From the NCBI GenBank assembly GCA_022750435.1, contig JAKIVS010000001.1:102542-166541 (forward strand): 64,000 nucleotides of DNA. Reading direction: 5' to 3'. Below, one piece after another: positions 1 to 64,000 of the stretch (position 1 is the stretch's first letter; each line of letters begins with the position of its first letter). The position numbers and the translations under genes are program-made. Below the pieces are notes generated by a model. The model was not told the DNA's origin and did not search any database. It saw only the letters and a program-made list of their open reading frames with translations. Source of the DNA: Thermoplasmata archaeon. Its GTDB lineage: Archaea > Thermoplasmatota > Thermoplasmata > Lutacidiplasmatales > UBA184.

Positions 1-276
1 CGCATCGTGCTCGATGGCCTGCGGCCCAATGCCAATGTGGAGGCCGTCTGCCGGACTCACGGGATCCACTCCGCCCAGTTCTACGAGTGGAAGGAGCGCG
101 CCCTCGCCTCGATGAAGGCCGGCCTCGAGAGCCGGCAGGGCACCGATGGCCAGCGCCAGCGCCAGGAAATCGCCCGTCTCAAGCGTCTCATCGCCGACCA
201 GGCGATTGCGCTGCAGGTGTTCAAAGAGGAGCTCACGGGCAGCTCCGAGGGAAAAAACGACGGAGGGAGATCGTGA
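1..276 (+). CDS. IS3-family transposase OrfA (5' partial)
   Basis: Frame is open from base 1. Translation ...HGIHSAQFYEWKERALASMKAGL...IARLKRLIADQAIALQVFKEEL is HTH plus leucine-zipper-like, typical of IS3 OrfA. TGA at 274-276. Confidence 0.75.
   Translation, partial: RIVLDGLRPNANVEAVCRTHGIHSAQFYEWKERALASMKAGLESRQGTDGQRQRQEIARLKRLIADQAIALQVFKEELTGSSEGKNDGGRS
252..258 (+). promoter_or_regulatory. Programmed -1 ribosomal frameshift slippery heptamer A_AAA_AAC
   Basis: orfA codons are GGA AAA AAC (250-258). X_XXY_YYZ is in phase. Slipping back one nt enters the 87-1109 frame (252 is in that phase), 18 nt before the orfA stop. Confidence 0.7.
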
Positions 277-1109
277 GGACGATGCTCGCCCTGGAACTCT
301 CGAAGAGTCGCACCGCCGAGATTGTCGGCCTCTCCCGACGGGCGCTCTACCGAGGACCCCGGACGTCTTCCGTTCGACGAACGCAAGCCGACGAACCCCG
401 GATCCGGGCCGCGGTCCGACGGGTCGCCTTCGCGCGTCCCTCCTTCGGTGTGCGACGGGTGTGGGCGATGCTCCGTCGTGAGGGACTCCGAGTCAACTGC
501 AAGCGGGTCCATCGACTGATGGCCGTCGAGGGACTGCTGCGACCGGCCCACTTCCCTCGGCCTCGCCTCCCTCCGACGGGGCGACTGAGCGCGGAGCGAC
601 CGGACGAGCGGTGGTACACCGATCTCACGGAGGTGGAGACCACCGATTTCGGCCCCTGTCCGTTGATGGCAATTCTCGACGCCTGCACGCGCGAGGTGGT
701 CCACTGGGAGTTCTTCCCGACGTGCGGAGCCGCGGAAGCACTCTCGGTGGTCGAAGGCGCGGTGGCGAAGCGGTTTCCCCGACTCCTCCAGGCCCCCGGT
801 ACCGTCCTGGTGACGGACCAAGGGGCGCAGTTCATCGCGAAGCGCTTCCGCGAGGGGACGAGGCTGCTCGGCCTCGACCTCCGATGGACCCGGAAGAAGC
901 GCCCGGAGGACAACGGGCTCCAGGAATCCTTCCACGGACATCTGAAGCAGGACTACCTGTGGCTGAGGGAGCCGGAGAACTTCTACGCCACCCGCAAACG
1001 AATCGCGGAAGCGATCGACGACTACAACACCGAGCGACCGCACTCATCGCTTGGATATCTCACGCCGCGAGAGTTCGCGCAGAAGGTCCGCGAAGAGGTG
1101 TCAACATGA
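252..1109 (+). CDS. IS3-family transposase OrfB (rve/DDE integrase core), expressed as an OrfAB fusion by -1 frameshift
   Basis: Frame is -1 relative to orfA. Motifs WYTDLTEV, LVTDQGAQFIAK, NGLQESFHGHLKQ and the C-terminal YNTERPHSSLGYLTP signature of IS3/retroviral-type integrases. Confidence 0.85.
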   Translation, partial: KKRRREIVRTMLALELSKSRTAEIVGLSRRALYRGPRTSSVRRTQADEPRIRAAVRRVAFARPSFGVRRVWAMLRREGLRVNCKRVHRLMAVEGLLRPAHFPRPRLPPTGRLSAERPDERWYTDLTEVETTDFGPCPLMAILDACTREVVHWEFFPTCGAAEALSVVEGAVAKRFPRLLQAPGTVLVTDQGAQFIAKRFREGTRLLGLDLRWTRKKRPEDNGLQESFHGHLKQDYLWLREPENFYATRKRIAEAIDDYNTERPHSSLGYLTPREFAQKVREEVST

Positions 1110-1142
1110 ACGCAGGAATCCCTCCCCCAACCCCTCCCTCAA

Positions 1143-2048
1143 GTGAGAAGATGTACGGGGTACACGTCAGTGTCCGCATGGGCCGAGTCGTGCGAGGGGG
1201 TGACTCCCTTGACTCGGCAGACGTATCGGGAACACGTCGGGGCGATGCCCGGCCATTTTGAACGGCTCGGGCTCGAGTACCCCGCGTCCGGAAACTTCGT
1301 GACGCGGGCGATGATCGAGACCTACGCCCACGACCAGAGTCTCGCGCCGACGACCCGCGCGATGAACCTGGGTCTGCTTCGCCAGTTCCTCGAGTGGAAG
1401 TCCGTTCCACTCGCGGACCAAAAGAAGGTCTGGAAAGGTCCGAAACGCGTCGCCACGCGTCGGTACTGGCTCACGAAGGAGCAGCTGACTGCGCTCCTGA
1501 ACGCCGCGGAAGGCCGGGAGCGGATCGCGCTCCTGCTGATGGGGACCAATGGGCTCCGCCAGTTGGAAGTGCGCCTGCTTCGCGTCCGCGACTGCCACAT
1601 GGAGGCGGATAGCCCGACTCTGGACGTGACCGGCAAGTTCGATAAGGTCCGGCAGATCGCGATGAACCGGCTCGTCTGGAGCGAAATGCTGCCCCTGGTC
1701 ACGGGGAAGAATGCGAACGACCGAGTCTACCCGTGGAAGCGAACGACGATTGCGCGGGACCTTTGGAACGCCTGCGACCGCGGGGGGCTCCCGCGCCGAA
1801 GTCCCCACGACCTGCGCCGGACGTTCGGACGGCTCGCGTACAAGGCCGGAGTGCCCCTGACCACGATCCAGGGGTTCTACGGCCACGAGAAGCTCGAGCA
1901 GACGGTCTACTACATCGGCATCGACCAGGCCGATGGGCGCGCCGGAATGGACCGTTTGGAGGGGTTCCTAAACCCTTCCCGGCCCGGAAACGCCGTTTCC
2001 GGGCCGGCGGCACCCCATTTTACTGACGTGCCGGCCAGGTCGCAGTAG
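1143..2048 (+). CDS. Tyrosine recombinase / phage-type integrase (copy 1)
   Basis: Catalytic C-terminal half: NGLRQLEV (Arg), SPHDLRRTFGRL (HxxR), GHEKLEQTVYYIG (His, Tyr). Clear paralog of the integrase at 3383-4438. Its N-terminus is about 60 aa shorter than the paralog, and the ORF begins 34 nt after the IS3 orfB stop. Confidence 0.85.
   Translation: MRRCTGYTSVSAWAESCEGVTPLTRQTYREHVGAMPGHFERLGLEYPASGNFVTRAMIETYAHDQSLAPTTRAMNLGLLRQFLEWKSVPLADQKKVWKGPKRVATRRYWLTKEQLTALLNAAEGRERIALLLMGTNGLRQLEVRLLRVRDCHMEADSPTLDVTGKFDKVRQIAMNRLVWSEMLPLVTGKNANDRVYPWKRTTIARDLWNACDRGGLPRRSPHDLRRTFGRLAYKAGVPLTTIQGFYGHEKLEQTVYYIGIDQADGRAGMDRLEGFLNPSRPGNAVSGPAAPHFTDVPARSQ
1981..2005. repeat. Perfect 12-bp inverted repeat with 1-nt spacer (GGCCCGGAAACG C CGTTTCCGGGCC)
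   Basis: Read directly. Lies in the last 25 codons of integrase copy 1. Function unknown: terminator hairpin or protein-binding site. Confidence 0.6.
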
Positions 2049-2455
2049 TAAGCCCCATTCTGGTTCAGGCAGCATTCGACTCCGCGCTCTCCTCGACGGT
2101 CGGGGGACCAACTTCCTCCCGTCTCTCAGGGCTTGCTCCCGGGGAGTCGGCCGTTTCACCAGATCCCGACGGAATCTCCGGCGCATCGCCTTCACCGTAC
2201 CGTCGGGCTGTGTCGTTGCTGCTCCGTTGCTCGGGCTCTCACCCGGCGGGCTCCCGCCCGCCCCCGTGGTCCCCGGAGTGGGGACTTTCCTCAGCGGGGT
2301 ACCGTTGCCGATAACCACCACCGTCAGCTGCCCTCTGCCTCCTGGCGAGTCGGGGGAACCACGGTCGGGGGTAAGGCTTCCGGCCCGGCGTCCGATATCT
2401 ACTCGCCCCGGTCTGCCCGAGTTGTGAAGAGCCTTCTTCCGGCGGGGCGAATCCA

Positions 2456-3145
2456 CTGAAGCTCGTCCCGGCCATTTCGATTTCGAAGGGGAAGGTCCTC
2501 GCGGAAGAGGATGGGGACATGGTCGCCGTCGCCGGGTCCGACGGCAAACCCCGCGACATCCTCGACATCACCGATGCCCTCGGCAAGGAGTTCGATGCGC
2601 TCTACGTGATCGACCTGGACGGGCGCCGCCGGGGGGAGCCCCAGCTCGACTACCTCCAGGAGATCGCCCGCGACCACGAAGTCTGGCTGGATGCCGGCGT
2701 GCAGTCGTCCGATGAGGCGATCGACGGACTCGTCACCGGGGCCAAGCACGTCATCGTCTCCACCGCGAGCATCCCCAACGCACGGGAACTCCGCCGGGCG
2801 TGGAAGCTCTCCGATGAGGTGGTCCCGGAGGTCGTGACTCACGCCGACGGGACCGTCCTCGCCTACGACGAGGGCTGGGGAGGGCGCCCGATCGCCGACG
2901 TCGCGAACGAGGTTCGCGAGATGGGTCCCCGCCTCCTCCTCTACTCGCCGAGAGAATCCCGACCGGACTGGGCCACCGTCCGCGCCCTGGCGATCGGCGG
3001 ACCGGTGTGGGTCGGAGGCGGGATCGACCCGGAGGAGAGGTCCGCCGCGGAATCGGCGGGTGCCGAGGGAATCATCCTCCGATTGACGGCGAGTCGGCTC
3101 GCCGGCTTCGCCGCCGCGCCGGCCCCCGCGAGCCCCCCGCCGTAG
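2456..3145 (+). CDS. HisA/HisF-family (beta/alpha)8-barrel protein; start codon non-canonical or eroded
   Basis: Translation from 2456 gives (L)KLVPAISISKGKVL...YVIDLDGRRRG...VWLDAGV...HVIVSTAS...VWVGGGI, the HisA/HisF strand pattern. First in-frame ATG/GTG/TTG is 2519, which would delete beta-strand 1. In-frame stop at 2372-2374. CTG at 2456 is the only plausible start. Confidence 0.6.
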   Translation: MKLVPAISISKGKVLAEEDGDMVAVAGSDGKPRDILDITDALGKEFDALYVIDLDGRRRGEPQLDYLQEIARDHEVWLDAGVQSSDEAIDGLVTGAKHVIVSTASIPNARELRRAWKLSDEVVPEVVTHADGTVLAYDEGWGGRPIADVANEVREMGPRLLLYSPRESRPDWATVRALAIGGPVWVGGGIDPEERSAAESAGAEGIILRLTASRLAGFAAAPAPASPPP

Positions 3146-3250
3146 CTCCTCATCCCCGGACGACTCGTACTGCCACCCTGAATCGAGCTTCGCCTCGCGC
3201 CGACCTGCGGCGGGCCGTCTCCGCCCTGCCCTATTCCCCCTCGCAGGGTC

Positions 3251-3269
3251 GACGAAACACCTTTTCTCC
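3251..3269 (+). promoter_or_regulatory. BRE/TATA-like promoter of the box C/D sRNA
   Basis: GACGAAACACCTTTTCTCC. The T-rich box is centred about 25 nt upstream of the sRNA 5' stem (3288). Near-identical box upstream of thrS (14932-14950). Confidence 0.5.
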
Positions 3270-3287
3270 TCGACGGAGCTCCGCCAC

Positions 3288-3352
3288 GGTGCGGGATGAT
3301 GACACCTAGAACCAGCTGAATCGTGATGAATGATGGGCGAGCTGACCGCACC
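3288..3352 (+). ncRNA. Archaeal box C/D sRNA (2'-O-methylation guide)
   Basis: Architecture, 5' to 3': 5' stem GGTGCGG (3288-3294); box C ATGATGA (3296-3302); 13-nt guide; box D' CTGA (3316-3319); 3-nt loop; box C' GTGATGA (3323-3329); 12-nt guide; box D CTGA (3342-3345); 3' stem CCGCACC (3346-3352), perfectly complementary to the 5' stem. Total 65 nt. Confidence 0.85.
3332..3352 (+). repeat. attL: 21-nt direct repeat GATGGGCGAGCTGACCGCACC (within the sRNA 3' half)
   Basis: Exact copy at 14805-14825. A 21-mer match by chance within 64 kb is very unlikely. Confidence 0.75.
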
Positions 3353-3382
3353 TCAGAGACTTGCCCTTCGCACATAAACCCC

Positions 3383-4438
3383 CTAGGCAGACACCTGCAC
3401 GGCCGGGAGAGTGCGAGGGCTGGGAGCGTCGAAGGTTCCGACGACTTCCCGCATCCCGTCGAGCGTCTCCCCGATGTAGTAGAGCGTCTGCTCGGTCGCG
3501 GCGTGGTTGTAGAGCGCCCGGATCGTGTTGACGTTCACCCCGCGGGCGTACAGGATCCGCCCGAACGACCGTCGTAGGTCGTGCGGCGACGCTGGGACCC
3601 CCAGGACCACCGCAAGCTCTGCCACGTCGCGATAGATGGTGCGGTAGCTGAGGGGATACACCCGGTCGGCCGGCCCACGACCCACCACGAACGGCCGGAG
3701 CGCGTTCGCCACGGCTTTGGAGATCGGATAGTACTTCCTCGCTCCACCCTTGCGGGTCACCGTCAACGCGGGCCGGTCCATCGAGAGGTCCACGTCCCGG
3801 GCGAGCAGGCTCCATAGCTCGCGCCGGCGGAGCCCCGCCCACGCCCCCAGGGCAAGTACGAGGCGGTGCCGCTCGCTCGGCGCGGCGTCCCACATCCGCT
3901 GGATCTGCTCCTCGGAAAACCAGCGCCGGTGCGTTGCGTCCCCCCGTCGGCCCCGCCAAATCGGGTCCAGCTTTGCCACTCCCGCGTGCGCCCATCCGAG
4001 GAAGCCTCTCAGGAAGAAGAGGGCCTGGAACGCCGAAGGCTGCACGATTTCGCGGGGCTTCCCGTCCCGGGTCCGACCCATCGGATGCTCCTTCCACGCG
4101 AGGACCATCTCCGCGGTGACGTCCTGAGCGTGCTCGGTCGCCTCGAGCCCGGCCGCCGTGAAGCGGCCGGGCCACGCCCGCAGGCAACGTTCGGCTCCTT
4201 CCGCGCTGCTCCTCGACCATACTCCTTCGACTCGCTTCGACTCCGCGTACCGCTTGGCCGATTCGATCCACCACCGTCCCCTTGCGGGCACGGTGTCCTC
4301 CGAGCCGTCCCGAGAGGCGTCGAGGTTGAAGGAGTCACGGTCCGTTCGATATCCGACCTCCGCATCGATCGCGAGGGACGGCGGCCGAGCGGCCTTGGTG
4401 GTTGAAACTGCTCCGGAGGTTGGACCTCCCTGCACCAT
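3383..4438 (-). CDS. Tyrosine recombinase / integrase (copy 2, element-encoded)
   Basis: AGLRRREL, SPHDLRRSFGRIL, NHAATEQTLYYIG catalytic motifs. The start is set at the internal ATG 4438 (MVQGGPTS...) because a TATA-like box (4472-4480) lies downstream of the track start at 4699. Confidence 0.85.
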   Translation of the reverse strand: MVQGGPTSGAVSTTKAARPPSLAIDAEVGYRTDRDSFNLDASRDGSEDTVPARGRWWIESAKRYAESKRVEGVWSRSSAEGAERCLRAWPGRFTAAGLEATEHAQDVTAEMVLAWKEHPMGRTRDGKPREIVQPSAFQALFFLRGFLGWAHAGVAKLDPIWRGRRGDATHRRWFSEEQIQRMWDAAPSERHRLVLALGAWAGLRRRELWSLLARDVDLSMDRPALTVTRKGGARKYYPISKAVANALRPFVVGRGPADRVYPLSYRTIYRDVAELAVVLGVPASPHDLRRSFGRILYARGVNVNTIRALYNHAATEQTLYYIGETLDGMREVVGTFDAPSPRTLPAVQVSA

Positions 4439-4725
4439 CTCGGCCGCCACCGCGGGTTGGGAGTGAATTCGGAGATAAGGAACCGAACCGGCCCTTGGAA
4501 CGTGAACGACGCCACCGTTCGCCGTCCGACGAGAATCGTGAGTTGAAAAGGCCCGGTTCAAGATGCCGACGCGATGTCGGATGCCGCCGTCCACCGCCTC
4601 GTCGCGATCCCCGGCCCGCGCTTGAATGCCGAGGGCAAAACCTCGCTCCGGCCGCCTTTGCTCCTCCCTCCGGGCCTCGAGTGGTGGCTGGAGCTCCACC
4701 GAGCGGCCGACGGTTCTGGTTGCGT

Positions 4726-6789
4726 ATGTCTCGGCGCGTGTTCACCTGGCGCCTGACGTCCGTCGCCACCGCACTCGGCGAGGCGATTCCCGGCGTCCAG
4801 CTGACGGCGACCACGACCTGCCCGCTTGGACCGAACTTCCGCTCGCAGGGAACGCTCCTCCGCGCGAAGGCGGCCGTGCCGACGCACTATTGGCCGATCC
4901 AGCTCCAGGGCGGTCTCGACCGCGCCGGGCCGCTGATCCATCTGCTCGGGTCCCCTCAACTGGACGGTGAGGAGGTTCTCCTGCAACTTCTGTTTCGGAG
5001 TCCGGGAGGCTGGGAGCGGGGCTGGTTCGGCGCATCCTACGAGAGCTTCCTGACGGGGGTTGACCAGCGCCAGCGACCGCAGTTCGACCGGCGAATGGCG
5101 GAGCCGCCGTTCCACGTTGAGATTCGCGCGGCGTTTCTCGGACCACACGACTGGCTGGCCGCCCGTGCGGTCGACCAATGGGCGGCCTCCTGGATGTCGA
5201 TGCACGGGTCCGCCCAGTGGCGGCTCGAGCCGGTTCGGGGCCGCCGGCGGCGGGAGCGGTTCTTTCAATCGATGCGGGACCATGACCTGACGCGATGCGT
5301 CGGGAAGAATGGCAGGCGGGACGTCTCGGCGTCGGAGGCGTCGGCCCTTCTTCCGATTCCTTGGCGGGAGAGACACCCGAACCTCACGTACGTCGGAGCG
5401 CCGACGGGCGTCCCTCCCACCGAGCTGGTCGCCGACGTGCGACGGCCCACCGACGTGATCGTCGGGTCCTCCGGGTCCGAACTCGTTCGCTTGCCCCCGA
5501 GTTGGCACCACCTCGCCATCGTCGGGCGGACTCGTTCGGGGAAGTCGACCCTCGCGCAGAACATCGCCCTCCAAATCCTCCGGTCTCAACCGGGGGCGAA
5601 GGTCGTCGTCCTAGAGCCGACGGGAGAGCTGATCCGCGACCTTGTGGACCGGCTCCCGGCCAGGGCGGCGGAGGACGCGATCGCGATCGACCCGGCGCAC
5701 CCCACCGAGGTTGAGAGCGGGCAGGACCTCTCCCGCGTTCCGCTGAATCTGCTTGGAATGGAGGGCCGTCCGAAGGTGGGAACTCCGGAGTTCGAGCGGC
5801 AGGCGGAGCAGGTCTCGGGGGGGCTGGTTCAGGCGATCAAGAACGCGTGGGGCGAGGAGAGCGTCGGTGGGCGCGCCGATTTCATCCTGCGGTCGATGTT
5901 CCAGGCGCTCCTCACGGTCGAAGGTACGAACCTCGTCGACGCCTACACCGCGCTCTCCGACAAGGAGACCCTCCGCCGGCTCGAGCGACTCGTCCCCGAG
6001 GGCCTACTCCGGCAAGCGCTGCGAACGCACCTTCCGCGGCTCGACTACGCGTTCACGATTTCGTCCCTGGACAAGGTCGGAAAGATCGCGACGAACCCGA
6101 TCCTCCGGAAGGCGCTCTGCCAGCGGTACCACCCGGTCTCGTTTGATCAGCTGCTCGACCACCAGCTGGTCCTTCTGGACCTCGCCAAGGGCTCCCTCGG
6201 GACCGAGGCCGCGAACTTCCTGGGGGCGGTCTACCTCACGCAGCTCTGGTCGGCGATCCAGCGGCGCGAGAGGAAGGACCTCCCGGTCTACCTCGTGGTG
6301 GACGAGTTCCACAACTACGCGATCCCTGCCTTCGCGGACATGCTGAGTGAGGGCGCCCGCCTGGGGCTCCAGGTCGTGGCGGTCACCCAGTACCTGAACC
6401 GCATCCCGCAACGGATCCGATCGGCTCTGGTCGGGAACGTCGACGCGTGGATGCTGTTCTCCCTTGGGACCGAGGACATGAACGAGGGGTGGAAGATCCT
6501 TCAAGGCGACCAGTTTGGCTGGACGCCCGACCACCTCGTGAGCGGGCTCGCACCCCACGAGGTCGCGCTGGCCGTGCGCGGGTCGTTGCTTCGGGTCGCG
6601 ACGTCGCCCCCTGCGCCCCCGAACGATGCCGTTGAGAAGACTCGGCGAGTTGTCCAGGTCAGCTCACGCCGGTACGCTCGACCGGAGGACTCCGAGGCCT
6701 CTCCGTTGGCGGTCGGTCGAGCGGATTGCCGCGTTCCTCCGAGTCTTTCCGGAGCTAGAAGGTCGGACCCACCGGCAGCTTACCGATGA
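4726..6789 (+). CDS. HerA/FtsK/VirD4-superfamily P-loop ATPase (DUF87/TraD-like) with an unrecognised N-terminal domain of about 330 aa
   Basis: Walker A HLAIVGRTRSGKST, Walker B VYLVVDEFHNY, downstream VAVTQYLNRIP...NVDAWMLFSLG. The start is set at ATG 4726 because the upstream part of the track ORF overlaps the integrase on the other strand. Confidence 0.75.
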   Translation: MSRRVFTWRLTSVATALGEAIPGVQLTATTTCPLGPNFRSQGTLLRAKAAVPTHYWPIQLQGGLDRAGPLIHLLGSPQLDGEEVLLQLLFRSPGGWERGWFGASYESFLTGVDQRQRPQFDRRMAEPPFHVEIRAAFLGPHDWLAARAVDQWAASWMSMHGSAQWRLEPVRGRRRRERFFQSMRDHDLTRCVGKNGRRDVSASEASALLPIPWRERHPNLTYVGAPTGVPPTELVADVRRPTDVIVGSSGSELVRLPPSWHHLAIVGRTRSGKSTLAQNIALQILRSQPGAKVVVLEPTGELIRDLVDRLPARAAEDAIAIDPAHPTEVESGQDLSRVPLNLLGMEGRPKVGTPEFERQAEQVSGGLVQAIKNAWGEESVGGRADFILRSMFQALLTVEGTNLVDAYTALSDKETLRRLERLVPEGLLRQALRTHLPRLDYAFTISSLDKVGKIATNPILRKALCQRYHPVSFDQLLDHQLVLLDLAKGSLGTEAANFLGAVYLTQLWSAIQRRERKDLPVYLVVDEFHNYAIPAFADMLSEGARLGLQVVAVTQYLNRIPQRIRSALVGNVDAWMLFSLGTEDMNEGWKILQGDQFGWTPDHLVSGLAPHEVALAVRGSLLRVATSPPAPPNDAVEKTRRVVQVSSRRYARPEDSEASPLAVGRADCRVPPSLSGARRSDPPAAYR

Positions 6790-6901
6790 ACTCCACTGGA
6801 CGAGATCCGAGGTTGAGGGGGTGCTGGCCAGATGCCGTGCCGCCGGCGACGTTGCCAACGTCGGCTCCGATGCGTGCGGATTGACCCTCCGGGGGTCGTA
6901 A
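6626..6901 (+). CDS. Possible small winged-helix DNA-binding protein (overlaps the ATPase 3' end in another frame)
   Basis: IAAFLRVFPELEGRTHRQLTDELHWTRSEVEGVLARCRAAGDVANVG looks like a wHTH. Could instead be the ATPase C-terminus joined by a frameshift. Confidence 0.35.
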   Translation: MPLRRLGELSRSAHAGTLDRRTPRPLRWRSVERIAAFLRVFPELEGRTHRQLTDELHWTRSEVEGVLARCRAAGDVANVGSDACGLTLRGS

Positions 6902-6970
6902 CATCGACAGGCGATAGAGGCCGCGAGGAACGAGGGGGAGGAGCATACCGAGCTCCTGACCGACGCGGCG

Positions 6971-7636
6971 ATGTTCCTCGAGGCGAAGGGGATCCGCATT
7001 CGAATCGTCAACCAAGGGGGCGGGTACCTCGTCCCGGACGCCGAGTTCGACCTCGGAGGCCAATCGTACAACGTCGAGGTCGAATGCTCGACGCTCGTAA
7101 AGCACGTCGATCAAGTAGCGCGCAATGTCCGAAAAGCCACCGTCGCTGGGCGGCGGTGTCTCGTCGTCGTTTCCGGGCAGGCGATGGCTGTCCGCTTCGC
7201 CAGCGTTTTCCATGACTGGAACGTTGGATCCCAGCTTTGGCGAGATGTCGGTCTCATCGCCAGAGACGCGAAGGGTGTTATCGTCCCGGTCGCGGAGGGG
7301 GCAACGCAGCCTTGGGGTTGGCTAATCGGCCGCCCGGACGAAATGCCCTCTCGAAGCTGCGCGCAAGGCCCGGAAATTATGCCGGAGAAGCCCGGATTCG
7401 CAAGCCTCTCCGACTTGGCGCGCGCACTCCGCCTCGCGAACCGGCTCGTGGCCGCCGGAAACCTTGAGGCCACCGCGCGGGATTTCCTCCGGATCGCCGA
7501 CCGAGACGATGCAGTGGCCGCCGACGCTCGCCGCCTGGGGATGGCGCTCAGGTCGCTCGGAGTCCGTCAGACAAGAGTTTGGCGAGACGGCAGACAGACC
7601 CGGATTTATGACCTGCACGCGATGTCGAAACCCTAG
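6971..7636 (+). CDS. Hypothetical protein, possible PD-(D/E)xK / Hjc-like nuclease fold
   Basis: N-terminal GGGYLVPDAEFDLGGQSYNVEVECSTLVK resembles the D...E-x-K core, but with Cys where Lys is expected. Rest is unrecognised. Confidence 0.45.
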   Translation: MFLEAKGIRIRIVNQGGGYLVPDAEFDLGGQSYNVEVECSTLVKHVDQVARNVRKATVAGRRCLVVVSGQAMAVRFASVFHDWNVGSQLWRDVGLIARDAKGVIVPVAEGATQPWGWLIGRPDEMPSRSCAQGPEIMPEKPGFASLSDLARALRLANRLVAAGNLEATARDFLRIADRDDAVAADARRLGMALRSLGVRQTRVWRDGRQTRIYDLHAMSKP

Positions 7637-7911
7637 AAGATTGATTGGGCCACCCGAATTTTCGATTCCCTTCCTGGGACAACTTCAGCCCCGAGGCGTC
7701 ACGGAATCTAACCGGGCCTTCGGATTGACCCGTGGGGCGTCGCTTAGCCTCAGCCTTCGACGGTGAGTCAAAGCTCCATCTTCACGGAAGGTGGAAGCGA
7801 CCGGGGCTTGAAATAGCATGGTGCACTCTATCGTGCCGCAGGGGGAGCTATTTTTGTCCTCGCGTGCCGGGTTCGCGCCGACTATCAATCGGGGCCCTCT
7901 TTGGGAACTCT

Positions 7912-10900
7912 GTGAGGCAATCGACGGTTCGAGACGACTTTGGCGGCCTGCTCACTGTTAGCCCAAGATTGGGCCAAGGACCGCGGACTGCGGTCCTCGG
8001 AGGGCTGGTCATCGTCTTCCTACTGCTGACTTCTGGCTCGAACCCGACGTTTACGGTTCCAAACTCTTCGAGCGCACCTGGCACGGCCCTTGGCCCGGCC
8101 CCGGGGCCTGCCCACCTGGCGGCTCTCAACGACGGCGCCAGACTTCTCGCCGAGGCGGCGACCTCCCTTGCGGATGGAGCCAGTCCTGAAAGCGGCACCG
8201 GAGCACGCTGCGTCCCTAGCGGAGCCGTAGAGAGCTGCGCTCAGCCCGGCGATAACGACCCGTCGGCCCCCCCAGCCGCTCCCCCCGCTCCAAACTTTCC
8301 CCATACTCTGAGTCCCCCAGCGCGATACGGAGCCGCGATGTCGTTGTTCTTGAACGGAACCGACACGGGCGACTCAGCTTTCCAAGTGGTTCTATTCGGA
8401 GGGGCAAACTCATCGGGATACGTATTCAACGATACCTGGCAGTTCAACACGTCAACCGCGACTTGGTGGAACGTGACCCCGACGTTGCACTGCTCGGTTT
8501 CGACGTGCCCCGGACCGCGGCATGACGCCAAGGCTACGTGGGACTTTCGGGACAACTACTCGATCATGTTCGGAGGCTGCAGCGTTGCGTCGCCGCAGTG
8601 GGTCGAAGCGGTCCCCGGGTGTGGAACGGGTTCAGGTGATTTCCTGTCCGACACTTGGAGTTACTCCGATCCCGCAGGAGGATACGGTCATTGGACAAAG
8701 TTGCATCCGACCACCTCTCCAAGCGGCAGATTTGCCGAGGGTCTGGCTGATAACTACAGTACCTCGACGACGCCAACCCCAAATGCCACCGTCTACATGT
8801 TTGGCGGTTGCGGCGCGTCGGGCCCCCTGAATGACACCTGGGAGTTCATTGCGGGAAATTGGACAAATCTCGGGCTAACATTTCACCCGGCTGCTCGGTT
8901 TGGCATGGCCATGGCGTATGGGGCGGGCAACAGCTCCACCGTCCCTCCGCCTGTCCCGACGGGGGCCGGCTTGATCGCCCTTTTCGGAGGGTGTGAGGTG
9001 GCGTCCACCGGATGCGGCGGCGCAGGGGCGTCGGGCGCGGTCAACGATACCTGGCTCCTCTACAAGGGAGCGTGGCATCTCGCGATATTGGGTTCCTCCT
9101 GCAACACCGTGGTCGTCTGTCCGTCGCCTCGCTACCTGATGGGGGGGACACCGTTCAATCCTCCCTCCGGCACGTTGCATTCCTGGGGGCTGTTGATGTA
9201 CGGCGGGGCCGGGCCAGGCGGCATAATCCTGGGCAATGCATCAGAAGTCAAGGGCGGAGACTGGTTCTTCAGCGCGTCAAGTAATCCGGCAAGTTGGGCG
9301 CAAGTGACTTCGCTTCCGAATTACTTGAGCACCGCCCCGAACACCACTTCCTCGGGTTGGTACGGACCGGCCCCGGTCGGGCCGCCTGTTCCTCGCTACG
9401 ATCCCAACTTCGTCGGCAACCTGATGGACGGGGCCACCCTGTTCGGCGGTTCAAGCGCGTCTGGATCCTCGTTGGGGGACACTTGGGCCACCGCGGACTT
9501 CGGTTCGATCTTGTACAGCGGTTTGTTCTGGCCACCCCCTGCCCCCTCGGCCCAGTACGGCGGGACGATGGTGTACGACGCTCTCAACGGGTATGACGTT
9601 CTCTTTGGCGGTTGCGGAAACCACTGCGCAAATGCGTCGATCTGGAGCTTTACCGCCCACCAGTGGATGCCTTGGTCCGAGGTTACCCCTGCGGCGTCCT
9701 CGGCCGCGCGGTTTCCTGCTGGCCGGCTCAACGCGAGCATGATTTACTTCAACCAGGCAGGAACGGGACACGCCCGGCAGCAATCCGTGGTTTTGTTTGG
9801 GGGCCTCGCCTCGAACGGGACACTCTTGGGCGACACGTGGAACTACTCGAATGGAAAATGGACGAATCTCACTTCGACAATCGGCTTTTCACCCTCACCC
9901 CGAGAGAGCGCCGCGTTCGCTTACAATGGATCTGGGACTGTGGACTATGCGGTCCTGTTCGGGGGCCGAAACAGTACAGCCATCCTCGCAGACACCTGGC
10001 TATTGACGTGGTCCGGAGCGACCCAATCTTGGAGTTGGGCGCTCCAGACAACGCCGAGCGAACCGTCGGGTCTCCTTGCTGGCCGATACGGGGCTGTCAT
10101 GACCTACGATGCGAGAGATGGCGAGGTGGTCCTCTTCGGCGGGTGTGGGAGCACATGTCCACTGGGGGACACCTGGAGCTACGTGGGTGGAACTACCTGG
10201 TCCGAGTGCAGTTCGACCAGTTGTACGACTCACGGCCCTTCCGCGAGATGGGGCGCAGCGATGACGTTCGATGTTTACGATAATTTTGTCGTCATGTATG
10301 GTGGATGCGGCGTCACGTGTCCGCTCGGAGATACCTGGAAATTCTACGCAGATACCTGGACCCAACTCACGCCGACGACTTCACCTCCGGCCCGTTACAA
10401 CGCCGCGTTTTCGTACGACCTCGCAGGGGACTTCGCTTTCTTGGTCGGTGGGATTGGAACGCAGGGGAAAGTTCTCGGCGAGATGGGATGGGCCTTTCAG
10501 GTAAATGACTGGACGGTCGGGACGCTGACCAACCAGTTCCCACGGACGCCGGTCCCGTCGCCCAGATTTGGAGCCAGTTTGGCCTACAACACGACTGGGG
10601 GCTACGTACTCCTGTTCGGCGGTTGCCAGTTCACCTCATTCGGAGGATGCGGGCCCTTGGCGAACCAGGCAGACACGTGGGAGTACTCCAACGGTATGTG
10701 GACGGAGCTCTGCTCTAACTGTGGCCCGTCAGCCCGCTGGGACGCGTCCCTCGTCTTTGTCCTACCGACAAGCTCTGAAGGATACTTCCTACTAGTCGGT
10801 GGGTGTCCGGCCGTTTCATCCACCTGCTCTCCCGCTCATGTCCTCGACGACGTTTGGAAATTCTCAGGCACTTCCTGGGTCCTCCTGACCAGTACTCCTG

Positions 10901-11607
10901 GATTCGGCGCTCGAGCGGATGCCAGTATGGCGTTCGATCCCTCGGTCGGAGCCGGCGGCGGGGAGGTCGTCATCTTTGGGGGGATTGGAAATCCGCCACC
11001 GGGCGGTACCGGCGTCTGGGACAATTGCTACAGATTGTCCCTCGGCACCGGCACGTGGAGCAGCGTGACCGTCGCCTCCGGACTTTCGGGCAGGTTTGGC
11101 GCGGCCAGCACGTTCGACACAGCCACCCATGACATACTGCTTTTTGGAGGAGAGGCTTCTGGAGGCTCGGTCGACTCGGACACGTGGACGTTTACGACTG
11201 GCGGGGTTTGGACACAAGTCCACCCAACCTCGTCACCGCCACCTCTGTTCGACGAGTCGATGGCCTACGACGCCTTCGACGGGTACGTCCTCTTGTTCGG
11301 CGGTGCCTCAACAGGCGGTTTGCTGAAGCTGGCCAATTGGACATTTTCTGGTTCCGTCACGTGGACACAGATTCACCCAGCCGCCAGTCCAGGGGCGAGG
11401 TGGGGTGCTGAAATGATGTTCGATCCCGATGCAGGCCCGAATGGGTTCACCGTCCTGTTCGGTGGTTCCGCCGAACGCAACGGCTGGGTAAGCGGCACCG
11501 CAACGGAGGCGGCCGCGGGCCCGGGCCTCGGAGATACGTGGCAATATCTTGGGGAGCCCATCCCTACTGGGACTCCTGACTGGACGGAACTCAGCCTATA
11601 TGGCTAG
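7912..11607 (+). CDS. Large Kelch-repeat (beta-propeller) surface protein with N-terminal signal anchor
   Basis: More than 20 repeats of the pattern FGG...(L/N)(N/G)DTW.(F/Y)....W...... N-terminal TM TAVLGGLVIVFLLLTSG. Many N-x-S/T sequons. Start proposed at GTG 7912, downstream of a TATA-like box near 7845-7858 (track start is 7732). Confidence 0.8.
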   Translation: MRQSTVRDDFGGLLTVSPRLGQGPRTAVLGGLVIVFLLLTSGSNPTFTVPNSSSAPGTALGPAPGPAHLAALNDGARLLAEAATSLADGASPESGTGARCVPSGAVESCAQPGDNDPSAPPAAPPAPNFPHTLSPPARYGAAMSLFLNGTDTGDSAFQVVLFGGANSSGYVFNDTWQFNTSTATWWNVTPTLHCSVSTCPGPRHDAKATWDFRDNYSIMFGGCSVASPQWVEAVPGCGTGSGDFLSDTWSYSDPAGGYGHWTKLHPTTSPSGRFAEGLADNYSTSTTPTPNATVYMFGGCGASGPLNDTWEFIAGNWTNLGLTFHPAARFGMAMAYGAGNSSTVPPPVPTGAGLIALFGGCEVASTGCGGAGASGAVNDTWLLYKGAWHLAILGSSCNTVVVCPSPRYLMGGTPFNPPSGTLHSWGLLMYGGAGPGGIILGNASEVKGGDWFFSASSNPASWAQVTSLPNYLSTAPNTTSSGWYGPAPVGPPVPRYDPNFVGNLMDGATLFGGSSASGSSLGDTWATADFGSILYSGLFWPPPAPSAQYGGTMVYDALNGYDVLFGGCGNHCANASIWSFTAHQWMPWSEVTPAASSAARFPAGRLNASMIYFNQAGTGHARQQSVVLFGGLASNGTLLGDTWNYSNGKWTNLTSTIGFSPSPRESAAFAYNGSGTVDYAVLFGGRNSTAILADTWLLTWSGATQSWSWALQTTPSEPSGLLAGRYGAVMTYDARDGEVVLFGGCGSTCPLGDTWSYVGGTTWSECSSTSCTTHGPSARWGAAMTFDVYDNFVVMYGGCGVTCPLGDTWKFYADTWTQLTPTTSPPARYNAAFSYDLAGDFAFLVGGIGTQGKVLGEMGWAFQVNDWTVGTLTNQFPRTPVPSPRFGASLAYNTTGGYVLLFGGCQFTSFGGCGPLANQADTWEYSNGMWTELCSNCGPSARWDASLVFVLPTSSEGYFLLVGGCPAVSSTCSPAHVLDDVWKFSGTSWVLLTSTPGFGARADASMAFDPSVGAGGGEVVIFGGIGNPPPGGTGVWDNCYRLSLGTGTWSSVTVASGLSGRFGAASTFDTATHDILLFGGEASGGSVDSDTWTFTTGGVWTQVHPTSSPPPLFDESMAYDAFDGYVLLFGGASTGGLLKLANWTFSGSVTWTQIHPAASPGARWGAEMMFDPDAGPNGFTVLFGGSAERNGWVSGTATEAAAGPGLGDTWQYLGEPIPTGTPDWTELSLYG

Positions 11608-11853
11608 CCAAGCCTTCCCCTATAGGTGCGGGCCCCGGTTGTGCGAGGGGAGGCGCCCCTCCGGAACGGCACGGAGCATCAGGTTGAGGTGTCCTTGACT
11701 TCAGACGCGGGAGTCAGTCCGGAGGCGGCGCACATCTTCCCTCGAGGAACTGGGAGGGGCCCCTCGACCTTTCGGGCGGGGGGCAGGCGTCGAACTGAGA
11801 AACAGGATCGCAAGATTGCTTGTAATTCTTGGGTGGAGCAGCACGATAGGCCC

Positions 11854-14178
11854 ATGGTATCGAGGTCGCGATTCGGCCACCTCGTCGTCCTTTTCGCGTG
11901 CGTGGCGTCACTGGCATGCTCGGGGGGGGTTGGTATCGGCAGTTGGGGAAATGTTGTACGAGACGGCTCTCTAGGTGCTCCGGGTTACCTCAGTCTCCTC
12001 GCCGCGGGGTTAGGAAGTCCGGGGAGCGGAGTCCCGCCACACCTCGCCGAGCCCGCCGCAGTCGCTCGCTCGCAATCGGAAGGGTGGACGTTGTGGACTA
12101 ACTCGACCGACCCGCCGGCGAGGGAGAATTCCCGCCTCGTCGACTACCCCCCGGGCGATGGCGTACTGCTTTTCGGGGGCGTCGACGCGTGGAACAATCC
12201 CACGAACGACACTTGGCTCTTCCACGGCGGGACGTGGACGGAACTCTGCAGCGGAAACTCAACTGCGCCGACGTGTGCCTTATCGCCACCTGAGCTGGGG
12301 GACCCAGCGATGGCATACGACGCCGCGTCCGCGCAGGTGGTCCTCTTCGGGGGGAACGAGGCGAACTACACTTGGATCTTTCAGAATGGCACCTGGACGA
12401 ATCTGACGACCCCCGAGACACCGCCCGGTGGGACGGACCTCACTATGGCGTACGATGCGGCAATTCGCGCCGTGGTACTTGTGCCCTTGGACGGAACGAC
12501 CTGGACCTTCGCCAACAACTCGTGGACCCAGCAGCACCCCCTGAACTCACTGGGGAGCAGGCATTCCCGGGCATTCTTTTTCAATCAGCAGGATGGAGGA
12601 ATGATTTTCTGGGGGGGCATCGCGGGCGGACCCGTAACCAACGAGACTTGGGAGTATCGGGCCGACAACTGGACACAGCTCGCGCCCCCAACCTCCCCGC
12701 CCGCCGGACAAGCATTGGGATCTGCCGAGGACACCGAATTCAACTTCGGCGTCGTTCTCGGCATCGTCAGTGGTACGGGCGCGACAGCAGACAACACGAC
12801 CTGGACATTTGCAAACGGTACCTGGTCAAATGTGACGGCAACTTTTGGCACGCCACTTCCGGCGTCGGCCGGCTATCCTGGCCTGGGTTACGACTCTACC
12901 GATGGCTACGTTATTGAGTTCGGTGGAAACTGCGCCTGCTCCGCCTCGGCCGGCCAAACTTGGATACTCCGCGACCCATTGATTCTAAACGTGACGGCCT
13001 CGGCACGGGTTCGGGACTTGAGCCAGACCGTCAACTACTCGATTGCGATTCTGGGCGGCATCATGCCCTACTCGGTATCGTATCCAACAATGCCACCGGG
13101 TTGCCTTCAACCCACGAACTACTCCGTTGCCTTCACCCTCTCTTGCTCCTTGAACGAGACGGGTGCGTACTCCTTCACCGTCCACCTATCGGATGCCTAC
13201 GGATCCAAACTTACCCTCGTCTTCCCGCTCCAGGTCAATGCAGACCCGACGGTGAAGCTCGCCGCCTCACCGAACCCCACAACCGCGGGGATTCCGGTTC
13301 ACCTCGGGGCGACCATTGGTGGCGGCACCGCTCCCTCTCTCGGAAATTGGTCGATCGCCGACGGCCCGTCCGGAACCGCCCTCGACCTCAATGTGACGTT
13401 TGCCGCCCCAGGTTCCTACCCCGCAACGTATGGTGGGGTCGACGGTGCCGGGTATCCCTTTAACGCGACCGTTGAGGTCGAAGTCAACCCTGCGATCGGC
13501 CTGTCGGCAACCCTCTCCTCGAACGTCACCGACGTCGGTTTCCCGATCCTGCTGAGCGCCACCGCGTCCGGCGGAACTCCCCGCCTCGCCTACTCTTGGG
13601 CGTTCGGAGACGGGGAAACGGCCTCTACCAATATCTCGGTCCACTCGTACGGAGCCCCGGGCCGCTACTCTCCCCGCGTTTGGGCGAACGACTCCGTAGG
13701 TGGGGTCCGCACGACGACACTCCAAATCCAAGTGAATCCGGATCTCACGGCGAATGCGACCGTCAACGCGTCGAAGCCGATTCAAAACGGAAGTGTCGCC
13801 TTCCGGACCGTGGTTGCGGGCGGCACCGGTCCCGATACCTACTGGTGGAGCTTCGGAGACGGCACCTCGAGCCACTCGGCCGACCCGACCCACTCCTACT
13901 CCGTGACGGGGCCTCGGACGGCGACACTCCGTGTCAACGATTCCGTCGGAGGAAATCAGACCGTCCAGATCCCCCTCGACGTCGTCGCTCCCGCGACCGT
14001 CAACACATCCGTCCCTCCGCCCCCGTCCGGTAGTTCCGGCATTTCGACGGCCGACCTGGTCGTGTCCCTGGTAGGGGTCGGAGTAATCGGCATTGCCGTG
14101 GGCGTCTTGTTCGGCCGCGTCCGCCGGCCTCCGCCCCCGACCGAGGAAGATCCGGCCGCTCCGGTACGTGACCCCTGA
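11854..14178 (+). CDS. Kelch-repeat plus PKD/Ig-like-domain surface protein with C-terminal TM anchor
   Basis: Signal peptide MVSRSRFGHLVVLFACVASLACSGG. Kelch repeats (LLFGG...NDTWLF). PKD signatures (YSWAFGDGETAS...HSYGAPGRY, YWWSFGDGTSSH...HSYSVTGPR). C-terminal TM followed by an RVRRPPPP tail. Confidence 0.8.
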   Translation: MVSRSRFGHLVVLFACVASLACSGGVGIGSWGNVVRDGSLGAPGYLSLLAAGLGSPGSGVPPHLAEPAAVARSQSEGWTLWTNSTDPPARENSRLVDYPPGDGVLLFGGVDAWNNPTNDTWLFHGGTWTELCSGNSTAPTCALSPPELGDPAMAYDAASAQVVLFGGNEANYTWIFQNGTWTNLTTPETPPGGTDLTMAYDAAIRAVVLVPLDGTTWTFANNSWTQQHPLNSLGSRHSRAFFFNQQDGGMIFWGGIAGGPVTNETWEYRADNWTQLAPPTSPPAGQALGSAEDTEFNFGVVLGIVSGTGATADNTTWTFANGTWSNVTATFGTPLPASAGYPGLGYDSTDGYVIEFGGNCACSASAGQTWILRDPLILNVTASARVRDLSQTVNYSIAILGGIMPYSVSYPTMPPGCLQPTNYSVAFTLSCSLNETGAYSFTVHLSDAYGSKLTLVFPLQVNADPTVKLAASPNPTTAGIPVHLGATIGGGTAPSLGNWSIADGPSGTALDLNVTFAAPGSYPATYGGVDGAGYPFNATVEVEVNPAIGLSATLSSNVTDVGFPILLSATASGGTPRLAYSWAFGDGETASTNISVHSYGAPGRYSPRVWANDSVGGVRTTTLQIQVNPDLTANATVNASKPIQNGSVAFRTVVAGGTGPDTYWWSFGDGTSSHSADPTHSYSVTGPRTATLRVNDSVGGNQTVQIPLDVVAPATVNTSVPPPPSGSSGISTADLVVSLVGVGVIGIAVGVLFGRVRRPPPPTEEDPAAPVRDP

Positions 14179-14804
14179 AGAGCTGGCCCGAAGGCGGCCA
14201 GGTCGGGGTCGCGAACCACGGCGAGAACGGCAGGGTTCCGTGCCGACTGTCGAGCGTGTGCCGACCTATGAGAAAGGCCCAGGGGTCCTCGGCACATTAG
14301 AATCGACGCGTCGGTCGGCACGCTTCGTTTCGCGCTTCGGAGGGGGTTGGCACGCTCACGCAGTTGGCCGCTCGGTAGTCCGGGGGCTGCACGTGGGTCG
14401 GACCATTACGGGTCCCATCGGCTCCGCATTCGTAGGACTGGCATACGATGACACGACCGATCAGATGTTCGTGACCGAGGTAAACAACGGCAAGGTCTAC
14501 GTGTTCAACTGAGTCAGTCGCTCGGAGAGGCGCGAGTCGGACGCTGCAAATGCTTGCAGTGACCCAATCGCTGAGGAAGAACTCATTTTGGGTCCATTTC
14601 TTCGTCCAAGAGATCTAGTGGGCTTCTGCCTGTAGACGCGTCCTCGCGGGGAACCGGGGGTCCGAGGACCCCCGGGAAGAGGTTGGCTCCTACTCGGTGG
14701 AGGACCGAGCCGGAGCGATACGGAGTCGGGGGGCGAGGTCGTCGAAAGAGCGCTTGGTCGGGGAGGGGGTCCGAAAAGGGCACGTCTCTGAAGTGATGAC
14801 AAAG

Positions 14805-14825
14805 GATGGGCGAGCTGACCGCACC
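14805..14825 (+). repeat. attR: second copy of the 21-nt direct repeat
   Basis: Identical to 3332-3352. Preceded by degenerate CTGA-A-GTGATGA, but has no box C and no GGTGCGG 5' stem, so it is a displaced 3' sRNA fragment rather than a gene. Confidence 0.75.
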
Positions 14826-14931
14826 CCAATCGGCTTCCGACCTGCCCTCCGTGGGCCCGAACGCTGTGAGGGTCCCACGTGAGAATTCGCACCGGCCCCC
14901 GGACGGCCCAGGGGGTTGACCCCCGCGAACT

Positions 14932-14950
14932 CGACGAAACCTTTTCCTCC
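14932..14950 (+). promoter_or_regulatory. BRE/TATA-like promoter of thrS
   Basis: CGACGAAACCTTTTCCTCC, about 35 nt upstream of ATG 14981. Confidence 0.5.
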
Positions 14951-14980
14951 CGGCCTCGGTGGGTGAGCCGGGTCGTTCTG

Positions 14981-16894
14981 ATGCCGGAGTCCGTCTCGGT
15001 CACCCTCCCCGACGGCTCCATTCGCTCCGTTCCGACAGGGACCGAGATTGGCAAGATCCTTCTTGCCTGGAATCCGGAAGGATTCCGGCGCTATGTCGCC
15101 GCGACTTGGAACGGGGTCGGCGTGGACCTTTCCCGTCCGGTCACGGCGGATGGCGTGGCCGCCCCGCTGACGTTCCAGGACCGCGCCGGTCGGGACATTC
15201 TTCAGCACTCGGCAGCTCATCTGGTTGCCAAGGCGCTCACCGAAGTGGTCCCCGGCGCGCTCCCCACGGCGGGCCCCCCGACCGAGGAGGGATTCTACTA
15301 CGACTTCGACGTCCGACCGCTGACTCCCGCGGACCTCGACGGGGTCCACGCCGCGATGGCGCGCGACGTCGCCAGCAACCTACCGTTCGACCGGTTGGAG
15401 GTCGACCGTCCCGAAGCCGTCGAGCTCGCCGGAGGCAACCGCCACAAGCAGCGGTACATCGAGGAGATCCCACCGGGGGAGACGGTCTCGTTCTACCGGA
15501 CGGGGAGCTTCCTCGACCTCTGTGCGGGGCCGCACGTCCCGTCGACGAAGTGGCTGGCGGGCGCGCACATCCTCGGCTTCTCGGCCATCACGGCCGGCGG
15601 AGAGAAGGATGGCGAGCCGCGCCAACGGATTCGCGGGATCGGGTTCCCCACGAAACCCGAACTCGAGGCCTACCTGAAACTGAGGGCCGCGGCCGAAGCG
15701 CGCGACCACCGCGTCCTTGGCCAGAAGCTCGAGTTGTTCTCGTTCTCGGACGAGGCGCCCGGATTCCCGTTCTGGCACCCGAACGGGATGGTCGTGATCC
15801 GCGAGCTCGAACGGTTCGTCACCGACCATTTCCTCGAGGACGGGTACCACGAGATCCGAACGCCGCTGCTGTTCGCGAAATCGGTGTTCGAGACGAGCGG
15901 CCACTGGGAACACTACCGTCAGAACATGTTCATCACGCTCGCCGACGACCGGGAGTTCGGCTGGAAGCCGATGAACTGCCCGGGATCCATGATGATCTTC
16001 CAGTCCCGGGCGAGGAGCTACCGGGAACTTCCACTCCGGTTGGCCGAGTTCGCTCCCCTCCACCGGCTCGAACCGAGCGGGACGCTCCACGGCATGACGA
16101 GGGTCCGGGAGTTCGTCCAGGACGACGCCCACCTGTTCGTCACGGAGGAGCAGATCGAGGAGGAGCTCGTCCGGCTCCTGAAATGGATCGACCGCGCGTA
16201 CACGACGTTCCGGTTCACCTGGAGCTACGAGCTGTCAAAGCGCCCCAGCCAGTTCCTCGGCGACGCGGCGGAATGGGACCGGGCGGAAACCGTCCTCGAA
16301 AAGGTCCTCAAGGCGTCGGGAATCGAGTACCGAGTCTCTGCGGGTGAGGGGGCGTTCTATGCACCGAAGATCGACATCCACATCCGGGACAGTCTCGGCC
16401 GTCCGTGGCAGACCGGAACGATCCAGCTCGATTACCAGATGCCCGCGCGCTTCGGCCTGGAGTACCAGGGCGCCGATGGTCATCTCCACCGACCGGTCGT
16501 CATTCACCGGACTATTCTCGGAAGCTGGGAGCGGTTCTTCGGCGTGCTTCTGGAACACTGCGACGGCCGTCTCCCACCGTGGCTCAGCCCGGTGCAGGTC
16601 CGGATCCTCCCGCTGGCCGACCGGCACGAGCCGGCTGCGGACCAACTCGCCGTACGACTCCGGAAATCGCATCTCCGCGTCGAACGCGCGGGGAGTGACG
16701 AGACGCTCTCCAAGAGGGTCCGTCAGGCGGAGATTGACCGGATCCCGTACCTGATCGTGCTCGGTGACCAGGAGGTCGCCAACGGAACGATTGCCCTCCG
16801 AATCCGGGGCGAGAAGGGCCAGAAGCTTCTCTCGGAACCGGACGCGATCGCCCGGATGTCGACCGCGGTCGAGCAGCGGGCGTTCGACCCTTAG
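14981..16894 (+). CDS. thrS: Threonine--tRNA ligase (bacterial-type, with TGS and N2 editing domains)
   Basis: TGS-like N-terminus (VTLPDGSIRSVPTGT), editing motifs HSAAH and CAGPH, class II core (MNCPGSMMIF, FVQDDAHLF, GAFYAPKID), anticodon-binding C-terminus. Start at the internal ATG 14981. Confidence 0.93.
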   Translation: MPESVSVTLPDGSIRSVPTGTEIGKILLAWNPEGFRRYVAATWNGVGVDLSRPVTADGVAAPLTFQDRAGRDILQHSAAHLVAKALTEVVPGALPTAGPPTEEGFYYDFDVRPLTPADLDGVHAAMARDVASNLPFDRLEVDRPEAVELAGGNRHKQRYIEEIPPGETVSFYRTGSFLDLCAGPHVPSTKWLAGAHILGFSAITAGGEKDGEPRQRIRGIGFPTKPELEAYLKLRAAAEARDHRVLGQKLELFSFSDEAPGFPFWHPNGMVVIRELERFVTDHFLEDGYHEIRTPLLFAKSVFETSGHWEHYRQNMFITLADDREFGWKPMNCPGSMMIFQSRARSYRELPLRLAEFAPLHRLEPSGTLHGMTRVREFVQDDAHLFVTEEQIEEELVRLLKWIDRAYTTFRFTWSYELSKRPSQFLGDAAEWDRAETVLEKVLKASGIEYRVSAGEGAFYAPKIDIHIRDSLGRPWQTGTIQLDYQMPARFGLEYQGADGHLHRPVVIHRTILGSWERFFGVLLEHCDGRLPPWLSPVQVRILPLADRHEPAADQLAVRLRKSHLRVERAGSDETLSKRVRQAEIDRIPYLIVLGDQEVANGTIALRIRGEKGQKLLSEPDAIARMSTAVEQRAFDP

Positions 16895-16900
16895 TCGCGC

Positions 16901-17101
16901 CTAGCGCCGCGCGAACCGGGAGCCCCGTCGGGCCTGGCGCCGCGCCGCGAGGAACGTGGAATCGAGCTCGCTGCTTGTGGTCTGATGCTGGTCGCGAAGG
17001 TGGGCGCGCAACCTCGACAGCTCGATCGGCTGCCCGCACCGCGGGCACGGAACCCGGGTCCGACGTTCGGTGGCTACGTCCCGGGAACCGGTCGATTGCA
17101 T
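16901..17101 (-). CDS. Small C2H2-type zinc-finger protein
   Basis: CPRCGQPIELSRLRAHLRDQH fits Cx2Cx12Hx4H. Convergent with thrS. Confidence 0.5.
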   Translation of the reverse strand: MQSTGSRDVATERRTRVPCPRCGQPIELSRLRAHLRDQHQTTSSELDSTFLAARRQARRGSRFARR

Positions 17102-17191
17102 CCCGCCGGCTTTACGGTCGGCCCCATATAGAGTCGACCCGCTTCAGGAGAAGCGGCCGTTCTCGCCGGAGAACCGCTCCCGGTCCGCCGG

Positions 17192-17207
17192 GAACGCTTT
17201 AATATGC
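17192..17207 (+). promoter_or_regulatory. TATA-box promoter of the H+-PPase gene
   Basis: GAACGCTTTAATATGC, about 35-40 nt upstream of the start. Confidence 0.5.
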
Positions 17208-17238
17208 TTCCGGGAAACGCCCCCCCATCCAAATTGGG

Positions 17239-19344
17239 GTGTCGATGACGTTCTCGGACGGCCAACTCGAACTGGTGACCGTCCTCGCCGGGTTGCTCGC
17301 CCTCGCCTATGCTGGGGTCCAGACCGCGCTTCTCCTTCGTGAGGACGAAGGAACCGAGGAGATGCGCTCGATCGCGGCCGCCATCCGGGAGGGCGCGGTC
17401 GCCTTCCTGAAGCGCGAGTACACCGCCGTGTTCATCGTGGCCCTGGTGCTCGCGGTCGTCATCGCCTTCGCCTTCAACATCACCGGGGACGGCCCACGCC
17501 TCGCGGTCGGATTCCTGTTCGGAGCGGCGGGGTCGGCCCTCGCGGGCGCCATCGGCATGCTCGTCAGCGTCCGGGCGAACGTCCGGACGGCGGCCCACGC
17601 ACGGAAGGGAAACCTCGGCGAGACGATGCGCTACGCGTTCCGGGGGGGCTCGGTCACGGGCCTCTCGGTCGCCGGCCTGGCCCTGCTCGAGCTGGTCGGA
17701 TTCTACTGGGCGTTCGGCGGGAACGTCCTCCAGATGATCGGCCTCCTGTTCGGCGCTTCCCTGATGAGCCTGTTCGCGCGCGTCGGCGGCGGCATCTACA
17801 CGAAGGGCGCCGATGTCGGCGCCGACCTCGTCGGCAAGCTCGAGGCGGGGATCCCCGAGGACGACCCGCGCAACCCCGCGGTGATCGCGGACAACGTGGG
17901 CGACAACGTCGGGGACTGCGCCGGGATGGCCGCGGACCTGTTCGAGACCTACGTCGTCACCGCGGTCTCGGCGATGCTCCTCGCCAGCCTCATCCAACCC
18001 GTCACCGCGGCCTTCCCCCACGCGATTCTGTTCCCGCTCGTCATCTCCGCCTGGGCGATCGTGGCCACCATCATCGGCGGATTGTTCGTCCGGATGCGGC
18101 CGGGCGGCTCCATTATGGGGGCTCTCTACCAGGGGCTCGCGGCGACGACTGGGGTGGGCTTGGTCGGCCTCTACTTCCTCGACTCCGAACTGATGGGCGG
18201 CAGCCCGGGCATCTTCATCGCGACGGCGATCGGCCTCATTGTCATGGTCCTGATTGTCCTCAGCACGGACTACTACACCTCGTCGAGCTACAGCCCCGTC
18301 CACCGGATCGCCGAGTCAGCGCAGGCCGGCGCCGGTCCCACGGTGATCACGGGCCTCTCGGTCGGGCTCGAGTCCGCCTGGATCCCCGGCCTCGTCATCG
18401 TCGCCGGTACCTTGGGTGCCTACGCCGCCGTCGGGTGGACCGGCTGGGGAAACCCGATCAACAGCGAACTCGGACTCTACGGCATTGGCCTGGCCGCGGC
18501 GAGCATGCTCGCGGTGACCGGCATGATCATCTCGATCGACGCCTTCGGGCCGATCACCGACAACGCGGGCGGCATCGCGGAGATGGCCAAGTTGCCCGCC
18601 GAGGCCCGGGCGGTGACCGACCCCCTCGACGCGGTCGGGAACACGACGAAGGCGGTCACGAAGGGGTACGCGATCGGTTCGGCCGTACTGGCCGCCCTCG
18701 CGCTGTTCGCCGCCTACACGTTTGCCGCGGCGCAGCAGGCCGGGATTCCCTGGTCGAGCTTCACCAGCAACCTCACGATCGACAACCCGCTCGTCGTCTC
18801 GGGCCTGATCATCGGCGCGATTCTGCCGTTCTTCTTCACCTCGTTCCTGATGAACGCGGTCGGGGTCGCCGCTCAGGCGATCGTCTTCGAGGTCCGCCGC
18901 CAGTTCAAGGAGATCCCGGGCATCCTCGAGGGCACCGGCAAGCCGGAGTACGGAAAGTGCGTCTCCATCGTCACGGACACCGCCCTCCGCCAGCTCGCCG
19001 TCCCGGCGATCATCGGCGTCGCGACGCCGCTCGTCGTCGGCTTCCTCCTGGGGCCCGTCGCTCTTGCGGGTCTCCTGCTCGGCGTCATCCTCTCGGGCTT
19101 CCCGCTCGCGCTCACCATGACGACGGGTGGCGGCGCCTGGGACAACGGGAAGAAGTACATCGAGATGGGTCACTACGGCGGGAAACACTCGGACGCCCAC
19201 AAGGCGGCCGTGGTGGGCGACACCGTCGGCGACGCGACGAAGGATACCGCGGGTCCCGCCATCAACCCGCTGATCAAGGTCGTCAACACGATTTCGATCC
19301 TGTTCATCGCGCTGATCGTCGCGCACTCTCTCGTCGGGATCTAG
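17239..19344 (+). CDS. hppA: Membrane-bound proton-translocating pyrophosphatase, K+-independent type
   Basis: Full-length multi-TM protein with GGIYTKGADVGADLVGK, DNVGDNVGDCAGMAADLFE and DAVGNTTKAVTKGYAIGSA. Lys in GNTTKA marks the K+-independent class. Confidence 0.93.
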   Translation: MSMTFSDGQLELVTVLAGLLALAYAGVQTALLLREDEGTEEMRSIAAAIREGAVAFLKREYTAVFIVALVLAVVIAFAFNITGDGPRLAVGFLFGAAGSALAGAIGMLVSVRANVRTAAHARKGNLGETMRYAFRGGSVTGLSVAGLALLELVGFYWAFGGNVLQMIGLLFGASLMSLFARVGGGIYTKGADVGADLVGKLEAGIPEDDPRNPAVIADNVGDNVGDCAGMAADLFETYVVTAVSAMLLASLIQPVTAAFPHAILFPLVISAWAIVATIIGGLFVRMRPGGSIMGALYQGLAATTGVGLVGLYFLDSELMGGSPGIFIATAIGLIVMVLIVLSTDYYTSSSYSPVHRIAESAQAGAGPTVITGLSVGLESAWIPGLVIVAGTLGAYAAVGWTGWGNPINSELGLYGIGLAAASMLAVTGMIISIDAFGPITDNAGGIAEMAKLPAEARAVTDPLDAVGNTTKAVTKGYAIGSAVLAALALFAAYTFAAAQQAGIPWSSFTSNLTIDNPLVVSGLIIGAILPFFFTSFLMNAVGVAAQAIVFEVRRQFKEIPGILEGTGKPEYGKCVSIVTDTALRQLAVPAIIGVATPLVVGFLLGPVALAGLLLGVILSGFPLALTMTTGGGAWDNGKKYIEMGHYGGKHSDAHKAAVVGDTVGDATKDTAGPAINPLIKVVNTISILFIALIVAHSLVGI

Positions 19345-19492
19345 ACGGGCAATCCCCCCCTCCGGCTCTCGGGGCCCGGTCGACAGCCCCCCCGATTGCC
19401 GAGCGCCGCCCTCCCGTGCGTTGGCGGGAGGTTTTGTAGCCTCCTCCACGTTCCGTCGATGCCCCTCGTCCGGGGGTCCGGGGTAGAATCGC

Positions 19493-21454
19493 ATGTGGTA
19501 CGACGACCCGACGACCCAATTCGTGATCCTTCTCATCGTCGGACTGATCGTCCTCTGGCTCGTCGTCGCCGGATTCTTCCTGATCGCCGACAACCAGGTC
19601 GGCATTCTGACCCGCCGGGCGCTCGGCAAGCCGATGCCGCAGGGGCAGGTCATCGCCCGCCGCGGGCAGGTCGGCGTCCAGGCCGACACGCTCGTTCCCG
19701 GACTCTACTGGCGACTCCCGCTCGTCTGGCGCATCGAGAAGATGGAGATCATCAACATCCCCGATGGCCAGATCGGCGTGGTCGAGGCGATCGATGGCCA
19801 GCCGCTCCCGAAGGGGCGGGTCGTGGGCGACGAGGTCGAGTGCAACCAGTTCCAGGACGCCCGGATGTTCCTCGACGGTGACGGCTCGCCGACAGGCCGC
19901 CGGGGCCACAAGGGACCCCAGGGCGCTCTCCTCCGGCCGGGAAAGTACCGGATCAACACGCGACTCTTCCTCGTGGGCCTCCGGCCGGCGACCCTGATCA
20001 CGATCGGCTCCTTCGGAGTCGTCGTCGCCCAGGACGGCAAGCCGATGCCGTCGAACCTCCAGGTCGCCCCGCCCTCGAAGGGCGCCCACAGCTACTTCCA
20101 GAAGGGCCAGGAGTTCCTGGACGGCGAAGGCTACCGGGGTCCGCAGCTCGACACCCTTCAGGCCGGTTTGTATTACATCAATCCCCTCCTGTTCTCCGTT
20201 CAAGCCTACAAGCTCTACGAGGTGCCACCGGGGAGCGTTGCCGTGCTCCGGTCGAACGTCGGCGCCGAGCTGACGAGGACGACGGAAGTCCCGATCCCCG
20301 TCGGCGACCCGACCCGCTCGATCACTACCGCGCCGCTCCACGAGGACGTGGAGATGCTGGTCCCCCTGACCACCGACAAGGGGGTTCGGGGCATCTACAA
20401 GGAGCCGCTCGCCCCGGGCGTCTACAACCTCAACCCGGTCGCCTACACCGCCTACCTGGTGCCGACGAGCGCCGTCATGATCGACTGGGCCGACGAACCC
20501 AACCGAGGCGGTGACGAACAGCGGGAGCTGTTCCAGTTCGGGTCCCTCGGGGTCACGTCGAAGGACGGGTTTGCCATCGCCGTCGAGGTCCGCCTGGTGA
20601 CCCGCATCGACCCTGCGAATGCCGCGTTCATCATCGCCCGGTTCGGGTCGGTCCGGGGGCTCATCGAGCAGATCATCCACCCGGTGATCGACGCCGAGTT
20701 CCGCAACAACGCCGGGAGCAAGAAAGCCCTCGAGTTCGTCCAGAGCCGGACGGACCTCCAGAAGGAGGCCCTCGACAAGGCGAAGGACGCGTTCGGGAAG
20801 TACAACGTCGAGGCCCAGAACCTGCTGATCAGCCAGATCAAGATGCCGCCGGAGCTGATGGCGACCCAGACCCAGAAGGAGATCGCCATGCAGCAGCAGG
20901 CGCAGTACGAGGAGCAAGCCAAGGCTGCGAACAAGCAGATTGCGGTCCAGGAAATGCTCGCCCGGGCGGCAAAGCAACCGGAGGTCGTGGCCGCCCTGCT
21001 CCAGATCGACATCAACAAGAACCGCGCCTCGGCGATGGTCGAGGAGGCGAACGGGATCCGGGACTCCACCCGCATCAAGGCTGAGGGAGACAAGTCGGCC
21101 CTCGTCCTGATCGGCGACGGAGAGGGGACCAAAGCGGCAGCCATCGGAGCGGGAGAGGCGAAGGCCGTCGAAGCCGTCGGTCTCGCCCAGGGGCGCGCCT
21201 ACCAGGCCCAGACCGAGGTTCTCGGTCCGGACAAGGTCGCCCTGGTCCGCGTGATGGAGGCGGTCCGCGACGGGAAGATCGCAATCACGCCGACGACCCT
21301 ATTCCAGATGGGCGGGGAGAAGGACGGCGGTTCGGCCGGAACCTTGCTGACCGCGTACTTCGCGCGCGTGCTTGCCGGCATGGACGTCCCGGCCTCGAGT
21401 TCCGCCCCAAGCGCACCGGCACCGAGCGCCCCGTCCTCGTCGTCGAAGAAGTAG
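19493..21454 (+). CDS. SPFH/Band-7 flotillin-like membrane protein
   Basis: N-terminal TM, SPFH core, long Ala/Glu/Gln-rich coiled-coil flotillin tail (KEIAMQQQAQYEEQAKAANKQIAVQEML...), Ser/Ala/Pro-rich C-terminus. Confidence 0.8.
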   Translation: MWYDDPTTQFVILLIVGLIVLWLVVAGFFLIADNQVGILTRRALGKPMPQGQVIARRGQVGVQADTLVPGLYWRLPLVWRIEKMEIINIPDGQIGVVEAIDGQPLPKGRVVGDEVECNQFQDARMFLDGDGSPTGRRGHKGPQGALLRPGKYRINTRLFLVGLRPATLITIGSFGVVVAQDGKPMPSNLQVAPPSKGAHSYFQKGQEFLDGEGYRGPQLDTLQAGLYYINPLLFSVQAYKLYEVPPGSVAVLRSNVGAELTRTTEVPIPVGDPTRSITTAPLHEDVEMLVPLTTDKGVRGIYKEPLAPGVYNLNPVAYTAYLVPTSAVMIDWADEPNRGGDEQRELFQFGSLGVTSKDGFAIAVEVRLVTRIDPANAAFIIARFGSVRGLIEQIIHPVIDAEFRNNAGSKKALEFVQSRTDLQKEALDKAKDAFGKYNVEAQNLLISQIKMPPELMATQTQKEIAMQQQAQYEEQAKAANKQIAVQEMLARAAKQPEVVAALLQIDINKNRASAMVEEANGIRDSTRIKAEGDKSALVLIGDGEGTKAAAIGAGEAKAVEAVGLAQGRAYQAQTEVLGPDKVALVRVMEAVRDGKIAITPTTLFQMGGEKDGGSAGTLLTAYFARVLAGMDVPASSSAPSAPAPSAPSSSSKK

Positions 21455-21462
21455 ACAGCATT

Positions 21463-21502
21463 CGGCCCGCGGAGTAGGGACGCGGGCCGCCGGACCGGCG
21501 GC
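21463..21502. terminator. Two overlapping GC-rich hairpins between convergent genes
   Basis: CGGCCCGCG-9 nt-CGCGGGCCG (9 bp) and GCCGCCGG-A-CCGGCGGC (8 bp). No T-tract. Confidence 0.35.
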
Positions 21503-21522
21503 GTCGATTCGTTGGAGCCGCG

Positions 21523-21885
21523 CTACGCGTAGTGGCTCATCGTCGACCGCTCTTTCTTGGACTCGCGCGCCTGCTCGCCCTTCTCTTCGGCGCGGCGCTC
21601 CTTCTCGCACTCTCCTTCGTTCACCCAGAGGAATTCGACGTCCTCCGGATGGTCGTGGGAGATGAACGCGCCCGCCTCGAAGGCGGAGCAGAGCAACTCC
21701 TCGAGGTTGTCCGAGTCCGTCCCCTCGAGCCGTCCCGCGGTCCGCCAGTACCAGTCGGGAGCCTTCCCCGCGGCCTGCAGATACTCGGTGATGAGGTCGT
21801 AGATCGAAGCGTGCTCGTCGCGGAGCCGGACGTGCAGATGTTTCTGCTCCGCCTCGGGGCTCTCCGCGGCGGGGGACTCGGCCAT
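21523..21885 (-). CDS. Hypothetical acidic protein
   Basis: ORF with a TATA-like box (GTTATAGG on the minus strand) about 25 nt upstream of the ATG. No recognisable family. Confidence 0.5.
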   Translation of the reverse strand: MAESPAAESPEAEQKHLHVRLRDEHASIYDLITEYLQAAGKAPDWYWRTAGRLEGTDSDNLEELLCSAFEAGAFISHDHPEDVEFLWVNEGECEKERRAEEKGEQARESKKERSTMSHYA

Positions 21886-22014
21886 CGCCCGTCCGAGTCG
21901 GGCACGGCCTATAACTCCTCCCGAGGTCGCGGGCGAAGATCGGCGCGTCAGCGTTCGTCGGGCCGGCCGGTCGTATCCTTCATCTAACTCCGGGCGTCTC
22001 GCGTCCTCGGAACC

Positions 22015-22383
22015 TTGTACAGCCCCATCCCCATGCCGGTCGCGGTCCCGGCGGCGTCGCAGACGACGGGTCGGTACGCTTACCTCGTCGGGCGACTGCG
22101 CAGCCGCCAGATCACGATGGAGGAGGCGACCGAATTGTTCGCCCTCCAGCAGACCATGATCGCCCGGGCCTCGGTGATGAACAACCCACCGCCTCCGCCT
22201 CCGGCCGCGCCGCAGGATTCGACGGTGGCGACCCCGCCCCCGCGGAACGTTCCGGCGGGAGGGGGGGGCCTCCCGGTCAACGACGAGACGATCACCCTCG
22301 CCCTCCTCGGAATGGGGGTCGGCGCGGGACTCCTCGCCGCGGTCCTCAAGCGCGCCCGAGATGGTCCGAAACCGCCCGGGTAG
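22015..22383 (+). CDS. Hypothetical membrane protein (SHOCT-like N-terminus, Pro-rich linker, C-terminal TM)
   Basis: GRLRSRQITMEEATELF is SHOCT-like. PPPPPPAAP linker. TM LALLGMGVGAGLLAAVL. Start is TTG 22015 or ATG 22033. Confidence 0.5.
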   Translation: MYSPIPMPVAVPAASQTTGRYAYLVGRLRSRQITMEEATELFALQQTMIARASVMNNPPPPPPAAPQDSTVATPPPRNVPAGGGGLPVNDETITLALLGMGVGAGLLAAVLKRARDGPKPPG

Positions 22384-22391
22384 CGGCTTCC

Positions 22392-23675
22392 ATGTCCGGG
22401 AAGCCGTTCCGATTCGCCCACCTCGCCGACGCGCACGTCGGCGCCTGGTCGAGGGACCTCGCGATCCGGGACGCCCTCCGGGAGAGCGTCCTGACGGCCC
22501 TGCGGACCGTCCGGGAGCGGGACTGCGATTTCCTGCTCGTTTCGGGTGACCTGTTCCACACGCCGGTCCCGGACCCGGCGGAGGCCGCCCCAGTCGCAGC
22601 GGCCCTGAAGGACCTGGTCGACGACGGGCGACGGATCTACACCATCTACGGGTCGCACGATTACGTTGCGCACCGAACGAGCTGGCTCGACGTCCTCGCG
22701 GAGACCGGGCTGTTCCTCCGGGCGGCGCCGGAGGCGGTCCGGGCCGAGGGGGACCGATGGACCCTCCCCTTCCTCACCGATGAGGAAACGGGGGCCCGGA
22801 TCGCCGGCATCTCCGGCCGTTCGCACGGTCTCGACCGGGCGTACTTCCTCGGAGTAGACTCGGAGGCGTTCCGGGCCGCTCCGGGCTTCAAGATCTTCCA
22901 GTTCCACGCGGCGATCCAGGAGTATCTGCCGGACCATCTTCAAGCGCACATCCGGGGAATCTCGGTCGACGACCTTCCCGGTGGCTGCGACTACTACGCC
23001 GGGGGCCACATCCACCGGTCGTACTCCGGTCGCGGTCCGGAGGGCGCAGGTCTTCTCGTCAATCCGGGGGCGGTGTTCGGCACCTCGGTCACCGACGTCG
23101 AGGACGGATTGGCCGGGCGTTCCCACCGCGGGCTCGTGATCGTCGACGTCACCGACGGACGACCGACGGTGGAGTGGGTCCGCACGACGCCCACGGTGCC
23201 GATCAAGGTCCTCGACGTCGACGTCGATGGGCAGTCGGCGGCGACCGCCCAGGCCGAGATCGCGGCGCTCGTCGAGCGAGAGAGCGTTCCTGGCGCGATT
23301 CTCTTCCCCCGGGTTCACGGGACGCTTTCGGACGGCTCTCTCGGTTCGCTGGGCCTCGGCCGTTGGCGCGCGGGAGCGTCCGCGGCCGCAACCGTGCACT
23401 GGGACCTGGGGGACGCGCAATCGGCGAACGCGCAGGACGTCGGCGTCGAGGGCGACGAGACCCGGCTGGAGGGCGAGACGTTCCACCGTTTGTCCGAGGA
23501 TGCGTCCATCACCCCAGTTGAACTCGCCGGGGCGACCGGCGAACGGCGCCTCAAGGAGCTGTTCGAGGCGCTCGGCTCCGCACGTTCCGAAGGGGAGGCG
23601 AAGTCGGACTACGAGCGGCTCCGGCGGTCCGCCGCGTACCGGGCCCTCGGCCTCGAGGACGAAGAGCGGACGTGA
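22392..23675 (+). CDS. mre11: DNA double-strand break repair nuclease Mre11
   Basis: Calcineurin-like phosphoesterase motifs HLADAHVG, VSGDLFH, GSHD, GGHIH. GTGA start/stop overlap with rad50. Confidence 0.88.
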   Translation: MSGKPFRFAHLADAHVGAWSRDLAIRDALRESVLTALRTVRERDCDFLLVSGDLFHTPVPDPAEAAPVAAALKDLVDDGRRIYTIYGSHDYVAHRTSWLDVLAETGLFLRAAPEAVRAEGDRWTLPFLTDEETGARIAGISGRSHGLDRAYFLGVDSEAFRAAPGFKIFQFHAAIQEYLPDHLQAHIRGISVDDLPGGCDYYAGGHIHRSYSGRGPEGAGLLVNPGAVFGTSVTDVEDGLAGRSHRGLVIVDVTDGRPTVEWVRTTPTVPIKVLDVDVDGQSAATAQAEIAALVERESVPGAILFPRVHGTLSDGSLGSLGLGRWRAGASAAATVHWDLGDAQSANAQDVGVEGDETRLEGETFHRLSEDASITPVELAGATGERRLKELFEALGSARSEGEAKSDYERLRRSAAYRALGLEDEERT

Positions 23676-26290
23676 CGCTGCATCTCGCGAAGCTCTCCCT
23701 CCGGAACGTCCGGAGCTACGAGTCCGCCGAGATCGAATTCGGACCCGGGGTCACGGTCCTCGTCGGCGACGTCGGCTCTGGCAAGACCAGCCTCCTCCAC
23801 GCCATCGAGATGGCGCTGTTCGGCTTTGCCGAGGTCGAAGCGCCCTACCTCGTTCGGCACAAGTCCGGGGCCGCCTCCGTCACTCTCACCCTGACCGACG
23901 GCGAACATTCCTACGAGCTTGCCCGGACGTTCCGCCGCAAGACCCGCAAGGGCCGGGAAGTGTTCGAGCCGGAGGAACCCTCGTTCCGGGTCGACGGGGA
24001 GCTCCGAACCTACTCGGCGACCGAGTTTCGCCAGCGAGTGATTGAGCTCCTTGGATTCCCGGACAATCCGAATCCACGCTCCCGGTCCGACCTGTGGCGG
24101 TGGGCGGTGTACACGCCGCAAGAGCGGATGCGGGAGATCCTTCGGGAGGACGAGGCCGACGCTCGGCTGGAAACCATCCGTAAGGCGCTCGGGCTGGAGC
24201 GGTATCGACTCGCCGCCGACAACGCCGAGATGCTCGCGACCGCACTCCGGGCGCGGGCGAGAACGTACGCCGACGTCGCCCGCGGACTCCAGCACTTCGA
24301 GGCCGACCTCGCGAAGGCGGAGGGGGACCTTACCGCATCGACGACCGCCCTGGCCGACGCCGAGGGTCGGGCCGCGGAGAGCCGGCGCACGGCGTCGGAG
24401 GTCGAGGAGCTCCTCGCCGCGTCGGAGGCCGGGCGCCGGGCCCGCGAGGCCGACCAGCGAGAGTGGGAGCAACGGAATCAGGACCGTGGTCGCCTGGAAG
24501 TTGCTCTGGCGGCCACCTCCCGTCGAGTGACGGCCGCCCGCACCGAGGCCGACGAACGCCAGCGAGCGGTCGATGCCCTCGAGGAGCTCGGGCCTCGCGT
24601 GGACGAGGCACGACGGACGGCATCGGAGGCCGACCGTGCGTGGAGCACGGCCCGCGCCGAGCTCGAGGGCCTCGATCGGGCGGCCAAGGAGCTAGCGGCC
24701 GCCCAGCACGCGACCGCCTCGGTGCGGAACGCGCTGCACGAGCTGGAGCGCACGGCGGGGGCGAACCGGGAGGAGCTCGGGCGAGCCGAACAGGAGGCCG
24801 CGGAGGCGCTCGGATCCGGTCCGGCCAGGGAGCCGGTCGCGCCGACCCCGCGAACTGTGGACGAGCTCTCGCTGTCGATCCAGGAGCTGCGGGTCGAGGA
24901 GCAGACCCGAGTCCGAGAGTCGAGCGTCCGGGACACTGAGGAGCGGGAACTCTCGTTGCTCATCGCGGGCAAGAGTTGTCCGCGGTGCCACCAGACGGTG
25001 CGTCCGGAGGAGTTCGCCTCGCACCAAGCCGAGGCGAAGCGGGCCGCGGGCGACGCCTCGGAGCTCCTCCGCGAGACGAAGTTCCGTCTCGCCGCCGCCG
25101 AAGGGGAACGCGCGTCTCGCGAACGCTTCGATCGGGCTCACCAGAGTTGGAAGGCTCGGCACGAGCTTCGGACCCGGGCATCGTCGGCGGTGACCCGGGC
25201 CAGGGATCGGGTCGCCGCCGACTCGCAGTCGAGAGCCCAGCTCGCTTCGCAACTCACCGAGGCGGAGGGCACGGAGCGACGGGCCACGGAGCGAGCCGCC
25301 CCCTACGCCGCCGCGCGCACGGTCGTCGTCGAACGCGAGGTCCTGCGCGAGCGAACGCGGGGAGCGCTCGTCGAGCTCGAGCGCCGCACCGCCGCATCAG
25401 CCAGCCTTCGCGATGCGCTGCAGACATCGCGCAGTCACGCCGACGCCGAGGCGCAGCGTCAGGGAGAGGAACAACGGGATCTGGCCGAGGTCGTACGGGT
25501 CCTCGAACGATTGGCGACGACGCTCCTGGGTGCCTCCGAGGCGAACCGCGCCCATGCGGAGCTCCTGGCCCGTCGCGACGCGGCCCGCCGGGCCGAACAA
25601 GGCGCCGCCGTAGCGCTGGCGGGGGCTCGGGAGCGGCGGGGGTTCGCCGAAGAGCGGCAGGCGGCAGCCCGGAAGGGCGTCGCCGAACGGCGGGAGCATC
25701 TCGACCGGTCCGAACGGTTCCTGGCTATCGCCACCTTCGTGGCGACACCGTATCGCGATGCTTTGCTTGACCTGGAACGACGTCTCCTCGGGCGGGCTCA
25801 GGCGACGTTCGAGCGGAGCTTTGCGCGCGCCTTCTCAATGTTGGTGGAGGACCCGGGGCTCTTGGCCCGGTGCGGACCGTCGTTCGTACCGTTCGTGGAG
25901 ATCGACGGCGAGTGGACGCCCGCCGAGGCGCTGAGCGGCGGAGAGCGGACCGCGCTCGCGCTCGCCTTCCGTGTGGCGCTCGGGGACGTGGTCCGGGCCT
26001 CCGGACGCTTGCGGCTCGATACGATCGTACTCGACGAACCGACCGACGGCTTCTCTCCGGAGCAGGTCGGCCGGATGGGCGAGTTGTTGCGCTCCCTCCC
26101 CTGGGGACAGGTCCTGGTAGTGACGCATGAGGCGAGCCTCGCGGGCGTGGCCGACCGGACCGTCCGCGTGACGAAGGTCGGCGGCCTCTCGCACCTTGAG
26201 GGGTCCGGGGGTGTATCCCCCCCCGAACCGGCCCCGACGCGACGCCGAATGGCGACCCGCCTCGATCCGGTTGCCCCGCCGCCTACGTGA
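23672..26290 (+). CDS. rad50: DNA double-strand break repair ATPase Rad50
   Basis: Walker A GDVGSGKTS, long Ala/Glu/Arg coiled coil, zinc hook CPRCHQ, signature LSGGERTALALAF, Walker B IVLDEPTDGF. Confidence 0.92.
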   Translation: MTLHLAKLSLRNVRSYESAEIEFGPGVTVLVGDVGSGKTSLLHAIEMALFGFAEVEAPYLVRHKSGAASVTLTLTDGEHSYELARTFRRKTRKGREVFEPEEPSFRVDGELRTYSATEFRQRVIELLGFPDNPNPRSRSDLWRWAVYTPQERMREILREDEADARLETIRKALGLERYRLAADNAEMLATALRARARTYADVARGLQHFEADLAKAEGDLTASTTALADAEGRAAESRRTASEVEELLAASEAGRRAREADQREWEQRNQDRGRLEVALAATSRRVTAARTEADERQRAVDALEELGPRVDEARRTASEADRAWSTARAELEGLDRAAKELAAAQHATASVRNALHELERTAGANREELGRAEQEAAEALGSGPAREPVAPTPRTVDELSLSIQELRVEEQTRVRESSVRDTEERELSLLIAGKSCPRCHQTVRPEEFASHQAEAKRAAGDASELLRETKFRLAAAEGERASRERFDRAHQSWKARHELRTRASSAVTRARDRVAADSQSRAQLASQLTEAEGTERRATERAAPYAAARTVVVEREVLRERTRGALVELERRTAASASLRDALQTSRSHADAEAQRQGEEQRDLAEVVRVLERLATTLLGASEANRAHAELLARRDAARRAEQGAAVALAGARERRGFAEERQAAARKGVAERREHLDRSERFLAIATFVATPYRDALLDLERRLLGRAQATFERSFARAFSMLVEDPGLLARCGPSFVPFVEIDGEWTPAEALSGGERTALALAFRVALGDVVRASGRLRLDTIVLDEPTDGFSPEQVGRMGELLRSLPWGQVLVVTHEASLAGVADRTVRVTKVGGLSHLEGSGGVSPPEPAPTRRRMATRLDPVAPPPT

Positions 26291-27389
26291 GCCAGACCCG
26301 GAACTCGGCGTCGTCCCAGGGCGGGGTCTCCGCGAGCTTCAGGTTCTCGGCGAGGTGCTCGGGGCTCTTCTGCCCCACCAGGGCGGCGAGAGTCCCCGGG
26401 GCCGAGCGCGCGAATTGGAGGGCGGTCTGAGCCGCCGTCAGGGACTCGGCTTCCGGCCCTTCTCGGGCGAGCTGCCCCTGGAACAACGGCACGCTCGTGA
26501 ACGTTCCGAGGCCGAGCTTGCGGACGGCGTCGAAGAGGGAGAGACGTTCCCCACCGGCCGTCTGGGTGCGCAACCGGACCGCCTCGGGCATCGCGAGATT
26601 GAACGGAAATTGGACGTAGCGGAACCCGTGGTCCTTCCCACCGACCGTCTCGGCGAGCCGGACGACCTCCTCCAGCTCGAGGTGGCCCGCCTCGCTCCGC
26701 GGCACGCGGAGGCAGTCCCAGGTGGCGATTCCGTACGCCCCCAAGTCGCCCCGATCCCGGAGGGATTCGTAGAACGTGAACGCCGTCTCGAGCCGTTGGT
26801 AGAACTCGTCGTGGCCCACCACCGGGAGTTGCGCGTCCCCGGCGTTGTGGAGGTACATCAGATCGATCGAGGCGAGTCCGAGGTTCTTCTGCGACCGAGC
26901 GAACTGGTCGGCGAGGAAGGCCCGACTCATCGCGTGGCTTCCGTCGACGATGTCCGACGGTCGGAGGATCCCGGGCCGAAGCAGCTCGCGCTCGATCCAC
27001 GGTTGGGGCCCCACGTCGGCCTCTCCATCGGGCGCCAAGTAGCCGTTCTTCGTCGAGACGAAGATCTCGTCCCGGGCGACGACGGAATCGGAGATCGCCC
27101 GTCCCAGGGAGCGACCGATCGAACGCTCGGCTCGCTGGTACCGGTAGTTGATCGCGGTGTCGAGGACGTTGATGCGTCCGGAGGCAAGGCACAGACCGAC
27201 CGCCTGCTCGACCGCGAGGTCCGTGGGAGCGTCCGGCCGACCGATGTAGGTCCCGAGGCCGATCGAGGAGAGCTGAAGCCCCCCCGGTGCCGACCGGAAG
27301 TGGGTTGCCGGAAGCTTCCGACGGCCCATGCCGCGGTCCCGGAACCGGGCAGTCCCGGCGGCCGTCGCCAGTCCGGAAATGGCGGCCAC
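26283..27389 (-). CDS. Aldo/keto reductase family oxidoreductase
   Basis: LGLGTY..., VLDTAINYRYQRAERSIG, MYLHN, AKR C-terminal pattern. Confidence 0.8.
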   Translation of the reverse strand: MAAISGLATAAGTARFRDRGMGRRKLPATHFRSAPGGLQLSSIGLGTYIGRPDAPTDLAVEQAVGLCLASGRINVLDTAINYRYQRAERSIGRSLGRAISDSVVARDEIFVSTKNGYLAPDGEADVGPQPWIERELLRPGILRPSDIVDGSHAMSRAFLADQFARSQKNLGLASIDLMYLHNAGDAQLPVVGHDEFYQRLETAFTFYESLRDRGDLGAYGIATWDCLRVPRSEAGHLELEEVVRLAETVGGKDHGFRYVQFPFNLAMPEAVRLRTQTAGGERLSLFDAVRKLGLGTFTSVPLFQGQLAREGPEAESLTAAQTALQFARSAPGTLAALVGQKSPEHLAENLKLAETPPWDDAEFRVWLT

Positions 27390-27641
27390 GGACCGCTGTG
27401 CCGCGGCGGGAGAAAAGCTCCCCCCGACGCGGGCGAAGCTCCATACCCAGGTTGTTCTAGGGAGTAGCGGGCGGCGACCGATGCCACGCCGGAAGTACGG
27501 TCACCTGCGGAAGCCCATCCCGCCGGTGCCGCCGGAGAAGTGTCGATACCGCCGCCTCGGCCGACGGTGCCCGGCCCACCCGCACCGATCCGGAGCCCGG
27601 ACGAGCGAGGGGGACCGGTAGTGGACAGCGGGCCGCTCGGA

Positions 27642-29924
27642 ATGCTTATGGTCGGGGGCACCGAGCTATCCGCCGTGACCTGGTCGAGCGGCGGGGGCCC
27701 TCGAGGGGACTCGTCCTCGACGGCCTCCGCGGTCGTCCTCGCGCTTCTCGTCGTGACCTCGGGTCTTGCGGCTCTCGGCTTCCATGGCAGTCTCTCCGTG
27801 TCCCACGCCCTGGAATCGACCGAACGGTCGACGGCGCCGGAGGTGCGAGCACCCGGATCGCATGCGCTTTCGCCGCCTCCACCTCCCCCGCCCCCACCGC
27901 CGCCGCCGTCCATCGAAGTCAGCGTATCCCCGAGCGGGAACGCATCGATCCCGATGTGGCGCGCCACGGGGGCTCTCGGGGCCCCCCCGCCGCGGGCGGA
28001 TTCCGCCATGGCGTTCGACCTCGTCCTCAACGCGACGGTCCTCTTCGGGGGCTACACCACGGGCGGGTCTTGCCCGGCCCTGACGGAGTGCGCGCTGGGC
28101 GACACGTGGGAATTCCTCGACGGATCCTGGTTCAACGTGACGCCGACGCACCCGACGGCCTCGAACACCCCCTCCGCTCGATGGGGCGCCTCGATGACCT
28201 ACGACCCCGCGGTCGAGGGACTCCTGCTGTTCGGCGGCATTACGGCCGCCTTCAACGGGTTCAACAGCCCCGGTCTCAACGATACCTGGGAGTTCGTCCG
28301 GGGAGACTGGGTGCTTCTCTGCGATGGTCCCTCCTGCCGGGCCCCGCAGGACCGGTGGGACGCGGCCCTGACCTACAGTGTCGAAGCCGGGGCTCCCGTC
28401 CTCTTCGGGGGGGAGTCCACCTTCAGCGGTTCGACCCTCGTCCTCAACGACACGTGGACGTTCCTCCCCCAAACGAACTGGACTCCCGCCGGCACGTCGG
28501 TGGCGCCGAGCGGTCGATTTGCCGCAGGGTTCGCCGACGACCGCCAACTCGACGGAGTCGTCTTGTTCGGCGGAATACCCGCCAACTCCGAGACCTGGCT
28601 GTTTCGGAACTCCAGCTGGCACCCGCTGTCCCCCTCGCCGGCATCCGGTAAACCGTCGGCCCGAGGAGGCGTGGACTTGGCGCCCGACCCACTGAATGGT
28701 TCGGTCACTCTGTTCGGCGGATGCTCGGCGATCCCGTGCGGCGGCACCGGATTGAACGACACCTGGGTCCTGGCCGGAACGAACTGGTACAACCTCTCCG
28801 CGAAGATCGGCCCTGCGCCCCCCGGGCGGGACCTCGGCGGACTGGTCCCGACGTCCAATCGGGGTGCCCTCCTCTTGTTCGGTGGCGCCTCCGGCACCCT
28901 CGAGAACGATTCGTGGTGGATCGCCCACATCGAGATCGAGCCGGTCACGGCAAGTCCGTGGGCCGTCGACGTCGGTCTCCCGACGATGCTGAACGTCAAC
29001 GTCAGCGGCGGGTACGGACCCGAAACGCTGACCTGGAGTGGCCTACCCAGTGGCTGCATCAGCGCCAACACCAACGAGCTCAATTGCACCGACAACGCCA
29101 CTTCCGCGGAGGTGGCGACCGTCGTCGTCACGGCTACTGACCCCGTTGGGGAGATGGTGGAATCGCTGCCGTCGTACGTCCAGTTCGACGCTCGCCCCAC
29201 CGTCACGCTGGAGGCGACCCCTCTCGAAGGCATCGCGCCGCTCCAAGTCACGTTCGAGGCGACGTCCGCGGGCGGTACCGGCAACGTGTCGCTGGCCTGG
29301 CAGTTCGGCGATTCGGGAACTGGCACTGGCTCGAATCCGAACCACACCTACCTCACCTCAGGGATGTACACGGCGACCGTCTGGGCCAACGACAGCGACC
29401 TCGTCTCGGATTCGGCCCACACGACCGTGAGCGTCCACAGCCGTCTGATGGCGAACGCCTCCTTCTCCTCTCCGACCATCGTGGTCGGCCACGCTTCGAT
29501 GCTCGTCTTGCAATGGACCGGCGGTGTCCCACCGTACGAGGTCCATCCCCTCGCGCCTCTCCCGAATTGCACCAACCAGGTCGTAGTCGGCCCTCCCACC
29601 CAAGCGTTCTACAGTTGCGCGCCGAACGCGAGCGGCGTGTACCATGTCCAGGTCCGGATCAACGATAGTTCCGGTCAAGCGCGCAACGTCTCGGCGAACC
29701 TCACCGTCGCCGCCCCGGCCGGATCGGTCACCGCGGCGTCGACCGGGCTCACCTCCACGCAAAAGTTTCTCCTCACGCTCGCCGGCGCCCTCGTCATCGC
29801 CGTGGTCGTCGGCATCTACGTCTTCGGACGTCGCCGGCCGCCGGGCTTGATTCCGCCGGCGCACCCCGAGGGACCCATGCCCACGGGAAATCTGTACGTC
29901 CCGCCCGAAGACGTGCGAAGGTGA
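27642..29924 (+). CDS. Kelch-repeat plus PKD/Ig-like surface protein with 12-Pro linker and C-terminal TM anchor (chromosomal paralog of the element cargo)
   Basis: N-terminal TM, run of 12 Pro codons, Kelch repeats (VLFGG...GDTWEF), PKD signature LAWQFGDSGTGTGSNPNHTYLTSGMYTATVWAND, TM plus GRRRPP tail. Start is GTG 27621 or ATG 27642. Confidence 0.8.
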   Translation: MLMVGGTELSAVTWSSGGGPRGDSSSTASAVVLALLVVTSGLAALGFHGSLSVSHALESTERSTAPEVRAPGSHALSPPPPPPPPPPPPSIEVSVSPSGNASIPMWRATGALGAPPPRADSAMAFDLVLNATVLFGGYTTGGSCPALTECALGDTWEFLDGSWFNVTPTHPTASNTPSARWGASMTYDPAVEGLLLFGGITAAFNGFNSPGLNDTWEFVRGDWVLLCDGPSCRAPQDRWDAALTYSVEAGAPVLFGGESTFSGSTLVLNDTWTFLPQTNWTPAGTSVAPSGRFAAGFADDRQLDGVVLFGGIPANSETWLFRNSSWHPLSPSPASGKPSARGGVDLAPDPLNGSVTLFGGCSAIPCGGTGLNDTWVLAGTNWYNLSAKIGPAPPGRDLGGLVPTSNRGALLLFGGASGTLENDSWWIAHIEIEPVTASPWAVDVGLPTMLNVNVSGGYGPETLTWSGLPSGCISANTNELNCTDNATSAEVATVVVTATDPVGEMVESLPSYVQFDARPTVTLEATPLEGIAPLQVTFEATSAGGTGNVSLAWQFGDSGTGTGSNPNHTYLTSGMYTATVWANDSDLVSDSAHTTVSVHSRLMANASFSSPTIVVGHASMLVLQWTGGVPPYEVHPLAPLPNCTNQVVVGPPTQAFYSCAPNASGVYHVQVRINDSSGQARNVSANLTVAAPAGSVTAASTGLTSTQKFLLTLAGALVIAVVVGIYVFGRRRPPGLIPPAHPEGPMPTGNLYVPPEDVRR

Positions 29925-29936
29925 GAGTCCCGGCCG

Positions 29937-31376
29937 CTACGCCGCCGGCGGCTCGGTGTTCCCTCCGAGCAGGATCGGGGTGACGATCCGCCGGTCGAGG
30001 GCGTCGGCGGCGTCCTCCAGACCCCGGAGCACCGGCGGCGCGATCTTCCCGCGGGCCCTCGAGAGGGAGGCCTCGAACTCGAAACGAGCCTGGGCCCATC
30101 GGTAGAGGCTCTCCGGATACACCGCCTCGTACAGGAGGGCGCGGCCTCCGTTCGACGACTTCCGCCTCCGGGTCGACCCCGTCAGACGGTCCTTGACGGC
30201 GTCGTAGAAGCGGGTCCCCGGCACCGGGACCGCAATCGAGATCGAGTACTCCTCGGGACTGAACTTGCGGAACAGTCGGAGGGTCTCGGAGATGTCCTCG
30301 ACGGTTTCGCCCGGGTACCCGAGCATCAGGAACCAGTACTGGCGGATGCCTTCGCGGCGGAGCGCCTCGGCGGCGCGCTCGACCTGCGCCAGCTTCGTCC
30401 CTCGGTTCATCGCATCGAGCATCTTTTGGCTCCCGGATTCGACGCCGACGTAGACGCGCGCGAGGCCCGCTCGCCGCATGCGGGCCAGTAGGTCCGGTTT
30501 GAGGAGGTCGACGCGGGCGAGGCACTCGAACTGGAGGTCGAGCTTCTCCTCGATCATCCGGTCGAGGAGTTCTTCCAGCCAGCTTCGCTGGATGCCGAAC
30601 ACGTCGTCACAGAATCGGACGTAGTCGACCCGATACCGATCCTTGAGCTCCCTCAGTTCGTCGAGGACGCGTCCGACCGACTGTTGGCGGTACGTTCGGC
30701 CGAACGTGGGCTTGGAGCACCAGGCGCAGTCGAACGGGCAGCCCCGGGAAGTCAGGACGGCCATTCGACGTTCCCCCGTGGACCCCTGCCAGGTCGAGAG
30801 GTACTGTTCGAGGTCGATCGCCTCCCACAGAGGGAGCGGGAGCTCATCGAGAGAGGAGAGGAACGGGCGGGGCGGTCCTCGGACAACCCGCTCCCCGTCG
30901 AGCACCGCAAGTCCGGGGATGGACCGTGGAGCCCCCCCGGTCACGACAACTTGAGAGAGCTCGAGCAGCGTCGCCTCCCCCTCCCCGACCGCGACGGCGT
31001 CGAACCCCGCGGAAAGGTACGTCTCCGGTCGGGTGGCCGCGTCCGGTCCACCGGCAACGGTGAACGCCCCCGCCTCCTTGGCGAGTCTCGCGACGGCGAG
31101 CGCGCGCCCCATCGTGAGAGTCTTGGTGTGCACGCCGACCACGGCGGGCCGGAAGGCGCGGATTGCCGCGGCCACCGGGCGCGTGTCCCGGGCGAACGTC
31201 AGATCGACGACGGCGACCTCGACCCCGTGGCGCCGAAGGTAGGCGGCGAGGGTGAGGATCCCGAGCGACGGGTACAACTCGACGAACTTGCGTTCCATCG
31301 GGTCTTCCTTGGCGAGATAGGGGTCGACCAGCAGGACCCGTGGGGTCTCGTCGGGCGGAGCTCCATCAGCGGACAC
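29937..31376 (-). CDS. B12-binding-domain radical SAM enzyme
   Basis: N-terminal cobalamin-binding-like Rossmann half (RVLLVDPYL...VVGVH). Radical SAM CPFDCAWC (Cx3Cx2C) followed by a TIM-barrel half. Confidence 0.8.
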   Translation of the reverse strand: MSADGAPPDETPRVLLVDPYLAKEDPMERKFVELYPSLGILTLAAYLRRHGVEVAVVDLTFARDTRPVAAAIRAFRPAVVGVHTKTLTMGRALAVARLAKEAGAFTVAGGPDAATRPETYLSAGFDAVAVGEGEATLLELSQVVVTGGAPRSIPGLAVLDGERVVRGPPRPFLSSLDELPLPLWEAIDLEQYLSTWQGSTGERRMAVLTSRGCPFDCAWCSKPTFGRTYRQQSVGRVLDELRELKDRYRVDYVRFCDDVFGIQRSWLEELLDRMIEEKLDLQFECLARVDLLKPDLLARMRRAGLARVYVGVESGSQKMLDAMNRGTKLAQVERAAEALRREGIRQYWFLMLGYPGETVEDISETLRLFRKFSPEEYSISIAVPVPGTRFYDAVKDRLTGSTRRRKSSNGGRALLYEAVYPESLYRWAQARFEFEASLSRARGKIAPPVLRGLEDAADALDRRIVTPILLGGNTEPPAA

Positions 31377-31572
31377 GCGACCCTCCCGGACGTGCGGTCT
31401 TCCCCGCCGGCATGTGGAGCGCCCCGACGGGGCAATAGGGGATGCACCAGCCGCAGTCAGAACAGTGCGAAAGGACCGTGAGACGATCTGGGTCGAGCTC
31501 GAGGGCGTTCGGAGGGCAGACGCCGGTGCAGAGACCGCAGAGCACGCAGCAGTCGGCGTCGACGACGATCAC
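31366..31572 (-). CDS. 2x[4Fe-4S] ferredoxin (68 aa)
   Basis: CCVLCGLCTGVCP and CSDCGWCIPYCP cluster motifs. GTG start overlaps the sufU stop (GTGA). The 3' end overlaps the radical SAM start by 11 nt. Hidden inside a longer spurious track ORF. Confidence 0.75.
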   Translation of the reverse strand: MIVVDADCCVLCGLCTGVCPPNALELDPDRLTVLSHCSDCGWCIPYCPVGALHMPAGKTARPGGSRVR

Positions 31573-31988
31573 GTCTGCGCCGCGCCTCCGGCGGCCCACG
31601 TGGAGTCCGACGGAGCCGTGGTGCCGGTCAGGGCACGGCCAAGGGCGGCGAATCCGGTGAGCGCGCACTTGACCCGGACGGGGGAGAGGGGAATGGCGAC
31701 GAGCTTGAGGACGTCCTCCCGTTGGATCTTGCGGACCTCCTCGATCGATTGGCCCTTCACTTTCTGGGTGAGCATCGAGGCGCTCGCGATGCTGATGGCG
31801 CAGCCATCGCCGTGGAATCGAATGTCGGCGACGGACGTCCTCGCCTCGTCCCACTTCAACTGCACCGTGATGTGATCCCCGCAATTGGGGTTGCTCTCTT
31901 CCCCGGAGGCGTCGGCGTTGGCGAGCTCGCCGAAGTTCTTCGGCGCGCGGTAATGCTGCAAAATGATCTCCTGGTACATGTCGTACAT
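31569..31988 (-). CDS. sufU: SufU/IscU-type Fe-S cluster scaffold or sulfur-transfer protein
   Basis: NPNCGD, GDGCAISIASASM, RVKCALTG: three conserved Cys in NifU-N/SufU context. Confidence 0.85.
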   Translation of the reverse strand: MYDMYQEIILQHYRAPKNFGELANADASGEESNPNCGDHITVQLKWDEARTSVADIRFHGDGCAISIASASMLTQKVKGQSIEEVRKIQREDVLKLVAIPLSPVRVKCALTGFAALGRALTGTTAPSDSTWAAGGAAQT

Positions 31989-32215
31989 CGTCAGAGACCT
32001 GCCCTTTTTCCGGCCCGATTTGCAGGACCCACGTCCCCATTAAGACGGCTTCGGACGGGGTTACCTTCGGGCGATGTAAGACAGGCATGGACTTGGGCCC
32101 CCGCTGTTCCGAGTCGCCGACCCGGGCCGGCTCGAGATTCGTTCAGTTCCGCTCGAACCTGAAGCAGGGGCCGCGCGTTCGATGACGGGACGGCGATGGG
32201 CGCCGACGGGGTGGA

Positions 32216-32986
32216 CTACTGGCACGGTGTCCAGTCGAACGCCAGACCGAAGCCGTCGGACTGGGCAGAACCGTCCAGGCTCCAGACGCCCTGCGCTCCG
32301 GCGTCGAACGAATAGGTGTAGGTCACCAGAGCGGGGACGGCGGCGGTTACGACGATGGTCATCGGGCCCTCGGCGAAGGGCACCTCGAACCGAAGTTCAC
32401 TCGCAGGTGCTAGAGTGAGCGTGGCGGAGCCCGGGCCGCAAATGGTGAGTGCGGGTTGGGTGGCCTCGGAGAAGTTGTCGGACCAGATTACGGATGCGGA
32501 AAGACGACTCGGAACGCCCTGATCGGAGGTCGCGTTCGACGCCAATAGGTTGGCGGCCTTTTGGTCCAACCCGGCGTGCCGGCCCCCCTCCCGAGAGAGG
32601 TCCGACGCACCGTACGCTCCCCCGCACGGTTGATCAATACCCGCACCCGCGGCGGTGGTATTCGAACTCTGGCTGAGAGTCCAGTTGTCGAGGCTCAGGA
32701 GGGCGTCCGCGGTTCCATTGCGTGCGGTGATGGTCGCTGAGTCGAGCGCGGAGGGAGCGGGCGAGATGAGCGCGGCGGTCGCACTCGCCGACCCGCCATA
32801 CGGCGAGTCGAGAAGGATTACGGGCGTCCAGAATTGTTGCGTAGAACCGATTGGTCTACTCGTGCAGGTCTCGTGGGAGAGCCACCGATAGTGATCCGCG
32901 TAGGTGAGGGTGACCACGGCGGCGACCGCGCTGAGTCCGACCAGCACGACGGCGACGGTGAGGATGGCGCGTCTCTGCGGGCGCAT
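32216..32986 (-). CDS. Hypothetical secreted or anchored protein
   Basis: Signal anchor MRPQRRAILTVAVVLVGLSAVAAVV. Several N-x-S/T sequons. No family recognised. Confidence 0.55.
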   Translation of the reverse strand: MRPQRRAILTVAVVLVGLSAVAAVVTLTYADHYRWLSHETCTSRPIGSTQQFWTPVILLDSPYGGSASATAALISPAPSALDSATITARNGTADALLSLDNWTLSQSSNTTAAGAGIDQPCGGAYGASDLSREGGRHAGLDQKAANLLASNATSDQGVPSRLSASVIWSDNFSEATQPALTICGPGSATLTLAPASELRFEVPFAEGPMTIVVTAAVPALVTYTYSFDAGAQGVWSLDGSAQSDGFGLAFDWTPCQ

Positions 32987-33148
32987 TTCGGTCCTGCCTC
33001 GTAGGATGACGCCCACGGCCATAAACACCCATCCCGAGAGTATGGGGATCCCGCGAGGGTGCCAGAGGCAACCAGCGCGGCCGGTGACATGACGGCGAGG
33101 AGCGAAAGCGGCCGGAACTCAGTTCGGATCGTCGGTTCGGATAGGCTA

Positions 33149-33334
33149 ATGATGGACCCCATCGGTGGGCCGGCCATGGCAGCCGTGGAGCTTCCGTTTC
33201 CCTGCCGCAAGTGCGGAGTTGCTTCGACGATTCGGTACGACCCTCGAGAATCGGGACCAATCTCCGTACGATGTCCTGCTTGTGGACACGAGACTCCGGT
33301 GGAGTTCGATGTCCAGGTCATGAACCTCCCTTAA
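33149..33334 (+). CDS. Small zinc-ribbon protein
   Basis: CRKC...CPAC pair. Alternative leaderless start at ATG 33176, about 30 nt after the AT-rich box near 33137-33148. Confidence 0.5.
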   Translation: MMDPIGGPAMAAVELPFPCRKCGVASTIRYDPRESGPISVRCPACGHETPVEFDVQVMNLP

Positions 33335-33423
33335 GCGGGCGGCCCTGAGCCCTTTGCAAGGCGGCGGCGGGGCTCGGTCAATGGCGGCCCCACGGGGGCG
33401 AGGAGCGGAATGCCGATCCGCAT

Positions 33424-33561
33424 TCAGTCGAACGAGCTGTCTTCGCCCATACGGGTGATCATCGCGCCGCACTTCGGGCATTGGATCAAACGCCATTCGG
33501 CCCCCACCGTCACGACCGTGTGGCAGGTCGGGCACTTCGCCTGCGAGGGAGGTTCGGTCAT
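33424..33561 (-). CDS. Small zinc-ribbon protein (45 aa, below the ORF-track cut-off)
   Basis: Hand translation: MTEPPSQAKCPTCHTVVTVGAEWRLIQCPKCGAMITRMGEDSSFD, with CPTC...CPKC. T-rich box about 30-35 nt upstream. Confidence 0.45.
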   Translation of the reverse strand: MTEPPSQAKCPTCHTVVTVGAEWRLIQCPKCGAMITRMGEDSSFD

Positions 33562-33785
33562 TTGCTGGCGATGTGCTTCCCCCATTCCGCGCGACAGAAA
33601 TCAATGACACGCGTCGACGGCGAACCACGAGGAGCGCGCGTGGCGACCAGAGAGGGAAGCTCCGCAAGCGGAGGTCGACAGTCGAAGTCCCCCGGCGGAT
33701 CCGGCGCCGGTACGCGGAGGCAGGGCCGACGTGACGCGAATCTCCGTGTACGAATCGATATACCCACGAACCGAGTCCGTTCGTC

Positions 33786-34658
33786 ATGAGTGCCAAGGCT
33801 TCCGTGTTAGACGGGTCGATTCTGGTCGTCGGCGGAACCGGGGATCTCGGTGGCCGGGCGGTCCGGGCGCTTCTGGCGCGCGGAAAGAAGGTCAGGGCCC
33901 TCGTTCGACCCGGAAGCGATCCCTCGGGACTGGTGACCCAAGGCGTCGAGGTGGTGCGAGGCGACATGTTGGATCCTGCATCGCTCGCTCCTGCGATGGC
34001 CGGGGTATCCGCCGTCGTGTCGACGGCCATCGGCTATTCGCGCCGCCGTGAGACCGACTCGCTCCGGACCGATACAGAGGGGAACCGGAACCTCGTGGAT
34101 GCGGCGCGGAAGAGCGACGTCCCCCGATTCGTGTTCCAAAGCATCCTGACCTGCGACCAGGCGGAAAGTGTCCCGCACTTCTGGCCGAAGAAGCTCACCG
34201 AGGACTACCTGCAAGGGCAGGGGGTGCCGTTCGTCTCTCTCCGGCCGGGTGCCTATCTGGGTGGCCCTTGGATGAAGAAAGGACTTGAGTACGGTGGGGT
34301 GATGGGCATGACCCCCCCGGACGTGCGGATCACCTTCATCGATCCCGACGAAGTCGCCCGGGCCTTGGCGCTCTCCGTCGATGAACCCCGGGCCCTCGGA
34401 AAGAAGATTGATCTCGGCTCCGACCGTCCGCTGTCCAGCCCTGAGTTGGCCGAGCTCCTGGGGCGCCTGATGGGTCGGAAGCTCCAGCTCCAGCCCCTGC
34501 CCCAGGGGTCGGCGGACATGACGGCCATGGCCGAGTACTTCGCCACGGGCAAGTATGTCGCCGATACCCGGGTCCAGGGAGAACTGTTCCCTCCCGTCCC
34601 AAAGATCGAGGAGACCGCCCGGAAGATGCTCAAAGAGTTCGGTCTCCTCGCTCCCTAG
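33786..34658 (+). CDS. NmrA-like / atypical SDR NAD(P)-binding protein
   Basis: ILVVGGTGDLGGRAVRALLARG Rossmann motif. NmrA-like length and layout. Confidence 0.75.
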   Translation: MSAKASVLDGSILVVGGTGDLGGRAVRALLARGKKVRALVRPGSDPSGLVTQGVEVVRGDMLDPASLAPAMAGVSAVVSTAIGYSRRRETDSLRTDTEGNRNLVDAARKSDVPRFVFQSILTCDQAESVPHFWPKKLTEDYLQGQGVPFVSLRPGAYLGGPWMKKGLEYGGVMGMTPPDVRITFIDPDEVARALALSVDEPRALGKKIDLGSDRPLSSPELAELLGRLMGRKLQLQPLPQGSADMTAMAEYFATGKYVADTRVQGELFPPVPKIEETARKMLKEFGLLAP

Positions 34659-34767
34659 GAGCTCTGGAGGCCAAACGGAGGGCCGGACCACGCGGCCGAC
34701 GACGAGGGACGCGAGGACCGCGCGAGCGAGATGAAACCGAGGAGGATTCGTCCCCAAATTCGCGGCG

Positions 34768-34986
34768 ATGGACGGGACTCTGCCGGCCCACCTGGCCATT
34801 GCCGACATTACCGGCGTCAAAGACCCCCTCTGGGAGACGTTCTCCCTCCGGATCACCCCCAGCCTCGTCACTTTCGAGGATGGGAAGCTCGTTAGCCGAC
34901 TCGACGGCCGACGATTCGTTGGCCTCGACCGCGGGGATCTGGCGAGGTTGCGTGAAATGGTACCGGGGCGAGGCGACGGCGCGTGA
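34768..34986 (+). CDS. Thioredoxin-fold fragment-like ORF (no CxxC)
   Basis: ITPSLVTFEDGKLVSRLDG resembles the C-terminal half of thioredoxins. The N-terminal active-site half is absent. Confidence 0.3.
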   Translation: MDGTLPAHLAIADITGVKDPLWETFSLRITPSLVTFEDGKLVSRLDGRRFVGLDRGDLARLREMVPGRGDGA

Positions 34987-35151
34987 TTCCTCGCGATTCT
35001 CCGGCATTCCGGGATTGACCGGCGCTCCCCGTCCGGCATCCCCCAATCCCGGCGGCTCCTGAACGGGGAAGTTTTCTCCCGGACGGGGAACCGCGGGAGG
35101 AGCCCCCGTGGAGTGCGAATCGGCCTGACTCGGAGCCGGCGTCGGCCTAGG

Positions 35152-35168
35152 GCGTTTTCTTTATACCC
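35152..35168 (+). promoter_or_regulatory. TATA-box promoter of sufD (leaderless)
   Basis: GCGTTTTCTTTATACCC, centred about 29 nt upstream of ATG 35191. Confidence 0.5.
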
Positions 35169-35190
35169 ACCCCCGCGTGTGTAAATCGAA

Positions 35191-36585
35191 ATGGCCGTCG
35201 CCGCGAACCGCTACGAGGAGTGGCTGACGTCGAAGGACGTCCGCGAACTTTCGCGCTCTCGCGCCGAGCCGTCGTTGGTCACCGACCTCCGATTGGAGGC
35301 CCATGAGAAGTTTCTCGAGCTGGCCCTCGAGCCCAATCCCCTCTACCGGAAGTATGGCTACTTCACCGGCGTGGACCTGACCGGATTGAACATTCGACCC
35401 TCCGGCTCGCACGTGGCCGGAAGCTCCACGGCGCCTCGCACGGTCACGGCGATCCACGACGCTTCGGGGAGCCGGTTCGACCTTCCCGATGAACTCCAGC
35501 GAGAGGGAGTCCGGCTCGACCCGGTCGAGCAGGTGCTCGAGGCCGGCGGTCCCGAGGCGGCGTCTTTCCTCGGCGGCGATGAGCCGCCGAGCGACCGGCT
35601 CTCGGCGTTCGCGCTGGCCACGATCAACCGCGGCTATCGGCTCACGCTCCCCGCCCAGCTCGACCGGCCGGTTCGCCTTCGCGACGTGACGGTGCTCTCC
35701 ACGCCTCGCGAGGGACTTTCCGTACGCCGTCTGATCCGAGCGGGAAACGGAACCCGGCTCCTCGTCAGCGAAGAGGCGCTCTCGACCGTTGACGACCCTG
35801 GCCACCAGCGATTGATCGCCTCCACGACGCGTGTGGAAGCCGATGCCAACTCGCAGGTCGCCTACCTGACGCTCCATGCCCCCGACCGCCAAGCGGTGTC
35901 TGTGTACCAGCGAAGCGCGGAGATCGGTACGGCCGCCCGGATGGCGTGGGTCTGGGCCGGCTTCGGCGGGTTCCGGACGAAGGCCCGAAATCATTCCCGT
36001 CTGACGGGGAACGGTTCGTCGCTGGACGACCTGCAGGCCTTCTACGGTTCGGGGAAGACGTCGTACGATAGCGGGGTCACCATGACGCACGTCGGGACCG
36101 ACACCCACGGGCAATCGATCACGCGCGGCGTCTTCACCGACGAGGCGCGCGGGATGAGCCGGGGGTTGGTCCGCATCGAGAAGGAGGCCCGCAAGACCCT
36201 CAGCTTCCTCTCGGAGCATGCCATGCTCCTCTCGCGCGGAGCGCGCTCGGATACCGTTCCGATCCTGGAGATCCTCTGCCGCGACGTCAAGGCCACGCAC
36301 TCCTCCTCCGTGGCGCCGGTCGACCCGGAACGCATTTTCTATCTCGAGTCCCGCGGGCTCCCCCGCTCGGACGCCATCCGGATGATCGGCGAGGGGTTCC
36401 TCTCCCACGTCCTAGAGCGCGCCCCAGTGATCGGTCTCCGCGACCTCCTCTACCCGTATCTCGCCGCCCGATGGGAAGGCAAGCCTGTCGTCTGGGGGGC
36501 GGGCGGAGTCTCCACGCTCCCTCCCCTCGAGTTCGCGACCACGGCCGAGTCGACCGATTGGCGGTTTGACTCGAAGCTCCGCTAG
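35191..36585 (+). CDS. sufD: Fe-S cluster assembly protein SufD
   Basis: SufB/SufD beta-helix C-terminal region (GQSITRGVFTDEARGMSRGLVRIEKEA...ATHSSSVAPVDPERIFYLESRGLPRSDAIRMI) without the SufB Cys motifs. Confidence 0.8.
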   Translation: MAVAANRYEEWLTSKDVRELSRSRAEPSLVTDLRLEAHEKFLELALEPNPLYRKYGYFTGVDLTGLNIRPSGSHVAGSSTAPRTVTAIHDASGSRFDLPDELQREGVRLDPVEQVLEAGGPEAASFLGGDEPPSDRLSAFALATINRGYRLTLPAQLDRPVRLRDVTVLSTPREGLSVRRLIRAGNGTRLLVSEEALSTVDDPGHQRLIASTTRVEADANSQVAYLTLHAPDRQAVSVYQRSAEIGTAARMAWVWAGFGGFRTKARNHSRLTGNGSSLDDLQAFYGSGKTSYDSGVTMTHVGTDTHGQSITRGVFTDEARGMSRGLVRIEKEARKTLSFLSEHAMLLSRGARSDTVPILEILCRDVKATHSSSVAPVDPERIFYLESRGLPRSDAIRMIGEGFLSHVLERAPVIGLRDLLYPYLAARWEGKPVVWGAGGVSTLPPLEFATTAESTDWRFDSKLR

Positions 36586-36597
36586 AGGGCTCCGGCC

Positions 36598-36927
36598 GTG
36601 CCGCTCATCCTCGACGCCTCGCAATACCCCGCGGACCAGCTCCGCACCCTACTCCGGGACCAGCGCGAGGGTCTCGAGTTCTACCTCGAGCTGTTCCGGA
36701 ATCCTCCCGCCCGAGTCCTCGACCCCGCGAGCCTCCGTGCGGCGAGTGACCTACCCCACGACACGATCACGGCCATCGACCGCATCGACTCCCCTTCGGC
36801 CGACTCTGCCTCCCTGGCGGCGGCGGCCAACCTCGGCTACTCGGTGATGCTCGCCACCATCGACCTGTGGAAGAGCCACGCCGACGTGTCAAAGGTCCCG
36901 AGACGCTCCGCGCCGCCGGCCCCTTAA
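36598..36927 (+). CDS. Hypothetical protein
   Basis: ORF 13 nt after sufD. No family recognised. Confidence 0.4.
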   Translation: MPLILDASQYPADQLRTLLRDQREGLEFYLELFRNPPARVLDPASLRAASDLPHDTITAIDRIDSPSADSASLAAAANLGYSVMLATIDLWKSHADVSKVPRRSAPPAP

Positions 36928-37358
36928 CCGGGGCGGCGTTGCCGGGCAGTACGGCGCTTCTTCTTCGGGGGTTCGGCCGGCCCGTAGACTCCCAGCCACA
37001 CGCCGTCTGGGTCCTGGACGAACAGGAGCTGCGTGTCGCCGTCGATGAACCCAACGGTCGGCTTCGCCCCGGCGCGGACCGTGGTGCGGAGCCACTCGAG
37101 TGGGTCGGCCGCGAAAAATCCGAAGTGGTCGAACTCGCCGCCCGGCCGGAACGGCTCGTAGAACGGCGTGCCGCGCGGGTAGAAGTTCAGCTCGAGGCGG
37201 TGGTCGGAGCTTGGATGGGTCAGGTGGACCCATCGCCCGCCGTGAGAGAACGACCCGCGCTGGACGACCCGGAACCCGAGCTTTCGGTAGAACCGCAGTG
37301 ACCGCGCCAGGTTGCGGACTCGGATCCCAGAATAGACGAACCGAACCTCCGTCGGCAT
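36924..37358 (-). CDS. VOC/glyoxalase-family protein
   Basis: GIRVRNLARSLRFYRKLGF...HLELNF...FDHFGF...LFVQDPDGVWL, the paired beta-alpha-beta-beta-beta pattern. Confidence 0.75.
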   Translation of the reverse strand: MPTEVRFVYSGIRVRNLARSLRFYRKLGFRVVQRGSFSHGGRWVHLTHPSSDHRLELNFYPRGTPFYEPFRPGGEFDHFGFFAADPLEWLRTTVRAGAKPTVGFIDGDTQLLFVQDPDGVWLGVYGPAEPPKKKRRTARQRRPG

Positions 37359-37448
37359 GTCCCCCGGAGCGACACGCTTGGCTTCAACCCCGCCGAATCG
37401 GTCGGCGACGAGCGTCCCCCGGGAATCGGGGGACCGACCCCGTGCGGT

Positions 37449-38861
37449 CTATCCGACGGAGCCGGTCATCTCGAGCTGGATCAGGCGGTTCAGCTCGAGG
37501 GCGTAGTCGACGGGAAGCTCCTTCGAGAACTCCGCGAGGAATCCCATCAGGATCAGGTGGATCGCGTCGTTCTCGTTGAGCCCGCGGCTCATCAGGTAGA
37601 AGATCTGCTCCTCCCCAATCTTGCCGACGACCGCCTCGTGCGTGATCGTGGCGTCCTCCTCGTGGATCTCGTTGTACGGGTAGGTGTCCGAACGGCTGTC
37701 GTCGTCCGGGAGCAGCGCATCGCAGCGGACCGCGGCCTTCACGCCCGTCGCACCGGGCGCGACGTGGAGGAGGCCCCGGTAGCTCGTCTGGCCGCCACGG
37801 ATGGCGATCGACTTCGAGATGATCTTGCTCGAGGTGTCCGGCGCGGAGTGGACGCACTTCGCCCCCGAGTCGATGATCTGGCCGGCGGAAGCGAACGCCA
37901 CCGACAGGATGTCGGCGCGAGCGCCGCGGCCACGGAGGTAGACGGAGGGGTACTTCATCGTCACGCGGCTGCCAAGGTTGCCGTCGACCCACTCGACGAG
38001 CGACTGCTCGTGGGCGACCGCGCGCTTCGTGACCAGGTTGTAGACGTTCTTCGACCAGTTCTGGACCGTCGTGTACCGGACCTTGGCGTACGGCTCGGCG
38101 ACGACTTCGACGACGGCGGCGTGGAGCGAGTTGGTGGAGTAAACCGGGGCGGTGCACCCCTCGATGTAGTGGATCTTCGCGCCCTTGTCGGCGATGATCA
38201 GCGTTCGCTCGAACTGGCCAACGTTCTTCGCGTTGATCCGGAAGTACGCCTGGAGCGGGATGCCGGCGTCGACGCCCGGCGGGATGTAGACGAAGCTGCC
38301 TCCGGACCAGACGGCGCTGTTGAGCGCCGAGAACTTGTTGTCGTTGTACGGGACGATCTTGCCGAAGTACTTGCGGACGATGTCGGGGTACTCCTTGACA
38401 GCCGTGTCGGTGTCGGTGAAGACGACGCCCTTCGCGGCGAGGTCCTCACGGATCTTGTGGTAGACGGTCCCGCTGTCGTACTGGGCGCCGACGCCGCCGA
38501 AGTACTCGCGCTCCGCCTTGGGGATGCCGAGCTTCTCGAACGTATTCTTGATGTCGGCCGGGAGGTCGTCCCAGCTCTTCTTCGCATCCCCCTCGGCCAG
38601 CGGGTTCGCGTAGTAGGTGTAGGCATCGAAGTCGATCTCGTCGAGGGACGGACCCCAGTCCGGCATGGGTCGCTCGACGAAGTGGTCGTAGGCGCGCAGC
38701 CGGTACTCGCGGAGCCACTCCGGCTCGTTCTTCAGGTCAGAGATCGCTTCGACGATCTCGCGGTTGAGGCCCTTCGCGGTCCGGACGAGGTACGTCTCGG
38801 GATCCTTGAAGTCGTACCGGGTGTAGTCGAGCGGTTGCATCTCGGGAGAACTCTGCGCCAT
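37449..38861 (-). CDS. sufB: Fe-S cluster assembly protein SufB
   Basis: Highly conserved SufB sequence (YIEGCTAP, KYPSVYLRGRGA, VHSAPDTSSKIISKSI, DSRSDTYPY, HEAVVGKIGEEQIFYLMSRGL). Start moved to ATG 38861 because the TATA box 38897-38904 is too close to the track start at 38888. Confidence 0.93.
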   Translation of the reverse strand: MAQSSPEMQPLDYTRYDFKDPETYLVRTAKGLNREIVEAISDLKNEPEWLREYRLRAYDHFVERPMPDWGPSLDEIDFDAYTYYANPLAEGDAKKSWDDLPADIKNTFEKLGIPKAEREYFGGVGAQYDSGTVYHKIREDLAAKGVVFTDTDTAVKEYPDIVRKYFGKIVPYNDNKFSALNSAVWSGGSFVYIPPGVDAGIPLQAYFRINAKNVGQFERTLIIADKGAKIHYIEGCTAPVYSTNSLHAAVVEVVAEPYAKVRYTTVQNWSKNVYNLVTKRAVAHEQSLVEWVDGNLGSRVTMKYPSVYLRGRGARADILSVAFASAGQIIDSGAKCVHSAPDTSSKIISKSIAIRGGQTSYRGLLHVAPGATGVKAAVRCDALLPDDDSRSDTYPYNEIHEEDATITHEAVVGKIGEEQIFYLMSRGLNENDAIHLILMGFLAEFSKELPVDYALELNRLIQLEMTGSVG

Positions 38862-38896
38862 TCGTTCGACCTCAACCGATTCCAGCACGCGGACGT

Positions 38897-38904
38897 ATTT
38901 AAAT
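38897..38904 (-). promoter_or_regulatory. TATA box (ATTTAAAT) upstream of sufB
   Basis: Only AT-rich octamer in the sufS-sufB intergenic region. Confidence 0.45.
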
Positions 38905-39033
38905 GGTCGGTCGCTTCGTCGGCGACATCTTCGGGGCTACCGAGGAATAGGATGGGTAGCCGGTGGTTTGTAGGTCGTTCAGCGACAAACCGGTGTTGCC
39001 CCCGTGGCGGCACGGCTTCGAGAGCGAATCCGC

Positions 39034-40263
39034 CTACTGGGCAAACACCGCAATGGCCTTGCCAAGCGCGTCGACGAACCGGTCCATCTCCTCGAGCGTG
39101 TTGTAGAGGTACGGGCTCGCGCGGGAGAGCGCTGGCACTCCGAGCCGCTCCATGAGCGGCTGGGCACAGTGGTGGCCCGAGCGCACGGCGATCCCCTCGG
39201 CATCGAGGATGCTCGCCACATCGTGGGGGTGGATCCCCGTCACGGAGAAGGAGAGGACGGCTTCGCGATCCGGGCCGAGGGGAGGGCCGAGGAACCGGAC
39301 CTGGTCGCCAAACCGCTCCCGGCATCCCTGCACCGCGCGCTCGGCGAGAGCCCGCTCATGGGTCGCCAGCGTCTCCCAGCCGACGTTCTCCAGGTAGTCG
39401 AGCGCCGTCCCGAGAGCGACGGCGCCGGCGACGTTCGGTGTGCCCGCCTCGAACCGGCCCGGAGGGTCGCGATAGGTGACCCGGTCGGTGTGGACCTCGC
39501 GGATCATCTCACCGCCGCCCATGTAGGGCGGCAGGGCTTCGAGTCGTTCCTTTCGCCCCCAGAGGACGCCGATCCCGGTAGGTCCGAGCGCCTTGTGGCC
39601 GGAAAACGCGGCGAAGTCCACCCCGAGCTCCCGAACGTCGACGCGCCGGTGGGGGACCGATTGGGCGGCGTCAAGGACCACCAGGGCCCCCGCCGCGTGA
39701 GCCTTGTCGGCGATCGCCCGAACCGGGTTGACCGTGCCGAGCACGTTCGAGACGTGGGTGAGCGCAACGACCTTCGTCGGCTTCGCGAGCTTCGCCTCGA
39801 GGTCGTCCATCCGAAGTCGGCCGTGCTCGTCGATGTCGACAAATTCGAGGTCGATGCCGACCTCGGTGCGGAGGAGGTGCCACGGGACGATGTTGGAGTG
39901 ATGCTCCATCACCGTCGTGAGGACCCGGTCTCCCTTTCGGAGGAGCCCGCGGCCCAGGCCATGGGCGACGAGATTGAGCGCCTCGGTCGTGCCCCGGACG
40001 AAGACGACCTCATCGGGGTCGTCGGAGTGGAGGAACCGGGCGACGCGCGCGCGACTCCCCTCGTAGAGGGCCGTCGCCTCCTCGCTCAGTTCGTACGCGC
40101 CCCGGTGGACGTTGGCGTTGCTGCGGCGGTAAAAGTCCGACTCCGTGTCGAGCACGGTCGTCGGCTTCTGCGAGGTCGCGGCGGAATCGAGGTAGACGAG
40201 CGGGTGCCCGTGGGCCGTCCGGGAAAGGATGGGGAAGTCGTTCCGACAGTGGGCGAGGTCCAT
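39034..40263 (-). CDS. sufS: Cysteine desulfurase SufS (class II aminotransferase V)
   Basis: YLDSAATSQKP, PLP-Lys motif FSGHKALGPTGIGVLWG, catalytic-loop RSGHHCAQP. Confidence 0.93.
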   Translation of the reverse strand: MDLAHCRNDFPILSRTAHGHPLVYLDSAATSQKPTTVLDTESDFYRRSNANVHRGAYELSEEATALYEGSRARVARFLHSDDPDEVVFVRGTTEALNLVAHGLGRGLLRKGDRVLTTVMEHHSNIVPWHLLRTEVGIDLEFVDIDEHGRLRMDDLEAKLAKPTKVVALTHVSNVLGTVNPVRAIADKAHAAGALVVLDAAQSVPHRRVDVRELGVDFAAFSGHKALGPTGIGVLWGRKERLEALPPYMGGGEMIREVHTDRVTYRDPPGRFEAGTPNVAGAVALGTALDYLENVGWETLATHERALAERAVQGCRERFGDQVRFLGPPLGPDREAVLSFSVTGIHPHDVASILDAEGIAVRSGHHCAQPLMERLGVPALSRASPYLYNTLEEMDRFVDALGKAIAVFAQ

Positions 40264-40291
40264 GGGGGGGTCCGGACGGACGCTCGGTCCG

Positions 40292-41068
40292 TCAGTTCCC
40301 TCCCTGGACTCCGACCCGGACCCAGTCGTACCCCTTCGCCTCGAGCTGGTCGGCGAGTTCGCGCCCGCCGGACAGGGCGATCACGCCGTCGACCATCACG
40401 TGGACTGCGTCCGGGCGGAGGTATTTCAGAATCCGTTGATAGTGCGTAATCACGAGGGTCCCGGCGTTCGGAAAGTGGAGCTTCGCGACCGTCTCCCCAA
40501 CGGAGCGGACGGCGTCGATGTCGAGCCCGCTGTCGGGCTCGTCCAGGATCGCGAAGGTCGGGGCGAGGGTCGCCATCTGGAGGACCTCGACGCGCTTCTT
40601 CTCCCCTCCGGAGAACCCCTCGTTCAGCGAGCGCTTGAGGAGCGACTCGTCCATGCCCAGGTAGGCGAGGTGCGTGCTGAGGTCCTTGCCGAACTGCGCG
40701 GCATCAGCGTCCTCGGCGGTGTGGCGCTGCATGTACGCCGTCCAGAGGAACTTGGAGAGCGAGAGTCCGGAGACCTCCTGCGGGTACTGAAACCCGAGGA
40801 ACAGACCGGCGCGGGAGCGTTGGTCGACGGTCAACTGGAGGAGGTCCTTGCCGTCCAGGAGCGCCTGGCCGGCGGTGACCTTGTACTTGGGGTGGCCCAT
40901 CAGGGCGTAGGCGAGAGTGCTCTTTCCGGAACCGTTCGGGCCCATCAGGGCGGTGAGTTCCCCGGCGCGGAGCGTGAGGTTGACCCCCTTCAGGATCTCC
41001 TTCCCCCCGACCTCCACGTGCAGGTTCCGGACGTCGAGCGTGTGGGCCGGCGGCCCCTCGGTGCTCAT
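40292..41068 (-). CDS. sufC: Fe-S cluster assembly ATPase SufC
   Basis: Walker A GPNGSGKST, signature FSGGEKKR, Walker B AILDEPDSGLD, H-loop ITHY. Start at the internal ATG 41068. Confidence 0.93.
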   Translation of the reverse strand: MSTEGPPAHTLDVRNLHVEVGGKEILKGVNLTLRAGELTALMGPNGSGKSTLAYALMGHPKYKVTAGQALLDGKDLLQLTVDQRSRAGLFLGFQYPQEVSGLSLSKFLWTAYMQRHTAEDADAAQFGKDLSTHLAYLGMDESLLKRSLNEGFSGGEKKRVEVLQMATLAPTFAILDEPDSGLDIDAVRSVGETVAKLHFPNAGTLVITHYQRILKYLRPDAVHVMVDGVIALSGGRELADQLEAKGYDWVRVGVQGGN

Positions 41069-41102
41069 CGCAGTTTCCACCGAGAGATTCGAGCCGATAC
41101 CC

Positions 41103-41110
41103 TTATTTAA
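41103..41110. promoter_or_regulatory. AT-rich TATA box (TTATTTAA) in the sufC / regulator divergent intergenic region
   Basis: Single AT-rich element between the divergent starts at 41068 (-) and about 41166 (+). Confidence 0.4.
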
Positions 41111-41165
41111 GCATGGCGCGGTGTCTAAACTCCGCGGTCGATTTGGCCGCTCCGAGGGCACGGTC

Positions 41166-41813
41166 GTGGCGGCGGGCGAGATTCGCGTGGGGGAGGGAAC
41201 CCGCGGCCGTATCATCGAAGAACTCGCCGTTTCCCCGAAGACCGCCCGGGACCTGGCCCGGACACTCGGCATCCAGGAATCCGCGGCTCGGGGCCACCTC
41301 GACCGGCTTGAGGACCGCGGGATCGTGGTCCCCACGTTCCGTCGGGAAGGCGTTGGACGACCCCGAAAGCGGTACCTCCTGACCCCCCAGGGCCAGGAGT
41401 TGTTTCCCCGTCGCTACGAGCTCCTGTTGGACTCGGTCATGGAGGAGCTCCTCTCCAGCGAAGGCGAGGGATTCGTCTCCGCCCTGTTCGCCGAGGCGGC
41501 GAAACGGATGGCGAAGCAGATCGTCCGCGAGGTCCCCAACGACGCGTCGGCCCACGACCGGGCCAAGGCGCTCGCCGGGGCTCTCAACAACCTCGGGTTC
41601 CGGTGCACCGTCGAGTCGACACCAGGCGGCAGCCTCAAGATTGTCCGGACGAACTGCGTCTTCCGGCACAACGCCCTCACCCACTCCTACCTGCTCTGTG
41701 AGGTGTTCGACAAGCACCTCACCGAGGAGCTCCTCGGCCAGGTGGGGCTCGACCTCCAGGATTCGATCACGCGGGGCGGGATGCAGTGCACCCACCTCAT
41801 CCAGCTGCGCTGA
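41166..41813 (+). CDS. ArsR/TrmB-like wHTH transcriptional regulator with Cys-rich C-terminal domain (SufR-like candidate)
   Basis: wHTH GRIIEELAVSPKTARDLARTLGIQESAARGHLDRLEDRGIV. C-terminal half has four Cys (FRC..16..C..13..C..29..C). Divergent from sufC-sufS. Start is GTG 41166 or 41187. Confidence 0.65.
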   Translation: MAAGEIRVGEGTRGRIIEELAVSPKTARDLARTLGIQESAARGHLDRLEDRGIVVPTFRREGVGRPRKRYLLTPQGQELFPRRYELLLDSVMEELLSSEGEGFVSALFAEAAKRMAKQIVREVPNDASAHDRAKALAGALNNLGFRCTVESTPGGSLKIVRTNCVFRHNALTHSYLLCEVFDKHLTEELLGQVGLDLQDSITRGGMQCTHLIQLR

Positions 41814-41816
41814 CGG

Positions 41817-41841
41817 GCCCGAACGGGAGGGCCGTTCGGGC
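41817..41841 (+). terminator. 10-bp GC hairpin directly after the regulator stop
   Basis: GCCCGAACGG-GAGGG-CCGTTCGGGC, 4 nt after TGA 41811-41813. Confidence 0.35.
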
Positions 41842-41922
41842 GGACTTCGCCTTCCGCTGGTCCGGGCACTTTCAAGAGCGCCCCGCCGATGAGGCGCGGG
41901 ATACCCTTTCACCGAAGAGCCG

Positions 41923-42414
41923 ATGCAGGTCCCAGTGAACCGGCAACCGCCCCGGGTTGATCTCCTTCGCTCCGTCCCCGCGGACCTACGCCGGATCGGC
42001 CGGCGCCGGTACCCGAACGAAACCGGCGGGGTGCTTCTGGGTCGAACCCGCCCGGGCGGCGCGTGCCGCATCTGGAGGGCCATCGAACTCGTCGACCGGG
42101 GGGCAACGACGAGCCACTACTCCGCGGATCCCGTCCAAGTTCGGCAGCTCATTTTCCGACAGACTACGGAGGAAGGGTCGATCGTCGGGTTCTTCCACAC
42201 GCATCCGGACGGACCATGCACGCCCTCCGCACTCGATACCCGCGCGGCGGGAGTCGGCTACCTCTACGTGATTGCCAGTGCTCGCGGGGACCTCCACCAG
42301 CTCAAGCTGTATCAGCGGCCGGGTCCAGACACTCCATTGATCGAACAAGGTTTCCGACTCGTGCCGCCTCCTCGACGACCGGCGACGGACCGGACGGGCG
42401 GGGGATCGACGTGA
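41923..42414 (+). CDS. JAMM/MPN+ metalloprotease (Ubl-processing or desampylase type)
   Basis: Complete E-x(n)-HxHx7Sx2D motif: NETGGVLLG ... FFHTHPDGPCTPSALD. TATA-like CCCTTTCA about 20-25 nt upstream of the ATG. Confidence 0.85.
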   Translation: MQVPVNRQPPRVDLLRSVPADLRRIGRRRYPNETGGVLLGRTRPGGACRIWRAIELVDRGATTSHYSADPVQVRQLIFRQTTEEGSIVGFFHTHPDGPCTPSALDTRAAGVGYLYVIASARGDLHQLKLYQRPGPDTPLIEQGFRLVPPPRRPATDRTGGGST

Positions 42415-42701
42415 GCGCAAAACCCGTCGGACCGCGGGTCGAGCTTCCCCCCAACCTCCGTTCGCTGGTCGACGACCTTCCCGACGAGCTGCGCGTCCCG
42501 GGCAACACCGTCGAGGAGGTCCTGCATGCTCTCGTCGGGCAGTTTCCCGACCTCCAGCACCATGTGTTCTCCCCCTCGGGCGCGATCCGGACGAGCGTCC
42601 TCGTCCTGGTCAACGACGACGACATCCGCTATCGGCAACGGGGGCGAACCGCGGTCACGCCGAACGACCGCATCGTCCTGGTTCCGGCGCTCGCCGGCGG
42701 A
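42411..42701 (+). other. Ubl (beta-grasp) module of the fusion, ending in a Gly-Gly codon pair at 42696-42701
   Basis: VEEVLHALVGQFPDL...VLVLVNDDDI...PNDRIVLVPALAGG matches the MoaD/ThiS C-terminal pattern (..D.v.i.PpvsGG), followed by a basic linker APRKRTRTP. Confidence 0.7.
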
Positions 42702-43865
42702 GCTCCCCGGAAGCGCACGCGCACTCCGTCCAATTCGGCCCTCTCCCCGAGCGAACGCCACCGGTACAGTCGGCACCTCCTCCTTCCCGAGGTCGGAGAG
42801 GCCGGTCAACTGCGCCTCCGGAAGGCCCACGTGCTCCTCGTGGGAGCCGGAGGTCTCGGCGCACCCGCGGCGCTCTATCTCGCGGCGGCGGGCGTTGGAA
42901 CGATTGGGCTCGTCGACGGCGATGTGGTGGAGGCGTCAAACCTCCAGCGCCAGGTGCTGTACGAGACCGGTTCGGTCGGTCGGTCGAAGACGGCCGAGGC
43001 GTCGCGTCGCGTCCGCGCCCTCAACCCGCATGTGCGCGTCGTGCAACACCGAGTTCGGCTCAGCTCCAAGAACGCGCTCCTGATCCTTCGCCAGTACGAT
43101 GTCGTCCTCGACGGCACCGACAACTTTCCCACCCGGTATCTCGTGAACGATGCCTGTGTCCTGCTTCGGAAGCCGGACGTGTACGGCTCCGTCTACCGGT
43201 TCGAGGGTCAGGTTTCGGTGTTCGACGCCCGACACGGTCCGTGCTACCGATGCCTGTTCCCCGAGCCCCCGCCGCCCGAACTCGTGCCCTCCTGCGCCGA
43301 GGGAGGCGTCCTCGGTGTGGTCCCGGGAGTGGTCGGGATTTGGCAGGCGACCGAAGCACTGAAGCTTCTCCTCAAGGTCGGAGACCCGCTCATCGGTCGA
43401 CTGCTCCTGCTCGACACACTCTCGGGCAGCACGCGCGAGGTCCGAGTCCGCAAGGACCCGCGGTGCCCCGTCTGTGGAACGACGCCCACGCAGACGGGGC
43501 TCATCGATTACCCCGCATTCTGCGGCGTGTCGGAGCCGGCTCCCCGAGTCCCCCTGATCGACCCCACCGCCCTTGCCAGGGAGTTGAAGACCTCCGCGCC
43601 TCCGGTGCTCGTGGACGTCCGCGAGCCCGGCGAGTGGGCGATTGCCCACCTCCCGAAGGCGCGGCTCGTTCCGAAGGGGACGCTCGCGGACCGGCTGAGC
43701 TCCCTTCCGAAGAATCGGGCGGTCGTCGTCTATTGCAAATCCGGCCGCCGGTCGGCCGACGCCGTCCGGCTGCTGCTCGACCGGGGATTCGTGCGGGTGC
43801 GCTCGCTGGCGGGCGGGATTGACGCCTGGGCCGACACCGTCGACCCGAAGATGCCGCGATACTGA
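42411..43865 (+). CDS. Fusion protein: MoaD/ThiS/SAMP-like Ubl (ends ..ALAGG) - E1-like adenylyltransferase (MoeB/ThiF/UbaA) - rhodanese
   Basis: GTG 42411 overlaps the JAMM stop (GTGA). Residues 1-97 are beta-grasp-like and end RIVLVPALAGG. The E1 part has LLVGAGGLGAPAALYLAAAGVG, DGDVVEASNLQRQ, Zn sites CYRC and CPVC, and SCAEGGVLG. The C-terminal rhodanese has the active loop YCKSGRRS. Confidence 0.85.
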   Translation: MSAKPVGPRVELPPNLRSLVDDLPDELRVPGNTVEEVLHALVGQFPDLQHHVFSPSGAIRTSVLVLVNDDDIRYRQRGRTAVTPNDRIVLVPALAGGAPRKRTRTPSNSALSPSERHRYSRHLLLPEVGEAGQLRLRKAHVLLVGAGGLGAPAALYLAAAGVGTIGLVDGDVVEASNLQRQVLYETGSVGRSKTAEASRRVRALNPHVRVVQHRVRLSSKNALLILRQYDVVLDGTDNFPTRYLVNDACVLLRKPDVYGSVYRFEGQVSVFDARHGPCYRCLFPEPPPPELVPSCAEGGVLGVVPGVVGIWQATEALKLLLKVGDPLIGRLLLLDTLSGSTREVRVRKDPRCPVCGTTPTQTGLIDYPAFCGVSEPAPRVPLIDPTALARELKTSAPPVLVDVREPGEWAIAHLPKARLVPKGTLADRLSSLPKNRAVVVYCKSGRRSADAVRLLLDRGFVRVRSLAGGIDAWADTVDPKMPRY

Positions 43866-43905
43866 GAGCCCCAACGCACCAGGGTCGGGTCGAGAATCGA
43901 ATCGT

Positions 43906-44439
43906 TCAGCCGAGCGACCGATCCGGAGAGAAGCTCGAGAGACCCACGGTTGGGTTGTACGAGCGGACCCGTCGCGAGAGTTCCACGGCGAACTCTTCCG
44001 GGCGCTTCGGGGAGACGAACAGCGGAACGTCCCCCGCCGTGACCAGGATCCCGGCGGAGACGGTGTGGATGGCGTCGAAGGTGTGGATCAGCGGGCTCCA
44101 CATCCGGCCCCGCCACCCCCACCCCCCGAAGAAGCTGACCGGACCGAGGTCCCGCAGGTTCGCGAACTCCAGCATCCGGACCTGGTCGAGGGGGATGGTC
44201 CGGGACCCGAAGATGCGGCGCGCGTAGAGCGCCCGGTCGTCGAGGACGTAGTACGTTGAGAGATTGCGCGCCAAGAAGAGGAACATGACGCCGATGAGGA
44301 ACTCGGGAACGATCGGGTTCGAGGTGAAGGAGGCGCGATTCGTGGCGTAGACGATGATGATTACGAGAAAGAGGTACAGCCCGACCACCCCCACCGAGAC
44401 CGGGGCCCCCACCCGGACGCGTCCGGTTCCAGTGCTCAT
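43906..44439 (-). CDS. Membrane protein with bacterial PH (bPH/DUF304-like) domain
   Basis: Two N-terminal TMs, then YYVLDDRALYARRIFGSRTIPLDQV... typical of YdbS/YdbT-like PH domains. Confidence 0.55.
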   Translation of the reverse strand: MSTGTGRVRVGAPVSVGVVGLYLFLVIIIVYATNRASFTSNPIVPEFLIGVMFLFLARNLSTYYVLDDRALYARRIFGSRTIPLDQVRMLEFANLRDLGPVSFFGGWGWRGRMWSPLIHTFDAIHTVSAGILVTAGDVPLFVSPKRPEEFAVELSRRVRSYNPTVGLSSFSPDRSLG

Positions 44440-44530
44440 GGCGGGGAACGACGTGGCACGCTTCCCTTAAGGATTCCACGGCGCCCTTGCGCAACCAGCA
44501 CTCGGTCCACGAGGATTCGCCAACGCCGAG

Positions 44531-44890
44531 TCACGTTCGGGACTTCGGCCTCTTCGCAGGGAGCTGGGCGGCGTACTGGATCGAGCGTGCGACCCACGGA
44601 GCGGCCCTCTTGGAATCCTTCCAGACCGCCTCGGGGAGCGCGACATACTCGCGCATCGGCCGCCCCGGCATCGGCTCGAACGGCGTTGCCTGAAGATCCT
44701 TCGCCGCAGAGGCCCGGTCCGCTTCGGAGAGCCGCACGATCAACTCGGACCCAAAGACGCAGAAGAACATGTTTCCGCCGACGAACGCGGCGGGTTGGCC
44801 GAACACGGGCCGGCGTGTGACGCCGGGACGCCTCGGGAGGAGAGCCTCGAAGGCGGCGACGGTGGCCGGAGCTGGCTTCGGTATCCCCAT
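44531..44890 (-). CDS. TfoX N-terminal-domain family protein
   Basis: VTRRPVFGQPAAFVGGNMFFCVFGSELIVRL matches the TfoX_N core (kMFGG.af.v.GnMf). Confidence 0.6.
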   Translation of the reverse strand: MGIPKPAPATVAAFEALLPRRPGVTRRPVFGQPAAFVGGNMFFCVFGSELIVRLSEADRASAAKDLQATPFEPMPGRPMREYVALPEAVWKDSKRAAPWVARSIQYAAQLPAKRPKSRT

Positions 44891-44960
44891 GGTCGATGCG
44901 AGCCGGAACCCCGCCGGGTCCTAAAGCCACCGGCGGTCCACCGCCGATCCGTCCCGTGGC

Positions 44961-46739
44961 TTAGGCGGCGGCTTCGTAGTAGAACTCGCCGCGTTCGCGC
45001 TGCTCGCGGTCGAGGACCGACCCTTCCCGGTTGATGCGGGGTCGCAGCGTCTCGGCGTCCCGGCGGAACGTCACCTGCACGTCCTTGAGCAGGTGGTTCA
45101 TCCCCGCCCGCATCGCGAACGGTCCGGAGCCCACGCCGGCCGAACCGTCCTTCCCCTCGGAGCGGAACACCATCAAGGCGTCGCAGGCGAGGTCGAGGAA
45201 GTACACGTCGTGGTCGACCACGAGCGCGCTCACGGCCTGGCGCTCGACCTGGCGGCGGATCAGCTTCGCCATCGCGATCCGTTCGTCGGCGTCGAGGTAG
45301 GCCGACGGTTCATCGAGGAGGTACAACGTGGCCGGCCGCGCCAAGGCGAGGGCGACGGCCGCGCGCTGCAACTCCCCGCCCGAGAGGTCCGGCAGCGCCA
45401 CGTCGAGCAGGTTGTCGAGGTGAAGCCCGGGAACGAGGTCGCGCTCGAAGAGGCTCCCGTCGAACGTCGGGTCTCCTCGGAGCGCTTCGAGGCGCTCCCG
45501 GAGGCTCGCCGCGTTGGTCGCCTTCAGGTACTGCGGCTTGTAGCTCACGGTCACCCCCTTCGGGGGTGCGCCGGCCGTAGGAACCTCGGCGCCCGCGAGC
45601 ATGCGGACGAACGTCGTCTTTCCGGTCGCGTTCGGACCGACGATGCCGACGGTCTCCCCCTTCGCGAGCTCGCCCGCTCCGACCGAGAGGTGGAACCGGT
45701 CGAATTTCTTCTCGAGCGGGTCGAACGCGACGAGCACGTTCGTGCGCGTGGGGAGCTTCGGAGGGTGCGCGACGAACCGGACCGGTTCGGTCCGGAAGCG
45801 CACGTTCTCGTCCTTCAGATAGCCGTTCAGGTAGGTGTTGATCGCGCTGCGCATCGCGATCGGGTGGGAGATCACGCCGAACGCCGCCTCCTCGCCGTAG
45901 ACGAGATGGGCCTGGTCGGCCAGGTAATCGAGGAGCGCGAGGTCGTGCTCGACCACGACCACGCTCTTCCGCTCGCCGAGCGCGCGCAGGAGGCGAGCCA
46001 CCTGCAAGCGGTGCACGATGTCGAGGTAGCTCGACGGCTCGTCGACGAGGTACAGGTCGGCGTCGGTTCCGATCGTCCGGGCGATGGCGAGCAACTGGAG
46101 CTCGCCGCCCGAGAGTTCGGCGATCGGCCGCTCGGCCTTCCCCTCGAGTCCGACCGACGAAAGTGCCGGACCCGGTTCCACGGCCGACCGCGCGAGGAAC
46201 TCCTCGGCGGTGCCGCCCTCCTCCACGAGCCGGTCGACGTACTGCGGTTTGAACACCGCACGGAGTTCGCCCCGGGCGATCTTCTCGAAGTGGGCGTGCA
46301 TCGCCGTTCCCCGGTACCGGTCCAGCACCTCCTCCCAATTCGGGGGCTTGTCATACCGGCCGAGATTCGGTCTCTCGACCCCGGCGAGGACCCGGAGCGC
46401 CGTCGACTTGCCCGTGCCGTTGGGGCCGAGAATCCCGGTGATCCCCTTCGTCGGCGGAAGGGGGAGCCGGTAGAGTCGGAAGCCGTTGTACCCGTACCGG
46501 TGGACGATCTCGCGCTCGTCGGCCTCGGGCGTGTTGAGGATCTTGATCGCATCGAACGGGCACTTGTGCACGCAGATGCCGCAGCCGATGCAGAGCGTCT
46601 CGGAGATGACCGGGCGGCCGTCGGTCCCCTCCACGATGCACTCCTGGCCCATCCGGACCGGCGGGCAGTACGCCTGGCATTCCCACTGGCACTCCTTCGG
46701 GTGGCAGCGGTCGCGGAGCAGGATGGCGATCCGGGCCAT
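44961..46739 (-). CDS. abce1: Ribosome-recycling ATPase ABCE1 / RNase L inhibitor homolog
   Basis: N-terminal Fe-S domain (CHPKECQWECQAYCP; CIGCGICVHKCP) plus twin ABC cassettes (GPNGTGKST / GPNATGKTT, LSGGELQ x2). Confidence 0.95.
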   Translation of the reverse strand: MARIAILLRDRCHPKECQWECQAYCPPVRMGQECIVEGTDGRPVISETLCIGCGICVHKCPFDAIKILNTPEADEREIVHRYGYNGFRLYRLPLPPTKGITGILGPNGTGKSTALRVLAGVERPNLGRYDKPPNWEEVLDRYRGTAMHAHFEKIARGELRAVFKPQYVDRLVEEGGTAEEFLARSAVEPGPALSSVGLEGKAERPIAELSGGELQLLAIARTIGTDADLYLVDEPSSYLDIVHRLQVARLLRALGERKSVVVVEHDLALLDYLADQAHLVYGEEAAFGVISHPIAMRSAINTYLNGYLKDENVRFRTEPVRFVAHPPKLPTRTNVLVAFDPLEKKFDRFHLSVGAGELAKGETVGIVGPNATGKTTFVRMLAGAEVPTAGAPPKGVTVSYKPQYLKATNAASLRERLEALRGDPTFDGSLFERDLVPGLHLDNLLDVALPDLSGGELQRAAVALALARPATLYLLDEPSAYLDADERIAMAKLIRRQVERQAVSALVVDHDVYFLDLACDALMVFRSEGKDGSAGVGSGPFAMRAGMNHLLKDVQVTFRRDAETLRPRINREGSVLDREQRERGEFYYEAAA

Positions 46740-46740
46740 C

Positions 46741-47442
46741 TCACGCCTCCCGGGTGTCGCCCACGATCCGGCCGTCGGCCATCGTCAGGTGGCGGGTCGC
46801 CCGCCGAGCGACGGCGGGGTTGTGAGTCACCAGCACCAGGCTCGCCCCCGTGGTGTGCTGGGCCTCGACGAGCAGGTCGAGCACCGACTCGGTGTTGGCC
46901 CGGTCGAGCTCCCCCGTCGGCTCGTCGGCGAGGAGCAGCCCCGGCTCGTTCGCGAGAGCACGGGCGATGGCCACCCGCTGCTCCTCCCCGCCGGAGAGCT
47001 GGTGGGGGCGGGAGTGCCGGCGTCCGGTGAGACCGACCGACTCGAGGAGCGCCCGTGCCCGCGCGGTCCGCTCGGCGGCCGGCCGGCCCGCGCCGCGCAT
47101 AGGCAGGGCGACGTTCTCCTCGGCGGTCAAGGTCGGGAGCAGGTAGAACCGTTGAAAGATGAAGCCGACCCCGGTCAGCCGCCGGCGGGCACGCTCCCGT
47201 TCCGGGAGCCGTCCCACGGGGGTCCCGTCCCACTCGACCGTGCCCGCGCTCGGGACGTCCAGGAGGCCGAGCAGGTTGAGGAGGGTCGTCTTGCCGCACC
47301 CGGACGGTCCCTCCACGCTGACGAAGCTGCCCGGTGACATCTGGAGGTCCACCCCGTCGAGGGCACGGACCTCGGTCGCCCCGTCTCCGTAGGTCTTGCG
47401 GACCCCGCGGAACGAGAGTGCAGGCGCTTTGGTCCGATTCAT
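46741..47442 (-). CDS. ABC transporter ATP-binding protein (MacB/LolD-like)
   Basis: [35 protein letters not shown]. Start at the internal ATG 47442, overlapping the upstream permease stop (ATGA). Confidence 0.9.
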
Positions 47443-48683
47443 CGGAGGGCCTCCGCGAGGGGCAATCGCAGGGCGGCCCGGGCCGCCGCCGCGCTCGCCA
47501 AGAGGCAGAGCAGCACCGTGCCGACGCCGAGCTCGCCGAGGGTCCTCGGGTCGAAGACCGCGAGTCCGGCGATCACCGGGACCTCCCCGGAACCGAACGT
47601 CCGGAGGACGAGGATGGCGATCCAGCCGCCCGCAACCCCCGCGACGACACCGGAGGTGGCGATGGCCGCGGCCCGGCCGACAAGACCGGTGACGATGGAC
47701 CATCGGGGAAGACCGATCGCCCGGCGGATCCCAATCGACCGTCGCTCCGCCTCCACGCGTCGGAGCAGGACGAGGGTCAGGAACAGGAGGCCGATCACGA
47801 TCGCTGTCGCCGAAAGGGCGAGATAGAACCCGGTAAGGACCGCGTTCGCCTGGTCGAGCTCGACCACCTGGTCGGAGAGGGTCGTGACCCCATAGTAGGG
47901 CACGAGCGCTTGGATCGCGTTCGCGGCTTCCTGGACGTCGGAGGGGTTCGTGGACGCGGTCCCCGAGAGCGAGACTTCGACGGTATCGGACGCGTCGAGC
48001 AACGCGCCGGTGGTCCCGTTCGCCCGAGCTTCCCCGGTCAAGACCTGAAGGTCGGACAGGGGAACGATGACGGCAAATCCGGCGATCGGTCCAAGGACCC
48101 CGGACGGTGTCCCGAACTCCCCCGTCACGGTGTACGGCGTCGCCGAGGTCGCGTTCGCATCGTCGGCGACCCCGATCGTCCCTCCGATGCCGACCCCGAG
48201 CGCACTCGCCGTCGGTCCGGCGAGGAGGATGTCGTTCGTGGCAGGGCCCTCGTAGGTGCCGTTCGCGAAGTGGACGCTGTCGTCGGGGTCTCCGAGCGGG
48301 AGAGGCGACGGGAACGCGCTGCGCTCGGAGGGGCTCAACGTGGCGAGGAAGGGTCCAGGGAGGACCCCCTCGGCCAGCGCCGGCTCGCGCACCCCGGTCG
48401 GTCCGAACAGGTCGACGGCGGAGCTGAGGGCGGGCGAGGCGGCCGCCACGTTCGGCACCCCGTCGATCTCGCGGGTCAGGGCGTGCGAATTGCCGACGCC
48501 GTGCGTGCCGGGAGCCGAGACGGTGATCTCGAATCCGGAGCTTTCCAGCGCCGAGCGTTCGTGGCTGGACACGCCACCGCCGACCGACAGAAGGACGACG
48601 GGAAGGGCGACGGCCGTCGCGATCGCGGCGACCGCGAGCAGGTCTTGGAGCGCCGTATGGGAGAGGCGAGACCGGGGGCTCAC
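47439..48683 (-). CDS. FtsX/MacB-like ABC transporter permease
   Basis: N-terminal TM, large extracytoplasmic domain, three C-terminal TMs with the RRAIGL motif. Confidence 0.8.
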   Translation of the reverse strand: MSPRSRLSHTALQDLLAVAAIATAVALPVVLLSVGGGVSSHERSALESSGFEITVSAPGTHGVGNSHALTREIDGVPNVAAASPALSSAVDLFGPTGVREPALAEGVLPGPFLATLSPSERSAFPSPLPLGDPDDSVHFANGTYEGPATNDILLAGPTASALGVGIGGTIGVADDANATSATPYTVTGEFGTPSGVLGPIAGFAVIVPLSDLQVLTGEARANGTTGALLDASDTVEVSLSGTASTNPSDVQEAANAIQALVPYYGVTTLSDQVVELDQANAVLTGFYLALSATAIVIGLLFLTLVLLRRVEAERRSIGIRRAIGLPRWSIVTGLVGRAAAIATSGVVAGVAGGWIAILVLRTFGSGEVPVIAGLAVFDPRTLGELGVGTVLLCLLASAAAARAALRLPLAEALR

Positions 48684-49987
48684 GGGGCTCGAAGCTCCTC
48701 AGCGATCGGGAGGCGCACCGCGCGCACCGCCGGCAGGATTGCGGCCAGCAGGCCGATGATCAGCACCTCGACGACTGCCGTGCCCACCACGGTCCCGTCA
48801 AAGGCGACGAAGGAGAACCCGGCCGGAAGCCCCGGCAAGAGGCTGACGAGGAACCGATTGAGGAGGTATGCCCCCGCGAACCCTCCCGCCAGTCCGACCG
48901 CGAGGCCCAAGGCCGCGAGGGAGAGCGCCTCTTCGACCACGTAGCGGCCAATGGTGCTGCGCGCGAAGCCGATCGCGCGGAGGGTGGCGATCTCCTGGCT
49001 TCGGTCGTCGACCGACATGGTGAGCACGGTGGTCGCGAAGAGGGCGGCGACGATGAGGGCGACGAGGCCGATCAGCGTCCCGAAGGTCCGGTACAGGTCG
49101 ACCACCGATTGCACCGCGCCGAGGATGTTCGACAGCGTGAACACCGTGAGCGAGGGGAAAGCGCGCTGCAGGGTGCTCTGGTCCGACGACTGGTTCGACG
49201 GGTCGGTGAGGTGGACCAGGACCACCGACGCTTCGTCGTGGTCCACGACCGCCGCGCCCGCGAGGGTCTGGGCCTCCGAGAGATAGAAGAATCCGAGCAG
49301 GGCAGAGGGGATCAGGAAGAACGGACCCGAGATTCCGACGACGCGGAACGGGGTCGCGTTGTGGTACCAGCCGAGCGCCTGCGCGGGAGAGGCGAGCGAC
49401 TGCACGCTCACGTAGACGATGCTCCCGACGCTGGCCCGGAGGATGCCCGCCATCCCGTCATCGAGCACGACCTCGTGGGTGAACGGTCCGTTGTAGGTGC
49501 CGTTCGCGTAGTGGGGGTCGCCCGGACTCGAGAACCCCGGTCCCTGGGCCACCGACGGCGTGTCCAACCCAGTGTTCGCACCGGGGATCCACCCAACTCC
49601 CTCGCCGCTCGCCGGCCCCCAGCCGCCCGGGATGGCGGAGCCCGTCGGGGAAGCATTCGCTGCGGCGTAGAGCGAGGCGTTCGCGAAGACAAACGACGTC
49701 ACGAGCCAGGGACTGGCCGCCGCCACGTTTGGGTCGGCCCGGGCGAACCCTGTCGGAATCGAGTGCGCGTTGGTGACGGGCGGGAAGGTGGTGCCGCTCA
49801 GCGTCGTGTTCGCGCTGGTTGCGATCAGGTCGACCCCGCTCGCCGTGGCCAGTCGGGACGCGCTGCCTTCGACGCCGGCCGAGAGGGCAAGGAGGACGGT
49901 GACGAGCCCGGTCGCGAGGCCGATGCCGAGCGCGGTCAACGCCGAGCGTCCCGGCCGCCGACGGATGCCGTCCCAGGCGTACCGCAC
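48680..49987 (-). CDS. FtsX/MacB-like ABC transporter permease (second copy)
   Basis: Same architecture, with LRAIGFARS motif. 4-nt overlap with the downstream permease. Confidence 0.8.
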   Translation of the reverse strand: MRYAWDGIRRRPGRSALTALGIGLATGLVTVLLALSAGVEGSASRLATASGVDLIATSANTTLSGTTFPPVTNAHSIPTGFARADPNVAAASPWLVTSFVFANASLYAAANASPTGSAIPGGWGPASGEGVGWIPGANTGLDTPSVAQGPGFSSPGDPHYANGTYNGPFTHEVVLDDGMAGILRASVGSIVYVSVQSLASPAQALGWYHNATPFRVVGISGPFFLIPSALLGFFYLSEAQTLAGAAVVDHDEASVVLVHLTDPSNQSSDQSTLQRAFPSLTVFTLSNILGAVQSVVDLYRTFGTLIGLVALIVAALFATTVLTMSVDDRSQEIATLRAIGFARSTIGRYVVEEALSLAALGLAVGLAGGFAGAYLLNRFLVSLLPGLPAGFSFVAFDGTVVGTAVVEVLIIGLLAAILPAVRAVRLPIAEELRAP

Positions 49988-50009
49988 GGGCCGGCTCCTT
50001 CCGTCCCGC

Positions 50010-50915
50010 TCAGGTCGAGTGGGCGCGCAGTTCCCCGAGCGTGGTCCGGTGCGAGGAGGTCACGTCGTACTTGTGGATCGACTCCTCGCTGACGGTCACC
50101 ACTCTGACGCCGGTGGCATCGGGAAGGGCGGGGAATCGTCCGGGGAGCGAGGCGAGCAGGTCGCGCATGACGTCCTCGACGAATTTCGGGTGTCGGTGGG
50201 CGGTCAGCACCACGTCCGCCTCGTCGCCCCGTTTCAAAATCGCGTACGTCGGCGACGACTGGGCGCCCTCGACCGCTTCCAGAATCTGGTCGACCTCGAC
50301 CTCGGCGCCTTCCGGGAGGTCGAACGTGAGTCGGGTTCGATTGCGCTGGTTGTGGGTCACGATGGGCAAGGCGGCCATCGATGGGTCAGCGAGCAGTGGG
50401 AACTCCTTCGTCAGCTTCTCCCGCGCCGTCACCATCGCGCACGGGCACGCCGTCATGCCGACCGCCTCCCCCGCGATCGAACGTTCCAGGCTCACGGCCC
50501 CGTCGCTCCCCCGACGCGCCGTCGCCTCGGCGAACAACTGGAAGTCTTCGAGACTCTGACGAGCCGCCGAGATCCCCCGAAGCGCGAAGTAGAGCGCCTC
50601 GGCGCGCACCTCGGCGTCGTTGGCGTACGGGTGGCGGGCGAGGAGCTCCGTCGCGATGGTGGAGCAGGCGGATTCGAGGCTCTCGACCGGTCGTTGGGAG
50701 GTCCAGTCGACGACCTCCGCGAGCAGCTCGGCGTTCCGGGAGAGGTCCGACCCCTTCCGGTTCGACGGGAGGTCGACGGCGACCGAGAAGGAAACGGTCA
50801 GGGTGACCGCCCGCTCCGGGCGCTGCACGACGAGCGGCTTCTGAACGCCGGTGACACCGACCCGGTGGAGCTCGAGGCGTCCGTGGGTGGGCGCCATCGC
50901 GTGGACGTCCTTCAT
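50010..50915 (-). CDS. mptA: GTP cyclohydrolase MptA/FolE2 type (GTP cyclohydrolase IB family)
   Basis: LELHRVGVTGVQKPL, LPSNRKGSDLSRN, TACPCA. TATA-like GTTTAAGG centred 27 nt upstream, so leaderless. Confidence 0.8.
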   Translation of the reverse strand: MKDVHAMAPTHGRLELHRVGVTGVQKPLVVQRPERAVTLTVSFSVAVDLPSNRKGSDLSRNAELLAEVVDWTSQRPVESLESACSTIATELLARHPYANDAEVRAEALYFALRGISAARQSLEDFQLFAEATARRGSDGAVSLERSIAGEAVGMTACPCAMVTAREKLTKEFPLLADPSMAALPIVTHNQRNRTRLTFDLPEGAEVEVDQILEAVEGAQSSPTYAILKRGDEADVVLTAHRHPKFVEDVMRDLLASLPGRFPALPDATGVRVVTVSEESIHKYDVTSSHRTTLGELRAHST

Positions 50916-50984
50916 CGGCGCGGCCCACCCGGGACGTCCTTAAACGGCTTGTCGCCCGCAGTGTACCGACGGCCACCTACTCCT

Positions 50985-50998
50985 GCGACGTTATACCC
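50985..50998 (+). promoter_or_regulatory. TATA-box promoter of the DUF59 gene
   Basis: GCGACGTTATACCC, centred about 28 nt upstream of ATG 51021. Confidence 0.45.
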
Positions 50999-51020
50999 GA
51001 CGCCGCGCTCGGTTCGAACG

Positions 51021-51440
51021 ATGGACGACGCTGCGGCCACCACGGGACCCTCCGCCCCGACCGGGGCCACCGGCCCCGCAACTCCCGCGATCCCCGCGCC
51101 GGCAGCACCGGCGACGGCCGCCGCCTCCGGTCCCCACGCCGAGGTCGAGGCCGCGATCACGAAGGAACTGAAGAAGATCTACGACCCCGAGATCCCGATG
51201 AACATCGTGGACCTCGGGCTCATCTACGGCTTCGAGTGGAAGAGCGAGGAGGACGTCGTCCTCCACATGACTCTCACTTCGCCAGGGTGCCCGGTCGCCG
51301 GCGTCCTGGCCGAGGAGATCAAGATCGTCATGGAAAAGGTCCCCAAGGTCGCGAAGGCGACCGTCGACTTCGTCTGGGAGCCTCCGTGGTCCCCGGAGAA
51401 GATGAGCGAGTTCGCGCGCCGCCAGTTCGGCTACTTGTAA
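51021..51440 (+). CDS. DUF59 / SufT-PaaD-like Fe-S assembly factor with Ala/Pro-rich N-terminal extension
   Basis: IYDPEIPMNIVDLGLIY...LTSPGCPVAG...VWEPPWSPEKMS is the DUF59 signature. The long upstream part of the track ORF is antisense to the permease and mptA genes and was discarded. Confidence 0.85.
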   Translation: MDDAAATTGPSAPTGATGPATPAIPAPAAPATAAASGPHAEVEAAITKELKKIYDPEIPMNIVDLGLIYGFEWKSEEDVVLHMTLTSPGCPVAGVLAEEIKIVMEKVPKVAKATVDFVWEPPWSPEKMSEFARRQFGYL

Positions 51441-53872
51441 CGCCGGCGCGCCCAGAGGGCGATCAGCGCGACCGCGACGACGGCGGCGATCAGGACGAGA
51501 ATCTCCGGAAGCAGCGCGGAGTTCGACGACGGCCCGGAGGGGGACGGGGGAGGGAGCGTCGTGTTGCCCGCCACCGTCACGCTCGTGGAATTCCGGACGG
51601 TCTGGTTCGCCTGGTCGGTCGCGGCCACCGTGACGGAGTAGTTCCCCACCAACGTGGGCGTGCAGGTGACCGTGGCCGTGGTCGGGGTCGAGCACCCGTC
51701 GGGGAGGCCGGACCACCGGAAGGCGAACGGAGCCGCACCGCCGGCCGTGGTCGCGGTGAACGTGACCGTCCCCTCGGCAGCGATCGTCGCGGTGGAGGCG
51801 GCAACCAGCACGGCGGGTTTGGCGTGACCGAGCACCGCGATCGATGTGGCGGAGACAACCGCATGGGCCGAATCCGTCACTTGAACCCCGACCTCATAAT
51901 TCGAGGCATCCGGCAGGGAGCAATTCGCGAGGGGTCCGGTAGAACTACATCCGGCGGGGAGGCCGGACCAAGCGTACTGAAGGGGGTAGGCTCCGCCCGA
52001 GACCGCGGCGCGGATCGAGAAGAGCGTTCCCTCGTCCGCGAGCACCTGCCCGGGGACGAGGGCGACGGCGAGAGCCCCGTAGATCTGGACCTCCTGGCCG
52101 GGGCTCAGTCGACTCGCTCCGACCGTGTCATTGACACTGACGAAGACGTACTGCGGACCCGGAGTGCTCGGCGTACAGTTGATCTCGACCCCACGGCCGA
52201 CACAGCCCGGGAAGGACGACCAGATGTATGTCACCCCGCCCGACCCGCCCGTGATCCTCGCCGTGAACGAGACGCTCTGGCCGACGTCGAGCGCCGTCGT
52301 GTTCGCCACGATCTGGACGTCGAGGGTCGCATAGACCTGGAACGGGTGCGGCCCCGCCGAGACGACACTGCCGTTCGCATCGCGGACTGTGACCGAGATG
52401 TTCGAGCTCCCCGTGACGTTCGGGAAGCAGTTGATCGTGCTCGCGTTCGCGGCAGGGCATCCGACCGGTAGGCCGGTCCAGTTGAACACCCAGTAGCCGA
52501 ACCCACCCGAGACCTCCGCGATGATCGATACGGCAAGTCCCTGGTCGGTCCCCGCGGCGGGGGTGGTCCGGATCCCGCCGATGGTCAACGGTCCTGGGAC
52601 GGTGATGTCCACGACGTTCGAGGGCCCGATGACATCTCCGTGTGCGTCGATGGCGAAGTCGTCGAACTTGTACGGCCCGGCGAGCCCGGCGCGCCAGCCC
52701 CAGGTCAGATTCCCCGTCCCGGAGATCACGCCGTTGACCCTCCAGATCGTGGAGTACGGTCCGACGCCGCCGGTCACGTTCGTCGTGAAGTTCACGAGGG
52801 TCCCGGCGGTCGGAGTGGAGGGTCCGCCGCTCAGGGAGACCGATGTCAACCGGGTCGGGTCCGTCTCGTAGCGGAAGCCGTACGCCGAGTTCTGCAGGGA
52901 GTAGTTCTCCCCGTCGGCCCAGCGCGGGCCGTAGGACGTCCCGCTCGCCGTGTTGACGTACTGGCTCGCCGGGTCCCCCGGTCCGATCGACTCCGTCCCG
53001 TTGCTCGAGGCGTAGCAGAGCGCCCGGGAACCGTTCGATTGGAACAGGTCGAACTCGTCGGACCACGGGATGTAGTCGGTGACGTACGTCCCGTTCGCGA
53101 ACTCGTACTCGACCGTGGGCATGTAGAGGTAGTCGGGGCACGAGGTGGCCGTGCTGTTGACGACCTCGGTCATCGTGCCCGTGTAGTACCCGTTGGAGTC
53201 CGACGCGGTGCTGAGGAACTCCCACTTCGTCCCGCCGGAGTTGGGCTGGGCGTCGCACAACGTGTGGGAGACGGCCGTGGTCACGTCCTTCAAGGTCATG
53301 CAGCCGTTTCCGCCGCTGCTGAAGTAGATCGTGAGTTCGACGACGTCCCCGGCGGAGAGCGAGACAGTCGAATCGCAGGTGATGGGTCCGGAGTTCTGGG
53401 CGTTGTCCCACACCTCCGTGGCTTCCTCGAACCCGGAGTTGCACCCCGGCCAGTTGTCGGCAATGACGATCTGCCACCAGTCGCCGGAGTTCGTCAGTCC
53501 GTTGAGTTCGTAGGCGGTGGAATAGGGGCTGTTCACGAGGGGAATGTACTCGGAGAGACGTGCGACGCCCGTCGCGGAGCTCTCGTTCAGCGAGGAGATC
53601 GTCGAACCGGATTGCAGGTAGTACAGGTCGGATTGGGCGGGGCGGGACGGGGTCCGGAATGGGGCGATTCCCAGGTGGAGGCCGGGGGGAAGTCGGTAGA
53701 CGACGGCGCCGGCCCCACGTGCTCGGGCCGACCCGTAGTCCGTCGAGATGGGCTTTCCCGACGAGGGAGCCCCCCAGGAGGCCGCCACGCTCGTTGGGAG
53801 GAGGAGGACGAATACGCTGAGGGCCGCGAAAGCGACGGTCGCTCTGGACGTGCGAGGAACCCAACGAGGCAT
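51431..53872 (-). CDS. Secreted protein: Cys-rich N-terminal beta-sandwich-like domain (possible G1/eqolisin-like peptidase, weak) plus about 5 Ig/PKD-like modules plus C-terminal TM anchor
   Basis: Signal peptide MPRWVPRTSRATVAFAALSVFVLLLPTSVAAS. Repeated W.GLP.GC...C...Y.V.V.V.D modules. TM plus RRRYK tail. The peptidase idea rests only on loose resemblance (GDWWQIVI, TGTMTEVVN). Confidence 0.7.
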   Translation of the reverse strand: MPRWVPRTSRATVAFAALSVFVLLLPTSVAASWGAPSSGKPISTDYGSARARGAGAVVYRLPPGLHLGIAPFRTPSRPAQSDLYYLQSGSTISSLNESSATGVARLSEYIPLVNSPYSTAYELNGLTNSGDWWQIVIADNWPGCNSGFEEATEVWDNAQNSGPITCDSTVSLSAGDVVELTIYFSSGGNGCMTLKDVTTAVSHTLCDAQPNSGGTKWEFLSTASDSNGYYTGTMTEVVNSTATSCPDYLYMPTVEYEFANGTYVTDYIPWSDEFDLFQSNGSRALCYASSNGTESIGPGDPASQYVNTASGTSYGPRWADGENYSLQNSAYGFRYETDPTRLTSVSLSGGPSTPTAGTLVNFTTNVTGGVGPYSTIWRVNGVISGTGNLTWGWRAGLAGPYKFDDFAIDAHGDVIGPSNVVDITVPGPLTIGGIRTTPAAGTDQGLAVSIIAEVSGGFGYWVFNWTGLPVGCPAANASTINCFPNVTGSSNISVTVRDANGSVVSAGPHPFQVYATLDVQIVANTTALDVGQSVSFTARITGGSGGVTYIWSSFPGCVGRGVEINCTPSTPGPQYVFVSVNDTVGASRLSPGQEVQIYGALAVALVPGQVLADEGTLFSIRAAVSGGAYPLQYAWSGLPAGCSSTGPLANCSLPDASNYEVGVQVTDSAHAVVSATSIAVLGHAKPAVLVAASTATIAAEGTVTFTATTAGGAAPFAFRWSGLPDGCSTPTTATVTCTPTLVGNYSVTVAATDQANQTVRNSTSVTVAGNTTLPPPSPSGPSSNSALLPEILVLIAAVVAVALIALWARRRYK

Positions 53873-53994
53873 GTCGTACCCTGAAGGCAGGAAAAGTAGC
53901 CGCCCTCCGGCACATAAGGGCACGTCTCGGTCTCGGGTCGCCACCGGAGCGCGTTCGGCGCGCTCATGAATGGACCTGACTTCGGTCCGAAACC

Positions 53995-54984
53995 GTGGAG
54001 ATGTCGGCGTTCCTGGACGGGACGGATCCGGCGCTCCAACAGACGACGTGGGGGGCCGACCGGTCCCCCATCCTGACCCTCCGTCCCGGAGGACGGGTCC
54101 GCGTCGTCGTCCCCGATTCGTCCAGCGGCCAATTGTCGGAACGGTCCACCAAGCGGTCGCTTCGAGCCCTCGACTTCGAGCGGGTCGATGCCGCCGTCGG
54201 CCCCATCGAGATCGTCGGGGCGCGCGCCGGCGATCGGCTCGACGTAGCGATCCGCTCGATCCGGACGGGCCACTGGGGCTGGTCGGGAGTGTTCCGGGAC
54301 TTCGGCCTGCTCCAGGGGCAATTCGAGGACGACCTCCAAATCTGGAAAATCGGATCGAAGGAGGCCCGGCCCCGGGGCGGGTTCCTCCCCGACGTTACCA
54401 TCCCAACGCGACCTATGCTGGGGTGGATCGGGGTCGCGCCGTCCTCTGGACATCACCCGATGGTCCCCCCGCGAAGAACCGGAGGGAATCTCGACCACCG
54501 ATTCGTCGGAGCGGGCTCCGTACTGTCGCTCCCGGTCGAGGTCGACGGCGCCCTGCTGTCGATCGGCGACCCCCACGCGGCGCAGGGGGACGGGGAGGTC
54601 TCCGGCACCGGTATCGAGACGACCGCGGACGTCGAACTCGAGGTGCGGCTCGTACCCCGCGCCGCACCCCGGTTCCCCTTCGTGCGGGCACCGAGCCTTC
54701 CGGGAACCCCTGGCCCCGTTCTGGCGTCGCTCGGGGTCGGTCCGGAACTTCTCCCGGCGTCCGTGGAGGCCCTCGAGGGGCTCCTGGACCTGTTCGAGGG
54801 GAGAGGGATCTCGCGAAAATCGGGCTACCTTCTCGCGAGCATCGCGGGGGAGCTCCGGATCTCCGAGGCGGTCGACCTGCCGAACTACGTGGTGTCTGCG
54901 AGCTATCCGGAGCGCCTTCTCCCGCCAACAGGGGACCTTAAGGCGCGCCGCACGTCGGCGCGCCCGAGGCGGAGGGGACCATGA
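53995..54984 (+). CDS. Acetamidase/formamidase-family amidohydrolase
   Basis: GPIEIVGARAGD, GGNLDHRFV, GDPHAAQGDGEVSGTGIE motifs. Confidence 0.8.
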   Translation: MEMSAFLDGTDPALQQTTWGADRSPILTLRPGGRVRVVVPDSSSGQLSERSTKRSLRALDFERVDAAVGPIEIVGARAGDRLDVAIRSIRTGHWGWSGVFRDFGLLQGQFEDDLQIWKIGSKEARPRGGFLPDVTIPTRPMLGWIGVAPSSGHHPMVPPRRTGGNLDHRFVGAGSVLSLPVEVDGALLSIGDPHAAQGDGEVSGTGIETTADVELEVRLVPRAAPRFPFVRAPSLPGTPGPVLASLGVGPELLPASVEALEGLLDLFEGRGISRKSGYLLASIAGELRISEAVDLPNYVVSASYPERLLPPTGDLKARRTSARPRRRGP

Positions 54985-55700
54985 GCGAGTACCTGGAAGA
55001 GCTGGCCACGGAACGCGCGATGAAGGACCAGTTCATGTCGCGCCACGCCGAGTCCCCGTTCGTCCAGGGCTCCGTCTACGAATTCCGGGGTCTGAAGTAC
55101 TTCCCTCCCGACGAGAAGCTCCGCGTTCGCGCGACGCTCGAGCGCCTCCCGGAGCCGAAGGAGGCGTTCCTCCGCACCAACCGGGACGGACAGGCGGCGA
55201 TGCGATGGGTCGGCGAACTCCTCTTCACCATCGGGAGCCGCAAACTCCGACTTCGGGTCTACCATGCCGGCGAGGGAGTTGGAACGTCGGTGTTCGTCCC
55301 GTTCCGCGACGGCACGAGCGGCCAGGAGAGCTACGGCCCGGGGCGCTACCTCACGCTGGAGCTCAACGAGACCGACGCGTACGAACTCGATTTCAATCGC
55401 GCCTTCAACCCGTACTGCGCCTACACGGACGCGTACGAGTGCGGTTTCCCCCCGGCGGAGAACGACCTGCCGGTCCCGGTTCGTGCCGGGGAAAAGGTCT
55501 GGTCGACGGAGCACAACCCGCGTACGCCGTCCAGCGCCGTGATCGCCCTGCTTCCCCCCCGACCCCCAGCGAAGGGTGCGGCGACCGCGCCGACGAAGCC
55601 GCGGGCGAAGGCGATCCCCGCGAAGGTCCGAGGGAAGAAGGCGACCAAGAAGCCCGCTCCCCGGTCGGCGAAGCCGAAGGCGTCGAAGCGCCGCCGCTGA
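54981..55700 (+). CDS. DUF1684-family protein with Lys/Ala/Pro-rich basic C-terminal tail
   Basis: FRDGTSGQESYGPGRYL...DFNRAFNPYCAY matches DUF1684. ATGA overlap with the amidase. The last 45 aa or so are K/A/P/R-rich. Confidence 0.75.
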   Translation: MSEYLEELATERAMKDQFMSRHAESPFVQGSVYEFRGLKYFPPDEKLRVRATLERLPEPKEAFLRTNRDGQAAMRWVGELLFTIGSRKLRLRVYHAGEGVGTSVFVPFRDGTSGQESYGPGRYLTLELNETDAYELDFNRAFNPYCAYTDAYECGFPPAENDLPVPVRAGEKVWSTEHNPRTPSSAVIALLPPRPPAKGAATAPTKPRAKAIPAKVRGKKATKKPAPRSAKPKASKRRR

Positions 55701-56333
55701 TCAGAGGTGCGGGGCGACCGCGAAGATCCCGTCCAGAACGAACTGGACCCCGACCGCGGCGAGCAGCAGCCCGAGGACGCGCGTCATCGCCATGACGCCG
55801 ACCCGGCCGAGATAGTGAAGGATCGCGGGCCCGTACCGGAGGGTGAGGAACGTGGCCACGGTCGTGATCGCGATCGCCACGAACGTCGCTAGGATGGAGA
55901 GTGGGTCCGAGCCGGCCGATCCCTCGTAGATCATCACCGTCGAGATCGCTCCCGGTCCAGCGAGGAGCGGGACGCCGATCGGAACGATTGCCACCTCGTC
56001 GCGGCGGGTGAGTGCGTCGGCGCGGTCCGCGTCCGCCAGCCGGGTGCGCGTCAGTTCGCCGTTCAGCATCTCGAAGGCGACCCAGAAGAGGAGGATGCCG
56101 CCGGCGATCTCGAACGCACCCAGCGTGAAGCCGAAGGCGGCGAAGACAAACCGGCCGGCGACGGCGAAGAGCGTGAGCACGGTGGCCAGGACGGCGACCG
56201 CCCGGCGGAGGACGACCTCGCGGTCTGCCTCCGGAAACCCCTCGGTGAGGGCCACGAAGAACGGGAGCGTGCCGATCGGGTCGACGATGGCGAAGACGCT
56301 GACGACGACCGCGACGAAGAACCCGATCTCCAC
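55701..56333 (-). CDS. MarC-family (UPF0056) integral membrane protein
   Basis: FAIVDPIGTLPFF N-terminal signature, six TM segments. Its stop abuts the DUF1684 stop (TGATCA). Confidence 0.8.
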   Translation of the reverse strand: MEIGFFVAVVVSVFAIVDPIGTLPFFVALTEGFPEADREVVLRRAVAVLATVLTLFAVAGRFVFAAFGFTLGAFEIAGGILLFWVAFEMLNGELTRTRLADADRADALTRRDEVAIVPIGVPLLAGPGAISTVMIYEGSAGSDPLSILATFVAIAITTVATFLTLRYGPAILHYLGRVGVMAMTRVLGLLLAAVGVQFVLDGIFAVAPHL

Positions 56334-56392
56334 GCGCTGACCTCCGAAGTCGGCCGACGCGGTCCGGGGTATAGGCTCTCCGAGGCGACGGC

Positions 56393-56884
56393 GTGCGGCG
56401 CTCGAGGCAAGGGGGGACGAGGAGTGTGAGGCCGGAGGGACTATCTACCCGGTCCGAGGCTTCTCTCCTCGTGCCCGGCGCGGACGCCCGCGACCCGTCC
56501 GGGGCGGAGCGCCACTACAAAGGCTACCGGGTCTACGCCTACATCGCGCTCTCCCGGCTGTTCGGGGAGCTGAATCTCGACCTCGAGCAGGAGGGCTTGC
56601 CGGAGCGCGTTCGGGAGGCCCTCGTCCGGTACCAGGGCCGGGTCACGAAGGAGGAGATCCTCCATGCCATCCGCTCGAACTCCCACATGACGGAGAAGGT
56701 CCTAGCCTACCTGGCCACGGAAGGATTCGCGGAGGTCCGGCGTGACGAACACGGATACGACATCCGCATCACGCCGACCGGGGCCGAGCATCTGCGGCGC
56801 TACCATCGGCTCTATCGGGAGCTCTACGGGCGGGAGCTCGCCGAACACTACCGGTTCGTCCGCTCTCCCGAGTGGCTCGGGTGA
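56393..56884 (+). CDS. Hypothetical winged-helix (MarR-like) protein
   Basis: TKEEILHAIRSNSHMTEKVLAYLATEGFAEVRRDEHGYDIRITPTG is wHTH-like. GTG start about 21 nt after TATA GTATAGG (56369-56375). Confidence 0.5.
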   Translation: MRRSRQGGTRSVRPEGLSTRSEASLLVPGADARDPSGAERHYKGYRVYAYIALSRLFGELNLDLEQEGLPERVREALVRYQGRVTKEEILHAIRSNSHMTEKVLAYLATEGFAEVRRDEHGYDIRITPTGAEHLRRYHRLYRELYGRELAEHYRFVRSPEWLG

Positions 56885-56896
56885 CCTGGCGTTGTC

Positions 56897-57709
56897 CTAT
56901 GGGACCCCGAGGACGTACGGCACGAAGTCGTACGTCCCGTCCGGGCCCTCGGTCACAATCTCCGTGGTGACCCGATAGCGCGCAAATCCCCGGGAGAGGA
57001 ATGCCGGCCGACCGACGGCCCATTCGTAGACGTCCTCCGGGATCGGCACGGCGCCGGTGCGCAGGAGGATGAGTCGTACGGGCGGCGCCGAGAGCCGGGA
57101 CACGATGCTCTGGGCATCGGCCGCCAGCTTGGCGAGGTCCGCCGTCGTCGGGGCCTCGGGCCCGAGGCGCGCGAGCACCGCGAAGCCGCTGTCCCCGCGG
57201 CCCGCCAACCGCCAGAGGAGACCGCCGGGTTTCTCAATCAGAAGCTCGAACGCGATGGAAGAACCGTGCCCCGAGAACTCCGTACGGTAGCGGAGCGCCT
57301 CGGGATGTTCCTTCAACAGCGATTCGATGGCGGGGCTCGTTTGCGCCATGTATCGGGCGAGCCTCTCGACGGGAGTCCGTCCGGCGGGGACTCGGACGAC
57401 CGGGTCGGCCTCGCGGAGCAATCGGATGGCACGGTGGCGCATCACGAACGACCGGAAGAATCCGTCCGTCTCCCGGAGCAGCGAGAGGCCGATCACCCCG
57501 GCAATGAGCCCAATCACCGAGAGGATGGCCAGCGTGAGGTTGCTGCCCAGCGTGATCAGGGTCACGAACGCGAGCAGTACGATCCACAGGACGAGGATCG
57601 TCGCCGTGTATCGATACATCCGGCGCACGGTCGGGGCGAGCTGGGCCACCCGGTCGGAGAGGTCAAAGATCGCCGAGATCGGGTCCTCGACGCCCCGGGG
57701 CTGGCTCAC
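56897..57709 (-). CDS. Hypothetical membrane protein (2 TM plus cytoplasmic domain)
   Basis: Two TM helices (ILVLWIVLLAFVTLITL, LAILSVIGLIAGVIGLSLL). TATA-like GGTTTATCTATCC about 25-30 nt upstream. Confidence 0.55.
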   Translation of the reverse strand: MSQPRGVEDPISAIFDLSDRVAQLAPTVRRMYRYTATILVLWIVLLAFVTLITLGSNLTLAILSVIGLIAGVIGLSLLRETDGFFRSFVMRHRAIRLLREADPVVRVPAGRTPVERLARYMAQTSPAIESLLKEHPEALRYRTEFSGHGSSIAFELLIEKPGGLLWRLAGRGDSGFAVLARLGPEAPTTADLAKLAADAQSIVSRLSAPPVRLILLRTGAVPIPEDVYEWAVGRPAFLSRGFARYRVTTEIVTEGPDGTYDFVPYVLGVP

Positions 57710-57840
57710 ACCGTTCGCTCGCGGCCCGGATAGATAAACCCCGCAGAAACACCGCGCTCTCCCCCCCGCCCGGCCCCGGGACTGGACCGACCGAGCTGCG
57801 CCTGAATCGAAACGACTTCATCTGGGACGAACGAGAGTAC

Positions 57841-59361
57841 ATGATCGGGGAACGGCGGATGGACGGGAGCGTAACCAGTTCCATCGCCCTCTCGGTCCGA
57901 CGCCGGACCCGCGCCCTATGGACCGACGTGCACCTCTCGTTGCGTCGTCCCTCCACAGAGATCGCTCGACGTCGCCGTCGCCGCTGGCTCGCGACGGGCG
58001 CCGTGGTGTGCGCGGTCCTTCTCGTCGTCGCTGGCGTCTACGTCGTGACCCTGCCCCCGCCTCTTCCGTTTCACGAACTGTGGTCGAAGACGCTTGCTGG
58101 AAACTCGTACGGCCAGGGCGTCGGGATCGGCGGCCTCTTCGTGACCTACTCGTACACGGCCGGGGCGTTGACCAATCTGACCGGATCGGCGGACGTGCAG
58201 ACGGCGGACCTGACGTTCCAGATGGAGGGGATCGACCTCGTCTCGGGTACGGTCCTCTGGACGTCGTCGTTCGTGCTCTGGGGGGTCGTCGACGCGCCCC
58301 CCGATTTCCTTCCCCGGATGGTGGCCGCGGGGTCGGATGCGGCACTCGCCGTCTCCTGGGGCGGGACCTCCGGGGCGAACCTGACGGTCGTCACGGTGGA
58401 CGCCTCGACGGGGGATCGGCTCGCAGACTGGACGGTCGCGATCCCGGGCTGGGCGAGCACCGTCGCCTCGCAAGAGATCGCGACCGCCAACGGAACGCTC
58501 GTCACCTGGCTCCCCGAGACCCTCACCTCCCCGACCCCGCTCCTCCTCGTCGGCTACAATGTCACCACGGGGGCCCGCGCGTGGAACGACTCGGTTCCCA
58601 TCCCGCTGACGCTCGACGGATGGGGACTGGGCATCTCTTCCGCGGCCCAGGACGGGAGCACGCTGGAAATCTCGGTGACCCCCGCCGGTGGCCCCGCGTG
58701 GCTCCTCGGGGTCGCCGGAAATGCGGGAACGGTCCTCGGCGAGAGGCTGTACAACGGGTCGGCCGACATCTCCCGGGGAGTGGCCGGCGCGGGCAACTTC
58801 TACTTCCTGAACAGTTCCGCCGGCGGACTGCTCATCGATGGATTCAATCTGAGTTTGGGCACGAACCTGACCCCCATCCCGGTGGACAACGTCCGCGACG
58901 GCTCCGCCGGCTCGGCGGCCCTGTTCGCGGTCGACGGGGTCCTCCTCGTCGCCTCGTACTCGAACGACCTCTCGTACGCCGCCTACGACCCCGGGGGCCG
59001 GATGCTCTGGATCTCGGAGTTTCCGAACGCCACGTCGTGCGGCCAGCCCGACTTCTCGGCGTTGGGCCCCTGCGCGACCGACCTGAGCCCTCCCCTGTCT
59101 CTCGGGAACGGAGTCGTCCTCGTGAGCTCCTACGCCAGCCTCGCCTCCGTGGGAAACGCCTACCTCGACACCTACCGCGCCATCGACGTCTCGAGTGGAT
59201 TCGTGGACTGGTCGGCGAACTACTCGCTCACCTTCGGCTACCAGTTCTGGCCCTGGCAGGGTCCCGAACCGCTCGTCTCCGTCCAGAGCACCGCGGGGCC
59301 CTACGTTCTCTATGCCGTCGTCTCCCCAAGCTCCATTTCCCTGGAGGGCGGGACCACCTAG
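57841..59361 (+). CDS. Membrane-anchored PQQ-like/BamB-like beta-propeller repeat protein
   Basis: Arg-rich N-terminus plus TM. Repeats of the type DLVSGTVLWTS, DASTGDRLADW, NVTTGARAWN, DPGGRMLWIS, DVSSGFVDWS. Confidence 0.55.
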   Translation: MIGERRMDGSVTSSIALSVRRRTRALWTDVHLSLRRPSTEIARRRRRRWLATGAVVCAVLLVVAGVYVVTLPPPLPFHELWSKTLAGNSYGQGVGIGGLFVTYSYTAGALTNLTGSADVQTADLTFQMEGIDLVSGTVLWTSSFVLWGVVDAPPDFLPRMVAAGSDAALAVSWGGTSGANLTVVTVDASTGDRLADWTVAIPGWASTVASQEIATANGTLVTWLPETLTSPTPLLLVGYNVTTGARAWNDSVPIPLTLDGWGLGISSAAQDGSTLEISVTPAGGPAWLLGVAGNAGTVLGERLYNGSADISRGVAGAGNFYFLNSSAGGLLIDGFNLSLGTNLTPIPVDNVRDGSAGSAALFAVDGVLLVASYSNDLSYAAYDPGGRMLWISEFPNATSCGQPDFSALGPCATDLSPPLSLGNGVVLVSSYASLASVGNAYLDTYRAIDVSSGFVDWSANYSLTFGYQFWPWQGPEPLVSVQSTAGPYVLYAVVSPSSISLEGGTT

Positions 59362-59528
59362 GACCGACGAACGTCGCCCTAATGGGTCGGCCGACTCGGA
59401 GGGACGCGTAGGGTCCAGGCGACGACGCACCGGCCGTCCGCACCGGGAGCGGGCCCAGAGGTTCCCGGATTTCCCCTGAGATAAACCCCTCCGAAACACT
59501 CCATCGGCCGAATCGTGCGTGCGGCGGG

Positions 59529-60992
59529 ATGGGTACGCCCGCGCTGGTGGGGCTGGTGAGCCCCATGGGAACCCCCGAACGCCCTACGGCGCGACCGCCC
59601 CCGTCGACCGAGCCCTGCCGACGAGGCCTCCGTCGGTCGACCATCGTGGCGACCGCGCTGGTCACCGTCGCCCTGGCCCTGCTCGTCCTGCCGCTCCCCG
59701 CGGCGTCCGCCGGAGCGGTCCGGACGACGGCCGCCGCTCCCGCCCCCGGCCCGAGTGAGTCCTGGGCCTGGGGGGCGCTTGCCAACTTCTCCGCGTCGAT
59801 CGAGTACGTGGGCGCGTACAACAACTCCCAGAACCTGACCGGTGGGAACTGGACCAGTTCCGGCGCCTACGTGGCGATGCAGGAGTCCGTCGGGGTCGAG
59901 TTTGGCGCGTACGTCCTCGTCAACGCATCGACTCCGTCGAACGGAACGCGCTACGTGCAGGTCGACGCCGCCGAGCTCCGGGCGGAGCACATCGCGGTGG
60001 CGGCCTCCGGAACGTTCCCGGTCGCCGGAAACTACACCGCGAACGCCTCGATCCCCCTGGCGCCGCTCAACTTCTCGTTGGCAGCGACCGTCGCGGTCCT
60101 CGACGTGGCCGCGGCGTACTTGAACTTCTCGACGGGACCGAACGGCTCGCTCGCTCTCGCGAACGAGCATGTGGAGTACGCCGAGGGGGTCAACATCTCA
60201 CTCGACGCGCAGCAGTTCCCGAACGTGACTCGCGACGCCGCCGGCGACGTGGGCATCCGGTACGTCACGGAGTCGATCGCCGCGAGCGCCTGGGTCTTCG
60301 AGAATCTCTCGGCCACGTTCTCGCCCGCCCTCCCCCTCGTGGAGGGACCGTTGTTCGTCGGGAAAACGTGGAACGGCACGTCCACCGCGTCGTTCAATGG
60401 GTCGGTCGCCTGGGCCGAGACGGTCCACGCAACCACCGCGAGCGGGACCACCGGTGCGTTCTCGACGTCCGGTACGGCCTCGGCCCGCGCGACCGTCCCG
60501 GTCGCGCTGCAGTGCGGCGTCACCGGAACGGCCGTGGTCCGCTACCCGAACGGCACGCCGGAGACCGACGACGTGATCGCGTGCACCAACGCGACGGGCG
60601 CGGCGGCGTCCCTCTCGACGAACGGCTTGGTCGTCCTCCCGACGACCAACTCGACCGCGACCGGCGGACTTGCGTCCACGGTCCCGGTGCACGCCGCGAC
60701 CGCCCCGGCCGCCCCGAACGCTCGCGCCGAGGGCGCCAGCCTGTATTCGCCGTCGCGACAGATGGCGACCTCCGAGCGGGCCTCACCGGCCTCCGGCGAT
60801 CAGGTCACGGCGAGCCCGATGTCGGTCGCCGACGCGAAGGCGGCGATGCACGCCCTTGGAGCCCCTGTGCGCCCGGTTCCGGTGCATCCGGAGGGCCCCG
60901 AGCTCGCGGCCATCGCCGTGGTGGTCGATGCGGTGATCCTCGTCGTGGGCGCCTTGGTGGTACTCGCCCGCCGGCAGCGGCTCCGCGCGTAG
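59529..60992 (+). CDS. Hypothetical surface glycoprotein candidate with C-terminal TM anchor
   Basis: Signal anchor, more than 20 N-x-S/T sequons, C-terminal TM plus RRQRLRA tail. No family recognised. Confidence 0.55.
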   Translation: MGTPALVGLVSPMGTPERPTARPPPSTEPCRRGLRRSTIVATALVTVALALLVLPLPAASAGAVRTTAAAPAPGPSESWAWGALANFSASIEYVGAYNNSQNLTGGNWTSSGAYVAMQESVGVEFGAYVLVNASTPSNGTRYVQVDAAELRAEHIAVAASGTFPVAGNYTANASIPLAPLNFSLAATVAVLDVAAAYLNFSTGPNGSLALANEHVEYAEGVNISLDAQQFPNVTRDAAGDVGIRYVTESIAASAWVFENLSATFSPALPLVEGPLFVGKTWNGTSTASFNGSVAWAETVHATTASGTTGAFSTSGTASARATVPVALQCGVTGTAVVRYPNGTPETDDVIACTNATGAAASLSTNGLVVLPTTNSTATGGLASTVPVHAATAPAAPNARAEGASLYSPSRQMATSERASPASGDQVTASPMSVADAKAAMHALGAPVRPVPVHPEGPELAAIAVVVDAVILVVGALVVLARRQRLRA

Positions 60993-61015
60993 GACGAGAC
61001 GACGAACCCTTTCCC

Positions 61016-61039
61016 GGGGGAGGGGACCGCCCCTCCCCC
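61016..61039. terminator. Perfect 10-bp G/C hairpin (GGGGGAGGGG-ACCG-CCCCTCCCCC) between convergent genes
   Basis: Read directly. 24 nt after the stop at 60992 and 78 nt from the minus-strand stop at 61117. Confidence 0.4.
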
Positions 61040-61116
61040 ACACTTCGAGGGGGGGAGGAGACTGGACCGAGAAAAACCAAGGAGAAGGGGTTGGTGCGGA
61101 GAGAACGGAGCGACCC

Positions 61117-61275
61117 TTACGGGTGCTTCGCCATCTTCAGGACGGCTTCCTGCGTGAAGTCCTCGTTGTGCTTGTGCTTGCCGTGCCACTGCACCAGCGC
61201 GACCAGCTCGTGCTGGTCTCCCGAGACGACTTCGAATCCGTCCGCGCACGCGACCTTCCACTTTCCACAGCCCAT
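61117..61275 (-). CDS. DUF1059-family small protein
   Basis: MGCGKWKVACADGFEVVSGDQHELVALVQWHGKHKHNEDFTQE fits the DUF1059 pattern (C..G..C......eEl...v..H....H). GGAGG 5-9 nt upstream of ATG 61275. Confidence 0.6.
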   Translation of the reverse strand: MGCGKWKVACADGFEVVSGDQHELVALVQWHGKHKHNEDFTQEAVLKMAKHP

Positions 61276-61374
61276 GTTCGTTCCTCCCCGTCTGAGACGG
61301 GCAACGTTCCATGCCCGCCGGGGGGGTGAACCCTTGTAACCCGCGAGTACCACAACTCGGAGGTCGTCCGAGCG

Positions 61375-61881
61375 CTACGGCTTCGGGACGCCGGCGGTCC
61401 CCCGGCTCGCGCCGCCGGCTCGGGGGAGCGACTCGTCCGCGGGGCGGCCGAGGAACGTCCGTTTCGCCGCCGTCACATGGGCGCCGGGACGGATCGAGTC
61501 GACGACCTGGAGGACCCGGCCGTCGGCGTCGAGGAGGAACGTGACCCGTCGGGCGTGGCCGAAGGCTCCGAGGACCTCGAAGCGGCGGGCGATCGCCTGG
61601 TCGCCGTCGGCGACGAGCGGGAACGGCAGCGAGCAGGTCTCCAGGAACGCGCGCTGGTCGCTGAGCGAGTCGACCGAGACGCCGACGATGGAGACTCCCC
61701 GCTCCTTCAAGGCCGGGTGCTCCTTCGCGAAGCCGATCGACTCGTACGTGCAGCCGAGGCTCCCGGCCCGGGGATAGAAGTAGAGGATCACGGGGCCACC
61801 GCGGAGCGAGGAGAGGCGAAAGCCGGAGCCCTGCGTGGAGATTCCCTCGAAGTCGGGGGCGACGTCCCCGGGCTGAATCAT
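61375..61881 (-). CDS. bcp: Peroxiredoxin, Bcp/PrxQ type
   Basis: GDVAPDF, ILYFYPRAGSLGCTYE (peroxidatic Cys), VGVSVDS, FPLVAD. Confidence 0.85.
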   Translation of the reverse strand: MIQPGDVAPDFEGISTQGSGFRLSSLRGGPVILYFYPRAGSLGCTYESIGFAKEHPALKERGVSIVGVSVDSLSDQRAFLETCSLPFPLVADGDQAIARRFEVLGAFGHARRVTFLLDADGRVLQVVDSIRPGAHVTAAKRTFLGRPADESLPRAGGASRGTAGVPKP

Positions 61882-61902
61882 CAGCCGAAGACGGTTTTGC
61901 TC

Positions 61903-62781
61903 CTACTTGAACCCCGGGGGCGTCGCCGGGGATGCCGCACCCCGCAGCCCGGGTTCGCTCTCGAAGATTCGCGTCATCTCCTCGGCGGCGAGGGACGGAA
62001 AGGAGGCGGGGTTCGCGAATTCCTCGAACTGTCGAAGGTCCCGGACCCGGACCGAGGGGACGGCCCCGAGGGCTTGCACGAAGCCGACGGCGGCCTGTGG
62101 GAGGGTCCGTCGGTGGCCGGCGGTCAGGAACCCGAGGGGAAGCAGCGGCGCGTAGGCGCGCTGCAATTCGGCCAGCCCGAGGGGGCGCGGTGGTCCGTCG
62201 TTGGCCAGGGATCCCTCCGCGAGCCACCGTCCGTCGAGCCGCCCATCGGCATGCGGGTTCGTCACGAGCGCCTGCGCCCCCGCGGTGCGGACCACCTCGA
62301 CCACGGCATGCGTTCTCCGGGCCTCGAGCAGATGCCCGGGGAAGGAGACCCACGAGGCCCCGGCCCGCACGCACCGTTCGCTCCCCGCCTCGGCGAGGGA
62401 AATGTCCCGAAATCGCACCCCGGACCCCGTGATCGACCCGGACGGCGGAGCGCGGAGGAAGTCGCTTCCCTCGACGAACCGAACGATCCTGTCCGGCCGG
62501 GCCACTCCGACGGAATCGGAACCGGACGGGCTCGTGGCCGTCACGAAGGCCATGGCGTCGACCCAGGGAGGTCCCGCCGCGGCCGCGACGAGATCCCAGC
62601 ACCGGAGCGGTTCGGGCGCCTCGGTGAGGTCGAACATGAGGATGCCCCGGCCGACCGCCGCCCGCACGACCGCCGACAGCCGGGACGCGACGGTTCCGGT
62701 GGCGTCGAGCGGCGTGGGGCCAAGGGAAATCGCGAGCCTCGGTGGTTCTCTCGTCGAAACCGGCGCGCCGTCGGGGGTCAT
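61903..62781 (-). CDS. Divergent aldo/keto-reductase-like protein
   Basis: Weak AKR pattern (GILMFDLTEA; C-terminal PQAAVGFVQALGAVPSVRVRDLRQFEE). Leaderless start 26 nt from the shared TATA. Confidence 0.45.
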   Translation of the reverse strand: MTPDGAPVSTREPPRLAISLGPTPLDATGTVASRLSAVVRAAVGRGILMFDLTEAPEPLRCWDLVAAAAGPPWVDAMAFVTATSPSGSDSVGVARPDRIVRFVEGSDFLRAPPSGSITGSGVRFRDISLAEAGSERCVRAGASWVSFPGHLLEARRTHAVVEVVRTAGAQALVTNPHADGRLDGRWLAEGSLANDGPPRPLGLAELQRAYAPLLPLGFLTAGHRRTLPQAAVGFVQALGAVPSVRVRDLRQFEEFANPASFPSLAAEEMTRIFESEPGLRGAASPATPPGFK

Positions 62782-62800
62782 TTCGCCCCGGATGGGGGGC

Positions 62801-62812
62801 TTCCTTTATCGG
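62801..62812. promoter_or_regulatory. Single shared TATA box (TTCCTTTATCGG) for two divergent leaderless genes
   Basis: Centre near 62807 is 26 nt from ATG 62781 (-) and 25 nt from GTG 62832 (+). Confidence 0.5.
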
Positions 62813-62831
62813 TCTGGCGGTACGGAAGCGT

Positions 62832-64000
62832 GTGACCGGGGCCCTTTCGAGCGACCGTCGCCCGCTCTCGGAGCGGCTCCGCCCCGAACGGCTCTCCGAC
62901 GTCGTCGGCAACCCCCGGGTCGTGGCCAAGCTCCTCGCGTGGGGCAAGAACTGGGCCACGAGCACGACTCCGCCGACCCGTCGGGCCGCGATCCTCGCGG
63001 GCCCCCCGGGAGTGGGGAAGACCACCGCGGCCTACGCCGTCGCGCGCGAGTTCGGCTGGACCGTTGTCGAGATGAACGCCTCCGACGCGCGCAACCAGGG
63101 CGCGATCGACCAGGTCGCGGGTCGCGCCTCGATCACCCACACCCTCGGCGACACGGGCCGATTCCGGTCCCAGTCGAGCGGCGGACGCTCCCTCATCCTA
63201 CTCGATGAGGCGGATTCGTTGACCGGGCGCGCGACCGAGGACGCCGGCCGCAAGGCCTCCCCGCTCACTTTCCGGGACTTCCTGCGGGGCCGCTACGGCT
63301 CGGTCGACGCACTCAACCGGGGATGGAAGCTCGGTGAGACCGGTCGTCCCGCGGCGTTCTCCGCCTGGAGCGACCTGCCGACCACCCCCGGGCGCGCGGC
63401 GTTCAACCGGCTCGACGAGGCCCGGGCCGACGTTCAGGATTGGCGCGGGATTGGAAAGCCGACCGACTTGAGTGACCGGGGCGGGCTTGGGGCGATTGCG
63501 CGGCTCGTCCGGGAGACGCGACAGCCGCTCATTCTGACGGTGAACGACGACCGGACCCTGACGCGTTACTCGCCCGTTTTCCGGAGCGGGGTCGAACGGC
63601 TCACGTTCGAGCGGCTGAGCGACCGGGAGATGCTCGCGTTCGTGCAGAAGATCGTCCGGTCGGAGGGGATGACGGTGACCCCGGCCGCGACGCAGGCCAT
63701 CGTCCGACGGAGTCGCGGCGACCTCCGGGCGGCGGTGAACGACCTGGAGGCGATCGCCCCGCTGCCCGCCGGGACGTGGCAGGAGTCGGTGCTGGGCTCG
63801 CGGGATTCTCAGTCCGAGATCGCCGAGTTGGTGGAGGACGTGTTCGCGCATCCGAGGTTCTACAAGAACGTCGAGCTGCGCGGCCGGGTCGACGCCGACC
63901 CGGAGGACCTCCTGCCGTGGTTCGAGGAGAGCGCTTCCCAGTTTGCACGGACCCCCGAGGGTCGGGTGGCGGGCACGGCCGCCATCGCGCGCGCGGAGCG
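62832..64000 (+). CDS. rfcL: Replication factor C large subunit (3' partial, runs off window; absent from the ORF track)
   Basis: Hand translation: LSERLRPERLSDVVGN, Walker A GPPGVGKTT, EMNASDAR, Walker B LILLDEADSL, DRGGLGAI, sensor-1 PLILTVND, SRGDLRAAVNDLE. No stop before 64000. Confidence 0.85.
   Translation, partial: MTGALSSDRRPLSERLRPERLSDVVGNPRVVAKLLAWGKNWATSTTPPTRRAAILAGPPGVGKTTAAYAVAREFGWTVVEMNASDARNQGAIDQVAGRASITHTLGDTGRFRSQSSGGRSLILLDEADSLTGRATEDAGRKASPLTFRDFLRGRYGSVDALNRGWKLGETGRPAAFSAWSDLPTTPGRAAFNRLDEARADVQDWRGIGKPTDLSDRGGLGAIARLVRETRQPLILTVNDDRTLTRYSPVFRSGVERLTFERLSDREMLAFVQKIVRSEGMTVTPAATQAIVRRSRGDLRAAVNDLEAIAPLPAGTWQESVLGSRDSQSEIAELVEDVFAHPRFYKNVELRGRVDADPEDLLPWFEESASQFARTPEGRVAGTAAIARAE

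Follow-up and report, generated by a model that had tools for sequence, protein, structure and literature searches.

Bacterial islands and prophages integrate into stable RNA genes other than those of tRNAs, for example the gene of tmRNA (ssrA). For archaea, a 2021 review places attB sites in tRNA genes, in protein-coding genes and in intergenic regions, and makes no mention of an sRNA, snoRNA or non-coding RNA (PMC8371274); in the literature, we came across no integrase reported to have a C/D sRNA gene as its target. Two arrangements of archaeal integrases are relevant here. In the account given in PMC7253208, attP of SSV-type ('type I') elements lies within the integrase gene, and integration splits that gene. 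In pNOB8-type ('type II') elements, which target tRNA genes, the tyrosine recombinase gene lies unsplit beside the att site, direct repeats stand at both ends, the 3' part of a small stable-RNA gene, copied in attP, restores the gene at one junction, and repeated use of one site gives rise to islands and tandem arrays (PMC8371274). Here we describe, in a 64-kb window (the whole stretch of DNA that was analysed) from an uncultured soil Thermoplasmata archaeon, what is on sequence grounds very probably a site-specific integrative element inserted at a box C/D sRNA gene. As with the bacterial elements that target tmRNA, a conserved, structured small-RNA gene would supply attB and the element would duplicate and restore its 3' end, but the domain of life, the RNA class (here the guide of a 2'-O-methylation RNP) and the integrase lineage are different. 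Each of the pNOB8-type features given above has its counterpart here; the likeness is one of layout, and the target differs in being a box C/D guide sRNA gene.

The target gene lies at the left end of the element. Positions 3288 to 3352 of the forward strand (65 nt) are a canonical box C/D, predicted methylation-guide sRNA, in which the 5' stem (GGTGCGG, 3288–3294) is followed by box C (ATGATGA, 3296–3302), a 13-nt D' guide between box C and box D', box D' (CTGA, 3316–3319), box C' (TGATGA, 3324–3329), the 12-nt D guide ATGATGGGCGAG (3330–3341), box D (CTGA, 3342–3345) and the 3' stem (CCGCACC, 3346–3352), which pairs with GGTGCGG. The gene thus has the terminal C (RUGAUGA) and D (CUGA) boxes and the internal C' and D' boxes of archaeal C/D sRNAs, together with their usual guide length (~12 nt) and overall length (~50–70 nt). 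An Rfam scan at default gathering thresholds returns no match to the sRNA. Below those thresholds, many archaeal C/D families match it full-length, all slightly under the gathering score; the best are sR2 (40.3 bits against a GA of 42, E = 9e-8) and snoPyro_CD (37.8 bits against a gathering score of 45).

Comparison with 23 orthologues from related Thermoplasmata genomes adds to this picture. Boxes C and D are invariant, and C' and D' are kept in most sequences and degenerate in a few (e.g., L016 and L019). The D guide is near-invariant, which fits a constrained target; no rRNA or tRNA genes, the candidates for such a target, were found in the window or in the relatives' loci retrieved. In the terminal stem, the inner four pairs form in all 23 orthologues, pairs 14–71 and 15–70 are never unpaired, and two inner pairs show compensatory changes (in 9 and 2 sequences). 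Covariation in the stem is well above expectation, with 24 cells altered on both sides versus 10.2 in shuffles and none of 500 shuffles reaching the score. Boxes, orthologues and covarying stem together uphold the proposal, made in an earlier note on this DNA, that the left repeat copy forms the D guide, box D and 3' stem of a complete C/D sRNA. The same note gave the sRNA its own promoter, a claim that we do not retain: the upstream motif is seen in this window only and is not conserved in the orthologues.

The boundaries of the insertion are set by a direct repeat. The 21-mer GATGGGCGAGCTGACCGCACC occurs exactly twice on the forward strand of the whole 64-kb window, at 3332–3352 (the attL core, comprising the 3' part of the D guide, box D and the 3' stem) and at 14805–14825 (the attR core). 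No third copy is present in the window even when up to three mismatches are allowed, and the 21-mer does not occur in 100 dinucleotide-preserving shuffles, so that no chance copy is expected. The perfect repeat that had been reported is in this way borne out, and the dispersal of the 21-mer that would have spoken against integration was looked for and not seen. When mismatches are permitted, a longer stretch of 32 nt can be aligned at 88% identity (3324–3355 and 14797–14828). The repeats enclose 11,452 bp, and with one core copy included the element is 11,473 bp long. ARAGORN finds no tRNA gene in the 64-kb window, and the core falls within the C/D sRNA.

It could be argued that what the integrase recognises is simply the intergenic DNA ahead of thrS and that the overlap with the sRNA is incidental. 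The sRNA is seen at one locus only, after a HisA-like gene, so the comparative data cannot separate locus from gene. We nevertheless regard this reading as very improbable. The block of identity starts inside the D guide, and its end coincides with the final base of the 3' stem of the sRNA; the core is the 3' part of the sRNA in every element, and in several it reaches further into the sRNA. From one genome to another the core is kept, whereas B', the sequence that comes after the sRNA, is not. The core also adjoins the integrase at loci whose thrS lies several kb off or is missing from the contig.

Insertion at the sRNA gene itself, the reading that we prefer, brings the adjoining recombinase into focus. 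The integrase gene (3383–4291, reverse strand; 302 aa in the database gene call) is intact and reads toward attL, with its stop codon at 3383–3385 and the attL core 31 nt past the stop. Its product contains a Phage_integrase domain (PF00589, 56.7 bits against a cutoff of 27.1) and also matches PHROG integrase families. The gene had already been placed 31 nt from the left repeat and reading toward it, and the PF00589 frame and its stop codon agree. The full-length frame aligns end to end with its homologues, of which 42 were found (38 at 41–100% identity), and the catalytic residues R155, K181, H237, R240, H263 and Y272 are all invariant in an alignment of 16 sequences. Like the SSV-type enzymes, it is a tyrosine recombinase of an archaeal mobile element that targets a small RNA gene (a tRNA gene in the SSV case), but here the core is outside the gene, which is not split. 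An att site outside the reading frame and a gene left whole after integration are the hallmarks of the intact-integrase ('type II') arrangement. The label 'pNOB8-type' that had been applied to the layout therefore fits only as regards the unsplit gene; in its sequence, the enzyme is Xer-like. The closest solved structure is XerA of P. abyssi (4A8E, E = 8e-13), and archaeal XerA (PDB 4A8E, 5HXY), the best sequence match in the structural database, shares the R-K-H-R-H-Y set and a length of ~300 aa. XerA, however, is the product of a core gene, a chromosome-dimer resolvase acting at chromosomal dif, whereas the present integrase is element-borne, patchily distributed (about 40 clusters) and always beside an sRNA-derived att core.

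This association can be followed across related integrases. In all 12 related integrase loci (~55–83% identity) with DNA beyond the stop codon, the same core adjoins the 3' end of the integrase gene; at nine of these loci the sRNA is intact, and three show an attP-like junction. The earlier note proposed to see whether homologous elements sit beside C/D sRNAs elsewhere, and homologous integrases do: in L085/86, L087, L089, L090, L091, L093, L094 and L098, the 3' end of the integrase gene runs up to an intact orthologous sRNA. In P0002, L085, L086 and L087, the integrase has a His_biosynth gene as a called neighbour, the order in P0002 being integrase and then HisA-like gene. Junctions of the form P-core-P' are present in L081/82, L083/84 and L088, and these may be tandem junctions of related elements, while L004 and L007 carry attR-type P arms. 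Both ends of one element are seen only in the present window; no attR was found within the contig sequence examined for L085, L087, L091 and L094, and the viral contig collection searched gave no matches.

The sequences that flank the core can be used to reconstruct attP. On the integrase side, the P' arm holds the inverted-repeat half TCAGAGACTTGCCCTT (3353–3368, forward strand), which lies between the core and the integrase stop codon. On the other side is the P arm (14644–14804, forward strand), an element-borne, non-coding and conserved segment that contains a palindrome, TCGGTGGAGGACCGA, the second inverted-repeat half, AAGGGCACGTCTCTGA (14776–14791), and an sRNA-like CTGA-ag-TGATGA stretch. 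In the reconstructed attP, 3353–3368 pairs with 14776–14791 over 16 nt with 1 mismatch, and the core is flanked by an inverted repeat of the form GGGCA..TCTCTGA / TCAGAGA..TGCCC. Other elements, and scars too, show a motif TCAG(A/G)G..TTGCCC after the core. The attP inverted repeat of L081 (18 nt, 1 mismatch) is made of different bases from that of the present element, which means that the two halves have co-varied. The P arm is conserved over ~170 bp in the elements of L004 (87% identity, to 7689–7869), L007 (71%), L081 and L088, aligning with the junctions of the latter two, and no single conserved reading frame was found in the aligned elements. The inverted repeat and the ~170-bp arm are presumably binding sites for the integrase or an accessory protein.

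The arm also bears on the nature of the right-hand copy. The earlier note took the C'/D' remnants there to be a displaced fragment of the host gene; the sequence left of the attR core is instead the P arm of the element's attP. Another reading takes the right copy for an sRNA pseudogene or partial duplicate, produced through homologous recombination or a local duplication, with the integrase nearby by coincidence. Partial and composite copies of C/D sRNAs are known in Pyrobaculum genomes (10.1101/121921), and the attR copy does bear C'/D'-like boxes. We give this explanation almost no credence, however, as the ~170-bp arm upstream of the right copy directly adjoins homologous integrase genes elsewhere (P-core-P'), twelve independent integrase loci have the core at the same position, and an inverted repeat spans the reconstructed attP.

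Integration of an element at the sRNA is further illuminated by the host locus in relatives. On the left, the sRNA is preceded in all relatives by the HisA/His_biosynth-like gene (2519–3145, forward strand), and the order RNase P RNA, HisA-like gene, sRNA is kept in about 20 loci. On the right is thrS (14981–16894, forward strand; Pfam tRNA-synt_2b, HGTP_anticodon and tRNA_SAD), whose ATG at 14981 is 155 nt past the right repeat and whose orthologues in Thermoplasmata MAGs are 60–85% identical. Empty sites, the check proposed in the earlier note, exist: in L017, L018, L022, L025 and L040, only 78–212 nt separate one orthologous sRNA, present as a single copy, from thrS; these are relatives with only 60–65% ThrS identity and not members of the same species. 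In 15 other relatives, 0.95–9.7 kb (about 1–10 kb) of unrelated DNA lies between sRNA and thrS. With its length varying from 78 nt to ~9.7 kb and its content unrelated, the interval does not behave as syntenic core genome, the finding that would have counted against insertion. Scars of the P' arm follow the sRNA in eight of the 15 (L003, L008, L014, L020, L021, L024, L028 and L030), and L028 and L020 further retain remnants of decayed copies, of the integrase in the former and of the ATPase in the latter. A point on the other side is that in the four closest relatives apart from L021 (L001, L002 and L004, and partly L003) the upstream neighbour of thrS differs, indicating that the locus has been rearranged in several lineages.

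Terminal direct repeats, an integrase gene next to one of them and relatives whose site is unoccupied are therefore all in place, as for an integrative element. In the mechanism we propose, the Xer-like tyrosine integrase of the element would have recombined attP with attB, the latter being the last 21 nt at least of the conserved C/D sRNA gene between the HisA-like gene and thrS. Since attP would carry a copy of the D guide, box D and 3' stem, integration would rebuild a complete sRNA at attL and leave a second core at attR, before thrS. The position of strand exchange, the roles of the arms and present activity are matters that we infer. That a C/D sRNA, and not a tRNA, is the target and that the guide is rebuilt had been suggested at the outset; the relatives' empty sites and the shared junctions support it. 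The use of the same sRNA site by the relatives' elements implies that C/D sRNA genes can serve as landing sites, as tRNA genes do. The element belongs to a family that combines an integrase and a large TraG/HerA-like ATPase with variable cargo, and the family's repeated use of one sRNA gene has made the sRNA–thrS interval an insertion hot spot.

In the present copy, the gene for this ATPase (4402–7636, forward strand) is disrupted. It encodes a large FtsK/HerA/TraG(VirD4)-like P-loop protein with weak Pfam matches (DUF87/HerA, FtsK_SpoIIIE, TraG-D_C and TrwB) and homology from ~4714. In L083 the orthologue is uninterrupted (1086 aa), and its alignment to the present gene falls into two frames, 4714–6729 and 6758–7624, which places a frameshift near 6730–6757; an additional in-frame stop is at 6899–6901. 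The homologues, in at least 145 clusters, are single reading frames of mostly 1000–1130 aa, and one of them is annotated as a type IV secretion conjugative DNA transfer protein. In L083, L085, L090 and L091 the ATPase gene adjoins the integrase. With this gene disrupted, the element is probably no longer autonomous. The broken ATPase suggests that this copy has lost independent transfer and replication; it may still be able to excise. If the assembly is from long reads, the frameshift could be a sequencing error.

These lesions bear on whether the locus is an old, fixed genomic island, one that arose by integration at the sRNA and is now a decaying relic without excision or transfer, its repeats and integrase being leftovers. 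We rate this reading at just short of an even chance. The frameshift and stop in a hallmark gene whose homologues are uninterrupted speak for it, as do the scars and gene remnants common at the locus in relatives and the fact that empty sites are known from other species only. Against it, the 21-nt repeats are still perfect, the integrase frame is full length with every catalytic residue, and the attP inverted repeat is near-perfect. The insert is also absent from the closest relative, L021, where the sRNA–thrS interval holds DNA unrelated to the present element, so that the insertion is recent on the scale of these genomes.

The cargo of the element is two Kelch/PKD surface-type proteins. The first is a Kelch-repeat beta-propeller protein of 1291 aa (7732–11607, forward strand; Pfam Kelch families, E = 1e-60), and the second a Kelch/PKD-domain protein of 850 aa (11626–14178, forward strand; Pfam PKD_4, PKD and Kelch). 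The latter, which has a hydrophobic anchor at its C-terminus and is rich in N-x-S/T sequons, is probably a surface glycoprotein, and a Kelch/PKD gene is found in the L083 element as well. The GC content of the cargo is 0.60–0.63, versus 0.66–0.69 in the flanks.

Site-specific integration at the 3' end of a tRNA gene is the textbook rule for the genomic islands of archaea and bacteria. The element found between two 21-nt repeats of the window works in the same way as the tRNA-targeting integrative elements with an intact integrase and departs from their definition only in its target gene, which encodes a box C/D sRNA. The 21-mer GATGGGCGAGCTGACCGCACC occurs on the + strand at 3332-3352 (the attL core) and 14805-14825 (the attR core). 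The perfect direct repeat reported in the earlier note is thus confirmed, and its two copies are the sole ones in the window with up to 3 mismatches allowed, while 100 dinucleotide-preserving shuffles contained 0 copies. With mismatches allowed, the similarity covers 32 nt at 88% identity. The left copy forms the 3' third of a 65-nt gene (3288-3352, + strand) with all the features of an archaeal box C/D sRNA: a 5' stem (GGTGCGG), box C (ATGATGA), a 13-nt guide, box D' (CTGA), box C' (TGATGA), the 12-nt guide ATGATGGGCGAG, box D (CTGA) and a 3' stem (CCGCACC). In a covariance scan of region 3200-3450, run in E-value mode instead of at the gathering threshold, more than 15 archaeal C/D families match the sRNA over its full length, the best falling just below gathering (sR2, 40.3 vs 42, E = 9e-8; snoPyro_CD, 37.8 vs 45); the sole Rfam match at the gathering threshold in the window is the archaeal RNase P RNA (2037-2343, minus strand). 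Orthologues of the sRNA are present in 22 further loci of related Thermoplasmata genomes (loci are denoted L001-L098), with boxes C and D and the D guide nearly invariant and AGAACC as the core of the D' guide. Their terminal stem alternates between GCGG/CCGC, GCGC/GCGC and GCAG/CTGC, the four inner pairs are never unpaired, and the observed covariation score was reached by 0/500 shuffles. Judged by this sequence comparison, 3288-3352 is a real, conserved sRNA gene. Its predicted guide targets are CUCGCCCAUCAU for D and CUGGUUCUAGGUG for D', with the modified base at position 5; pairing of the D guide with the A-loop region of 23S rRNA is conceivable. ARAGORN found no tRNA genes in the 64-kb window, and a search for rRNA and tRNA genes likewise turned up none in the window or in the fetched loci.

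The tyrosine integrase gene reads toward the left repeat, as had been proposed, its minus-strand frame ending at 3383, 31 nt from the repeat. The product (P0001; 302 aa as called) carries a Pfam Phage_integrase domain, residues R155, K181, H237, R240, H263 and Y272 are invariant in the alignment of homologues, and among solved structures XerA of Pyrococcus (4A8E) comes closest. Exact-protein look-ups of P0001 and of host ThrS (start 14981) returned no record. Homologues of the integrase form 42 clusters, 38 of them at 41-100% identity and the others weaker, nearly all from soil metagenomes. In a viral contig collection there was no integrase relative above 35% identity and no match to a degenerate core+P' pattern; nothing suggests a virus. 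Nor is the element of the SSV type, since SSV-type integrase genes are split whereas this one is whole; the proposed layout, that of a tRNA-targeting element with an intact integrase but an sRNA target, is borne out, with the core lying in the sRNA.

The earlier note had asked whether homologous elements sit beside C/D sRNAs elsewhere, and they do. The core is present beyond the integrase stop codon in all 12 independent loci with DNA there. An intact orthologous sRNA follows a HisA-like gene (His_biosynth, the host neighbour 5' of the sRNA) in nine of these (the window, L085/86, L087, L089, L090, L091, L093, L094 and L098), and the remaining three (L081/82, L083/84 and L088) have the core with an element-type arm on its far side. 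The contig of the homologue P0002 has, from gene calls alone, the integrase and then a His_biosynth gene in the same order. Both ends of one element are visible in the window only; no second core (attR) lies within up to 10 kb in L085, L087, L091 or L094. Two other readings of the window can be weighed against this family. The overlap with the sRNA could be incidental, or the right repeat copy could have arisen by local duplication of the sRNA; both are contradicted by the family-wide data.

ThrS places the host among the soil Thermoplasmata, and relatives with 60-85% ThrS identity include 'Candidatus Lutacidiplasma' as well as many MAGs. Some of these relatives have empty sites. The order RNase P RNA, HisA-like gene, sRNA is kept in about 20 relatives, and what follows the sRNA varies. 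In L017, L018, L022, L025 and L040, the sRNA is followed by thrS at 78-212 nt with a single core, which is the unoccupied arrangement that the earlier note had proposed to look for; in 15 other loci, the interval spans 0.95 to 9.7 kb. The closest relative, L021 (ThrS 85% identical), has an 8.2-kb interval with nothing in common with the window's 11.5 kb, either as DNA or translated, and the L021 and L004 intervals encode NHL/YNCE beta-propeller proteins alongside reading frames of unknown kind. Because of the empty sites, the variable length and the unrelated content of L021, the interval is not syntenic core genome, a possibility that the note had raised against its own reading. We consider it very probable that an integration event took place here and that the sRNA gene was its target. 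Integration explains the hypervariable sRNA-thrS island of these poorly known, uncultured acidic-soil Thermoplasmata.

The integrase would recombine attP, the site on the element, with the 3' end of the sRNA gene, and recombination would regenerate a complete sRNA gene. The sequence features, the empty sites of relatives and the recurring junction are direct observations, from which we infer catalysis by P0001, where in the 21 nt the crossover falls, the roles of the arms and any present activity. Since the sRNA is on the + strand with the element to its right, attL is B-core-P' and attR is P-core-B' (B and B', host flanks; P and P', element arms), and the sequence left of the attR core is therefore element DNA. 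The reconstructed junctions are ...GTGATGAATGATGGGCGAGCTGACCGCACCCCAATCGGCTTCC... for attB and ...GTGATGACAAAGGATGGGCGAGCTGACCGCACCTCAGAGACTTGCCC... for attP. The P arm (14644-14804) shares 87% identity with L004 7689-7869, and arms in L007, L081 and L088 can be aligned with it across about 170 bp. A coding origin of this conservation was considered and rejected; the arm is treated as non-coding because its conservation is not confined to one reading frame and no long frame exists other than those that pass through attR. Degenerate C'/D' boxes at attR had been taken for a displaced fragment of the host gene. They belong instead to the element's attP, whose arm recurs in L004, L007, L081 and L088: the P arm is conserved while the length of identity with the sRNA varies between elements (21 nt in the window and about 23 nt in L081 and L084, whereas in L004 and L007 it extends through box C' and measures 28 nt or more), which marks the boxes as part of an sRNA-mimicking attP. 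Within the otherwise diverging arm, the palindrome TCGGTGGAGGACCGA (14684-14698) is kept, with the same motif in L004, L007, L081 and L088; the integrase or an accessory/excision factor may bind there. The reconstructed attP also contains a 16-nt inverted repeat with one mismatch, AAGGGCACGTCTCTGA (14776-14791) and TCAGAGACTTGCCCTT (3353-3368), which brackets the core and 13 nt of sRNA-like sequence (GGGCA..TCTCTGA half). The equivalent repeat in L081 (18 nt, one mismatch) uses different bases yet still pairs, indicating that the halves changed together; in L007 and L088 the repeat is weaker.

Older insertions have left their marks at the same site. The P' motif TCAG(A/G)G..TTGCCC follows the sRNA, without an integrase, in L003, L008, L014, L020, L021, L024, L028 and L030; L028 keeps a 50-codon integrase remnant and L020 a fragment of the ATPase gene. 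By their sequence, these scars and remnants are decayed insertions. P-core-P' junctions beside host genes fit tandem insertions, for instance in L081 (10700-13300, and L082), where the integrase is truncated to 232 aa and the junction is followed by a tRNA-Ser(GCU) gene and then an AAA_15/AAA_21/DUF3696 ATPase gene of the defence-island kind. In the window itself, the host flank of attR has CGACCTGCCCTCCG at 14838-14853, similar to the P' arm motif (..TTGCCCTCCG) of other elements; it may be the scar of an earlier insertion, and chance is also possible. A variant D guide, (G/C)UAAUGGGCGGG vs the usual AUGAUGGGCGAG, is found in the sRNAs of L085/86, L091, L093, L094, L098 and L024 and in the attR-type copy of L007. 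It was seen only at occupied or scarred sites, and 5/5 empty sites have GGGCGAG. This distribution could reflect host phylogeny; alternatively, the guide could have been overwritten by the element, since the rebuilt sRNA takes its D guide from attP. The testable idea is thereby raised of a methylation guide rewritten by a mobile element.

Next to the integrase gene, and divergently transcribed, is a gene for a large P-loop ATPase with weak HerA/DUF87, FtsK, TrwB and TraG-D_C matches; all of its Pfam and PHROG matches are weak, and a PDB sequence search gave no match. Each homologue is encoded in one uninterrupted frame, in most cases 1000-1130 aa long, and together they make up at least 145 clusters from Thermoplasmata; one source annotates such a protein as type IV secretion conjugative DNA transfer protein. 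The same pairing of integrase and ATPase is found in L083, L085, L090 and L091. In the window the ATPase gene is broken: the intact L083 orthologue aligns in two frames, with the shift near 6730-6757, and a further in-frame stop (6899-6901) lies inside conserved sequence. This could be pseudogenisation; alternatively, the frameshift could be an assembly error. The cargo includes two proteins, one of 1291 aa with Kelch repeats and one of 850 aa that combines Kelch and PKD domains and ends in a C-terminal anchor; the L083 element has a Kelch/PKD gene as well. The GC of the cargo part is lower than that of the flanks (0.60-0.63 vs 0.66-0.69). Elsewhere in the family the cargo differs: in L087 it comprises a restriction-modification system accompanied by a resolvase and a MazE-like gene, and in L088 a DNA methylase plus numerous small genes. 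We read the element as an integrated, plasmid-like one from a family with variable cargo, and this copy has probably lost its autonomy. Its present state as a fixed relic is about as likely as continued mobility, and is compatible with integration into the sRNA gene.

What is new here is a known integration strategy on another class of small RNA; the mechanism is conventional and the support solid. The same landing strategy is extended to the gene of a box C/D guide RNA in an archaeon, and the RNA target presumably constrains the D guide. According to a 2021 review, archaeal tyrosine recombinases target tRNA genes, intergenic regions and protein-coding genes, and its text has no match for sRNA, snoRNA or non-coding RNA (PMC8371274). 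A study of Pyrobaculum C/D sRNAs describes duplication, rearrangement and MITE-like copies, with no integrase att site (10.1101/121921). Full-text literature of incomplete coverage yielded no integrase attB in a C/D sRNA gene, which is absence of evidence only. The finding is of moderate-to-high interest for those working on archaeal mobile elements and sRNAs. Island finders limited to tRNA and tmRNA genes will miss such elements, and the 'pseudo-sRNA' halves at attR could be wrongly annotated as sRNA genes. The integrase/att pair, with a 21-30 bp target kept clade-wide, is also a possible genetic tool for a lineage without any.

A second tyrosine recombinase gene (1143-2048, + strand) shares 33-35% identity with the element integrase, and its end meets or overlaps that of the RNase P RNA gene (3' end), 1.3 kb from the sRNA site. 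The same arrangement is seen in L003 (4847-5960) and L096 (500-1500); the gene is absent from most relatives, and in L021 the similarity to the window sets in at about 1966, within the final codons of the gene. No repeat of the RNase P RNA 3' end was found in the window or L003. The gene may represent another family of elements, one with the RNase P RNA gene as its target, whose far end would lie off the window. Immediately to its left lies an IS3-type transposase gene (87-1106, + strand; Pfam rve, rve_3 and HTH_21), so the region left of the RNase P RNA is also mobile DNA. A broader and distinctly tentative reading is that an Xer-like integrase clade of soil Thermoplasmata diversified to use non-tRNA stable-RNA genes as landing sites, the C/D sRNA 3' end in one branch and the RNase P RNA 3' end/trailer in a paralogous one; guide overwriting, and hence altered host rRNA methylation, could follow.

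The earlier note had placed the left repeat copy in a complete C/D sRNA with its own promoter. The sRNA is complete, with all boxes, stem and guides; the promoter did not stand, its motif being present in the window alone and not in orthologues. CGAAAC-ACCTTTTC, about 20-35 nt upstream of the sRNA, was accordingly rejected as a conserved sRNA promoter, and in many orthologues the upstream gene sits close before the sRNA. The motif at 3253-3268, before the sRNA and again in the window only, resembles one upstream of thrS, where CGAAAC(A)CCTTTTC lies about 30 nt before the start codon (14937-14950). The thrS motif is kept in the upstream regions of relatives (L001-L052) as (G/A)AACCTTTT or CCTTTTAG, and is likely to serve these high-GC Thermoplasmata as a BRE/TATA promoter element that gives a very short leader.
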